From assembly GCA_943704425.1 (NCBI GenBank), contig CALSCP010000486.1, positions 1 to 64,000 of the forward strand: 64,000 bases of DNA, read 5' to 3'. The stretch is from Ministeria vibrans ATCC 50519. Its lineage: Eukaryota; Protista; Filasterea. A model generated the notes under the pieces. That model had not been told where the DNA came from and did no database searches. It was given only the letters and a program-made list of their open reading frames with translations. Below are positions 1 through 64,000 of the stretch, piece after piece (positions within the stretch are counted from its first letter, which is position 1; the number at the start of each line of letters is the position of its first letter). The translations under genes and the position numbers were made by a program.

Positions 1-1261
1 GGTCCGCCAAAGCATGTGCCACCATTCTGACACACAAGTGTGTCACATCCACCGTTGCCAGTCAACGTCTCGCACACAGCTCCGACGTAGCCCTGCGGGC
101 AGGTACACACGCTCATGCCAGGCGTCGTGTCAATGCACGTGCCGCCGTTCAAGCACGGCTGCGTGTCGCATCCACCAGAGCCTCCCATCGCAGTCTCGCA
201 CAACTCTCCCATGAAGCTTGCCTCACACATGCACGACACAAACCCAGCGTTATCCATGCAGGTCCCCCCGTTGACACACGGCGAAGAGTCGCACACATTG
301 CCCAATGCGCTCTCGCACATCTCACCCACCACGCCACTCGGGCACGAGCAGAACGCACCAGCCGGTCCGCCAAAGCATGTGCCACCATTCTGACACACAA
401 GCGTGTCACATCCACCGTTGCTGATGGAAGTCTCACAGCCCTCGCCCGTGAAGCTTTGGTCGCAAAGACAAATTGCGGCTCCTCCAGAAGAAAAACAAGT
501 GCCTCCGTTTCGACAAGGCGATGAGTCACAGAAGATCTCGCTTAGCTCGGTTTCACACAAGAGACCAACAAAACTCTCTGCACATATGCATTCGGCGACG
601 CCAGTGCCGAGTTCAATACATGTCCCCGCATTGGCACACGGCATGGATGCACAAGCGGTTGTTGTGGACGACGACTCGCAGAGCGCTCCCGTTGTCCCCG
701 TTGGGCAGTCGCACAACGCCACACCAGTGGTGTCGACGCACGTTCCCCCGTTAAGGCAAAAGTGACCGTCGCACGGGTTGGCGATTTGGCTGTCACAGAA
801 CTCGCCGGTGAACGAAGTTGCGCAGAGACACACCGAGCCAATGAGACCCAAGTCGGTGCAGGTGCCGCCGTTGTTGCACACGAGAGTCAAACAGGTTCCC
901 TCTGTGGTAGCGCTCTCACAAAACGCGCCAGCGTAGCCGGCCCCGCAGAAACACGCGCTGAAGCCGCTCTGTTCGAAGCAACTGCCCCCATTGGCGCAGG
1001 GAGACGAGTCGCAGCTTGAAGCGGTTGCCGTTTCGCACACCTCGCCCTCGAAGCCGCCGGCACAAGCACAGAAGGCGGTGCCGAATGTGTCGATACACAT
1101 ACCGCCGTTGAGGCACGGGTTGGGCGAGCACGTCAGCGCATCAGCAGCTCCGGCCGTGAGGGCCAGGAGAAATAAAAGGGTAGACACCTGTCAAAAAATA
1201 TCACAAAAAGATTGATAAGAGGTCTTAGAACGGAAAGAATCGACACACTCAAGAGAGGCAT
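1..1261 (-). CDS. Secreted/membrane protein with tandem EGF-like repeats (5' part; continues beyond window start)
   Basis: Minus strand reads MPLLS|intron|VSTLLFLLALTAGAADA (signal peptide), then LTCSPNPCLNGGMCIDTFGTAFCACAGGFEGEVCE and about 9 similar six-Cys EGF repeats. The + strand ORFs containing HVPPF..HG are its antisense shadow. Confidence 0.9.
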
Positions 1262-1545
1262 CCTTGACAAGACCACTGGCGTTCGCCAGCGACCAGAGTG
1301 TGCGCGTAGGCGCTTTGGATGCGCTCGTCGTTATTTCGACTCCCAAATCTCAACAAGCAGCGTTCGCTTCGTTTTATCGTTCAACAGATCAATCCGTGAC
1401 ACGTATATGTCGGTCAACCATACCCCCCGTTAAACAAGAGGCTGTTGTTTCACCCACAGAAAATGATTTTTTTTTTATCACACTCACACACAATCACACA
1501 AACCCACACATCCCTCTCGCGGATCATCGTACCACACGGACTGAC

Positions 1546-4500
1546 ATGTCTTCGCTGCCAACAGAGTCAGTCGTAGTAAGGAATTGATTTGTACTTCTGA
1601 GTTGAGCTCTCACACTTCTCAGTTCTGACTTTAATTGTAGTCCTACTGTCTCATTTATTTTTTGGGGGGTTCTTTATAAATACTGCTGATCTCAACCGTG
1701 CCGCCTGTAGGAAGCTCAGTCAAGCTCTAGAGCGATCAAAACCCAAACGAGGGTCCGAGTTCTTTAAGTTCCAACCCATTCCGTTTGCCTGGGCTGCGCT
1801 ATTGTCTACTATTTCTAATAATTATACTTTTTTTGCACTCTACTGGCTTCCTTGTCATCCCTATCGGCAGTCAGCGTGGCACTGTCATCAGCGTCATGTC
1901 GGAACGCCTGACGTGCCGCCTGCGCTTTTTAGACGGAATCACTCTGCACATTCCCATTACGGTAAACAGCCTATCGCAAGCGCCGCTCGTCTCTCCCGCC
2001 ATCCCCTGCAGCCACCGCCTTCTCTCCCTTCCCCCGCTATTCTGCTTTTTGTTTGTGGTTTCACCCCCTCCGTTGCAGGAGCACAGAGAATCGCCCTTTT
2101 ATCTCTTCACCAAAGCAAAACTTGCAGAGCATTATAATATATTTAAATAGTAAAAAGAGTCGTCAAACGGTTTTTTGTCTTGCAGTTGGAGACCCGCACG
2201 CCTGATCTTATCAGTGTGTGCTACCGCAGCCTGGACATCGATCACTCCAACATGTTCGGCGTGTCGTTTCAGAGACACGATGGCTCCGAGTGCTGGCTCG
2301 ACGATCTCAAGCCGGTTTTGCAGCACGGCCTCTTGGTCCAACTCGACTCAAACCAATCGCTCGCCGTGTCCGTCACCTTCCGCGTCCGATTCTTTGTGCC
2401 CTCTCCTTGGACTCTCTCGTGTGCCCACCAGCGCTCCTATGTCTTCTTGGAAATCGTTGAGCGTCTCAAAACGGGCTGCATCCGCTGCACGTCGATGGAG
2501 CAGTGTGCAACGCTCGCTCTCCTGGCCCACATCTGCCTCCGTTCTACGATAGCAGGGCCCGCGACCCACTACGATCTCCTTTTCGACGCGCTCCTGAGCC
2601 ATACTTCTCATGATTTAGCGTTTGCACTCCAAGATGAACAGCGGTAAGACCACAACATACACACACCGCTCTGCACACTCGCTAATTCGTTTCCTCTGCC
2701 CAGACACGCCATCACGCACGCGACCGCCCAAAAGTATGCACACCTCTCACCGTTGGAGGCCGAAAGAGACTTTCTCATCATCGCTCCCACCTGCGTGGGC
2801 TTTGCAAAAGAGTACTACCCACTGCAGGTATGAATGAGACAACAAGACAAGCAGCGACTGCTGCATACCCAAGTCCTCTCTTTCTTTCATGTTCCCATTG
2901 TCTGTGTTCTTTTTTTATGAGTGTCGTTTGTGTCTTGTGCTAACCTGTTGCCTGACAGCCTTCCCAAGACTGTGAATCCTGCTCTTCCGTCTCTTCGAAA
3001 TTGAACCCCCACTCCTGTTTATTACGTAGATTAACCAAGAGGACGTTATGCTGGGAGTCGGTCCGACCGGCATTGAGTTGAGTCGCATTGCCGATGGACC
3101 CGGTGGGTATTCGTTTATTGCGTGGAAGGACGTTGTTGAGCTCTCGTTCAACCACGAGTTTGTTCAACTACACCATCAAGTTGAGTTTGGCACCGACTCC
3201 AAGTTAGTTCTCATTTCATGCTTGTGTGCCGATGTGGCCGCAGCTCGACGCACCTACTACGCGTGCTACAACCATAATCTCTTTGCGACGTCTCTGAGTC
3301 TCAACCAAGCATCAGACACAGAGAGTACATCCCATGCCGCTGGTCCTGCCAACAATGCCACATCCTCCTCACCATCTTTGGGGTCATCAGCAGCGGCGTC
3401 ATCATCCTCACCGCCACCACAACTACTACCACCACCACCACCCTCACCACCACCACCACAACAACACCACCACCAGCATTATCAACAACAACAACAACTA
3501 TCTTTGCCACCTTCATCGCCGCGTCTCGCGACTCGTGTGACCAGCGAGGAGCGGCCAGAAGTGTCGACTGTGACGCTGTGTGACCGTGCAACAGGCCCCA
3601 TGGCGACGAGCACTGACGACCTCGACCTCGACTTTTCAGCAATTGATCAATTTTTTAATGCCATCCCACCAGTCGATCCGGCCACTGTTATGCAACTATC
3701 GTCTGTGTCGCTCGTTGACGATGTCCAGGCAGAGCGCGACCTGGGCTACGGTGAGCTGCACGGCGACGAGAACAAAGACACGCCCGACAACGGCGTGCCG
3801 ACACGTCCCTCGCTCGAGGAGGTTGATGAGCATTTCAGTGAGGCCATGGATGAGTCTATGGAACAAACTTCCTGTAGCATGGAAACGAGAACGGTAAGAA
3901 AGTGACAGAGCACAAAGTGCAAAATTAATAATAGTAATAATAATATAATTACATTCGCTACCTAGGAGAATGAAGAGTCGGCGAGTGTGACAGTGGGGCG
4001 CACGGTAAAGCGTGTGCGGTCAGAAGGAGGCGAGTGGCAAAGAGGAGGGGTAAATTGTGATGGAGGGAACGGTGTAGACCGGACCAGAGAGCCTCTTGCC
4101 GTGAGCTCAGCAAGGGGCCAAATGCACAAAGCGAGAGAAGAATACATGCGAGTGACGGCAGACAGGATCAAAGAAGAAGAAGCAGCCGCAGAAGAAGACG
4201 AAGAAGAAGAAACGGTAGAGGTCGAAGAAGTTTCTGAGGAGCTGGTCAGCCCAGCGCTTCAGAGGTGTCACCTTGAAAAAGAAACGGGAGAAGAGACGAT
4301 GAATGGAATGGACGTGGAGGAAACGCATGTGAAACGAGAGAGCGCCATCGCCGCGTATCCTTCCACGACTACAAAGACGAGCCCACTCGCCATACATTCT
4401 GTTGATAGCGCAGCTCCGGTATCAGTGCCAACACCAGGCCGAGCCCCAGCGCCAGTCGCAGCGGCTGAGCCAGTCCCAGCACCAGTGTCAGCCTCAGTAT

Positions 4501-5000
4501 CGGGTGGAAACACTACAAAGAAAACAGCAGTGGCTGCTGCTACTGCAACATCGAGGCGTGATACAACCAAAAGTGTCTCAGGCACACGCAGGAAGGTTAC
4601 TGTACCGCCTCTGTTTGAGTGCCCTCTCTGTCCTTTCACCTCGACAGTGAAACGGTCTGTCAAGGATCATTTGGCAGAGCACGCTGTAAAGCAGCCGTAT
4701 GCTTGCGACTTTGACGGCTGCAATCGCCGCTACTCGCGAGGCGAAGATTTGCAGCGACACAAGTCGAGTCACATGGGTAAGCCACAGTTTGTGTGTGCTG
4801 AGTGCGGCAAAGGATTCCAACGGGGCGACAAGCTCAAGTCGCATCAGAGCACGCATGCACTTGTGGAGGACCGAGTTCGCTATTGGTGCAGTGTACAGGG
4901 CTGCACAAGCTGCTTCTCGCGAAAGGACGCGCTCTGTCGACATTTGCGTACCATTCACAACATCTCTTTACCTGTTACCAGCACCAAAGCAGATGTGTAA
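1546..5000 (+). CDS. FERM-domain protein fused to four C-terminal C2H2 zinc fingers (multi-exon)
   Basis: FERM F1/F2 (CRLRFLDG; FGVSF..WLDDLKPV; FRVRFFVP..QRSYVFLEI) and F3 (MLGVGPTGI..FIAWKDV). Phase-0 intron 3894-3965 (gtaaga..ctag) joins in frame to an exon with four Cx2-4Cx12Hx3-4H fingers at ~4615-4960. Confidence 0.8.
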
Positions 5001-5207
5001 ATTCTTTTTAATTGTAATGTCATTGTCATAATAATAATAGTTATTTTTGTATTCACACCCAAATCTAAGTACGAGTTAACAGAAAGAAGACGGTTGTCTA
5101 TTGAGTGGATTTAAGAACCACTTTGAGACAACCAAAAAAGAATTAATTTTTATTTTTAATCTAACAATTTTAACTAGAATGTCAGACAAGCTTATCCAAT
5201 ACCTTAC

Positions 5208-5223
5208 TAATAATAATAATAAC

Positions 5224-5269
<46 letters not shown>

Positions 5270-5279
5270 TAATAATGAA

Positions 5280-5323
<44 letters not shown>

Positions 5324-5352
5324 TTAATAATAATGAAAATAATAATAATGAA

Positions 5353-5408
<56 letters not shown>

Positions 5409-5528
5409 TAATAATAATAATAACAAAATAATTTATATTAATTTATTTTATTATTACTTTTGCTGTTGCTCAGTTTTGTTTACCTTTATCTTGGTGACTA
5501 AATAATTTTCAAAAAAAAATTCTAATAA

Positions 5529-5564
<36 letters not shown>

Positions 5565-5580
5565 TTATTATTATTATTAT
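5208..5580. repeat. (AAT)n microsatellite tracts
   Basis: Long imperfect AAT runs in intergenic DNA; source of the spurious poly-N/I/L ORFs. Confidence 0.95.
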
Positions 5581-5610
5581 TCCACTTCTCGAATAAAGCA
5601 CGTCTATTCG

Positions 5611-8600
5611 ATGGAAGTTCTTCAAGAATTAAAGCAAAAGCGAGAAGAAATGTAAGGGGATGCTCTCCATTCAACAAACCTTTATATAATTATATTTTTT
5701 GTCAGTTTGAATCGGTTCAAACAAGTCGAGGAACGACGGGCCGCCCGCCTGGCCTCACCCGCACGACAACCCACCACGCGCACACCACCAGCTCGGCAAA
5801 GGGTGTATGGGAGACTCGAGCCGCAAGCTGGTCAGGAGTCGCCTCGAGTGGCGCTGGAGCGGACACTGCAACGGCTGGACGCGAAGAAGCGTTTGGAACT
5901 GACGCAAACGTCGTCGCTGCCGGCCCTCTCGCTGCTTGACAGCACGATTGTCGTGCCCACCCCGACCGTGGGCCAGTCAATACTGGCTACATTGCCGCGC
6001 TTTGACCCGGCTGCGTTTATTGCGGGCGGTGGACGGACAGTCGCGTTGCAAATGCGAGAACTTCCCTCGACAGTGATTGACAACGCCCTGCCAACAGCGG
6101 GCGCGGGACTGTCATGGTCAGCCTTTGATGACTCGCTCTTTAGCGACGACCATGACGACGAGAACTTTGACTGCAACCCTGCTGAGGTGTATGCCTGTTT
6201 GTATGACTTTGTTCCTGAGCAACCCGAAGAGATGGCGGTGGTGGTGGGCGAGCGAGTGCACCTGCTTGAGCGCAACGACGACGGTTGGTGGCTCGTGAGG
6301 CGGGAGGGCGCGACGACGGATGAACAAGAGGGACTCGTGCCATACAACTATTTGGTGCGCGTGACTCAAGACAATGTACCAACCGACGACAGTACGGGCG
6401 AAGACGGCGAAACTATCAGCGAAGGTGACGGTGGCAACGCGACAGATGAAAGCATCAAAACGCTCATTGGCGGCTTGGACGAGAACCAACTGATTACGGT
6501 GCTGCATGAGCTCACGCGTCACATTGAAAAGGAGGCGAGCACCAACGAACGCCTCTACGTCGATGTAGACACGCCGGAGTCGACACGTGTGCAGATCCTT
6601 CGCAACGCGCTTCACGGCTCCTTCGACAAGGCGACGAACGTGTGTCGGCGTGCCGTTGACTGTGCTGCTGTTGTACTTGATCTTGTGCGGCACTATCCCC
6701 CCTTGGGCTCGCTCGTTCCCTCCTCATTCCACACGTCCTATGTGATGCGTCGTTTTGCCTACGACGAAACTGAGCTCAAGCGACGTCTTGTGCGCGGTGC
6801 ACTGGAGTTTTGGAATATTTTCATGGGTCACCTGGTGGCACTTGCGCGCACATCGCCGCAGTCGCGCGCCAAAATAGTGCGTCGACTTAGTATGGTGTGT
6901 GCGGGTGCACTGATACCGCGGCGCGTCGACGGCACAGGCATTACCATCTCAGGTGAGCGGCGCCTGTTCGACGAAGTGGACGAGTCGACGGCGGGCGAGC
7001 TGTTTGACGCGAGTATGTTGCAACGACGCGGCACCACATCTCGTACTTCAGGATTGTCGAGTGGTGAGGCAACAAACACGACGGTGGCGGCGGTGGTGGG
7101 TGGACGAGCTGGGGCCGGTGTGTACGCGCAGTACGAGTCGCTGTTCCATCAGCTCCTCGTGGACCGCGACTTTGAGCTGGTACATGCGCTGGTCCATGCG
7201 TGCACAAGTCGTAGCGGGCACCACACGTTAGAGCCTGGAGGTAGTGGCGGCAGTGGTGGTGGTGGTGGTGGTCACCACGGACGTGTGCGTGCACATGCAG
7301 TGGAAAGTACTGCGCATGAGAAGAAGAAGGAAAAGAAGACGAAGAAGACCAAAGGGCACGATAGGAGTGATACGCGTGAGACTGTAGCACTTCCTGTGTC
7401 TAGTGCAGCACTTGTCAGTGAGAAAGAGGATTTTTTGCCGTCGCACTTGCGTGGGGTGTCGCGCTCGTCACTCGCTACACGGCTGAGCGGCAATGGCAAC
7501 GACGACGACAACACTGACCATGATCCGTTCTCCATGTCCCTGACCAACACTCTCACATATGCACACCCTTCTAACTTGACACAACCACGCACGCATGGAT
7601 ACGCACGAGGCGATCCCCACGCGGTGCAGCACGAGGCCTTTGTGCTGAATGTCGCGCGGACGGGTCACTTGAGTACCGTCGAGCTTCCGGAGTTGCTGCT
7701 GATTGCGTTTGATGCGCACGACCGCTCATTGGAACTCATTGCGGAGATCACAACACACGAACTGGCGCTGACTGACGAGCGACGTGCACGCACCAGTGGC
7801 TTCCTGGCGGCCAGCACACCTGCCGCGGAGGCCCTTGAGCTGTACCTTTGCTCGCCGGCAGTAGGTTATGCGTACCTGCGCGCGACCGTCTCACCCTTTG
7901 TCCATGCTATCATTGAGCACCCGCGCGACTTCTTTGTGTACCCGTCAATTGTGACACATCGCAAAGCACTGCGTGCCAATACCGCACGCGTCGCCTCGCT
8001 CGTCCAACAGCTGCTGAATCTGCTGCAGAGCAGCCTGGGCTCGCTTCCTGCGCCCCTCCGCGTCCTCCTACAGCACACCCACGCTACTGTGCTCACCCAC
8101 GCGCCCCTTGCCACCCGTCTCGCTCTCGCCGCCGTCCTATTCCGCCGCTTCCTTTGCGCCGCCCTAGTCCACCCCAAGGTCCACGGTCTTACTGCACACG
8201 TGCCCACCGAGGAGGCTATGATTGCCCTCACGTCCATCTCCACTGTTCTTCAAGTACTCCCCTATTCATCCCATTCATCTCCTTTTGATCATACACTTAT
8301 TAATTCTTGATTAGGCGGTCGGTGAGAACAGTCCTTTTGCCGATGAGTCCCCTCTGAGCGAGTTCAATCTCCTCATCAGTGTCAATAGTGCGTCTCTCGA
8401 TGATTATTTCACGCAGTGTCACTCAACAAACGAAATGAGTCTTTTCACGCGCATTGAACGATCGGTATTGAAACGTGAACAATACGTGAGCAAAGTCGCT
8501 ACGACACTAAAGCAGTATAATAATCATTTTTATATAGAATACGATTGAACGAGAGAGAGTGAAGGAAGCTGTTGAGATTCTGGAGACGTACGCGCGAGCC

Positions 8601-8750
8601 AATGAGGCAGTGGTAAGGGTGCACCTGAGCACCAACAAGCACGCGCGAGACGACGGGGCATTTGTGCCGGGGGGACGGAGAACGCTCAGGAGTATTGTGA
8701 AGGTATGTAGTTCTTACGTAATTCGTATGCAGTGGAGGAAGAGAGAGTGA
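5611..8750 (+). CDS. SH3 + RhoGAP-like + RasGAP-like protein (both GAP domains degenerate); 3' end approximate
   Basis: Exon 1 MEVLQELKQKREE is spliced via intron 5652-5705 into the 867-aa ORF. SH3 (YACLYDF..DGWW..GLVPYNY) at ~6187-6360. RhoGAP-like pattern at ~6490-6920. RasGAP pattern (GYAYLRATVSPFV, LPAPLR, LFRRFLCAALVHP) at ~7690-8420. Confidence 0.78.
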
Positions 8751-9352
8751 ATGATACGATACTGTGAGGCTGAGTTGCATAAAGATGATGTGAATAACTT
8801 AGAGAGAGTGTATGTGGGATGGAGTGACTGCCAGTAGAGAGAGTGTGTGATTGTGTGAGAGCGAGTATGTGAAATAGAGAAAGTGATTGAGTGTTGTTTT
8901 TCTTTCTTCTCGCGTAGATGTCCCGTTTTGTTGAGTCATGTCTAGTGCATCGCTTAAGTGCGTTTGATGCGCTTAATTCCGTGCAGAAAAAAGTTTTTCT
9001 TCCCGCTCGTTTTCACGTTCAAAAGGCTAAAACTCGCTCAGCTGTTGGTCTTTTCAAAAAGGCCAAACGCGTCTCAAGTTTCACTATTCGCGACGCAGAA
9101 ACTCAATGATTGTCACGTGCGTCACTTGCTAGCGCAATGATTAATTCTTGTCACTCGATCAATGAATATCGCTCACTCGGTTCATCTTTTTTCACTAATA
9201 AAAATTATTATTGTATAAAAGTACATAAAATGTGTTTTCATTCGAAATTTGAAACAAAAACACTCAAAAAAGAGCACACAGAGAAGAAGAAACAACAAGA
9301 AAGCACACAAACACGCACAAATGAAAATTCGCCGAGATAACACACGCACAAA

Positions 9353-10687
9353 TCAGTCTGATTTTGACTCAAGATAGTCCAAAAGGGACTCGTAAATGAA
9401 ACAGTACTGCTCCTGAGTCTGAACCATTCCGCCACGGTCTTCGCGCAGACGAGCAACAATGTTGAGAACATCAACGGAGCCAGTGCGGTCCAGCGAGCGC
9501 ATGCCAATGTCAACCGCACTGAACGTGCCGGTGCGTCCAATTCCCGCACTGTGTATGGCCAGAGCATTAGTGTGTCAGTATTGCATTATATTGGACATTA
9601 TATTGGGTGACCACCTCACACACACACACACATATTGTGTAATTTATCTCAATGTGTTATTGGAACAGTGCACACAGGACACATTAAGACAAATTAAACA
9701 GTGAAAATGTCACAAAAAGTCACAAAAATACGTAATCATAAGACGTATGTGCACTCTCCTTGACATTACCTGCAGTGGATCACTTGCGGTCCTTTCAAAG
9801 GTGACTCTGCATCATAGCTTCGTACCGCAGCAAGGAACGTCAAAATGGCCTACAACACGTACAAACCCATAATCAAAATCAATCACACCCCCATGCACCA
9901 AGCCCACATACCTTTGTGTTTTTGGGGACACCATGATCGGGCCAGGCCCTAAACCAAAAGTGGCCAATGTGGCGCTCCTCGCCGCCCAGCGACACGGCCA
10001 GCTCGGTAAAGTCGTACACGTCGGTGGCCTCCTCGCGCACCACTGACACAACAATGTCGCCGTACTTGACGCGTGGTGCCACACTTGCGTCGGGCCAGTA
10101 CCGTGCGCACTTTTGCTTGCCGCGCTCTTCGAGTGCCGTTGCCATGACAATCACAGGGCTCTTCAACTCCCACATTAACCGCCAGAAGTCAATGACCGTT
10201 TGCGGCAGTGGGCCCTGGGTGCACACATACACGTTGGGCGCACCAAGGTCGCCCCGCACGTAATTGGCGTTGATGTACGTCGACGTTGTGTCGTCCCCAA
10301 CTTGCTCCAGTGGTACTCTAGATTCTTTGTCTAAAGATGAGAAAAAAAAAAGTTGTTTTAGCATAAATAAAATAATAGTAATTATTTTCCATACTGGGGA
10401 GAATGTTGACATAGCGGTTTTTGTGGTTCACGTTGGGTGGCAGAGAGTTTGGATCGGCATTGTTGATGGGAATGCGCTGGAACTCGTCGTGCAGCTTGAT
10501 CTGGTCGTCGACAATGTCGCGCAGCCCCTCGAGGCCCAGTCGGTTGCTCCTCTTGAAGCGACTCATCACGTCGTTGTCGTCCGCCGCCACAGCCGTGCCC
10601 GACGCCTCCTCGCCCGCCACCGCAACTCCTCCGACAACATCGTTGTTTGTCACTGCCTCTTCGTCCGTTTTGGCAGCCTGTACGCAC

Positions 10688-10737
<50 letters not shown>

Positions 10738-11443
10738 GAGTGAGAAAAAAGAAGAAATCAACAATAGGAGTTTGTGATTGAAAAGAGTGTCAAAAGTGGT
10801 GGAGGAGAGGCCGGCTGGATGATCCAGTGAGACGGAACGAAGGGTGAAGGGCGCAGCAGGCAAGTGGGGCCCATGGACAGCGGGAAAGGAGGCGGAATGG
10901 GCAGGAAACAGAGACGCCGTCAGATGATGACGACAAAAAAAAAGGGGATGAGAGGTTTCAAGGGACAAGAGAAAAGGGACGGGGAGGCGGTGGGCGGCGG
11001 AATGACGAGTGTCAAGAGGAATGGGAGGGTCTCCGGGGAAGTGCGGAACGAATCGTCAATGCGTTTGGTCGGCTGAGCGAACGAAAGGACACTCCTCGTG
11101 GCTAATAGATGATCGTCCATGTCAANNNNNNNNNNGGGGGACGCAGGGGGCGTACGGCGGAGGCTCATACCATGCGGGTGGGCGGGGGCGACGTGCCGGG
11201 TCCAGTGGAGTACATCGAGCCGCGGTTTCCCTCGTTCTGTACCTCGGAGAGCGGTCGCGGTTTGGTGGCCGCGACAGCCTTCTCCTGGGCAGGCGACTCC
11301 TTCATTTTGGTGTGGCTGGTGCGGGCGGGTCGCGTTGAATTGGAAGCGCCGCTCTTTCGTTTACAAAGCACCACCACAAGCAGAATGACGAGAGCACCGC
11401 CGCCAAGGCCAACACCCAGGCCAATGGCGAGATTGTTACTCAT
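9353..11443 (-). CDS. Classical protein-tyrosine phosphatase with N-terminal transmembrane anchor
   Basis: KNRYVNILP, YINANYV, TQGPLPQTVIDFW, KCARYWP, WPDHGVP, spliced HCS|AGIGRTG and Q-loop GMVQTQEQY are all intact. N-terminal hydrophobic LAIGLGVGLGGGALVILLVVVLC-KRK. N-gap at 11126-11135 lies inside the gene. Confidence 0.92.
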
Positions 11444-11795
11444 GTCGACAGAAAGAGGGGGCAAAATTGAATGTTGATAACAGTTGATTCACTTGATTTA
11501 TTTATATTTAATTTATGATTGTTGTTGTTTTGAAATGTGTTTGCTTATACTCATTATTTTATCGAGTGCGTCAGGTACGCAAACCAGCCTGGGAGAAAGA
11601 CTAGCCACGCAGACATGCAATAGAAGGTCCGGCGAACGTGGCGTTGAGAAAAAGCAGTATTTCCCAAATTGTGTGAAATAAGAAAAAGAAACAAGACGCA
11701 ATGTGTCACTTCCTCTGGGACCTTTTTGAGTCTGGCATAAGACAGACTAAAATCTGAGTTTCGTGATTGTTACAATAAGTATTCGTTTATTCAGT

Positions 11796-12311
11796 TCACT
11801 TGGTGGCCTCCTCAAGGTACGCAATGAGATCAGCGCGCTCCTTCTCCTTCTTGATACCAGCAAAGATCATCTTGGTGCCCTGCACAGAAGAATGAAAGGT
11901 CAGAGTCCTTTCCCTATCACCTTGTTCTTTGGCTCTCTCTCTATCACTTCGTTTCGTTCTCTCTCTCTCTGTCACTTCGTTTCGTTCTCTCTCTGTCACT
12001 TTGTTTCGTTCTCTCTCTTGCAAACAGTGTGCGCCTTACGGGAATGAACGCCTTGGGGTTCTTCAGGTAGACGTTGAGTTCGTCACGGCTCCACACGATG
12101 CCCTATTAAACCAAGGTTGAGTCATTGAATGATGCAGTGCGGTAGTTCGTACCTTCTTGATGTTAGCTTCGGTGTACGAGTAGCCGGGAGCCTGGCCAGT
12201 CTTGCGCCCAATTAATCCGTTGAGGCAGGGTCCAGTCTTGTGCTTGCCGCCCTATCGAGAACGAGAGAGACAGAGAGACAGAGAGACAGAAAGACAGAGA
12301 GAGAGACAGAC

Positions 12312-12375
<64 letters not shown>

Positions 12376-12422
12376 CAATGCAATGCGTGTCAGTGCTTGT
12401 GTCATGCGCCCTCCCCGCCCTC

Positions 12423-12453
<31 letters not shown>

Positions 12454-12645
12454 GTTTCTTTGTACCTTCTCGACGACATGGCACTGCGAGCAGCGCTGCT
12501 TGAAAATAGCTTCTCCTTTCTTCACGTCTCCCTGTCACACACAGGAAGAGGGGACAACCGACAGCGGATGAGCAAATGCATACCATGACATGAATTGCAA
12601 ATGGCTCCAAAATCATCAATCAAAACTTACAGCAGGAAGGCTCAT
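11796..12645 (-). CDS. CYCS: Mitochondrial cytochrome c (5 exons)
   Basis: MSLPA|[22 protein letters not shown]|[21 protein letters not shown]..|[14 protein letters not shown]|[11 protein letters not shown]; CxxCH motif and axial Met present. Confidence 0.97.
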
Positions 12646-13498
12646 AATGTCAAATATAGATAGGTGGTCTACGGAAAGGGTGAAAGAACCGATGAGAGCG
12701 AGGCTACGCGGTCATGACGTGACGATCATTCCAACGCGTTTTTTTTTCTTTTTTTTTTTCCGAAAATCCCCTCAGTGCCAACATCAAGCAGTGAAAACGA
12801 TCCGTTTCAGCAAAGACCTTGTTTCAACACCACCGCTGCATCGCGTCTGGTGATCTGCAGCGCCGCCGTTGCCCAGGAGCCAACAGCGCTTGACGAGAAC
12901 ACTGGCACGTGAATCGGAATCTCACACTCCGCAAATGCCCCTCATCGCCAGAATGACCCCCGCAGCATTGCTCAGTACACTGGGTCCATGGCCCTCACGC
13001 CACGTAAGAGTCCATTTGGACCATAGATCAAAGGATTATCACAAACGAGAATCTGTCACACTCCATCGCAAACGCAACTCGATGCGGTTGCGCGGAAGCT
13101 GGGTGACTGGGCGATCTCAAGCCCTACGAATGCAAACACTCAAAGATCGCTACCTGTGCTTTGTCAAAAAAATTGTAGAATTCAAATTTCCAATTAATTT
13201 TATTTATTATTGTAAATTTATTTATCCAGTGTCTCACTCACGTCAAACTCACGCCGCATGACTTTCCAGTGTTCTGTCTGTGTTCATTTACTGACATTAC
13301 TCAATACTCATTTGGCATCACTGGTTAGAAAAAGGGTTTCTTTGATCAGAGATTGGAAACAGACACTCAATTTTACTATTGTACTACCCGTTCGGAGAGC
13401 GATGAAGACGAAGCGTGGGGATGAGAATGAGGACGAGGACGAGAATAAGATGGGGTCAACGTGTCCAAATAAAATATGTGTGAATACATTACATCTTA

Positions 13499-16400
13499 TC
13501 AAACATTGGACTCAACGATGGGATCGCTCGCCTCGTCTTGAGCTTGACCCACAGTGGGAATGGACTCCCACCCGGCATAAGTGCTGCCAACGACGGTGGT
13601 ATCTTGGTGGGCATTGGTTGTGGGCATGCGGATGATGTAGACGCGATCGGACGAGTTGAGAAGCTGCGAGGGCGGTGGGTTGGTGAAGACAAAGTCGTGC
13701 TTGCCGACAGTGTTGTCGATCGGGCGTGCGCGGCCGCGACGACGCACGCCTTGGCGGTGGTGGAGCGATGACGAGACGTTACTTGTCTCACGATGGGCGT
13801 GGTTGTTCGGGTCGTCGTTGTTGTCGTAGTGGGTGCACGAGCAACGGCACCACGGGAGCACACTGGACCAGCACGAGACATGATGGTGGTGGTGACGTCG
13901 ACGGGGCTGAGGGCGCGGGTCAGTGTCAAGGGTGTCAGGCTGGATGCAGCGAAGGGTGATGAGCAGCGAGCGCAGCCAGGAAGTGCCGCCGCGGGCAGTG
14001 GCTCTGCCAGACGCAACAGTTGAGGAAGAGAACGAGGTCTGGTGCGGACTGGGTCTGGTGCGGAAGAGGCCAATGGCAATGACGCCGTACGTCTTGGCCA
14101 GGTACGAATGGAGCGAGCCGTACGTCTCAAGACGCTCGACAATATTGTTGTCAAGGGTGATGGTGTCGAGCAGGCCCGAGTGCACAACCCACTGGTCGCC
14201 CAGAATGCCCTCGGGGTGGTGGCCTGGTTGCTCGCTCAGATGCACGTCCGTTTTGGAGCGCGTCGTCGCAATGCCCACAAGCGACTCGACGACTTCAATT
14301 AGAAATGGGTTGTAGAAGGCCTGATAGAGCAGCACGTCAAGCATGCTCGCCGACATAACGCGCCCGCGCACGTACTTGCGCTGCGTCATCCACAGCCGCT
14401 CAACGCTGATCATGCGCGAGCTCGTGTCATCGTCGTCGTCGTCGTCATCATCATCGTTGTCGTCGCGGTGACCGCTGTCCCAACGGGTGCGTGTGTGCTG
14501 CGACGCAAACGACGACACGGGTGGGAGCACAGCCGGCGTGTGGCCATCAAGGAGCCGCTCTGCGCTTGACGCTGTCATGTGCTGTGAATGCATGTGAAAG
14601 AGCTGTTGGCGCTCCTCGGTCGCTGGATCGTAGTACTCGCTTGTTGTGTCGTCGACAGGCGCCGTCATAAACTCGTCGCTGAGAAAGCGCATGTTGTCAC
14701 GATGACACAGTTCAGTGATGGGATCCAGCGCAAGCGGGTTGCCCAGGTCACTGCCCGTCTGCTCGCTGTACTGATTGAGCGTCTGCCGCAGACGGTGCAC
14801 CACCGCAATGGTCCGCCCGTCGCTCTGGTACTGCTGGCCGTCTGCCTCGGTGCTGTGCTCCTGCGACGCCAGCACCACAATATCGCATGCCTCGGGCAGG
14901 TGCAGCTTGACAAAGATCTCGTGCGAAAGTGCGTCGCCTACAGCTGCATAGACAAACGGAAAACAACTGAGCGACGAGACCAGCTCGGTCGGGGGACTCT
15001 CCTCAAAGACAATCGCAATCGTCTTGAGATCCGACTCAAAAAGCGCCTCAAGACGCATCAGCTGAACAAACGTGTGCACTCGCGTCGCATACGCCTCAGA
15101 GGCACCCCGCACAATCAACACAATGTGGCCCCGCAGCTGCTTGGGCACAGGCCGCTCGAGAATCGACACTTCTTCGTTACTTGGAACCATGTACACAACG
15201 CGACGTCGCGCACCAATGAACGGGTCGCGACGCACAGGCCCCACTGTGCATTTGCTCGTTTCTGGTCGACGGCGCAAAACGTCACAAAGACCCGCCGGCT
15301 CAGTCGTGAGTGCCACGCCGCCGCCAGCGGTCTGCTGCTGCTGCTCTTGAATGTGATGGTGCGAATGGCGAGCAATGGTTTGCTGGTCAACAAGCATCGA
15401 ATTAGGGCGAGAGCCAGTGGGAAACGCAGGCGTTGAAAAACGTGACAGCAAAACGTCCGAAAGAGCAGTAGGAGCCTCTGAGGGAGTCGCGGTTTCTCTG
15501 CCATGGGTGCTACTGGAGCCCGTGCTGTTGGCCTCCTTATCCCCCTTCACAACCGCACTACTGTGATCGGGTGTGCTTGATGCCTTCAGCGCCTGACACA
15601 GCGACAGCAAATTCCCCCCTTCCACGTCACTATCGTTGTCACTCGGACCCTTCTCAGTCACATTCAGTCCATCGGACGCACTTGTCTCCACTTTGATGGT
15701 TCCCACCATCTCCATCAAGTCTGCTCCCTTGGTCTTTCCACGACCACGACCACCACCACCATCACCCCCCTTCTTGACTGGAGCCACAACCGCTGCCGCT
15801 GTCGTCTCCTGCCTCCCTTCCGTTGGTGTTGCTGCTGTCGCGGCCGCCGCACTCGCTTCGGCCGCCCGTCCACGCGCAATCTGCTCAAAGTTCATCTCAA
15901 ACTCATTCGTTTGGCCAATATACTGCAAAGCACAAGGTTGGTTCGACAGTGAGAGTGAGTGAGTGAGTCGTCTCGAGTGTAAGTGACACAATTACCGCCA
16001 CCACATCAGACTCTTTTAGAATAAGGTCTTCGCCGGGATTCAACCTAAAAGCCTCTGAGCCTCGCTTGATGCCAATCACACACAATCCAAAGTCACGGTA
16101 CACAGTTCTAACGCCAACAAAACCAGTTGTTACAACACAATTCGCAGCACGGTTTGTTGTTTGTTACCGAACAACAAACAAAAAAGATTTGCCAACACAG
16201 CGCTCGACAGAGAAAATGGTCGCGCGATCGCTAATGGTCGCCATGTACAGCTCGTTGCCCCACCCATTGAAGTACTAAACGACAGTGGGAATGAACTCGA
16301 AAGTTTAGCACTTGCACGTCACTGATCAAACTTTTTTTTTTTTACCTCTCCCATCCAACGGGGCATTTTAGTGTCTGAGCTGGGGGGACGGGAGGTGTGG

Positions 16401-17889
16401 ATAAGGTTGGTGAGGAGAGTGGAGGCACCGGGGACGCGACAGGAGATGGAGAGGAAGGCAGCGAGAAGCTCACCCTCGCAGACACGCTGATGCGCCATGC
16501 GCATGTTGGACATGGAGGGCCGCTCGAAGGCATGCAAAAAGACATGGGCGGTGGGAGAGTAGTCCTTGATGGCCCACAAACGCATCACGGTGCGGTTGTC
16601 CTGCTCCAGGTGCGGCGTGCCCGTGCGCTCGGCGATGAGAAAGACGGCGAGGGCTTCGCGCACCCGTGCACGCCGCAGGTCGTAGTTGCTCATGGGCGTG
16701 CCGACCAGCCACCGTGCCCGCTGCCGCCACACCGGCGTGCGCAACATCTCTTTGGTTGCCGCGTCGGGTGTCTGCGTCGACAGAAAGACCACCGACACTT
16801 TGTGATAGATGCGCTGTTCGGCAAAGAACTCGTGAAGAAAGTCACGCAGCGGCGAAAAGAGCAAAGTGCCGCCTACGACAACCACGTGCGCTCCCCCGTG
16901 CGATGCCGGGGTAAACACACCACCCGTCTCCTTCTGAGCCGAGCGCACCGAGTTGACACGGTCGATCTGGCTGGGGAGCACAGAGATGGCAGCGATGATG
17001 ATGAAGATGACAAAGACGCGCCCGAGCACACTTGTGGGCGAGAGGTCGCCGTAGCCCACCGTGCTAAACGTGATAACGGTGAAGTAGAGTCCCTCAAAGA
17101 TGGTCATGTCTTCGATCCCAAACGACGTCTCAATGTACTCAATGCCGCACATTGAGGTGAACACAAAGCTGCCAATGGTGAGCATGAGCGACACCTCTTC
17201 GTGCTGCAGCGCATGCGACTGGTTCGTGTGCGACGACCGTTGCGACAGAAAACGCGCCACCGATCGTCGCATGTTCCAGCAGCGGATGAAGGTTGGGATG
17301 TAGATGGCGCGCCAGGGCGGATGGAACAGAAACACCACAAAGGGAATGCTGCAGACCAGATCGGAGAAGACGTAAATACTCATCATCTTCCGCCAGATGG
17401 GCAGCGTCGAGTCCATGAATATCTTTAAACTTAGCAGCAGGAGGTAGCCAAGGCCAACGCAAAGCTGCGGAGAGGACGAGAGACGAGAGACGAGCGATGA
17501 GCAGTCGCGAATGGAACGAACACTTTCTTGCCTGTATCCAGTAGATTCCACTGGGCCGATCGCCATACGCGTTCCCCACATCCCCCTCGTGGTCAATTGA
17601 TCGCTCCAGAAGGTAAAGGAAGCAGCTAACAAAGTCGAGAAAAACTTCAACGACGAAGATTGCGACAACTAAATTCAAAAAAGAAAAACAGTCTGGGTTT
17701 GAGCACAAGCGAATAAAATGACGCCCTTTGACGAGGCTCCTCTCTCTCTCTCTCTTTCTCTCGAGCAGATTGCGTACTTCCTTCCGAGTTGCGCAAGATC
17801 CAGTCGGCAAGCTGTTGGCGCTTGTCTTTTCGAAATTGCGGGTGGTACAGATCGTTGGAGCCTTTGGGGCGAGGCTGGCTGGCTGACAT
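13499..17889 (-). CDS. Slo-family (KCNT/Slo2-like) potassium channel with two RCK domains
   Basis: Pore TFSTVGYGD. RCK1 HVVVVG..FLHEFF and DNRTVMRLWAIKDYSP (cf. Slo2 ILRAWAVKDFAP), PGASTLLTNL. RCK2 PITEL..NMRF, GRVMSASMLDVLLYQ, TNPP..L..SDRVY. Start codon tentative. Confidence 0.92.
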
Positions 17890-18198
17890 GCAGGCGGGGT
17901 GGGCTAGCAGAGTGTGGGAAGAGGCAGAATGTGAATGAAGGAAATGAAGAATAAGACTGCGCAAGAATTAAGAAAGAGTCATTACGTCGTAGTCAAACAC
18001 GTAAGGTTAACTGTCACACACTTGCCCCGTTGTTGCACATACTGACCATTGGACAATGACTAGTAGATCCAGCGCACCACAAACCTTTACCCGCTTCCGT
18101 ACTCGCACGACGGCATCAGTTGGACGTTTGAGGCCCAACCGGCCACCACGACAACACGGTCCCACGACTCATCGCGTGTAAATATGAATGTTAATAGT

Positions 18199-19392
18199 TT
18201 ACTCTTTGGGTGCAACAAACTCGGTCTTTTCCAAATCTGTCTTTGTTGTCATTTGGCGCTTGAGGCCAAAGCTCATGCCGGATTGACTGGCTCCACCAGT
18301 GAAGCCGGCTTGGGCAGGCATGACCGAGTTATCGCTCGGGATCACCTTGGACGCCGTGCTCTTGAACACCCGCCCGGCGACTGTCGTCCGCAGCACATTG
18401 AGACATTGCATCACCTTCGAAGACAAAGAGGAGAGTCGGACGCGCGTGAGAGAGGGAGGGAGGGTAGTGAAGGGTACCTGGAGCATATTGCTGTTATCAA
18501 ACAGGTCTGCAGTCTGAAACAAACAGGTGGTGGGCACTCCCAAATCCCGTGCCACCGTAATAAACCCATTGATCATTCTGGAGAAAAAGGAGAGGAGAGA
18601 TGAAAGAGTCAAGTTCACTGTGACTGACTGAGTGAAGATGTATGGGGTGGTATACACTTACTCCATCTGCTTGAATGGCATCTTTAGCGGGTCTGTCAGT
18701 TTAAAGGAATCGGGCTTGAGTGCATTCGCGAGTCTACACGACACGCCATTCGGCTGTTGGTTCTGGTCGGCCGATCATGATCATTCGTTGTGCGCTTACT
18801 TGGCGAGTACACTCCCATCCTTCAGCGCCGCATGGATCTCGTCCGGACCATTCGGCAGAACAACCCCAATTGCCGCTTGTACCCACTCCCTCACCTGCAC
18901 ACAGCGCGAAAGCATCAACACATTGGAAATAGCGCACACGAAAAAAAAAAAAACAATAGTCTCTTTTGGTGACGCAGAAGAACTTGCGCCAAAACGGCTA
19001 TGGAAGAGCCCTGCTGGGGCACTCCGCACGCAGCGGCCTTGCTTGGCCCAGCCCACATCGTCCAGCGTGTCTGCTGCGTCCCTCCGCACCGCATAGCGAC
19101 ACACAGACAGCGATCCGTTTGTGTTTCCATTGTCCGATCGCACAACAAAAAAAAACACAACTTACATCTTCCTCCATGCCGGAATCCTGAAGAGCGGTAC
19201 GCCAATAGAGTGTGTTAGTGCATATAGGCAGCGCAGCAGCTCCGCTCCGCGCGCGCTTACGTATTTCTGTCTGAGCTTGGCAGCCAGCTCCGCATCCATC
19301 CCGTACCCTGCAACACACACGGTCACGCGTCGTCGGGTGAGTGGATGCCCCCCGGACCCGCATGGGTCCCTACCTTCTTCTCGGTTCGCCAT
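18199..19392 (-). CDS. Calponin/transgelin/myophilin-like protein (CH domain + calponin repeat)
   Basis: MANR..GYGMDAE..KY, VREWV..LKDGSVL, LFQTADLFD..NMLQV; calponin repeat QAGFTGGASQSGMSFGLKRQ. Confidence 0.92.
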
Positions 19393-19514
19393 GTTGTCTC
19401 CTTTCTATCAAGAAAGAATACGATTAAGATTAATGCTAAGTTGACTAACGTCAGGACCGAATTGAATTGATAAGATAACTGATGTAGTATTTTCTTTCGC
19501 ACCGTTTTTGAACT

Positions 19515-22236
19515 ATGGAAAATTTCAAGGCAGTCATCGACTTTTGCAACGAAGACGAAAAGTTCTTGACCTTCTCCAAAGGAGATGTTCTGCAGGTAAA
19601 CAACCCGTCTCTCGTCGCCTCTGTCTGCTCGCCGTCTCTCTGCCGCCATCCCCGCCCCTTCTGGTGTGCCTTTGTGGTCTAACCCCCCTCTTCCTAACCG
19701 CTCCATACGTCTACTGCTTGTTTGGCGCGTCCAACACTGTTGACGACGACAACAATTCAAAAAGTGTCTCCCTCGCCTCACATAGGTCTACAAGCGCGAC
19801 CATCCGGACTGGTGGATGGCCAAGGATCTGCTAACAGGACGCGTGGGCTGGGTACCGCGCAATGGCATTGTGGCAGAGCCCACAGAGACGCCAATGCCCA
19901 GCGGGACTGCTCGAACTTGCACTGCGCTCCACGACTTCCAAGGCTCTGCTGCGAACCAGGTACGCGCCTCACCCCGCCCCGCTGGGTCTACTCTCTGTGT
20001 ACTGATGGCTGTGTGTGCGTGTGCGTGTGCCGTCTGTGCAGCTGGGATTTGCGCGCGGCGAGACGTTTACCATTGTGCAGGAGCGCGGTGAGTGGTGGGA
20101 TGTCCGTCAGACCTCCAATGGCAAGCAGGGTATTATCCCCAAGTCGTACGTGAGCATCAACGAGCCGCCCAGCATCAAGGCTTCCGGGTCGTCGTCGACG
20201 ATGCTGCCAGCAGCTTCACGCGGATCAACAATGGACTCGGCAGAGAAAACGGAAGTGTTTGACTGGCTGCACACGTCGACGAAGCGCGATGAAGCCACGA
20301 AAATGCTGCGAGCGTTACCTCCCGGTGCGTTTCTCATGCGTAAAGTTGCTTCCAAGGCTGACTGCTACACACTGAGCGTGAAACCACTGCAAGGCACGGA
20401 CGTGACCCACTTCAAAGTGGAACGTCTCGCCAATGGCACCGGCGGCTACTCACTCGACGAACACACACAACTGCCCTCACTCAGTGAACTCGTTGCATAC
20501 TACTCACGCGAACCCATTAACATTGCCACAGGTCGTCTTCGTTTTGCATGTCCTCCACGCAAGCCAACAGCCACAGCGGCTGCTGCCGCTGTACCGTCAC
20601 AGCGTGGTGCGGCTCCCCCTCCTCCTCGCCCCACCACCGCCTCCGTCAACCCTCCTCTTCTCGACGCTACTTCTCTACCACCACCACCCTCCTCCTCCTC
20701 CTCCTCCTCCTCCTCCCTCCGTCGTTCTGCACCACCCCCTCCCACCACCCAACAACAACATCAGCAACAAGCAGCTCCGCCAGTTCCTCCCACCGCAGAC
20801 CTCTCCTCCCCCATCTCCATCGCATCCCGTCTCCAACACGCCGCCACCCAACTCAATCTCATTCCCCCCCCCACCACCACGGCTACCTCTACCACTGCCC
20901 CTCCCCCTCCCGTCCGCCACTCTCAACCCTCCTTTGCTCTCTCCGCTCCGTCCTACGACCCACGCGCTCCTATTGATATTCACGACTCCGTCGCACAGCT
21001 CATCCGCGACAAAACTGGCTGCACAATTCTCAAAGTAACTCCCGTTTCATTCCACTCTGTCACACATCTCTTTTTCACTCTTTTCAGGCTGCCTATGCCG
21101 CTGAGGCTCTTGCCCATCATCTCCTCCAGCAACTTCCGTTGCATACGGACGCTCTTCTCTCCGCCTTTGCTGCGCAAGTCCAATCAAACACTGTCGTCTC
21201 AGCTGCAGCAGTATGATCATCAGCATACAAATTATTTTCGTATCTGATTCACTTTTGATCCATGTTCATTGTAGACGGACGGTTCGCTCTCAGCAGACCA
21301 ACAGCGCTTGAAAGTAATTCTTGAAGAGCTGCACGACTGTCAAAACGACTCACAGCAGCGCAACTGGTCCACCTACGACGACAGCGCAATCATCGCAGAG
21401 TATCTTGAAGAGCTGGTACGCACTCACAAAGAGACACACCGAAAGAGATTGTGTTTCTGTCTGTATTACACTCACCCACTCTGTGTGCGTTTCAATCTCA
21501 CTTTCTTTCTCTATCGCTTTGTTTTTCTCCAATCACTTTGTTTCTCTCTTTTTCTTTCTTTCTTTTTGTGTATTTCATTTCACTCACTCATTCTTTCTGG
21601 ACTGCGAAGGTGACTCTACTCGAGCAGTCTGACCGTCTCGGGTGCGTGTCTGTGCTTGAGTCTCGTCAGTTTGCCTTTATCCACGCACTCATCTCGTACT
21701 ATCAGATGGAAGCCCGTTCGCCCTTACGTCTTCTTCTTCTCAAGGTCTCACTCACTTCTCTCATATACTCACACTCACTCACTCTGGTGCATTCACTACT
21801 TTCTTCTTCAGGTCTTTGGGGCTATTCTGAGTGTTGATGGCGCTACTTTTTTGCCTGTCCTGCTCAATTCTACTGTGGTTCCCAATGAGATTGCCCGTGA
21901 TATTACCAGCGTCACTGAGCAGTCCACAGACCAAATCACAGCAGAAGTACCCTCAAAAAGTTGCAATAAATTATTGTTGTTTCTCATTCAACCCTCTCTC
22001 CCCCTCTCTCCCTCTCTGGCTGTGCCTTACACTCAGACGCGCAAACGATTACTTTACAGTCTTGTGGTTGCGTCAATGCTCTTTGGGAATCCCGCACAAG
22101 ACGGACATGAATCGTGTCCACTCTCAGTCTTTCAGGTGTGGAACACCGAATTGGTTGAGAGACTGCTCAGAGTCATTTATGAAACACAAGCAGACGATGG
22201 TTAGTCACCCCGTCTCACAACCACTGAGACTCACTC

Positions 22237-22279
<43 letters not shown>

Positions 22280-22487
22280 TTCTCTTTATTTCTTTCTCTC
22301 TTATCTCTCTTTCTATTAGTGTCTCTTTGCGACAATGCCACATCGACTCTTCTTGCGCTCAATCTGCAGTTTACTCCCCTCTCATCCACCCCAAACCCAC
22401 TCATTCTCGCTCTCTCCTCCCTCTCCCGTCCCGCATCTGCCTTTGCCGAGCGCATTCTTCTTCTTTTTAACAGAAACGGTAATATCC

Positions 22488-22540
<53 letters not shown>

Positions 22541-22551
22541 CTTTGTTTCAT

Positions 22552-22603
<52 letters not shown>

Positions 22604-23426
22604 CTTTGTTTCTTTCTCCCTCCTCTCTCTCTCTCTATCACTTTGTTTCTTTCTCCCTCCTCTCTCTCTCTATCACTTTGATACTTTCTCGTTTTCCTCT
22701 CTACCATCTGTTTCTTTCTCTCTTTCTCTTTTCTCTCTACTCCCTCTGTCTTTTTTTGTCTCGTTTTTCTGTTTTTCTTGGTGTTTAAACCTCACCTTTT
22801 TTGTCTTGTAGAGGAACCTGTTTCCAATGTCACCTCATCTGAGCCCACTGGTCCCGTTTCCACTCTTAAAATCCTCTGCGTATGGGGTTTTCCCACACCA
22901 CAAAACCCAAACGCAAAGACACTCACTCATTGTTTTTGTCCATAGGATATATTTTCCGATGCCAAATCAGCTGAGCTGTTCTACACCAACGACCGAAAAG
23001 TTCTATGGGATGTCATTATCCGCGAAATCAATGATCTTCCACAAGGCAGTCAGGCAAGCACACAAAACAACCACAGAGACAGCAATACCCAATAGAGAGA
23101 GACGAAGACACACACACACACACACACATACCTGCATACGCATACACACACACACACACACGATAGAGAGACAAGATAATCTTATTGCTCACCCACACGC
23201 ACACCCGTAGACCCGCTTGCACTACCTGCGCCTGCTACACCTGACGCTTGAGCACTCACGAGGCGTGCCCCACCGGCCCGACGACATCCTGCGCGCCCTC
23301 AATCACCTCCAGGCCGAAGACGACACGCTCCTTACCGATGCCTCAACCCAGGACACTCAGCGCGAAACACGCGACATCTCTCAGTTCTTACTCGACACCT
23401 TTTTTGACACAAACTCGCTCTGCTAA
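19515..23426 (+). CDS. NCKIPSD: SPIN90/WISH/DIP-family Arp2/3 activator with SH3-SH3-SH2 N-terminus
   Basis: SH3-1 (FKAVIDF..DWW..GWVP), SH3-2 (ALHDF..GEWW..GIIPKSYV), SH2 (WLH..PGAFLMR..YTLSV..SLSELVAYY), Pro-rich linker, then SPIN90 motifs DSQQRNWSTYDD..EYLEEL, YYQMEAR and FYTND..L.DVIIREI.DL. Confidence 0.85.
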
Positions 23427-23471
23427 TGAAACCACACACGCCCACACACAATGTCTTACTACGTCCTTTAT

Positions 23472-23740
23472 TTAATCTTCCTCGTCCTCCTCCTCTTCGT
23501 CCTTCTGTGTCACCGACGAGGTGACTGCCTGAGACATTTGCAACAACTTTGCGCCGAGGCCGTGGTACTCGCCGTACTTTCGAACGTCCTCCTCTGTCAC
23601 CTGTGCTCCGTGGTCCTTCTTCAAAAAATACCGCTGGTACTGCAACAAAAGACACAAACACACAAACACACACAAACGCAAATAGTGAGTTGCAGTGCAA
23701 CAATGAAATATTCAAACAGGCTGAGTCGGTTTCACTGACA

Positions 23741-23816
<76 letters not shown>

Positions 23817-25004
23817 GTGAATCAATGAGTATCAAAAGACTTACCTGAATCATTTGCTTGATGTACGGCCATCGCTCGGGGTCCTTTGCGCCCTTGCGCG
23901 CAGCCGCGGCCAACATTTGCTCCACCGACGTAAACTCCCACCACACATTGACGCCAATGTTACGGTCAAAGCTGCGCACTTGGTGGAACCAGCCCTGTGG
24001 AATGTACAGTGCGTCGCCCTTGTTGAGCACCGCCAAGTGGTGCTTTGCCTTGCCAAAGTCAGGGTACTTGTCCAGGTCCACTGCGTCCACATCCGCAGGT
24101 CCCGTCCCTAAGATCTACAAACACAACGTCATCATGTACCTTTCTTTCACCGTCTCTCTCATTCTCCTCATTCTCCCTTTGCTTGATTCTTACCTTTGCC
24201 TCGTATGGATGAAGGTTGGCGACCTCTTCTGGTGCGTACAGCACAAGCTGTTTTGTGCCGTCCACAAGCGTAAGAATGTTCTCGTACGTGTCCACGTGCA
24301 GCAGTGACTTGGTGCCGCCACTGCTAAACCAGATGTTGATCTCTACCAAATGTTTCAATGCCTAAACAAAGACAATGAACACACACACAGATGGCTCGGC
24401 AAAATGTGCACTCTCGACGCACCGCATCAACAATGAGCGGTTTAGGGAATCCCAGGTCGCGCATCATTCGATGCGGAAGCACATGTACAAGATACATCTC
24501 GGGCGACGGCAACTTGTAGCGCTGCAGGAACCTATCAAACGCAGAGGGCGGTCAGCGAGTGCGGTGTGCGCCCGTGCGTCGTACTGTGCCAGTGTCATGG
24601 CATCGCTGGGGTCGCTGCGGTTCTCTTTCTTGCCGTACTCCACGTCCATCATCAAGTCCCCAAACTCCCGCGTCAGGTACTCGTCGTCTTGCCACCGCTT
24701 CAAGGCAGGCCAATCCTGCAAGGAGTCACAGTGCGAGTTTGAACAACCTCACCGCACAACAACCCCCACAGCGCTCCCTGTGGCCGTTTGTTCCGCTGAA
24801 CCGTACCGCTGCAGCCTGACGCATGATCACTGGCGTGTGTGTGAGGACGTACTTGGTGAAAAACTCCTCAGGCGACGGGAACCCGTCGATCTCCTGAGCG
24901 TTGCCCATAAACACGCCCTGCTCGCCCAACGGCTTCCACTGCTTGCCCTCCTCAGACGCACTGATGCCCACCACCAGCCCAACCAGTAGTGCACCAAGCA
25001 GCAT
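23472..25004 (-). CDS. JmjC (cupin-like 8) 2-oxoglutarate/Fe oxygenase with signal peptide
   Basis: Signal peptide MLLGALLVGLVVGISA; WPALKRW.DDEYL, WFSSGGTKSLLHVD, GDALYIPQGWFHQVRS (HxD..H triad); acidic C-terminus. Confidence 0.9.
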
Positions 25005-25203
25005 TGTAAAAAAGATTGATTGCACCGCAGCGAGGGCCGAGGGCCCGAGAGATCAGAGACCGCAGATTATCATTATACAGTCTGATCGAACTCGAAGTCG
25101 ACTCGATTTTTCATTTTTCAATCGACTAAATTATTCGACTTTTCATATTTTATTAAAGCAACTTCAAATAAATTGTTCTCACCTTGAGCCTCACTCCCTG
25201 CTC

Positions 25204-28200
25204 ATGTCGTCGCCTCAGAAGAAGGCCGCCAAACAGGAAGAGGCTCTTCTTAGAGCAAAGCAGAAGAAGGTTTAAAAAAAAATATTACAATTCTCATTTG
25301 TTGTCTTCCGCCTTCGCACGCGGCAGGACGATGCGCCCTTTGACCGCGGGAGTCGTCTGTCTGCACCCCGTCTCGGTGTCGTGGGCTCTTTTTTTTGCTT
25401 CTTACGCTTCTTTGGTTCTTTTTTGCCCTTTTCGACATTAGACGTTCACCCGATGGGCAAACTCGTATCTCATCCACCGGTAAGCATCACCCCCCGTCTC
25501 CCATACGTCTAGCTCCATCGGCCGCCCCCGATGTTCCACTTACCACTCCCAATGCAAAAAACTCTCGTCTGTTTTTTTATATTTTTTTCTTCTCACCTTT
25601 TTTTTTCGCTTTTCTTCTTCTGTGCTGTTTGCACCGCAGGGATATGACAATCCACAACTTGTACGAGGACCTCAAGGATGGCATTTACCTGTTCAACTTG
25701 TGTCAGCTCATCTCGGGCAAGAAAGTCGGCTCGATCAACACCAACCCGAAACGGCCCATCCAACGGTCAGAGAACCTCTCCAAATCGTTTGACTTTCTTC
25801 TCAGTGAGGGTGTCAAACTCATCAACATCGATCCCAAGACAATCGAGTCGGGCACCGAGTATCTCATTCTCGGTCTCATGTGGGCTATCATCAACACGTA
25901 CCAAGTCAAGGGCGGCGGTACTGCGGGAGGCGAAGCCAAGGCACTCACCCTTGCCTGGTACGCTAATGTGTGTCGCTGTGTGTTGTGTCCCTTGTTTCCT
26001 TCAACTCTCTCATGTTTTTCTCTTGCGCACAACGTCAATAGGATGTCCGATGTCATTGGTGCGCCAGTGAAGTCGCTCAAGGATATGGTGGATGGCCAGA
26101 TACTCTCGCGCGTGGTCAATGGTGTAGCGCGCGCCGATCCTGAACTCCGACGCGATCTCATCGACATCGACACGCTCGATTTGAGCGAAGGTCAGAAGAA
26201 TAATAAGCATGCCATTGAATTGGCCGATTCACTTTTGGGTGTGCCAGCCATCATTGAGGAGGACTGCTTTAAAAAGAGCTCGCTCGATGAGCTCTCCATC
26301 ATGACCTACTTGGGCCTGCTGCGCGAGCTTGCCGACGAAAACAAAAGCAAGAGCGATGCCGCAGCGGCCACCGCCGATTCGTCACCGCCCACTTCTCGCT
26401 TTGCATTGCGCCGCGAATCGGCTGGTCGTCCCAGCAGTGGCGCCCCCTCTGCGCCACCGCAGCAACTCGTCATTGATGGTCCTACCAAAACGACACTCAC
26501 CGTCTACCAGGAGATCAGCATCCCACTGCGCGCTCAACTGCTTGATGGCCAAGCGTGGAACACGGGAGGTGCGTCGGTCACGGTCGAGTCGTCGTGCGCT
26601 CCTGAATTTCTTGCCTGGTCCGTCAGCGACAACAGCGACGGCTCCTACACCCTCACCGTCACTCCACGCACCCCCGGCGAGACAAGCGTTGTCGTGAAAA
26701 TCAACGGCGACGCTGCACGAAACGGTCCTCTGGTGCTCATAGTTTTGCCGCTTGCCAACGGTATTGCTTTTGTTCAACAAGACATTGCTCCCGCCACCTG
26801 CATGAGCACGTTCAAGTTCCAACTCACCTACGATGGCGCACCTGTCACCGATATGCCCGACAACGTGCTCTGCGATGTTGAGATCAGCACGGCCGGTGCG
26901 GTAGTTCTCGATGATTTGGGTCGCGGCAAGTTCTTCTGCGAATTTACCCCGGATTCTGCTGGGCTCATCAACTGCGCAATTTTCTTTGACGGCCGATCCG
27001 TCGGCACCTGTTCATTTGATGTGAAGCCTCGCACTGCGACGCTGTGCATTACCACCCTAGACGACGACGCGCCCTTGTCCACCACCGGTGACCCCTCAAC
27101 TGTCACGCTGGCCGTCCATGACGATTACACCGATGTGCTTATCGACGATATTAGGGCCGATGATGTTCTTGTGCGTGCCTCGCCCGAAGACAGCTGCAAA
27201 ATTGGCGGTGTTCATAGCTCTGCCCAGGGCTTCACAGTCGAAGTGGTGCCCCTGATTGCAGGCAAGTTCGGCCTTGTCGTACAGGCGACGACTCCCTACG
27301 GCCTGGTGGCGCGTGGTGAGCAGTTCTTTACTATCAGCAATCCGCTGTTGCGTGGCTCCCTCAGCGAGGTCTCTGGTACTGCTGGTCATCCGTGTAGTTT
27401 TGAGCTGCACGTCGAGCGAGATGGACATTCCTGCAAGAAGGTGAGTGCGGCGCAGTCAAACGTTGTGCTCGATGGCATCCACCTTGCGCCCATTGCGCAT
27501 GAGATCAAGGTTGCCGACTTGGATGGCCTCGAGGGCGGCCTCACCTGCACGTTTGCCCCACCAGTACCAGGCGACTACAAGCTGAGCGCCTCATGTTTTG
27601 GCGTGCCCGTTTCGCTTGATGCCAATGCAAAAATTCACATTGACGCGCTGCCCCCGCGTGTTTTTTCCGTCTCCATTGCGCCTCTTCCCGTTGTCGAGGG
27701 CTGTCGTTCGACAGTGAGCGTTGCCATGATCAACGAATACGATGGCGAACCCGTAAGCGAAGATGCACTTCCTCTCGACCGTGTCTGCCTGTCCATTGCC
27801 CCCACCGGCGACACCGTTCCTGCGACGCGTGTCTCGGCCGGCGGTGTCTACGAAGTCGACTGGACCCCTGCCGCAAGCGGACCGCACCACGCGACACTGC
27901 TTGTCTGCAATGAGCGTGCGCTGGACACACACGGCACAGTCAAGGGTGCCGTTGAGATCGCCGTGTCTGCGCCTGCGCCTCCCGTCGTGCACACGGTTGC
28001 GGTGGCCACACAGACACAGCTGGAAATGGACGAGATGCAAGAGCAAGACCGCCAGCGAAGCAGTCTCAAGGTGCGTGTGGACTTTCTAAGTAATGTCTGG
28101 GATTTGTCCGTCCCTTCGAGTTTTCGCCAAGTCCTCGATCGGGTCAAGTCCTTCCCGGGGGTAATCATTTTCAATATCTCTTGCCATCTTCGCAATTTTG

Positions 28201-31127
28201 ATGTCGCTGCCTATTCCCGTTGGCTCTTGCTCTCTCTTTTGTCAACCCCATAGCGCTTCGCCTCCATCGTATGTGCTGTGTTTGTTTTGTTTTTTCAAGT
28301 TCTTTGTTTATGTGCTTTATTGTGAATTAGTTGTGTTTTGTATTTTCCAAATGAAAATATTTCATCTTGACTGTAAAAATAATGACTATAATAATTCTCT
28401 TGAAGGAAAATGTTATAATAATAAGAATAATAATAATTATTATTATTATAATATTTTTATTATTATGGTTGTTATTATTGTTCTGATGTTTGTGAGGGTG
28501 TTCTTTTCTGTGACTGCAAAAGCAAAAACGAAAGCGTGCTCCATTTCTGATCAATGGTTTTTGGCTATTAGGCTGAAGTGGACCGGGCGAAACGGAGCCT
28601 TGAGGATGTGGGCGAGCAGCTGCATACGGAGAGCCAGACCGCACAGGAGCTGCAGAAGAAACTGGATGCGGCGGTGAAGCAGAATGAGCAGCTGGGAGCG
28701 GACTTGGAGGCGCAACGGAAGCAGGTTGAGGATTTGAAAAAGAAGCTGGATGGGGCGTTGGCGGATGCGCGTGCAGGGGAGGAACGCCATCGCAGTGTAG
28801 TGGCGGAGATGGAGGAGACAAACCAGCGACGTATTGTACGTGAGAAGGATAATCGAGCGGCGCGTGAGGCAGCCGAGGCAAGCGCGCAGAATGCTCAAGG
28901 GGAGGTGATGGCTGCTCGTGAGGCACTGGTGCGTGAGAAAACGGAAGCACAGCGGGAGTTGGAGGGACTGCGAGCCGAGCAGGAGCGATTGAGATCTGAG
29001 GCGGAGGCGGAACAGGGCCATCTTCAAGCTGAGCTGGAGCGATTAAGCACTGAGCTGGAGAGGGTGCGATCCGATATGGGTTCGGAGAATGAGCGGTTGC
29101 GTGAAGCTGGCGCCAAGGCGGAGGAGGATTTGGTTAGAGCGCATATGATGCGTGAGCGGGAGAGACTTGCAAGCGAGGATGATCTCAAGCAACTGCGTGA
29201 AGAGATGGAGAAGGCACGAAAGAAGGGCGAGGAGGAGAAGCAGCAGCTTAAGGATGCGCTGACAGCGGCCGGGGATGATCTCAAGCAACTGCGTGAAGAG
29301 ATGGAGGAGGCACGAAAGAAGGGCGAGGAGGAGAAGCAGCAGCTTAAGGATGCGCTATTGGCAGCGGCGGGGGATGATCTCAAGCAACTGCGTGAAGAGA
29401 TGGAGGAGGCACAAAAGAAGGGCGAGGAGGAGAAGCAGCAGCTTAAGGATGCGCTGACAGCGGCGGGGGATGATCTCAAGCAACTGCGTGAAGAGATGGA
29501 GGAGGCACGAAAGAAGGGCGAGGAGGAGAAGCAGCAGCTTAAGGATGCGCTGACAGCGGCGGGGGATGATCTCAAGCGACTGCGTGAAGAGGTGGAGGAG
29601 GCACGAAAGAAGGGCGAGGAGGAGAAGCAGCAGCTTAAGGATGCGCTGACAGCGGCGGGGGATGATCTCAAGCGACTGCGTGAAGAGATGGAGGAGGCAC
29701 GAAAGAAGGGCGAGGAGGAGAAGCAGCAGCTTAAGGATGCGCTGACAGCGGCGGGGGATGATCTCAAGCAACTGCGTGAAGAGATTGAGGAGAAGCACAA
29801 ACTTCAGGATGCGCTGACAGTGGCGGGGGATGATCTCAAGCAACTGCGTGAAAAGATGGAGGAGGCACAAAAGAAGGGCGAGGAGGAGAAGCACAAACTT
29901 CAGGATGCGCTATTGGCAGCGGAGAAGGAGCGTGATCGACTGGGCAAGGCACTGGAACAGGGTGCCGGTGAGCAAGGTCAGGAAGTGAAGCGACTCTGTG
30001 AGGAACTGTCACAGGCCCAGCAGCGCGAGAAGAAGCTCGCACAAGCGAGTGCTGCGGCGGAGAAACTGGCTGGGGAGGAACTGTCAGCGGCAAAGAAGAG
30101 TGCAGCGGAAGCGCAGAACGATTTGCAGGGACGATTGACAGCGGCCGAGAAGGCACGCGACAAGTTGGAGCGGGTGGGACATGATGCCACCAGGGCATTG
30201 GAGAAGCGTCTGGTCAGTGCCGAGAAGGAGCGAGATGCGGCCAAGAAGGGACTGGAAAAGGCAGAGAAGGCGCGCGATGACGCGGTGCGGGCACGCGACA
30301 ATGCACTGCGAGCGCATGATCATGTGCAGGCGGTTGCAAATGGGCTTCATGATCGCGTGAAGGCGGCGGAGACTGAATGCGACAAGGCTCGGGCGTCGGT
30401 TGAGGCTAAGCAGAGGCAGCTGACGGATGCGGAGCAGGAGGGAGCACGACTTGTGAAGGAACTGAAGGCACAGCCGGAAGAGCCGTCGACGAAGGAGAGC
30501 AGGGTGCTTGGCAAGGTGCTGTCGAATGCGGTGGTTTTAGCGACTGTAGCGGCAGTAGCGTGGCACACGAGTGACATTGACACGGTGTCGAGTACGTCGC
30601 ATGGGCTGTGGTGTGCGGGTTTGGGTGCATTGGCGTCGGCAAGTGCACTGGACGCGGTTGGAGTGGATCCTACACAGAGCATGCCTGCCCAGGTGAGTCG
30701 GGCGGTACTGGATGGCACATGGGTGACGGCGCTGCCTCTTGCAGTTGTGACGGTGCTTGTGCCGGCATTGGGTGCGATGCTGAGCAGCAGCGAGATTGTT
30801 CCTTTGCTTGTGTTGGCCACCATGGCATTGGCGACGGTGCTTGCCGTTGGGGTGTCGGAGGGCACCCGACGGGCTGTGCAAGGGGCGTTTGTGGCCAGTC
30901 AGGTGGGTTTGATGGCCGCAGCGGGTGCAGAGAAGGCGTACGTGGCCATGCTGCTGAGCGGGGCGAGTGTGATCGGGGCGAGCGTGGTGGCAGCGCGCCA
31001 GCCCGTCCTGTGGACAGGGCAGTCTGCACCCTGGGCAGCCAACCTCGCCAAGGCCACTATTGTTGCCGCCCTGGCCGAGGCCTACCGTCCCCATGTTCAG
31101 GCCAACTCGCTCATGCCCTACAACTAA
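25204..31127 (+). CDS. Actinin-type CH-CH + filamin/Ig-like repeats + long coiled coil + C-terminal hydrophobic multi-helix region
   Basis: TFTRWANSYL..LYEDLKDG..ILGLMWAII (CH1) and DELSIMTYL (CH2). Filamin repeats (DNSDGSYTLTVTPRTPGETSVVVKING). Phase-0 intron 28071-28571 (gtgcgt..ttag) joins in frame to the 849-aa coiled-coil/hydrophobic ORF. Confidence 0.78.
29178..29920 (+). repeat. Coding tandem repeat, ~8 x 96 bp (DDLKQLREEMEEARKKGEEEKQQLKDALTAAG)
   Basis: Near-identical units starting at 29178, 29274, 29373, 29469, 29565, 29661, 29757 (short) and 29829. Confidence 0.95.
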
Positions 31128-31182
31128 ACCATACATAATCCGTCCTATGATGCAATGCAAGTATTATTATTCTTATTATTTA

Positions 31183-32175
<993 letters not shown>

Positions 32176-32353
32176 TTACCAGTACGCTCGGCAGTGGCAA
32201 AGTAGTAGTGCTGTCGGTATGGGTATCAAATGGTTGCTAACTTGCTATTGCTGATGATCAAAGCGATTGTGAATGAGAAGTGAGGAGACTGTGCGGAACT
32301 GGAGTGTTGTTTGTTTTGGCTACTTTCACACTTTTTGCAAAACTCTCAACACC

Positions 32354-33387
32354 ATGTCGAACTGTACGGTGAAGCTGTTTGCCTCCACCAAGTTTGCTCT
32401 GGGTGAGGGTGCACTGTGGGACTCGCGGAAGGGACGGCTGCTGTTCATTGACATTCTTGGCGGGAATGTTTACTGCATCGACGAAGAGGGACGCCACCAG
32501 ACGACGCTGGCGGCCTTCGACGGGATGGTCGGGACAGTAGTGCCCCGGGCAAGCGGCGGTGTGGTGGTGGGGGCGGCGAAGGGGTTTGTGGCGGTGGACG
32601 AGGCTGGGGCGACGACCCTGCTGGCGGCGGTGGAGGCGGAGACGCCCACGACGCGACTCAACGACGGCAAGTGCTGTCCATCGGGCCGCCTTGTCGCCGG
32701 GACCATGCTTGTTGATGATGCTGATAGTTCTCCGCCGGCCGGGTCGCTCTACGCGCTTGACGGCGAAGCTGGTGTCAAGAAATTGTTTGGAGACGCAAAG
32801 GTAGAAGAAGCAAACTGTAACACTCGTAGACAATGAGAGAAACGTGACCAGGATGGAAATTTAGATTCCAAACGGAATTGTGTGGACGAAAGACAGTAAG
32901 ACGATGTACTGGATTGACAGTCCACTGCGAACAGTGTTTGCATTTGACTGGGATGTAAGTGAGGGCACCGCAAGCAATCGACGAGCTGCGATAGTGTGGA
33001 CCGACCCTACGTGGGGCGTGCCGGACGGTTGTACCATTGACAATGGTAGGAAGACACAATGGACTAACGAGGCTATTCTCTGAGAGAGACTAATCAATGT
33101 GGTAACGTGTGACGATAGAGGACAATCTATGGATTGCGCACTGGGATGGAGGGCGAGTGACGCAGTGGGACCCGCGCACCCGCACACTGCTGGCGACGGT
33201 ACCGATTCCTGCGCCACGCGTCACCTCCGTGGCGTTCGGGGGAGCACAGCTCAACACACTGTATGTGACAACGGCGCGAGTGGGTCTGGATGCAGCTGCA
33301 TTGGCGCAGGCACCCGAGGCCGGGTCGATCTTCCGCGTGGACGGCACGGGGGCCACGGGCGTACCGAGCACAGAGTATGCCCACTAG
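32354..33387 (+). CDS. RGN: Regucalcin / SMP-30 / gluconolactonase
   Basis: LGEGALWD, RLNDGKC.PSGRLVAGTM, SNGIVW..KTMYWIDS, PDGCTID..DNLWIA, VTSVAFGG..L.TLYVT. Confidence 0.93.
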
Positions 33388-33444
33388 TGTAGCGAAGGGT
33401 ATCTTTGATGATGTTGTTGATGGTGGTGGTATATGGTACACATG

Positions 33445-33896
33445 TTACATGCTTTCGGTGAAGAAGCGCTTTCCCATCTCGTACGATGAGATCATAATGG
33501 CACAGGCAGGCGCAACCTACCAAAAAGCGAGGATCGGGCATGAGCAAGAGAAACGCTCCAATGGAATTTATGGAACCGTACCTTAATGACTCTGGGAAGC
33601 ACTCCCACAAACAGTCCTGAGAATCCCTCTACGCTCACAATCCGCTGTAGGTCCTGCCATAGCCCCTGCGCTCCCTGTGCCCCTCCGCCCCGTCTACGGC
33701 CCTTCACGCCATCTACACACACCCACACACAGTCACGAAGAGGAATGGGGGAACATGCGTATTGTCTTACATATGGATTCGCCCACTCGCACCTGCGCAT
33801 GTGTCTTCACCACCTACACGAAACACAGCACTCAACACAGACACAATGACACAGTCACAATGACACGGACACACACACAATCACACACACACACAA

Positions 33897-33973
<77 letters not shown>

Positions 33974-35115
33974 CACAGAGAGCGCATACGTCAAAGGGTG
34001 TCGTGACCACTGCCGCCCCCATCCCTGCTACTGCCCCCGACACAAACGCACCGGCAAACGGTCCCAGGTCCGATGTTTCCTTCAGCTGTTGTCGCATCCA
34101 GTCGTACCCAGTCCAATACAACACTAGAAGAAGAAAAAGATAGAAAGAGTGGAGTCAACTGTGGGTGGGTATTTGTGTGTGCGGTTCAAGCGTACTGCTG
34201 AAGGGCACATCGCGCAGGAGCGTCGCGGGCAGTCCGCGCCACAATGACCGCACTCCCTCTACGCGCACCGACTCTCGCATCGTCGACAGCACTCCTACAT
34301 GCGTACTGCCAGTTCAGCATCCTTACGCAACACACGAACATCCGCTCGTACTCTTGTAACCCAATCCGCTTGCTTGGATTTTGGTGCGGACCATTTCCAA
34401 AGGAGAAATGGCTGTGACTGCAAACGCGCGTGAAAGTCCACCGGCCAAAGGCGCTGCCCAGCCCTCCCGCACTCGTCTGCAAGTGGCATGTGTGAGTGTA
34501 AGTGTGCATTGAAGCTGTTTCGCTTACGAGTCTGCGGCAAACTTAGCTTTGAGTTGATCATAGGCGGTAAAGTAAATCTAAGAGCCAAAGTGTGTCAAGA
34601 ACATGACAACGTTGCTGCGGCGTATCGCTTGCTCGCATACCATTGTGGCCGGCACTGCCATCACAAGGGTGGGTGGGAGGCCCAGCCAGAGCGCCGAGGC
34701 GCCTTCGTTTCGAAAGATTTTCACGGCGGCGTCCAACGAGTGCCGATAGCGCGGCTCCAGCAGCTTATGCTCCGAACAGGCACACAAATGGTCCATAAGG
34801 CCATTGCAGAAGACGACGCAGGGGGCGGCAGGTCTCGCCTGTGCCTGAGAGAGTAGAGACGCGGGGGATGAGCAGGGATGACTCAACCGACCGGATGGGC
34901 GGCACGTTGCCAACTTCCCCCACGCTGGACGAGGCGCTTTGCGCAACGCAACGACAGGGATACAACTGCATGCGCCTGTTCCAAACCTGAAGTCGAGTTT
35001 TGACGACGTCCAGCGGCGTCATGAGCAGCGCAGTCAGGAAGGCGCCAGAGCACGACGCGATCATCTGCTGCCACGGCAAAATGGCCTTCCCCGAACCGAT
35101 TGTCTCGACGGACAT
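33445..35115 (-). CDS. SLC25A40: Mitochondrial carrier, SLC25A39/40 (Mtm1) family
   Basis: TPLDVVKTRLQ, family-typical loop FCNGLMDHLC, LWLGLPPTLVMAVPAT, LLRDVPFS, VAPACAIMISSYE. Confidence 0.9.
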
Positions 35116-35246
35116 TGCAAAAGAGGTCAGTCACAAGGATGATTCAATCAATGGTGTAAGAGGGGTGTAGAAAATAATATAATTATTATAGAATTGATTT
35201 TCATCTTTATTAATATTATTATGACTGTTACTTTTGTATGTTGGAG

Positions 35247-36365
35247 TCACCAGTCGACCATTGAGCGGGCCCGCTCAAGGATCGCCGCGTCGGCGTTGAT
35301 GTGCGCCGCCGAGTAGTTCTTGCGGCGAGTGCCAACTTTGTTGATGACAATGCCAATGTTGCCGGAGAAGCGGCGAGCGAGGGCAGTACGGGCATGGCGG
35401 GCCTTGAGCTTGGACACGGCTGCCACGGCTCGCGACAGGCGTGCTCCATTGTCACTGTGCGTCGCGCCTTCGGGGTGGCTGCTGTGGCACAGGTGTCGCT
35501 CAAGGAGAGCGCGCGATGCACTTGGCTCGACTGAGTGCAGTGTGTCCATGGCCCACAGAATGTGGCGATCGTCAATGCGATCCTCAGATCGCAAGACAGT
35601 CACACGCTCGTCTGGGTGTAGGTCGTTGCGGGTGCGCAGCGCCGTGCGCTCGTCGGCCGTCAGTGTGGTGATGGTGGCGGGCAGATGCATCGCCAGACGC
35701 GCATTGGCCGTGGTCAGACGGTCAAGATGAGCGAGCATGCGCGGGTGATGTGGTAGGCATCCCTTCTCGCGCAGCAGTGCAATCACAGTCTCCGCCAGTG
35801 GGACCTTCTTGGCCTTGGTGATTTTGCGCTTTGACTCGGCTGCGTTTGCCCGATGTCCCTTGCGGCGTCGCTCTCGAAGAATCTCAGGCTCAATGGCGTC
35901 GAAGATTTCGGACATGCCACTGTCGTCGACGGACATGTTGGCGGTGGGGCTGAGAGTGCGGGGATGGAGAGTGAAGGGGCAGCAGATTGCATCAGAGGCG
36001 GAGGAAGGAAGGCCAGCAAGGGCGTCGTCGCCGTCGCCGTCGGGCAGCAGTGGAGTCGTGGTGGTGATGGTGGGGAGGGGGGGTGGTGGTGGTCGTGGTG
36101 AGGGGAGATCAAGGCTGTCGCTGGGGACAAGGTCGAGCGAATCGACGACAAAACCCCACTCGAGACGCTCACTGAGGCCGTCTGTGTGCTCGCTGGGCTC
36201 GTTGATCGCACTGTGCCATGGACGTAGCAAGCGCGGTGCAGAACGAGCGAGCGTCGTCCGAGTCGAGCGGAACCGACTCAAAGTCGTCGTGCAGAGTAGC
36301 GAGAAGAGAGAGGTCCATGTTGCCTGTGTGTGTGCTGGAGCAGAATACGATAGGGTTGCTTGCAC
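35247..36365 (-). CDS. Hypothetical protein (start/5' exon uncertain)
   Basis: 372-codon GC-rich ORF filling the space between two genes; basic NLS-like segment RERRRKGHR..KRKITKAKK; no family recognised. Confidence 0.6.
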   Translation of the reverse strand: MQATLSYSAPAHTQATWTSLFSLLCTTTLSRFRSTRTTLARSAPRLLRPWHSAINEPSEHTDGLSERLEWGFVVDSLDLVPSDSLDLPSPRPPPPPLPTITTTTPLLPDGDGDDALAGLPSSASDAICCPFTLHPRTLSPTANMSVDDSGMSEIFDAIEPEILRERRRKGHRANAAESKRKITKAKKVPLAETVIALLREKGCLPHHPRMLAHLDRLTTANARLAMHLPATITTLTADERTALRTRNDLHPDERVTVLRSEDRIDDRHILWAMDTLHSVEPSASRALLERHLCHSSHPEGATHSDNGARLSRAVAAVSKLKARHARTALARRFSGNIGIVINKVGTRRKNYSAAHINADAAILERARSMVDW

Positions 36366-36464
36366 TTTGTAAGTGAGAGTGGGCGGGGCCGGTGACGGAG
36401 AGCGAGGGATAGAAATAATTCTAAAACGTAAGTCTATTCATTCACGATCGTTCTTTTTTTTTCC

Positions 36465-38850
36465 ATGAGCACCGAAACTCCTCCGCCCCCGGCGCTGCAG
36501 CTGACCTACCGCGGCAGCTGCGGATGTCAGTCTTTGACGTCGCCCGAGGCGAAACCGGCAAAAAGTCAAAGGTAATCGTAAAAAGAAGATGAAAAAATTT
36601 TGACCTCTCTTTTGTAGGATTCCCGATGCCACGGCGCGCGCCATTGCTTACAGTAGCCAGGGAAAGTACCTTGCGTACTCGACCGCGGACAAGTATGGTC
36701 CTAAGAGCCTCCTCGTTTTTCTAAGATTTGTCTTTTTGCTGTTTTTTGCACTGCGCTCGTTTGCACACGCAGAGTGGTCGTTGTGGACATGCTGACGGAC
36801 GAGACGGTCGAGCTGGAGCAGGCCTCGGTCGTGGCGCTGGCGTTCTCGCCGGACACGGAGGGCTCGGGTGCGCTCTACCTGTGCTGCTATGCGCGCTACT
36901 TCACGCGCGAGCAGGGCGTGGAGGGCGCCAAGAACATCAATCTGTACCGCCTGGCGACGCGCGAGCGCCTTGCCTCGTGGATTTGCAAGAGCATGGACAC
37001 GTGGGAGCCACAGTGGAACAGCGACAGCACGCGGTACATGCGCCAGGCACAGCAGGGCGTCGTGGAGGCGTTTGACCCGCTGGACATTGCGAGTGGCAGC
37101 ACGACACGCGTTGTTGTTGAGGGCATGCAGCAGTTTGCGGTGTCGAGCGACGCAGAACATCTTGCTGTGTATGTGCCGTCGCGCAAAGACGTCCCTGCGT
37201 CGGTTCGCATTCTTAAGGGGCCCGACTACAAGACGGTAGTGGCGCGCAAGAGCTTCTTTAAGGCAGACCGCACGTCGATGCAGTGGAACCGACGGGGCAC
37301 AGCGCTCCTCGTCAATACTGCCACGGACGTTGACCAGACCGGCAAGAGCTACTACGGCGAGACCAATCTCTACTATCTCAGTGCCGCCGGCGACTTTGAC
37401 TGTAATGTGCCACTCAGCAAAGGTACATTTCAGAGAGAGAGAGACAAGGGAGAAAGTAGAATGATAGAGAGAAAAAGAAAACAAACAAACAAAGTGATAG
37501 ACGAGGGATTGATTGAGTTGTCTGTGCTTAGAGGGCCCAATCTACTCTGTTGCGTGGAACCCCAACGGACGCGAGTTTGTTGTAGTATTCGGATTTGTCC
37601 CTGCGACGTGTGTGCTCTTCGACAAGAAGTGCAAACCCATCTTCAGGTAGAGAGAGAGAGAGAGAGAGAGAGAAACAAAGTGATAGAGAGAGAGAAACAA
37701 AGTGATAGAGAGAGAGAGAAACAAAGTGATAGAGAGAGTGTGATAGAGAGAGAGAAACACAGTGATAGAGAGAGAAACTGTGTGTGTGTTTGTGTGAGTG
37801 TGTGGTGAAAGGAACTCAGTGTATTTGTCTGTGTATGTGTGTGTATGTGTGTAGCTTTGGAACGGGCCACTGGAACACCGTGTCGTACTCGCCCAACGGC
37901 ACACACATTGCCATTGCGGGCTTTGGCAACATGCAGGGCGAAATTAGCATCTGGCAACGCGACTCTCTCAAACGCCCAGTCAGGTCTGAACTTCTCTCAT
38001 CCTGTGTGTGTCTGTGCTCATTTTGTGTGTAGTGAATTTAAGGCACCTGACACGACTGTGTTTGAGTGGAGCCCCGACAGTCGATTCCTTCTGGCCGCAT
38101 CCACATCCCCCCGACTGCGCGTCAACAATGGCATCCGAGTATTCCATGCGAATGGTGAGCACACACTTTTCACTCACTTACCCGCACACTCACCTCACTC
38201 ATCCTCCCACTATAATAGGCACACTTGTGTTCCAGGAGGCCATTGATGAGCTGCTGGACATCAAGTGGCGTCCGGCCCTGCCGTACCTGTGGCCCCGTCG
38301 GGCCCTCACCCCACCCCCCGTCCGCGCCTCCTCCTCCACTGCCTCCTCTGCCACTGCGTCTGCCGCTGCTGCTCCGACCAAGTACGTCCCGCCCCATCTG
38401 CGCGGTAAGGCTGCTGCGTCGGCGTCCGTCAAGGCCGCACCCGTCATCCGCCTCCACACGACTGAGGCCGCCAAGGACCTCACTGTCAAGGCGGATGCGG
38501 CTGCCGCACAGACGGCCGCCGCCCTCAAGAACAAGAAGAAGCGCGAGGCCAAAAAGAAGCAGAAGGAAGAGGAGGAGGCCCGTGCTGGTCCACCTGCTGC
38601 AGCAGCAACCGCCGCCGCCGCCGCCACCGCGCCATCGGCTCCTGCTTCATCCGCATCTGCCTCTGACGACACTCTGGATGAAAAGGCCGCCACCGAGAAG
38701 AAACTGCGCAATCTGAAGAAGAAACTGCGCCAGATTGCGGACCTCAAGGCCAAGGAGTCGCGCGACGCAACGCAGCAGGAGAAGGTCGATAGCGAGCCCG
38801 GTATCCTCCAGTCCGTGGCCGAACTCGAGGCGCGTCTCGCGCAGCTGTGA
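36465..38850 (+). CDS. EIF2A: Eukaryotic translation initiation factor 2A
   Basis: LTYRGS.G N-terminus, KSFFKAD, TDVDQTGKSYYGETNLY, AGFGNMQG, TSPRLRVNNG, YVPPHLR, C-terminal KLRNLKKKLRQI..LK. Confidence 0.95.
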
Positions 38851-39081
38851 ACTGAGAATGAAAGCAAACAACCATGCTGATTGCAATGCTTATTATTGTT
38901 ATCAACTATTGACTGTTTATTGGCGTGTTAATGCACGCGTAGCCCACGGTGCACGATAACTAGTATTCGATCAAATGTTTTATAGTAATTTTGAATGTTT
39001 TTAATTGTATTAAAAATTATTATTCACTTTTTTTTCTAGTCATCTTTCTCTTCACTCCCCACCCTCCACATCTAAAACACA

Positions 39082-41649
39082 ATGCTCAGCCGTTGCTTGT
39101 CTGTGAGAACTCAGGTTCTCTCGGTGCGCCTTGCCGTGCGCTCTCTCAGTGGTGAGTTTTTGCACGAATCGCATTGGCCAAGTTCAATGCGTGTTGAGAA
39201 ATCACCTTGTCGCCAGCGCCCGCGTCGCTGGTCCCTCCCGCCTGCATCCATGTGTCCAATGCCACCTAGTTGTTGGTGACTGTTGGCATAGACGCACCGC
39301 CGTTGCCTGATACGCTGTCCTTGTCTGACTTTTGACGCGTTCGCGTGTTTCTCATGCCGGCCAATGAGCGAGCGAGTTTCCGGCGTGATCCGTCCAAGCC
39401 CGTCAGGCGTCGCTTTTTTTAGATGCCTGGCTCCCTTTGCTCTGTGCATCCTTCTATGTTTCTTGTGTGCGTCCGCGTCGACGAGGATCTGGCCGCTGCG
39501 CCACTCGCGCTCTCCTCTCTCTTGCTCTTGACGATTTTTTCCGCGAATTCTATTCAAAGTGTCTAATGTCGTTGCCCCCCCTCCCCTTCCCTCGCCCTCG
39601 CTCTCTCTCTCTATCACTTTGTTTCTTCCCTCGCGTGTACTCCATTGTCGATGACTCTGGATCGGTCGTCCCGCCGTCGCGTCGGTTTGTTTGTTGACTC
39701 CTTTCCATTCTGTTGTTCTCCTTAGCCATTCCTGCTCGTCCTTCCGACGTTGGGATTTCCGCCATGGAAGTGTACTTCCCTCGCAAGCGCGTCTCCCAGA
39801 CGGACTTGGAAACATTTGATGGGGTGTCGCCCGGAAAATACACTCTTGGTCTGGGCCAGACCAACATGGCGTATGCCACGGACCGCGAAGGTGAGAGAGA
39901 GGCTGACTCTGACAGCGAGGACGCGCACCTGACTGATACTCCGTGTGACACACAGACATCAACTCCATCTGCATGACTGCCGTGAAGCGTCTTTTGGAGC
40001 GTAACAACATCGACCCGCGTTCTATTGGACGTCTCGAGGTCGGCACAGAGACCATTGTGGACAAGAGCAAGAGTACGCCAAAGCCCCCTCCCAAACAGAG
40101 AAACACACCAAATAATAATGATATTGAATTGTTCTCTTTCAGGCGTCAAGTCTTTCCTGATGCCGCTCTTCCACGAGTCGGGCAACACTGACATTGAGGG
40201 CATTGACACGACCAATGCCTGCTACGGCGGAACTGCGGCTCTCTTCAACGCAGTCGACTGGCTCGAGAGGTACCGCTTTTGGTAATGAAAGCACCTTTTT
40301 TCATTCATTTGTGTTTATAGCTCGTCGTGGGACGGCCGCAATGCCATTGTGGTTGCAGCAGACATTGCCGTGTACGAAGAGGGCAATGCCCGCCCCACGG
40401 GTGGTGCTGCTGCCGTTGCCATGCTCGTTACACCCGACGCCGCCCTTGCCCTCGAGCCTGGTGTGCGCGGTACCGACCTTCTTCTTCTCTTTTGTTGTTG
40501 TTTTTGGTGCGTGTTGTGCTCATGGAGTGGTTTGTGTTTTAGCATCGCACATGGCGCATGTGTTTGACTTCTACAAGCCAGTGCTGGACAGCGAGTACCC
40601 ACTCGTCGACGGCAAGGCGTCCGTCGTCTGCTACCTTAACGCCCTCGACACCTGCTACAAACGTTTCCGCGAGAAGATCCTCGCTCGCCAAGGAATGTAA
40701 GTGTCACACCCGTTTGGGCTTGACTTGTGTGTGTGGTGCTGACAGAGCTGTGTCTTGCAGTGACTTTGACCTTGAGCAGGCTGACTATGCCATTTTCCAC
40801 TCACCGTACGCTAAGCTTGTCCAGAAATCGCTCGCTCGCGTTGTTTACAATGACTTTTTGAACCATCCGATGGCCGCCCGCTTCAACACGCCTGAGGTAC
40901 GAAGAAGACATCGAATCTTTTTTTTTGGAAGTCTTAGGGCAAAAGCTTCATTGTACAAGACAATCGAATATGCAGTCAGTAGTATTGACCCTGGTGTTTG
41001 TCTGTAGCTCAAGGACTCGCTTGCGCCGTTTGAGAAAATCCCACGCGAGGAGACATACGAGTCGCGCGAGGTCGAGAAGGCCTTCCTCAAGGCATCAGAC
41101 AGCACATACAAGACCAAGACTCTTCCAACGACGATGCTTCCCAAGGAGCTCGGAAACTCATACACTGCGTCGCTCTACACCGGACTTGCTTCGCTCCTCC
41201 TCAACGTAAGTACAGTTTTCTTTGTGCAGTGCTCTTCAATATTGTGCTCACATACACACACACACGCATATATATATATATATATATATATGTGTATATA
41301 TATATCGCTCGCTCTATAGGCGAACACAGAGAGTCTGGTGGACAAGCGAGTGCTCATGTTTAGCTATGGCTCGGGTCTCGCGGCGTCCATGTTCTCGGTG
41401 CGCGTGCGTCCCCGCGTCACCGAGCTCGTCCAAGCCATGGCGCAGGACACGCAGGAGCGCCTCGATACACGCGTCGGCGGCACTGCCCAGGAGTTCCACC
41501 AGGTCCTCAACATGCGCAAGGAGAGTCATGGCGTTGCGCCCTTCGAGCCCCTCGGCCCCATCAGCACCGAAACTGACCTGTTTCCCGGCACTTTCTACCT
41601 TGAGGGCATTGACGAGCGTCACCGCCGAAGATACGCTCGTGCCCTCTAG
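39082..41649 (+). CDS. HMGCS: HMG-CoA synthase with putative mitochondrial targeting peptide
   Basis: [36 protein letters not shown], catalytic [35 protein letters not shown]. Confidence 0.95.
40918..40965 (-). mobile_element. Short 5'-truncated copy of dispersed poly(A)-tailed repeat, in an HMGCS intron
   Basis: T9-ggaagtcttagggcaaaagcttcattgtacaagacaatc matches the start of the copy at 42463. Confidence 0.75.
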
Positions 41650-42462
41650 GCCGAGAGGGAAACCCTCAGTCCACCTCACACACACACTCATACACACTCA
41701 CTCACACAAACTTAATTCGTAATGAACAAACACTTATAGTCATTATAAAGCCCAATTTTAACAATTTCAAGTGAGTTTGGTGTCCCTATCGTGACACAGG
41801 ACAACAAAAGCTGTTTGTTTTTTACATTCACGTTAAACCTCTCGGTATTGAGTACAGCACTGTTCCCAACGACGAACGTACCATTCTGTGACAAATACTG
41901 ACCAACCCCCGACGCTTGGGACGACACATCGCTTTTGTAGAAAGTCCCTCGACCGAACCTCAACGACTTCTTCTCTTCGTACTATTTCTTAAAAAAAAAC
42001 TTTCATGAAGGTGACGACCTCTTCAAACCGCACGCCGTCGGGAGTTCTTTAGAGCCACATACGGGCTCCCATTTACCAAACATCTCGGAGCTTGAATGAA
42101 ATAACCCGAACTACTTGAGCGTCACGAAAATCCCCGAATCTACAAAATAAGCCGTTTATACAAAATATTTGGTACAAATTTTGCACTACATACTTTTTTG
42201 CAACGTATACATAATTTGAATTTTTCGCCCGATATCTACGGTCATTAAGTAGTAGTAACGAAGTATTCAATATCACGCGAAAATAGTATGTTAAACATTT
42301 ACATGACGTAATAAGACGCCTGAGCCTGTCCTTTTTGAGAGACACTCGAAAACTCACAAAGCACGTTTAGCTTTTAAGGTGTGTGAACAAAAAAAGGAGG
42401 AAGAGCGGAGAGGCAGGTGGATGGCCCTGAGACGACAGGGTGAGACGGTGAGGGGTGGAGGC

Positions 42463-42696
42463 TTTTTTTTTTGGAAGTCCTAGGGCAAACAAAAGCTTCA
42501 TTGTACAAGACAATCTAGCCATCCGCAGCGGCTGCTTCATCCCCGCATGGGCCGAAGCGGACATTCCGAGAGACTTGCATGCAAAGTCTGAGCGGTTTAC
42601 TTGCTGCTTTGCCATGCGGGGGTGAAGCAGCCGCTTCGGATGGCTAGATTGTCTTGTACAATGAAGCTTTTGCCCTAGGACTTCAAAAAAAAAAAA
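42463..42696. mobile_element. Palindromic element: two inverted copies of the dispersed repeat (SINE-like pair or MITE)
   Basis: 42463-42551 is the near-perfect reverse complement of 42612-42696; poly-T and poly-A at the outer ends. Confidence 0.8.
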
Positions 42697-43124
42697 CCNN
42701 NNNNNNNTGGGAAAAATAAAATAAAAACAAACACCAGGATCGGGCAGCAGCCTACTGACGCCGCTGCCACTCCCTGTAATGCTCATACGCCGCCTCCAGG
42801 CACTGTCTCGCAGCCGCTACTGTATCTTTTCGAGCGTAGGCTGGGATGCGACGTGTCATGGCCAACGACCAGCACCCAGACACCAAGAGTGCAGGGCGGG
42901 TTGGTCATCACACTCGGTTGGCTGTCCTCCTTGCCGCCCCACTGTTCGTCCAGATGTCCATAATTTATTGATTACTCGCCTCACAAGCATCGCTGATCGG
43001 TGATGGGCACCTTACTGAAACCTTACTGACCCGAAAAGGTGCTGAGTGCCGACATTCGACATTCGGCACTGCCGATCACCGGCCCGATTGGCTGCGCATC
43101 GACTGCTGACGACGAGTACTCACC

Positions 43125-43172
43125 CAATGAAGCTTTTGCCCTAGGCTAGGACTTAAAAAAAAAAAAAAAAAA
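43125..43172 (+). mobile_element. Short 3'-end copy of the dispersed repeat with poly(A)
   Basis: caatgaagcttttgccctaggctaggactt followed by an A-run. Confidence 0.7.
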
Positions 43173-43620
43173 TTCACTCAGGGGAAATTCGGTAATCTGT
43201 CGTTCATCTGTATTGAATTCAGAAATAAATTCAGTTTTTTTTTCTCTTTCACACTTTCTTTGGTCACCTAATAACGCCCGCTCTTCAAATCTCAAAGTAA
43301 GCAACATTAGGCTGGATTTTAATTTTTTTTTCGTCTATTCTTATCGTACCTCATGGAAATCTCGTGAGCATAATTTTCTTCAAAAAAACGCGGTAACGAG
43401 GGCGAATTTCTGTCTATTGTGTCACACTGGGATTATGTGGATCATGCGCGGCCGTTTGCAGGTGCTGGCGAATGCTGGCGAGTCCCCGGTACCCCTTTTC
43501 CCCCTTTTTTGAAAAATGTGTTATCGATCATGAAAAAAATCATTCTCATCAGCAAAGCCATAGCCAATTCGCCAATTCGCGAACACCTCCCACCGCTTCC
43601 AACCCCAGCATCACGGCTCT

Positions 43621-43763
43621 ACATGCAAGTCTCTTGGATTGTCCGCTTCGGCTCCTGCAAGGGTGAAGCAGCCGCTTCGGATGGTTAGATTGTCCTTGTG
43701 GGGACAAGGAACAATTAAGCTTTTGCCCGAATTTTGCCCTTGTAGCTACGAACAAAAAAAAAA
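43621..43763 (+). mobile_element. Diverged copy of the dispersed repeat with poly(A)
   Basis: catgcaagtctcttggattgtccgcttcggc..ggtgaagcagccgcttcggatggttagattgtc..aagcttttgccc..A-run; reverse complement of 42470-42581. Confidence 0.75.
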
Positions 43764-43889
43764 TACCAGCGTCATACAGTCACACACACAACCCCAGACA
43801 TCTATACACTGGAGGCACATAGGCTCCCCAGCCAGAACCCCCCCCCCCCCCCCCACTGGTCACACCACACGATAAAAGGACGAATTGTT

Positions 43890-43925
<36 letters not shown>

Positions 43926-44019
43926 GAAATAGAGGATAGTCAATAGAGGACTGTACTATCAACTATGATGATAATTATTATTATAATAATCTAAAAATTC
44001 TGTTTCTTTTAGTAAAACA

Positions 44020-44504
44020 ATGAAGACTTCTCAACTTGTCCTGCTCGCCATGCTGGGAGTGTTTGCCGTTGCACGAGGCGGTTTCACTCGTTGTCGGGCG
44101 GAGTATGTGTGCACTGGAGCTGCAGTCAATGTGGATGGAATCACCAACACTGCTGCAAAGCAAGAAATTGGCGCTTGCAAGAACGTACGTATACTTTCAT
44201 TGAACTTTCATTTAGGGAAGTAGCAAAACCCCTCATCACTCTCTCTTTGTTGTAGCTCGCGTCTAATGTGTATTACTGTCGTCTTGACACGATTCTCCTG
44301 TCCACGGGGATCCCGGCTTACCTATACATCGATGAAACGTCGACCACCGACTCAATTGTGGTGACAGGCACGGGGAATGTCGGGGGCTCGTGCATCTTCA
44401 AGCAAGACGGCACTTCAGGAACTTCCATGAATGTTGGAGATAGCCACACGGTGGGGGCGGCCACGTGCACCATCATCTCCGCCAAGTCCACGATCGTCAT
44501 CTGA
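44020..44504 (+). CDS. Small secreted six-Cys protein of unknown function (2 exons, ~137 aa)
   Basis: Signal peptide MKTSQLVLLAMLGVFAVARG; phase-0 intron 44185-44255 (gtacgt..tgtag) joins in frame to ORF 44268-44504. Confidence 0.75.
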
Positions 44505-44976
44505 TTTCCTAAAATTGCTCAATTAACAATCAATCAGTACAAATATCCGTCCAATCTCTGTCTTGGCTTGACGACCTAAGTAGGAGGGAGAGTAATCTGC
44601 GCTTTGCGGGAAAGAGCCCTCGGCCCATGGCGCCACACCACTCACGGTTGCACGGTTTGACCATAAGGCGAAACGGTTGACGGGCGTCAACCAACCAGAG
44701 TGGCGTGAGCATTTTACCGAGCAAGCAACTAATGTCGTGCTGCGCTTTAGGGGCATTGTTCCGGGCATTCATTGTCGCGGACAAAGAGAAACGCGTCTCC
44801 GACGAACTGGTGGTAGTCGACTACCTAGTACCTAGTTGTCGGCACAGAACTTGCCTGTCTTGCTGCCAAGGATGATGAGCACATAATTGTCGAAGTAAGA
44901 TGAGACAGTGACTGACCAAGTACCTACTAAAATGGGAATGTTTCATTACTGGAAACTTATATTTATTCCTTTTAAC

Positions 44977-45176
44977 ATGCCCCCTACCCCACCCTCTGCA
45001 AGGGCAAGGGGCAAGCACTGGCTCGCCGTCATCTTGACACTGGCTCTGATCGCACGTACGCCCAATACCCTTTCCGCCCTCGCGCCCACCCCACACGCCC
45101 CCGACCAACGTCCACCTCCCTCCAGCGACCGCATCAGTGTTTGACTCACGTGTGTTATAGCCAGCGTCGCTCACAA

Positions 45177-45212
<36 letters not shown>

Positions 45213-48200
45213 AACACTCGCTCAGTCTCATAACCATGATTTTTTTTTTTTTTTTTTTAAAAACGTCCTCTTTCTTCTCACTGAGCCCTCCACCCGTCCT
45301 ATGCCCAACGCCAGGCACTCGCCGTCGGCACTGCAAGCGCCCCGTCGCATAGCCGACACAGCCCTGGCCCAGATGCGCCGTTCCGCTGCACATCTGCGCA
45401 CTTATCGTCTCCCAACACAACCTCGCTTGTCAAGTTGGACAAAAAAAAAACCCATCGTCATGCACATTGTCAAACCTGGCTGCGTGCGCCCCAACACACA
45501 GCGTTGGTCGTGTTCGTTCAGCTGACACGAGCAACTGCGTAGACGGAGCCAAGGCGAAGACGGCGCGAGCGGTGTTCGTTCACAACGGCATCTCCGGCTC
45601 CATCGTCTTCAGCCAGGACTCTGCCTTCTTCTCCACCCACGTCCAAGTGGACCTGGCTGGCCTCCAGCAAACCCCCAATGGCTGGCACATCCACAAATTC
45701 CCCGTGGACGACGCCGGCTCGTGCCAGAGTTCCTCGACTGGCGCCCACTTCGATCCGACTGCCGCTGGGCCCTCCGGAACGTCCGCCTACAACTCCGTCT
45801 GCTTCCCTTCTGCCGGCGCATCGCGTTTCACTGCATGCGAAGTAAGATCCAATCTATCATCGCACAAACATCATTAACTTTTTTTCGTTTCCTTTGTGTG
45901 TGCGTGTGTGTCTGTCTCATCAGGTTGGTGACATGTCAGGCAAATGGGGCGCATTCAACAGCTCGAGCGTGACAGAGTCCTTCGACGACGGCACCGTCGA
46001 ACTGTTTGGGCGCACCTCCATTGTGGGACGTTCAGTTGTGTTGCACGCCTCGGACGGTACTCGGTATGGGTGTGCCACCATCACGACAGACACACCCGTG
46101 ACACAGGCACGCGCGTCGTTTGCCCACAACGGTCTCACCGGTACGGCCACGTTCACACAGGCATCGGGTATCGACGACGACACGGGAATTCTAGTCGACA
46201 TCGACAGCACAAGTGCTGGCAGCAACCACAACTGGGCCATCCATGAGTTTGGCACGACCGACTCGGGCTTTGGGTCGCCCTCGTGTTCCCTGGTGGGCGA
46301 CGTGTACAATCCAGCAAACGTGTCGACCGCCTCACAGATTGCCTACGTGGGCAACTGTGGACCCTCCATTCCAAATCCCACCGGCTGTCGCGTCGGCGAT
46401 CTCTTCAGTCGCTTCGGGCGTCTGTCTCTCCCTGCCACGGGCGCCTCCAAGTACTTCTTCACCAACACAGACTTGCCGCTGGGCAATGCTTCAGACTCTG
46501 TCGTCTCGCGCGCCCTCCAAATATCCACCGCTCAGGCGTCGCCCGAGTTCACTGCACCCGCTCTTGCCTGTGCCGACGTGGCGCTCGTTGCTCCGCGTGC
46601 CGTCACCGCCGTCTTCTCTAGCGAGCACGCCACAGGCACGATCACCTTCTCGCAACAATCACCCGGTGCTCCTACCTTTGTCACCGCCTCCCTTTGGGGT
46701 CTTGCCGACGCACCCGTCAATTGGCACGTCCATGTGTTCCCTACCGATGCCACCGCGTCGTGTGCCAGCTCGAGTGTCGGCGGTCACTTCAACCCGTTTG
46801 GCGTTGACTCGGCAAACGCCTCGGCGTATTCGGCCGTCTGCTCGTCGACCGCGTCCGGTCGTTTTGCTCATTGCGAAGTTGGCGATCTCTCGGGCAAGCA
46901 CGGCCCGCTCGCCAACGGAGTCACACTCTCCGTCGTCGACTACAATCTACCTCTCTTTGGCGCCAACAGCGTTGTAGGACGCTCCATTGTGCTGCACGCC
47001 GCGTCCGACGGTGCTCGCTTTGCCTGTGCCACCATTGACGTGGGCCTTCCCGTCAAGACGGTTGTCGCACAGTTTCAGCCGGGCGGCCCCGTCTCAGGCA
47101 CCGTCACATTCAAGCAGATTGCAAACGACCCTTCCGCCGAGACCCAAGTGCTCGTCGACTTGGAAGCCACGGGTGCCGCGTCCGTCGCCCACAAGTGGCA
47201 TGTGCACGTGAATCCCATTGGTGACGATGCAAACTCGCCGTCGTCTCCGTGCGACTCGGCCGGCGGCCACTACGATCCATTCATGGTGGGACCCACGTTT
47301 AATGCAAACTATGCCACGGACTGTTCGCCGTCGACTCCGANNNNNNNNNNNNNNNNNNNNNNNNNNNNNNNNNNNNNNNNNNNNNNNNNNNNNNNNNNNN
47401 NNNNNNNNNNNNNNNNNNNNNNNNNNNNNNNNNNNNNNNAAACTCGCCGTCGTCTCCGTGCGACTCGGCCGGCGGCCACTACGATCCATTCATGGTGGGA
47501 CCCACGTTTAATGCAAACTATGCCACGGACTGTTCGCCGTCGACTCCGACCGCCTGCGAACTGGGCGACTCGTCAGGCAAACACGGAACTATCGACTTGC
47601 CCGGCAAATACTTCTACACCGACACACAATTGCCGCTGTCGGGCGTCAACTCGGTCGACGGTCGCTCCGTTGTGTTGCACGTCGCCAACAACGGAGCACC
47701 GCGCTTTGCCTGCGCCTCCCTTGCCGCCGCCGTACCCCGCACCCTTGTCGCGGTCTTCTCAGAGAATGGCGCTGCCGGCTCCATCACCTTTTCACAGCTT
47801 CACGCCAATGCCCCGACTGTTGTGACAAGCACCGTCAGTGGCCTTGCCAGCGCTGATGGTCCCACCTATCCCTGGCACGTGCACAACTTTCCCGTGCTCA
47901 CCGGTTCATGTGCGGCCGACGCCGTGGGCGGTCACTTTGATCCGCTGCAGGTGAACCACACCGACTACGCGACCGTGTGCACCCCTACGTCGCCGCGTCG
48001 CTTTGGCGCGTGCGAACTTGGCGATCTTTCCGGCAAACTGGGCGGACTTGCAAGTGGCACATCGGCTACCTGGATCGACTACAACCTGCCGCTGTTTGGC
48101 ACCCACTCCATCATGGGCCGCTCGGTGGTGCTTCATAGCGGCGCCACCAACGCGCGCATTGCATGCGCCTCCGTTGGTTACCCACAGGGTGCCGGCATGC

Positions 48201-49067
48201 TTACCACGGTTCGTGCAGTCTTTGAGGCACCATCGGCCGTCACGGGCTCTATCACAATGCGTCAGCTCTCGGACGACACCTCCTCCGAGACTACCATTCT
48301 CATCGACCTGAGCTTCACTTCGACCGGCACCACGCCCACCTCGGGTCACAAGTGGCATGTTCACGTCGAACCCACCGGCAACGACGGTGCTGCTTCGGTC
48401 GTCGACGCCTCTCGATGTCTCTCCACCGGCGCCCACTACAATCCATCGGGTGCCAACACAGCGGCCGCCAACTACTCGAGCGCTTGCCAGGCGTCCGTCG
48501 ACAATTGTGAACTCGGCGATTTGTCGACGCGACACGGGACGGTTATTTTGCCAGCGGCCCTTGCCACCAAGGCCATGTACACCGACACCCGCTTGCCCTT
48601 GGGTGGCCCCGAATCCGTTGCCAACCGCTCCATTGTCATTCATGTTGCTAACGAGGGCGGCCCTCGACTTGCCTGTGCAACTCTCAACGTTGTCGCTCGT
48701 CGCACTACCACCGCCATCTTTGCCATGTCGGGTGTCACGGGAGCGCTCACCTTTGAACAGGGCATGCTCAATGATCCCACCTTTGTCACAGCCGACCTCT
48801 TTGGTCTTGCGGGCCTGCCCAACAAATGGCACGTTCACTCTTTGCCCCTTGTCGCCTCAGACGGGCCTGACCAGTGCGCCGCCTCCCTTGTCGGCGGCCA
48901 CTTTGACCCTTTTGCCGTCGGATCCGCCACGGACTACGCCACCAACTGCCAACCATCGTCGTCGTCGCGCTTTGAAGCATGCGAGGTAATAATAGTACAT
49001 GACTGCTATCTATAGTAATAATAATAATTATTATAATTATAACCATAATAATAATGGTTGTGATTTT

Positions 49068-49112
<45 letters not shown>

Positions 49113-49232
49113 GTAATAATAATAGTAATAATAATAGTAATAATAATAATAATAATAATAACAATAATAAAACAATAAAATAATTTATATTAATAATCAT
49201 AATTTATTTTATTTATTTATTAATTATTAATA

Positions 49233-49272
<40 letters not shown>

Positions 49273-52200
49273 TTTTTATTTTAATGATTGTGAAATAGAA
49301 TTTAGACAGGAGGTTTCAAATTTTTTATTCTTGTTTCTTTTTTTTTAGGTTGGTGACTTGTCGGGAAAACACGGAGCATTCACGGCGAGCAACACATCAG
49401 GAAGCAGCTGGATTGACTACAATCTGCCGCTGTTTGGCGCCAACAGTATTGTGGGGCGCTCGATTGTGCTGCATGACAGTACAGGGGCACGCGTGGCATG
49501 TGCGACCCTCCGCCCAGATGGACGTCTCAAGACGGTGCGCGCTGTGTTTGTCGACACGTTTGCTACGGGCACAGTGACGCTGCGTCAGCTTGCAGACGAC
49601 CCCACTGCCGAGACCCAGGTGCTTGTAGATCTTGCGCCCCTCACGGGTGTCGCTGCCTCATTTGCTCACAAGTGGCATGTGCACGTGTTTCCCGTGGGCA
49701 ACGATGCCAACTCGCCGTCGTCTCCGTGCGACTCGGCCGGCGGCCACTACGATCCATTCATGGTGGGACCCACGTTTAATGCAAACTATGCCACGGACTG
49801 TTCGCCGTCGACTCCGACCGCCTGCGAACTGGGCGACTCGTCAGGCAAACACGGAACTATCGACTTGCCCGGCAAATACTTCTACACCGACACACAATTG
49901 CCGCTGTCGGGCGTCAACTCGGTCGACGGTCGCTCCGTTGTGTTGCACGTCGCCAACAACGGAGCACCGCGCTTTGCCTGCGCCTCCCTTGCCGCCGCCG
50001 TACCCCGCACGGTCACGGTCACGTTCACGTCGAACGACATCAACGGTGACATGGTGTTCTCTCAGGTGGACGCGGCGTCACCCACGTACATCACGAGTGA
50101 CCTGTCGGGCGCGGGACTTGTGGACTCACCTAATCCCTGGCATGTTCACTCGTTTCCTGCGGTGCAGTCACCTCTCTCGCCCGACTGCTCCGCCTCGTCG
50201 GTGGGCGGCCACTACGATCCCTTCCAGGTCGATCACACGGAGTATGCCAGTGTGTGCACTTCCGTTGGGGACTCACCGCGTCGCTTTGGTGCGTGCGAAC
50301 TAGGCGATCTTTCTGGCAAGCACGGAGCACTCACGCCAGGTGTGGCCGCCGCCTGGACCGACTACAACCTGCCGTTGTTCGGACGCTTTTCCATTCTGGG
50401 CCGATCCATTGTGGTTCACTCGGGCGCGTCTGCTAGCCCGCGCATTGGCTGTGCCAACATTGGCTACGAGCGGTCGGTGATCACCTCGCGTGTCTCGTTT
50501 GCAGGCTCTACCTCGGCACTCTCGGGAACCATCACGTTCCGTCAGGTTGCCGACGATCCCAGCGAAGAGACGACCGTTTTTGTGGACCTTGATCGCGCTG
50601 ACGGCGTAGCCTCGTCGACGGGCCACAAGTGGCATGTGCACACCAACGCCGTGTCGGGCAACGACGGTGACCCGGCGACCACTCTTCTGGTCGACCGGTG
50701 CGCCTCCGCCGGCGGTCACTTCAACCCGCTTGTATCCACGTCCGTTGGCTGCTCACCGGGAACTCCGCTTCTCTGCGAGGTTGGCGATCTCAGTGGCAAG
50801 TCGGCACAGCTCACGTTACCCGCCACTGGCTCAGCGAAATTCTTTTACACGGACGTCCAGCTGCCGCTCAGTGGTGCCAACTCGATTTTGGGACGTTCCG
50901 TCGTGATTCACGATCAAGACGCCTCGGGTTTGCGCCTTGCCTGTGGCAACGTGATTCGTCTCACGACGCGAACACTGACCAGCACCTTTTGGGCTGGTGG
51001 AGTGTCGGGCACGATTGAGTTTGCACAGACACTCGCGTCGGACCCGACTCTCATCACTACCAATATTTTGGGTCTGCCGAGTGCCTCGGGACACAACTGG
51101 CACATTCACAACTTTCCCACGGCCGACACGAACACGTACCCGAGCGAGACGGGCGAGGGCTGCGACGCAGCCGTCACTGGCGGCCACTACGATCCCACGG
51201 GTGTTTCGGGCTCGGCGAACTACGCCACCGAGTGCAGCGTGTCGGCTGCGACGCGATTTCAGTCGTGCGAAGTGGGCGATCTCAGTGGCAAACATGGAGT
51301 GCTCACTAACGGCGTCGCCACCTATTCCGATCCAACCATCACTCTGTTTGGACGCACCGCTATTATGGGTCGCTCGGTGGTGGTGCACTCAAGCACGGCA
51401 CGCATCGCATGCGCCTCCATTGGCTTTCCCAACGGCGCCGCGGTACTCACGGCAGTCGCTCATTTGTATGGGGACACCCGCGGACGCATTGTGATGCGCC
51501 AGCTGGCCGATGATCCCACAAGCGAGACGTCTGTTCTCGTAGACATGGCCTGGCACAATGGTTCGACCACGGCCACTGTCGGTCACAAGTGGCACGTGCA
51601 CGAAGACCCCATTGCGGGAGATTCACTTGCCACCACAGACCGCTGTGGGAGTGCCGGCGGTCACTACGATCCTCTGGATGCCAGCTCGAGTCCCGCCTAT
51701 GCGACGGTGTGCACTCCCGAGACACCCACCGCCTGCGAGATTGGCGATCTCTCAGGCAAGTCGGCACCACTCTCGTTTGGAGCGCCCCTCTCGACACGCA
51801 CGCTCTACACCGACGTGAATCTGCCGCTCTCAGGCGACACCAGCGTCATGGGCCGCTCCGTGGTGATCCACGCGGCAGCGCTCAGTGGCACACGCCTCGA
51901 CTGCGCTACGCTTGAGCAATGGAAGGTGCGCACGAGCACCGCCACGTTTGATGTGGACGCCACAGTCGAGGGTACGGTCACTCTGTCGCAGGGTGTGCCA
52001 TGGGAACCAACATCGGTGCGCGCCGCTTTTTCGGTGCTGACAGGCTCGCCCAATCCCTGGCATGTTCATGTTGGCCCCGTGCGCGAGACGGACGTGTGCA
52101 CAGCAACCGCCATTGGGGGTCACTACGATCCGTATACGGTGTCGACGGTGTCGTATGCGGCGCGCTGTCAGCCCTCATCGGCGACGCGTTTTGACGCGTG

Positions 52201-54508
52201 TGAACTGGGCGATCTGAGCGGCAAGCACGGCAATTTGAACCTACCCGCAGCGCAGGGGGCGACCTGGCTCGACTGGAACCTGCCACTGTACGGCCGACAC
52301 TCGGTGGTGGGCCGCAGCATTGTGGTACACGACAGTGCGAGCAATCGCATTGCGTGTGCGTCGCTCTCGTACCCAGGCTCGATGGCCATGTCGTCGGCTA
52401 AGCTCATTGGACCTGCCATTGAGGGGGACATTGAGTTTCGTCAGTTGGCCGGGCGTCCATACGAGGACACATATATTTACGCATCACTCACTTTGGTGCA
52501 GGGCGCGACCACAACGACGGGCCACAACTGGCACATGCACACAAACAAGGCGGCCACAGACTCGGTCGATAGTAGCGCGTCGTCGCGCTGTCAGAGCGCC
52601 GGGGGTCATTACAGTCCGCTGCCGACGGGCACGTGCTCCATGAGTATGCCACACCAGTGCGAGGTGGGCGATCTTGCGGGCAAGCAGGGCCAGCTGTCGC
52701 TCTCGCCGTCGGGCTCGCTTGTGGTGCTCACCGACGTCGTGTCACCGCTGAGTGGTCTTTACTCACTGAACGACCGCTCGGTGGTCATCCACGACGCCAA
52801 CAGTGGCGCAGGGCGACTTGGTTGCTCGACGTTGTTCCAGGTGACCGATGGACTCGACTCGAGTGACTCAGACTCGTCTACGATTATTGTGTACGCTGCT
52901 GCGGGCGGCGGCGGCGCAATCCTCCTCATTCTTCTGCTCATCCTGTGTGTGGTCGGTCGCAGATGGATTTACCGTGTGTGCTGCTGCAACTCGTGTCGTT
53001 GCTGTCCGTGCGGTCGCCGTCGCCGCAGCAACTCCGCGTGGACTCCCAAGCAGCGAGGGATGTCATCGGAGCCACTCACGTTTGCTATGACGGACATGCC
53101 CAAGGCCAATGCACTCTACGAGAGCGGCAGCGTCTACGGCGGCGCCAAAATGGACGACGGCTACAGCACCAATGTGGATCCCATCTACGAAAACACAGGC
53201 GACATTTACTACGGCAAGGGCGCCGCCTCGGCTCCCGGTGACCACTACAGTACGCTCTTTTCCAACCAAGAGTCCGCGTTGCCGCGTCACGAGGTCCTAT
53301 ACGACTACGTACCGCAGAATGCGGACGAGTTGGAGTTGCGACTGGGCGATGCGGTGTGCGTGACGCAGCGGCAGGAGGACGGTTGGTTTGTCGGGCTCAA
53401 CACGCGCACCAAGGCACGCGGTGTGTTCCCCGGCAACTACGTTAATGTCGACGCACTGCCCGACGCCAATGCCAATGCAGCTGGTGCTGGTGCTTCTGAG
53501 ACCGGTAATGGTGTTGGTACAACGACTCTGAGTGAGACGGATCCCGTTATGGCGAGTCTGCTTGAGGAACGCGATCGTCTGCCGATCAAGCGTGAGCCGT
53601 CGCGTCCTCTCAAGCCACCTGCCATTGTGGCTGCCGAGCCTGTTCGTCCGCCCAAGCCCGCTGCGCGGCCCAACGGACACATGGGACCGTCCGCTGCGGC
53701 GCCCGTTGCTGCTACTGCTGCCAATGCTGCGACGCCCGCTGAACCGGGTGCTGCCGAGCCTGCTCCCACCTATGTGGCACGACCCGCGCCCCGTCCTGGA
53801 GCTGTTATGCAGAAGAAGGGCTCCAACAACATTCCATACAAGCCGCCTCCTCGGCCGGCTCCCAAGCCCTCACCCACAGCGTCGCCGTCCACGCCTGTAG
53901 TGCCTCAGCGGCCGTCACAGCCACAAGCCCCCCCGCGCAGCAGCTTTACTGAGCAGCCTAAGGCGACGGGGCGACCTCGTTCGCGTGTCATTGCTGCGCC
54001 CGACGCCGGCCTGTACGAGAGCGCTCGCACGCGGACCGGTGTGCCTCAGATTTCATGGGGTGCGGCTGCTGCCTCTTCTACTCATGCCAGCACCACCACC
54101 GCTGCTGCTGCTGCATCACCGTCCCGTCCAGCTCCGCCTCGTGCACCTTCCACTATGCCACCTCAGCCAGGGAAGCCTGCGCCTCGTCCTGCGAGTGTGC
54201 TCCCCCCGGGCGCTCGGCTCATGAGCGGACCTCCGCCTCCCGGTGCGGTTGTCATTCGCGGACCACCACCACCTGGTGCAGTGCTGGTGCGTGGACCTGC
54301 GCCAGGCGGCACGGCGATTCCCGTGCGCGGCCCTCCACCAGCAGGGCCTGGAGCCATTTCTATGATGCGTCCTCCTATGCACTCTCAGATGGCTGTGCGT
54401 CCGCCGCCCAGTGTTGTGCGGCCTCCGCCCCCAAGCGGAGTGCGTCCTCCAGGTCAAATTATCTACCCTCCTCCGAACCGCCTTCCCCCCGCGCCGCCGC
54501 CGGAGTGA
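44977..54508 (+). CDS. Type-I membrane protein: at least 14 Cu-only SOD domains + TM + Cys cluster + Tyr motifs + SH3 + Pro-rich tail
   Basis: Signal-peptide exon 44977-45055 splices in frame to 45522. Repeated WHVH..GGH(F/Y)(D/N)P..CE(V/L)GDLSGKHG..GRS(I/V)V(L/I)H..R.AC units. TM at ~52884-52955; SH3 (VLYDY..ADELEL..DGWF..GVFPGNYV) at ~53290-53445. N-gap at 47341-47439. Confidence 0.9.
49015..49285. repeat. (AAT)n/(TTA)n microsatellite in an intron of the SOD-repeat gene
   Basis: AT-rich triplet runs between the donor at ~48986 and the acceptor at ~49348. Confidence 0.95.
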
Positions 54509-54528
54509 GGGAGAAATTTTTTGAGTGA

Positions 54529-54532
<4 letters not shown>

Positions 54533-54610
<78 letters not shown>
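54533..54610. repeat. (GA)n microsatellite
   Basis: Near-perfect GA run just after the SOD-repeat gene stop codon; similar GA/CA tracts occur in many introns. Confidence 0.95.
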
Positions 54611-54614
<4 letters not shown>

Positions 54615-54908
54615 GAGGAGAAACAAATTGATTGATAGATAGATAGAGGGGTTACGTGCTGGCGCGTAAATTAAAAGGAAGATTTTCGACAATCATAATT
54701 ATGAGACTCTTCTAATCCATTTACACCGTAAAAGGATAATAATAATAATAATAATAAACAAGTACTCCATCTTTTTGGAGCTAGTCTATGGCGGAAAAGT
54801 TGTATTACTCTTCATTGTATTATATTTTCATCTTTTTTGTACTTTGAGTAAACTTTTGACTTCGTCGTTCAAATAATCATTAGATCAGATAATTCTGAAT
54901 AATTTGAC

Positions 54909-55961
54909 ATGAACGACCGAGATGCAGTGGTAATACCACCATTCCGGTTTTGTCTGGTTGAGCGGGGAGTGTTCCGTGGCGGCTATCCCATGAAAAAGGT
55001 TTGGCCCTCACTGTGTGTGCTCAACACAGTTCGCTCAACCTCTCCCTCTGCGAATGTAGAACTTTACGTTCATGCGGCGCCTGTCATTGAAGTACCTTGT
55101 CTCGTTGACACCATTGCCGCCCAACGACGACCTCACAGCCTTCTGCAACGACAATGGCATCAAAAACATACACATTCCCGTCGAGCACCACAAAGAAGAC
55201 ATCCTCCTGTCGCACGCCAAGGTACGCCACCGTCTCCCCGGCATCCCCCGCACTGACACACGGGGCTCTTTCGTCCCTGGGCAGGTTGCGCGCGTCCTCC
55301 CCATGCTGATCAACGCCGACCTGCATCCGCTCTTCCTGCACTGTCTCAACGGTGCGCGCGTCACCGGTCTTGTGGTCATGGTGCGACTCCCGCCTGCCCC
55401 CCTACCTCTCACCCTTGTCTCTTCTAGTGTCTCCGGAAACTCCAGGTGTGGCAAAATGCCGCGATTCATACGGAATTTTCTCGTTTCATCAAGTACGGAG
55501 CAAGACACTGTGTTGTTGGTGTTGTCTCACGAGCTTCTTTGTGTATTAGGAACTTTGTTCTTTCCACGGAAGAGTCGCGCTTTGTGTCTGCCTTTCGTCA
55601 CGACATTGACGTGCCGTACAATCAGCCCGAGTGGCTCTGGAAAGGTAAGTGCGCGAAGAACGGCACACTGTGATTGTTTCTTTCATTTGATACAAATTGC
55701 ACGTTAGGCTTGGGAAGGGGCGCAGTGCAGAGTACGCTGAAGATGAAGCTGCGGTTTGTGGAGCACGACGAGGAAGGGCGGGAGGACGACGAGACGGCGA
55801 GCCGGAAGCAGCGCGAGCGACAGCAGAGTGCCGTCGACCAGCGCCAGAGCGAAATCACAGCGCTGCTTGAAGGCTCGTCGGTGGGCCATGCACCACCCTC
55901 GCTGCATGTGATCAACGAATCGCCCTTGCTCAATGCGCTGGCCCTTGAAATTGGCCGATGA
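54909..55961 (+). CDS. SIW14/OCA-family (PFA-DSP) phosphatase-like protein, OCA6-like
   Basis: IPPFRF..VERGVFRGGYP..NF.FM..L.LKYLVSLTP, PLFLHCLNG..VTGLVVM|CLRKLQVW..I..EFSRF. Confidence 0.85.
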
Positions 55962-56171
55962 GATGTGATGATGTGTATCATAGTAACAATTGTGTACAAG
56001 TTCAGTAATGTTGGTGTAACGTGTTTGTTTGCTGTCGTCTGTCGATTTTATGGATTTGGGAGGATAGCTAGTAGTTTGATTAGTGTGGGGGTGTGTGATT
56101 GAAGGTCACATGAATGGGATCGGATTGAATAATAAATATTTTTCACACTTTTTCACATTTTTCGCAAAAGT

Positions 56172-56461
56172 ATGCTCACATACACTGCAGTGGAAGAAAT
56201 CGCCTCTGTGGCTGCCAAGGCGCGGGACACTTTTATGTCAGGCCGTACACGTGCGCTGGAGTGGCGACGGCAGCAGCTGAAGGCGCTCTTGCGTCTTTTC
56301 ACGGAACATGAAGCTGAAATTCTTGAGGCAACTATGCTACTTCAACCCGAAACGACCTTCCTACGCCCTGTTGGGCATCATCTGACACTCCTTTGTAGGC
56401 GGTCCACAAAGACTTGGGCCGTTGCAAGTTTGAGGGGTACTCGGCGGAAGTGGCGGGCGTG
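56172..56461 (+). CDS. Aldehyde dehydrogenase family 3, N-terminal exons only (rest lost in assembly gap)
   Basis: ARDTFMSGRTRALEWRRQQLKALLRLFTEHEAEILE|AVHKDLGR..FE...AEV is a typical ALDH3 N-terminus. Confidence 0.8.
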
Positions 56462-56462
56462 G

Positions 56463-56524
<62 letters not shown>

Positions 56525-56533
56525 NNNNNNNNN

Positions 56534-56542
56534 TAAGAATAA

Positions 56543-56590
<48 letters not shown>

Positions 56591-56598
56591 GAATAATA

Positions 56599-56644
<46 letters not shown>

Positions 56645-56733
56645 GAATAATAATAGTAATAATAATAATAATAATAAGAATAATAATAAGAATAATAATA
56701 ATAATACTAATAAAAATAATAATAATAATAATA
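56534..56733. repeat. (AAT)n microsatellite next to an N-gap
   Basis: Triplet run directly after the Ns at 56525-56533. Confidence 0.95.
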
Positions 56734-56756
56734 AGGTCGAGAGAGGAAGTGCACAC

Positions 56757-57446
56757 CGTTAGTTTCTGCTGTCCTTGGTCTGCGTTAAAATGAGCTTGGA
56801 TGAGAGGTCCAACTGCGTCCGAGAAGGTCTCCAAGTCCGGCCGCACAACAAGCGAAAAGGGAATCATACGATGAACATAGCGCGAGAAGGTCTTCTTGGA
56901 CGTCTCAACGTCGCAGAGGAACCGATGAACCAATGTTTCAACTGGAATGGTTTGGTCGCGGATATGAACACACACAATGCCGGTGACACAGGTGCGCGAC
57001 GGCTATACAGTTATGTGAATCATTACCAATTGTGATCATGCTCTCGCTCTCTCTTTTCTTACCACAAACCGCCGGTTTTGAGCACCCGAATTGGACGAGG
57101 ACTCTTTCAACGACTCCAGTTCGCGCTTGAGGTCTGCGTCAATGTCATCATCCGACGCGTCCTCTGCTGCATTCGCCTCTTCCCCAGTCGACGAAGACCC
57201 CTGCACCGCCTGTGGAGGGTACAACTCATTGGCAAACTGTACAGAGCGAGAGAGGAGAGATATAGAATAGAGTAAGAGAGACAGAGAGAGAAACCAAGTA
57301 TGTGTGTGTGCGTTTGTTGTGTGTGTGTGTGTTTATTTTGTGTTATTTTGTGTGTATGTATATATTATATATATTTATATATATATGTGTGTGTGTGTGT
57401 GTCTTTGTGGTAAATGTGTGTATCTCTGTAGTGTGTGTGTGTTTGT

Positions 57447-57496
<50 letters not shown>

Positions 57497-57820
57497 AGAC
57501 AAGACAAGACAGAGAACTCAATCTCTCGTACCTCTTCCAACACATCCGCCATCTCGCTCGCCGCCTTAAACTCACGCCCCTAAACCGCAAAATGTGCACA
57601 TGCATCTGATCCGGCTCCTGTCAGGCTCTCAAGACCCCTACCTTGTCGCAGGACAGCAGCACTCCGCGCGACTTGACGTTGATCTCCATATCAAGACGAT
57701 TCTACAACGACACCTAAGACACACACGTCCACGCACCCGGCGATCCTTTCCACTCACCTTCCCCCGACCGCCTCCACTACCGCCACTGCGAAACTTTTTG
57801 TATGGTCGTCGATCTGACAT
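56757..57820 (-). CDS. THUMPD1: THUMPD1/Tan1-like tRNA acetylation adaptor, N-terminal half (3' part lost in gap)
   Basis: Spliced RGVLLSCDK|GREFKAASEMADVLEE|FANELY..DDDIDADLKRELESLK..RRF|..PVETLVHRFL.D..SRYVHRMIP. Confidence 0.75.
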
Positions 57821-57948
57821 GCTGAAACGAATTGATATGAATTATGATTGATTTGACACTTTCACTTGATCACTTCACACACAGTCACACATACTTTCAC
57901 TTTCGTGTGCTTCATTTGGGTTCGTTTGTTGCACGCCATCTGTTTGTA

Positions 57949-60430
<2,482 letters not shown>

Positions 60431-60554
60431 CGGACGCGACTGCCCAATCAGATGTTTGTGTTTGTTGTGTTTTAAAATATGAAATGAAATAATTATACAG
60501 AAAATACGAATGATGAGAAAGGGAGGAAGGGAAAGGGACAACAGAACGAGAGAG

Positions 60555-60593
<39 letters not shown>

Positions 60594-61898
60594 TTAAAAG
60601 ACGACGCGGTAGCCGGGCCAGTCTGAAGGCGTCTTGCGGTCGTACTTCTCGACAAAGCGCAGGAGATGGACCGCAGCACAGTCGTTGGGACAGGTGTGCA
60701 CACACAACTCAAGGATCTCAGCTGCTTTGGACCAGTTCCCTTGGATGTATGCACCTACACACGACCAAAAAATAAGTGCCCTATCTCTCTCATTCCCCCC
60801 TCTACAAGTTCCTTTTCTTTCTCATTCCACTCTGTCTTTTACCTGAGCTCTGTTGGAAGAGCGATCGGTACTGCTTAATAGCATCGTATCCGCCTTCAAT
60901 CTCGCCATACATGCCCCCAAATGCTTTCTTGAAGTCCACACCCGCCTATACCACGCGACACACACATGACGAGAGTAAGGCGACTAATAATAAATATGAT
61001 CATGTACCTCAAAAGTGTGAGGATCCCACATATAAATGTCGACGGGTGTTGCAAGATGGGAGATGCGTAGACGGTCTACGCGACGGCACTACAAGAAAAG
61101 AAGAAAAAAAAAGTTTAAGAACAAAAAAATGACACTACTACAAAAAAAATATGTTTCGAGATACCATTGATTTGTAGTGGCTGGACAGAAGAGCAAAGAG
61201 ATCGGCGGTGAGGAGAATGGAGGCACCAAGGGGCGCCATGGCCTCGGCAAGGACATTGACGGCAAGGGCATGTGGCCCCACATAGGCGGCACTGGCCTTG
61301 ACGCGACTGCCTGCGCAGCCCTCGATAGCCCAGCCCGTGTGCAGCATGAAGCACCCACGCACACTAAACCCATCATGCTGTCGCCGCATCAGCCGCACCA
61401 CTCCCATATGCTCCTTGCCGAACCACTGTGACGTGCGACCTTCCGCCGCCAGATCAAGCTCCTCAATCACAAGTGAGCACGCCTCAATCGACTGGTCCGC
61501 CAAATTCACAGGCTACGTATGAAAAGTACATATAAATTATTATGTGCAAACCACCAATTATGAATGATTATGTGTTGCTCACCCTTGGACGACCAGCGAG
61601 TGCATTGAGGTCACCTGCGTGAACGCGACCATCGGCACGGGGCGCAACGGATTGCACGGACCGCAGCGACGCAGAGTTGTTGAAGTGCGACGCGGTGCTA
61701 AAGCGGGACTCGGGAAACCGACTTTCGCGTCGCAGTGACTCGTCGCCGGGCCACACCTGCAAAGAAACACCGCGATCCAATTCAACGACGTAGCAAGATT
61801 TTAAAAACAACACAACTGTTACACAAATTGACCACACTCGATCCTCATAAAGTACACCACTCCCCATCAATGGGCAGCTTCGAATCGTTACAAAACAA

Positions 61899-61952
<54 letters not shown>

Positions 61953-61994
61953 TGAGAACAATAATAATAATAATAATAATAATAATAAGATAAC

Positions 61995-62062
<68 letters not shown>

Positions 62063-62081
62063 GATAACAATAATAATAAGT

Positions 62082-62126
<45 letters not shown>

Positions 62127-64000
62127 AATAATAAGATAACAATAATAATAAGAATATAAGTATTGATGATATGGACATTATAATGGCGACAAAAATAAAT
62201 CAAAACAAATTCGTACGACGGAGGTGTTGAAGCCGGCGGTGATGGGGTAGCCGCCTGTGGATAGACACGACTCGTGGACAAGACGCGAGACAGAGTTGAT
62301 AAGGACCATGACCTTGCCACGCAGAGTGCTGGCCAATGCGTCGCACTGGTGCATGCGAAACTGACCAAGGATAGCGTTGATCTGGGTGCCTTGCGCCGTC
62401 GGCACAAACTGGCCCTTGGAGTCAACGGCGGAGCTTAGCACACGACCACCAGCACCAAGTCCCACGCCGATGGTCACCAGTGTCGACATGCGTTCAATGC
62501 CTTCCACCATGGTGTCCGACTCGCGACCGGCAGCCTCTGGTGTCGGCAGCGTACGTGCACTCGCCTCGAGCATAGCCACGGCACGCTTGCCCGCCTCGAT
62601 GCCCACGAAGCGAATCGACGAGCACTCCGTCACAATGGCAAGGGCCCGCTCAAACGGCTTGACACACGTTGCTCGCACATCAAAGCGCAACACACGCGCC
62701 GCCACAAACATAAAGACAATGAGACTCGTGGTCAGGCCGATGGAGAGTCCCGCCTCGCGGCGCATCTTGTCACGCGCCGAGAACCGTGACCACGACAACG
62801 TGTTGGCCGTCGATGGCCAGGCATAGGATAAAACCTCAAAATCACGCAACTCCGACACGTCAATCGTGCCGGAAAAGGGCACACCGCCTGTGCCGTTGAT
62901 GAACACGTCAATGAGATCGGACGCTGATGCGGCATACTGCGTGGCGCTTGTGGTGGCGATCGTAGCAGGCAGCAGCGAAAGAATCTCGAGAGCTTGCACG
63001 CGACTGGCGCTTGTCTGTTCGTAGTAGGGGTACAGAAATAAAGGGAAGACGACGGCGAGGATGGCAACGAAAATGACCACGCGACGCGACATGAGCTCGA
63101 GAACCCAGTCGCCCGTGCGTGTCTTGGGCATAAGGTCGCGCAAGGAGCGTTGGAAATCGTCGCTGTCGGCCGACAGGAGGCGATCAAAAGCCGACGATTC
63201 GGGTTCGTCGCTAATCTTGGTGGCAAGGGTTGGCGCATGAATCTTAGGCGATGCGCGCGAAGTGAGAACCTCAGTCGGTGCAAGGCCCGTCAGTGACGGC
63301 GCCACGTTTTTGGGCAACTCAACAGACATGAGTTGACTGCGTCGATGGACTGTGGGCGGCGCACCGCCGCCGTGTTCTCCGCCTGTAAACGCAATCATGG
63401 CCTGGCGAGCCGACTCGGGATCGACGTCTTCATCAAAGTCAAACATGTCCATTACAATGTTGTCCTTGAGATTGCCGTACGACGAGCCCACCCCGGCACC
63501 ATTGCCAGCGCCACTGCCAAGAACCGCGCCAGCGCTGCCCGATACCGCCGCGCCCCCGCTGCTCATAGCGGCAAGATTTCCCAGGGCTGCCGCCGAAAGA
63601 CGTTGCTTGCGCACGTGAGGGCCCTTGCTGAAGCAACAATCGAGGCAGTGGAGGGCACGCAGGGTGCGATACGCCTTGTTGGCCCAGCTAGCGGCGATGG
63701 TACCCGCGAGAGCAATGCCACCAGCGCGCACCACCTGTAGATCAATGAACATGTAGTGATCGTTGAAGAGCCACGGAAGGTCGCCAATGAGAGCGCAAGT
63801 GCCGAGTAAATCGACAAAAAACCAGAAGGAGCCAAAATACTTTTGTTTGCTCGCGAGCGAATGCAACACCATATCAACGGTAAATAGTGCAATGACCACC
63901 AGCAAAATGGCACCCCACGCGGTGTCTGCACTCCGACCAGAAGCAATCACAAACACGTCGCGAGTGTACAGCGCGAGAATGGTCAGTACAATCATGCCAC
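60594..64000 (-). CDS. Ion-transport(voltage-sensor)-like TM domain + class III nucleotidyl cyclase-like domain (Paramecium/Plasmodium ACalpha type), catalytically degenerate; 5' end outside window
   Basis: TM helices (LTILALYTRD..YFGSFWFFVDLLGT..DLPW), cyclase-like LHTGWAIEG..GS..K..A.Y..P, C-terminal YIQGNW.KA..L..PND..DWPGYR. Confidence 0.8.
61900..62160. repeat. (AAT)n microsatellite in an intron
   Basis: Long triplet run within the cyclase-like gene. Confidence 0.95.

What the first reader, a model, noticed from the sequence alone, without database searches (positions are those of the whole stretch)
44977..54508. Receptor-like protein with at least 14 Cu-only SOD domains and an intracellular SH3/phosphotyrosine signalling tail
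Seen: signal peptide, then 14 countable SOD-fold repeats, 13 of which keep all four Cu-ligand His (WHxH, GxH, VxH) plus CE(V/L/I)GD in place of the Zn-binding His. These are followed by one TM helix, the cluster CCCNSCRCCPC, several Tyr motifs (ALYES, DGYST, PIYEN, DIYYG, DHYST), an SH3 and a long Pro-rich tail. Known: this signature matches Cu-only SODs (fungal SOD5, single domain) and animal Cu-only SOD repeat proteins (about four domains, extracellular/GPI-type); I know of none described with a cytoplasmic signalling tail. Inference: a surface enzyme-receptor that senses or converts extracellular superoxide, or binds copper, and signals through SH2/SH3 networks, perhaps using local H2O2 to inhibit tyrosine phosphatases. 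Best candidate for a new system in this window.
Basis: partly seen in the sequence, partly recalled or inferred. Interest (0 to 1): 0.93.

Follow-up and report, generated by a model that had tools for sequence, protein, structure and literature searches.

The report
Membrane-anchored 14-domain copper-only SOD protein
A marine single-celled relative of animals encodes a cell-surface protein with 14 copper-only superoxide dismutase domains outside the cell and an SH3/proline-rich tail inside; it belongs to the known CSRP/SOD4 family, but the papers I could read do not describe this tail.

Summary
A four-exon gene on the + strand (44977-54508) encodes about 2803 residues. It has a predicted signal peptide, 14 tandem Sod_Cu domains, one TM helix, a juxtamembrane Cys cluster, Tyr motifs, one SH3 domain and a 348-residue tail that is 25% proline. 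Thirteen domains keep four Cu-ligand His, the SOD5-type E/D signature, the catalytic Arg and four Cys; D02 is degenerate.

The assembly gap looks spurious. The 110 nt on its two sides are identical, merging them restores the frame, and independent contigs run straight into the shared 302-nt tract. Spliced contigs confirm introns 2 and 3. Intron 1 and the signal-peptide exon remain predictions.

The array is not a new kind. It is a CSRP/SOD4-family member. Its best homologue, Capsaspora CAOG_08503, is already listed as a CSRP and has the same SOD-TM-SH3 build. Two paralogues in this genome share that build, and so does a Choanoeca flexa protein.

What the papers I read do not mention is the SH3/Pro-rich tail. 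This array is also longer than the published maximum of 12 repeats.

Most likely function: a surface superoxide dismutase tethered to cortical adaptor or actin machinery. True receptor signalling is untested, and the Tyr motifs are not conserved. The scan's other notes on this stretch (s1-772148, s1-772022, s1-771928) agree.

The parts
44977..45055 (+). Exon 1: ATG and predicted signal peptide (basic n-region, then a hydrophobic run).
   Evidence: Read from the sequence. GT donor at 45056, phase 1. Not confirmed by RNA contigs.
45056..45521 (+). Intron 1 (predicted, 466 nt, GT..AG). It holds a (CA)n run and a poly-T run.
   Evidence: The splice sites and the phase fit. An X6 contig runs unspliced back to 45345. 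A second in-phase acceptor lies at 45433-45434.
45522..45841 (+). Exon 2: first part of SOD domain D01, ending ...CE.
45842..45923 (+). Intron 2 (82 nt, GT..AG, phase 0, placed between CE and VGD).
   Evidence: Skipped in contigs of X6 and of the poly(A) RNA run X17.
45924..48985 (+). Exon 3: rest of D01, D02-D06 and the first part of D07. It contains the assembly gap.
47341..47439 (.). Assembly gap (99 N). It is most likely spurious, because the two flanking contigs overlap.
   Evidence: 47231-47340 equals 47440-47549 at 100% and the merge restores the frame. Independent contigs lead straight into the shared tract.
47440..47549 (+). Duplicate copy of the 110 nt left of the gap. It is dropped in the merged model.
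47441..47742 (+). 302-nt tract R, copy in D04, 100% identical to the copy in D08.
   Evidence: It forms a separate contig with higher k-mer depth than its flanks in three runs.
49709..50010 (+). 302-nt tract R, copy in D08.
48986..49348 (+). Intron 3 (363 nt, GT..AG, phase 0, again placed between CE and VGD).
   Evidence: Skipped in contigs of X6 and X10.
49349..54508 (+). Exon 4: rest of D07, D08-D14, the TM helix, the whole cytoplasmic tail and the stop codon.
   Evidence: One open frame.
45055..46082 (+). D01 (type A, Cu site intact). It spans introns 1 and 2.
46083..46580 (+). D02 (type B). Degenerate pseudo-SOD: three of the four Cu-ligand His, the E of the signature and the Arg are lost.
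46581..47036 (+). D03 (type A, intact).
47037..47722 (+). D04 (type B, intact). It spans the gap and the duplicated 110 nt.
47723..48175 (+). D05 (type A, intact).
48176..48685 (+). D06 (type B, intact).
48686..49510 (+). D07 (type A, intact). It spans intron 3.
49511..49990 (+). D08 (type B, intact).
49991..50461 (+). D09 (type A, intact). This domain was aligned to SOD5.
50462..50953 (+). D10 (type B, intact).
50954..51421 (+). D11 (type A, intact).
51422..51913 (+). D12 (type B, intact).
51914..52366 (+). D13 (type A, intact). First half of the modelled pair.
52367..52834 (+). D14 (type B, intact, next to the membrane). Second half of the modelled pair.
52880..52957 (+). Single transmembrane helix, followed by basic residues.
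   Evidence: Hydrophobic stretch read from the sequence. Homologues have a helix at the same place.
52979..53011 (+). Juxtamembrane Cys cluster (8 Cys in 11 residues). Candidate palmitoylation site (inference).
   Evidence: It is absent from the paralogues and from Capsaspora. Smaller juxtamembrane Cys clusters recur in other TM-anchored SOD arrays.
53111..53254 (+). Tyr-motif region (ALYES, DGYST, DPIYEN, DIYYG, DHYST). It includes one YxN and one DPxY.
   Evidence: Only an I-Y-(D/E) core recurs in paralogue C99.
53285..53455 (+). SH3 domain with a family-specific N-x-R-T-K ... PGNY signature.
   Evidence: Pfam SH3_9 at 4e-12 and SH3_1 at 5e-11. It aligns with the SH3 of C99, C1788 and Capsaspora.
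53462..54505 (+). Pro-rich tail (348 aa, 24.7% Pro, 23 PxxP, 2 class I and 5 class II SH3-ligand motifs, three PPPP runs).

Best explanation
This is a type I membrane member of the CSRP/SOD4 family, carried by a marine unicellular holozoan.

Shown: a chain of 14 Cu-only SOD domains is built from seven A/B pairs. Thirteen domains keep every residue needed for copper binding and superoxide dismutation. A single TM helix follows, then a 518-residue cytoplasmic tail with an SH3 domain and many PxxP and polyproline motifs. The gene is transcribed and spliced. The same build is kept in paralogues and in Capsaspora.

Inferred: the protein sits at the cell surface. It takes up copper outside the cell, as fungal SOD5 and animal CSRPs are thought to do. 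It converts extracellular superoxide, from the environment or from the cell's own NOX-type oxidases, into H2O2 right at the plasma membrane. The tail does not relay a ligand signal. It positions and clusters the enzyme by binding SH3 or PxxP adaptors and actin regulators, and possibly by palmitoylation of the Cys cluster. Tyr phosphorylation may modulate this, but it is not a conserved feature.
For: - Domains: Sod_Cu repeats and SH3 by Pfam.
- Catalytic residues: 13 of 14 domains keep four His, E/D, Arg and four Cys, at only 36-47% pairwise identity.
- Cu-only character: the E110/D113 motif aligns with SOD5. The Zn-ligand His are absent and the loop between the last His and the Arg is short.
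- Fold: the AF2 model of D13-D14 has pLDDT 88.5 and pTM 0.84. Its best single-domain match is SOD5, with TM-score 0.78 and rmsd 2.5 A, above the Cu/Zn SODs.
- Expression: spliced contigs, including a poly(A) RNA run. X6, which lacks introns 2 and 3, holds 90% of the words of the whole 9.6-kb stretch, and the tail is 17% of that stretch.
- Strain variation: four of five differences are synonymous.
- Conservation of the build: two paralogues in this genome share SOD array, TM and SH3. So do Capsaspora CAOG_08503, Choanoeca flexa P0121 and the metagenomic P0133.
- Possible superoxide sources: several NOX/ferric-reductase-type loci are in the genome.
- Published family data: recombinant oyster CSRP dismutates superoxide, and the family acts outside the cell (PMC13017621). 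SOD4 is described as TM-anchored and proposed to process NOX-derived superoxide (PMC10416458).
Against: - No activity, metal content, topology or localisation was measured.
- The signal-peptide exon is not confirmed by RNA.
- Paralogues C99, C1788 and C540 keep the array while losing many or most Cu sites; C99 and C1788 also keep the SH3 tail. The shared function of the family therefore may not need catalysis.
- The NOX link is only co-occurrence in one genome.
- SH3 partners are unknown.
Confidence: 0.6

Rival explanations
1. It is a true signalling receptor. Copper loading, redox state or superoxide flux at the ectodomain changes clustering or conformation. This triggers Tyr phosphorylation of the tail and recruits SH2/SH3 partners, with local H2O2 inhibiting Cys-based phosphatases.
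For: - The tail carries Tyr motifs, including a YxN and a DPxY, plus an SH3 and PxxP motifs.
- The genome has at least 28 SH2 hits, and an SH3-SH2 adaptor lies in the same window.
- The architecture is conserved in Capsaspora and in a choanoflagellate.
- A Y_phosphatase2-family gene lies 560 nt downstream.
Against: - There is no kinase or other catalytic domain in the tail.
- The Tyr motifs and the Cys cluster are not conserved in the paralogues or in Capsaspora; only the SH3 and Pro-rich stretches are.
- No known mechanism couples a 14-domain chain to one TM helix.
- The phosphatase neighbour is not repeated beside the paralogues.
Confidence: 0.15
2. It is mainly a structural, adhesive or copper-handling surface protein. 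The SOD fold serves as an Ig-like bead in a long stalk that links the outside (matrix, prey, other cells, or bound copper) to cortical actin through the SH3/Pro-rich tail. Dismutase activity is secondary or absent.
For: - C99, C1788 and C540 keep the array while losing about 7 of 16, about 10 of 13 and nearly all Cu sites; C99 and C1788 keep the SH3 tail as well.
- Cu-less CSRPs exist in arthropods and tardigrades (PMC13017621).
- The tail has polyproline runs of the kind bound by actin regulators.
- The genome has integrins and many cadherin repeats, so adhesion receptors are part of its biology.
Against: In this gene 13 of 14 sites keep all His, E/D and the catalytic Arg. The Arg has no role in mere copper binding or in the fold, so selection is acting on catalysis.
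Confidence: 0.2
3. It is an assembly artefact: the array is inflated or chimeric because near-identical repeats were mis-joined around the gap.
For: A gap lies inside the gene. A 302-nt tract is 100% identical between D04 and D08, and 110 nt are duplicated across the gap.
Against: - Three independent runs give the same junctions: left flank into R, R into the following block, and that block into R again.
- In the DNA run X2 the block between the two R copies is not deeper than the left flank (146 against 170), and R is about 2.4 times deeper. The tool warns that contig depth is no copy number.
- R occurs nowhere else in the assembly.
- Paralogue C99 has at least 16 domains in one uninterrupted ORF with no gap.
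Confidence: 0.04

Closest known systems
Capsaspora owczarzaki CAOG_08503 (XP_011270085.1), listed as the Capsaspora CSRP with 12 repeats
   Same: It is the best full-length homologue, at 39% identity. It has tandem Cu-only SOD domains in A/B pairs, one TM helix, a basic juxtamembrane stretch, an SH3 with the same N-x-R-T-K...PGNY signature, and Pro-rich flanks.
   Different: The record is partial. It has 11-12 domains against 14, and a shorter tail (about 230 aa after the TM against 518). It has no Cys cluster and different Tyr positions. The review that lists it describes CSRPs as secreted or GPI-anchored and does not mention its TM helix or SH3.
Animal CSRP / SOD4 / CUSR (oyster, fish and frog proteins)
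   Same: Signal peptide, tandem Cu-only SOD-like domains with very short linkers, E110/D113 signature, conserved disulfide, no Zn site, short loop VII, and a Cu-less repeat near the N-terminus. Their predicted structures were not compared here. The SOD4 paper describes a C-terminal TM domain. Many are in the hit list at 33-38% identity.
   Different: Animal proteins have 3-6 repeats. They end in a GPI signal or in a TM helix with a short tail, and none of those seen here carries an SH3.
Candida albicans SOD5 (PDB 4n3t, 5cu9), the fungal Cu-only SOD
   Same: Each domain matches the SOD5 fold best, with TM-score 0.78. The domains share the four His, the EVGD motif, the Arg and the disulfide.
   Different: SOD5 is a single GPI-anchored domain. 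Here there are 14 domains, an extra Cys pair in each domain, and a TM helix with a cytoplasmic tail.
Choanoeca flexa EP00730_P005522 (P0121) and metagenomic P0133
   Same: SOD domains, then a TM helix, then SH3.
   Different: Each has only three SOD domains. In P0121 only the first has all the motifs scanned; in P0133 none of the three was matched on all four. P0121 has three SH3 domains. The SH3 of P0133 lacks the N-x-R-T-K signature, so a common origin of the fusion is not shown.
Monosiga brevicollis MONBRDRAFT_37745 (P0025), listed as a choanoflagellate CSRP
   Same: A multi-SOD ectodomain followed by a hydrophobic helix.
   Different: 5-6 domains. Only 48 residues follow the helix, and there is no SH3.

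Membership tests
CSRP (Cu-only SOD repeat protein) / SOD4 | Several tandem SOD-like domains joined by very short linkers | tested here: met
   14 back-to-back domains of 151-170 aa. Pfam Sod_Cu hits lie along all the exons.
CSRP (Cu-only SOD repeat protein) / SOD4 | [quoted passage not shown] | tested here: met
   AF2 model of D13-D14 with pLDDT 88.5. Foldseek matches SOD5 and Cu/Zn SODs with probability 1.00.
CSRP (Cu-only SOD repeat protein) / SOD4 | No Zn site and a shortened loop VII (electrostatic loop) | tested here: met
   The positions of the non-bridging Zn-ligand His are replaced, with E in CE.GD. Only 6-9 residues lie between the last His and the Arg.
CSRP (Cu-only SOD repeat protein) / SOD4 | E110/D113 signature of Cu-only SODs | tested here: met
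   CE(V/L/I)GD occurs in 13 of 14 domains and aligns with HEVGD of SOD5.
CSRP (Cu-only SOD repeat protein) / SOD4 | Intact four-His Cu site in most repeats, with an N-terminal repeat that lacks it | tested here: met
   13 of 14 are intact and D02 is degenerate.
CSRP (Cu-only SOD repeat protein) / SOD4 | Conserved intramolecular disulfide Cys pair | tested here: met
   The Cys before the bridging His and the Cys after the Arg are present in all 14 domains, together with a second Cys pair. Bonding itself was not measured.
CSRP (Cu-only SOD repeat protein) / SOD4 | N-terminal secretion signal | tested here: inconclusive
   Exon 1 encodes a plausible signal peptide and has fitting splice sites. 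No RNA contig shows the exon 1 to exon 2 junction.
CSRP (Cu-only SOD repeat protein) / SOD4 | Anchoring: GPI or secreted (CSRP papers), or a C-terminal TM domain (SOD4 paper) | tested here: met
   It meets the SOD4 definition (TM helix; PMC10416458). It differs from the GPI/secreted description because 518 cytoplasmic residues follow the helix.
CSRP (Cu-only SOD repeat protein) / SOD4 | Copper binding and superoxide dismutase activity | not testable with these tools
   Needs recombinant protein, metal analysis and an activity assay.
SH3 domain | Match to the SH3 profiles above the curated cut-off | tested here: met
   SH3_9 46.2 bits (cut-off 30) and SH3_1 42.5 bits (cut-off 22.9).
Receptor with intrinsic enzymatic signalling (receptor kinase or phosphatase type) | A catalytic signalling domain in the cytoplasmic part | tested here: not met
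   Pfam finds only the SH3 in the tail.

The most novel reading that the evidence does not exclude
The ancestral CSRP of animals and their unicellular relatives was a redox-coupled surface receptor, not a free or GPI-linked antioxidant. The SH3/Pro-rich tail docks the SOD array onto NOX-organiser-like or adaptor complexes, so that superoxide made at the membrane becomes a local H2O2 signal feeding Tyr-phosphorylation and actin networks. Animals later lost the tail.
Probability: 0.12. Interest if true: 0.85.

Novelty: new variant of a known kind. Interest (0 to 1): 0.55.

Why it matters
CSRPs are a recently recognised family whose function is still called enigmatic (PMC13017621). In frogs the family is needed for tail regeneration, and oysters are the only case with shown activity.

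The unicellular versions are type I membrane proteins with a conserved SH3/Pro-rich cytoplasmic tail. That gives the field a concrete handle: a set of binding partners to pull down, and a testable link between extracellular superoxide chemistry and the cell cortex.

This genome also offers a natural series, from a nearly fully 'active' array (13 of 14 sites) to mostly Cu-less paralogues with the same tail. Such a series can separate catalytic roles from scaffold roles.

The array lengths here (14, and at least 16 in a paralogue) exceed the published maximum of 12.

Tried and rejected
- SH3 against its own tail. Complex prediction of the SH3 (53264-53476) with the motif-rich stretch 53549-53701 gave no answer (score 0.02, mark 0.34). 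This is not evidence either way.
- Organism identity. A protein search with the filamin-like ORF returned nothing. The Atlas search with the BK-channel ORF gave no useful taxa. Marker searches place the organism only broadly: no LHC genes, at least 28 SH2 hits, three integrin beta loci, a Runt domain and many cadherin repeats. That fits a non-photosynthetic unicellular holozoan, perhaps a filasterean. It is not Capsaspora owczarzaki, whose protein is at most 39% identical.
- An alga as host. I considered this because some holder runs are labelled algae metagenomes and rejected it.
- Unplaced contigs filling the gap. C540 and C1412 share no sequence with the SOD exons; the only match is 52 nt at 92% inside intron 3.
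- The phosphatase neighbour as a functional partner. Y_phosphatase2 genes do not flank the paralogues.
- Papers. The 2018 JBC paper that named CSRP is not held, so I cannot say whether it mentions the Capsaspora tail. The Capsaspora locus could not be fetched.
- The joined (spliced and gap-merged) protein model was built only inside scripts, for coordinates and the domain table.

Full report
**What is there**

The + strand between 44977 and 54508 holds three long open frames full of Sod_Cu matches, and the last frame ends in an SH3 domain.

The gene model has four exons: 44977-45055, 45522-45841, 45924-48985 and 49349-54508. All three introns are GT..AG. Introns 2 and 3 sit at the same place in the domain, between CE and VGD, in phase 0.

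Contigs from public runs laid on 44950-49700 skip intron 2 in X6 and in X17, a poly(A) RNA library. They skip intron 3 in X6 and X10. X6 holds 90% of the sampled words of the whole 9.6-kb stretch, which matches the exonic share and includes the tail. The gene is therefore transcribed and spliced.

Intron 1 is not confirmed. An X6 contig runs unspliced back to 45345, and no contig shows the junction with exon 1. No in-frame ATG exists in that unspliced stretch, so an upstream signal-peptide exon is still the only coherent reading. A second in-phase acceptor lies at 45433-45434.

**The gap (tested first)**

- The 110 nt left of the gap (47231-47340) are 100% identical to the 110 nt right of it (47440-47549).
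- The offset is 209 nt, which is exactly the shift between the reading frame on the left and the one on the right.
- Merging the overlap gives an uninterrupted CDS of 8412 nt, or 2803 residues.
- The overlap is the start of a 302-nt tract (R) that is identical in D04 (47441-47742) and D08 (49709-50010).
- In three independent runs the left-flank contig ends 30 nt into R. R is a contig of its own. The next contig starts 30 nt before the end of R, and the block between the two copies leads back into R.
- No other sequence enters the gap. R occurs nowhere else in the assembly.
C540 matches the gene only over 52 nt at 92% inside intron 3, and C1412 does not match at all.
- The only alternative is extra copies of the 2268-nt, four-domain block between the R copies. 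In the DNA run X2 that block is not deeper than the left flank (146 against 170), and R is about 2.4 times deeper. The tool warns that contig depth is not a copy number.
- Fourteen domains is therefore the best estimate, and long reads are needed for certainty.
- In run X10, which appears to be a different strain, R is still a single contig carrying two differences. That suggests ongoing gene conversion between D04 and D08 (inference).

**The domains**

Alignment of the 14 domains shows WHxH, G(G/A)H, CE(V/L/I)GD, V/I-x-H and R-x-x-C in 13 of them. D02 has lost three of the four Cu-ligand His, the E and the Arg.

phmmer against PDB sequences aligns CELGD of D09 with HEVGD of C. albicans SOD5, the E110/D113 signature of Cu-only SODs. 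The non-bridging Zn-ligand His are absent. The loop between the last His and the Arg has only 6-9 residues.

Each domain has four Cys: the canonical pair plus a second pair around the shortened Zn loop.

An AlphaFold2 model of D13-D14, built on an 11-row alignment of domain pairs, has pLDDT 88.5 and pTM 0.84. Its best single-domain match in the PDB is SOD5, with TM-score 0.78 and rmsd 2.5 A, ahead of the Cu/Zn SODs.

Odd and even domains form two types. Mean identity is 47% and 43% within the types and 36% between them. In a tree the two types form two clades, each holding domains from this gene, from paralogue C99 and from Capsaspora. An A/B pair is therefore the ancestral unit, and the arrays are older than these lineages.

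**The tail**

- After D14 comes a hydrophobic helix (52880-52957), then basic residues.
- A cluster of 8 Cys in 11 residues follows, then five Tyr motifs.
- Next is an SH3 (53285-53455), then 348 residues with 24.7% Pro. This stretch has 2 class I and 5 class II SH3-ligand motifs and three PPPP runs.
- The cytoplasmic part has 518 residues, and Pfam finds no catalytic domain in it.

**Relatives**

The best full-length homologue is Capsaspora owczarzaki CAOG_08503 (partial, 2024 aa, 39% identity). It has 11-12 SOD domains, a TM helix, an SH3 and Pro-rich flanks.

This genome is 29.7 Mb in 2860 pieces and holds three more genes for membrane-anchored SOD arrays:
- C99:21606-29828 is one ORF of 2741 aa with at least 16 domains, about nine of them intact, then TM, SH3 and a Pro-rich tail.
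- C1788:71942-77788 has about 13 domains, three or four of them intact, then TM and SH3.
- C540 is mostly degenerate, with a TM helix and a 45-residue tail without SH3.

The SH3 domains of the window gene, C99, C1788 and Capsaspora align along their length and share an N-x-R-T-K...PGNY signature. C99, C1788 and Capsaspora also have a PxxP-type motif just upstream of the SH3. The Cys cluster and the Tyr motifs are not shared.

An exhaustive profile search of 1.84 billion representatives returned mostly animal CSRPs of about 1000 aa. Of 145 SOD-bearing hits, 22 have a helix after the last SOD with at least 25 further residues. Among those with long tails:
- Choanoeca flexa P0121 has three SOD domains, a TM helix and three SH3 domains.
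- The metagenomic P0133 has three SOD domains, a TM helix and one SH3.

Monosiga brevicollis MONBRDRAFT_37745 has a helix plus 48 residues and no SH3. No other protein in the listed hits combines Sod_Cu with SH3.

**The organism**

Names are blinded. The sequence turns up in marine, seawater and algae-labelled metagenomes.

The genome has no LHC genes. It has at least 28 SH2 hits, three integrin beta loci, a Runt domain and many cadherin repeats. It is not Capsaspora owczarzaki.

I read it as a marine unicellular holozoan, possibly a filasterean. This is an inference.

**What is known**

- The 2026 review by Peterson and Culotta describes CSRPs as having 4-12 tandem Cu-only SOD repeats.
- It calls the 12-repeat Capsaspora protein the largest known, and it describes the family as secreted or GPI-anchored.
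- Its Table S1 names CAOG_08503, MONBRDRAFT_37745 and PTSG_08625 as the pre-metazoan members.
- Lyubetsky et al. 2023 call the family SOD4. They give a signal peptide, multiple SOD domains and a C-terminal TM domain as its common features, and they propose that it converts NOX-derived superoxide to H2O2.
- Tan et al. 2025 showed SOD activity for an oyster CSRP and state that CSRPs occur only in animals.
- I found no mention of an SH3 or a cytoplasmic signalling tail in these three papers, and none in full-text searches.
- The 2018 paper that named the family is not held.

**How it most likely works**

Shown: the architecture, the conservation of every catalytic residue in 13 of 14 domains, a Cu-only SOD fold, expression, and conservation of the SOD-TM-SH3 build in paralogues and in Capsaspora.

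Inferred: the array is extracellular and copper-loaded, and it dismutates superoxide at the membrane. The tail anchors or clusters it through SH3 and PxxP contacts with adaptors and actin regulators. The Cys cluster is palmitoylated. The genome has several NOX/ferric-reductase-type loci that could supply superoxide, but no link to them is shown.

I put this at 0.6. A mainly structural, adhesive or copper-handling role gets 0.2. It is supported by the Cu-poor paralogues and opposed by retention of the catalytic Arg in this gene. An assembly artefact gets about 0.04.

**Verdict**

This is a new variant of a known kind. It is a CSRP/SOD4 protein with the longest near-fully intact array I am aware of. 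It carries a conserved SH3/Pro-rich cytoplasmic tail that none of the CSRP/SOD4 papers I could read mentions, although the Capsaspora orthologue with the same build sits in public databases.

The joined protein model was used only inside scripts. All searches were made exon by exon, by reference.

Noticed in passing
window 55054-55704 (+): A Y_phosphatase2-family gene (Siw14/Oca-like Cys phosphatase, Pfam E 8e-14) starts about 560 nt after the stop of the SOD gene. Other copies of the family are not next to the SOD paralogues, so the adjacency is probably chance.
   Followed up: partly
G000:C99:21606-29828, G000:C1788:71942-77788, G000:C540 (- strand; L015:1080-4247): Three paralogous genes for membrane-anchored SOD arrays, with a graded loss of Cu sites (about 9 of 16, 3-4 of 13, and about 1). 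Two of them keep the same SH3 tail. Together they form a natural series from 'enzyme' to 'scaffold'.
   Followed up: partly
G000:C1412 (L016:2-604, - strand): A 201-residue SOD exon that is nearly identical at protein level to the first SOD exon of the C1788 paralogue. It is either a haplotig or a very recent duplicate.
   Followed up: no
P0148 (Lacrimia lanifica, EukProt EP01063_P008742): Two SOD domains fused to a Dicty_CAR-type seven-helix receptor in a diplonemid. This is another case of an SOD-like ectodomain joined to a signalling module.
   Followed up: no
P0018 (Bigelowiella natans, EukProt EP00466_P012156); P0130 (Salpingoeca infusionum, 4247 aa): A six-SOD-domain protein with a TM helix and a 53-residue tail in a rhizarian alga. 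This conflicts with published statements that multi-domain Cu-only SOD proteins occur only in animals or in opisthokonts. There is also a 4247-residue choanoflagellate protein with six SOD domains and a TM helix.
   Followed up: no
window 47441-47742 and 49709-50010: In run X10, apparently another strain, the 302-nt tract is one contig carrying two differences from the window. The two copies therefore seem to change together, which points to gene conversion between D04 and D08.
   Followed up: partly
window 5707-8307 (+), 13499-17665 (-), 20015-21244 (+), 25395-28250 (+): Neighbouring ORFs with RasGAP plus SH3, a BK/Slo-type potassium channel, an SH3-SH2 adaptor, and a CH-domain/filamin-repeat protein (Pfam).
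   Followed up: no
window 45178-45262: A (CA)n microsatellite and a 19-20-nt poly-T run inside predicted intron 1. Public contigs break here.
   Followed up: no
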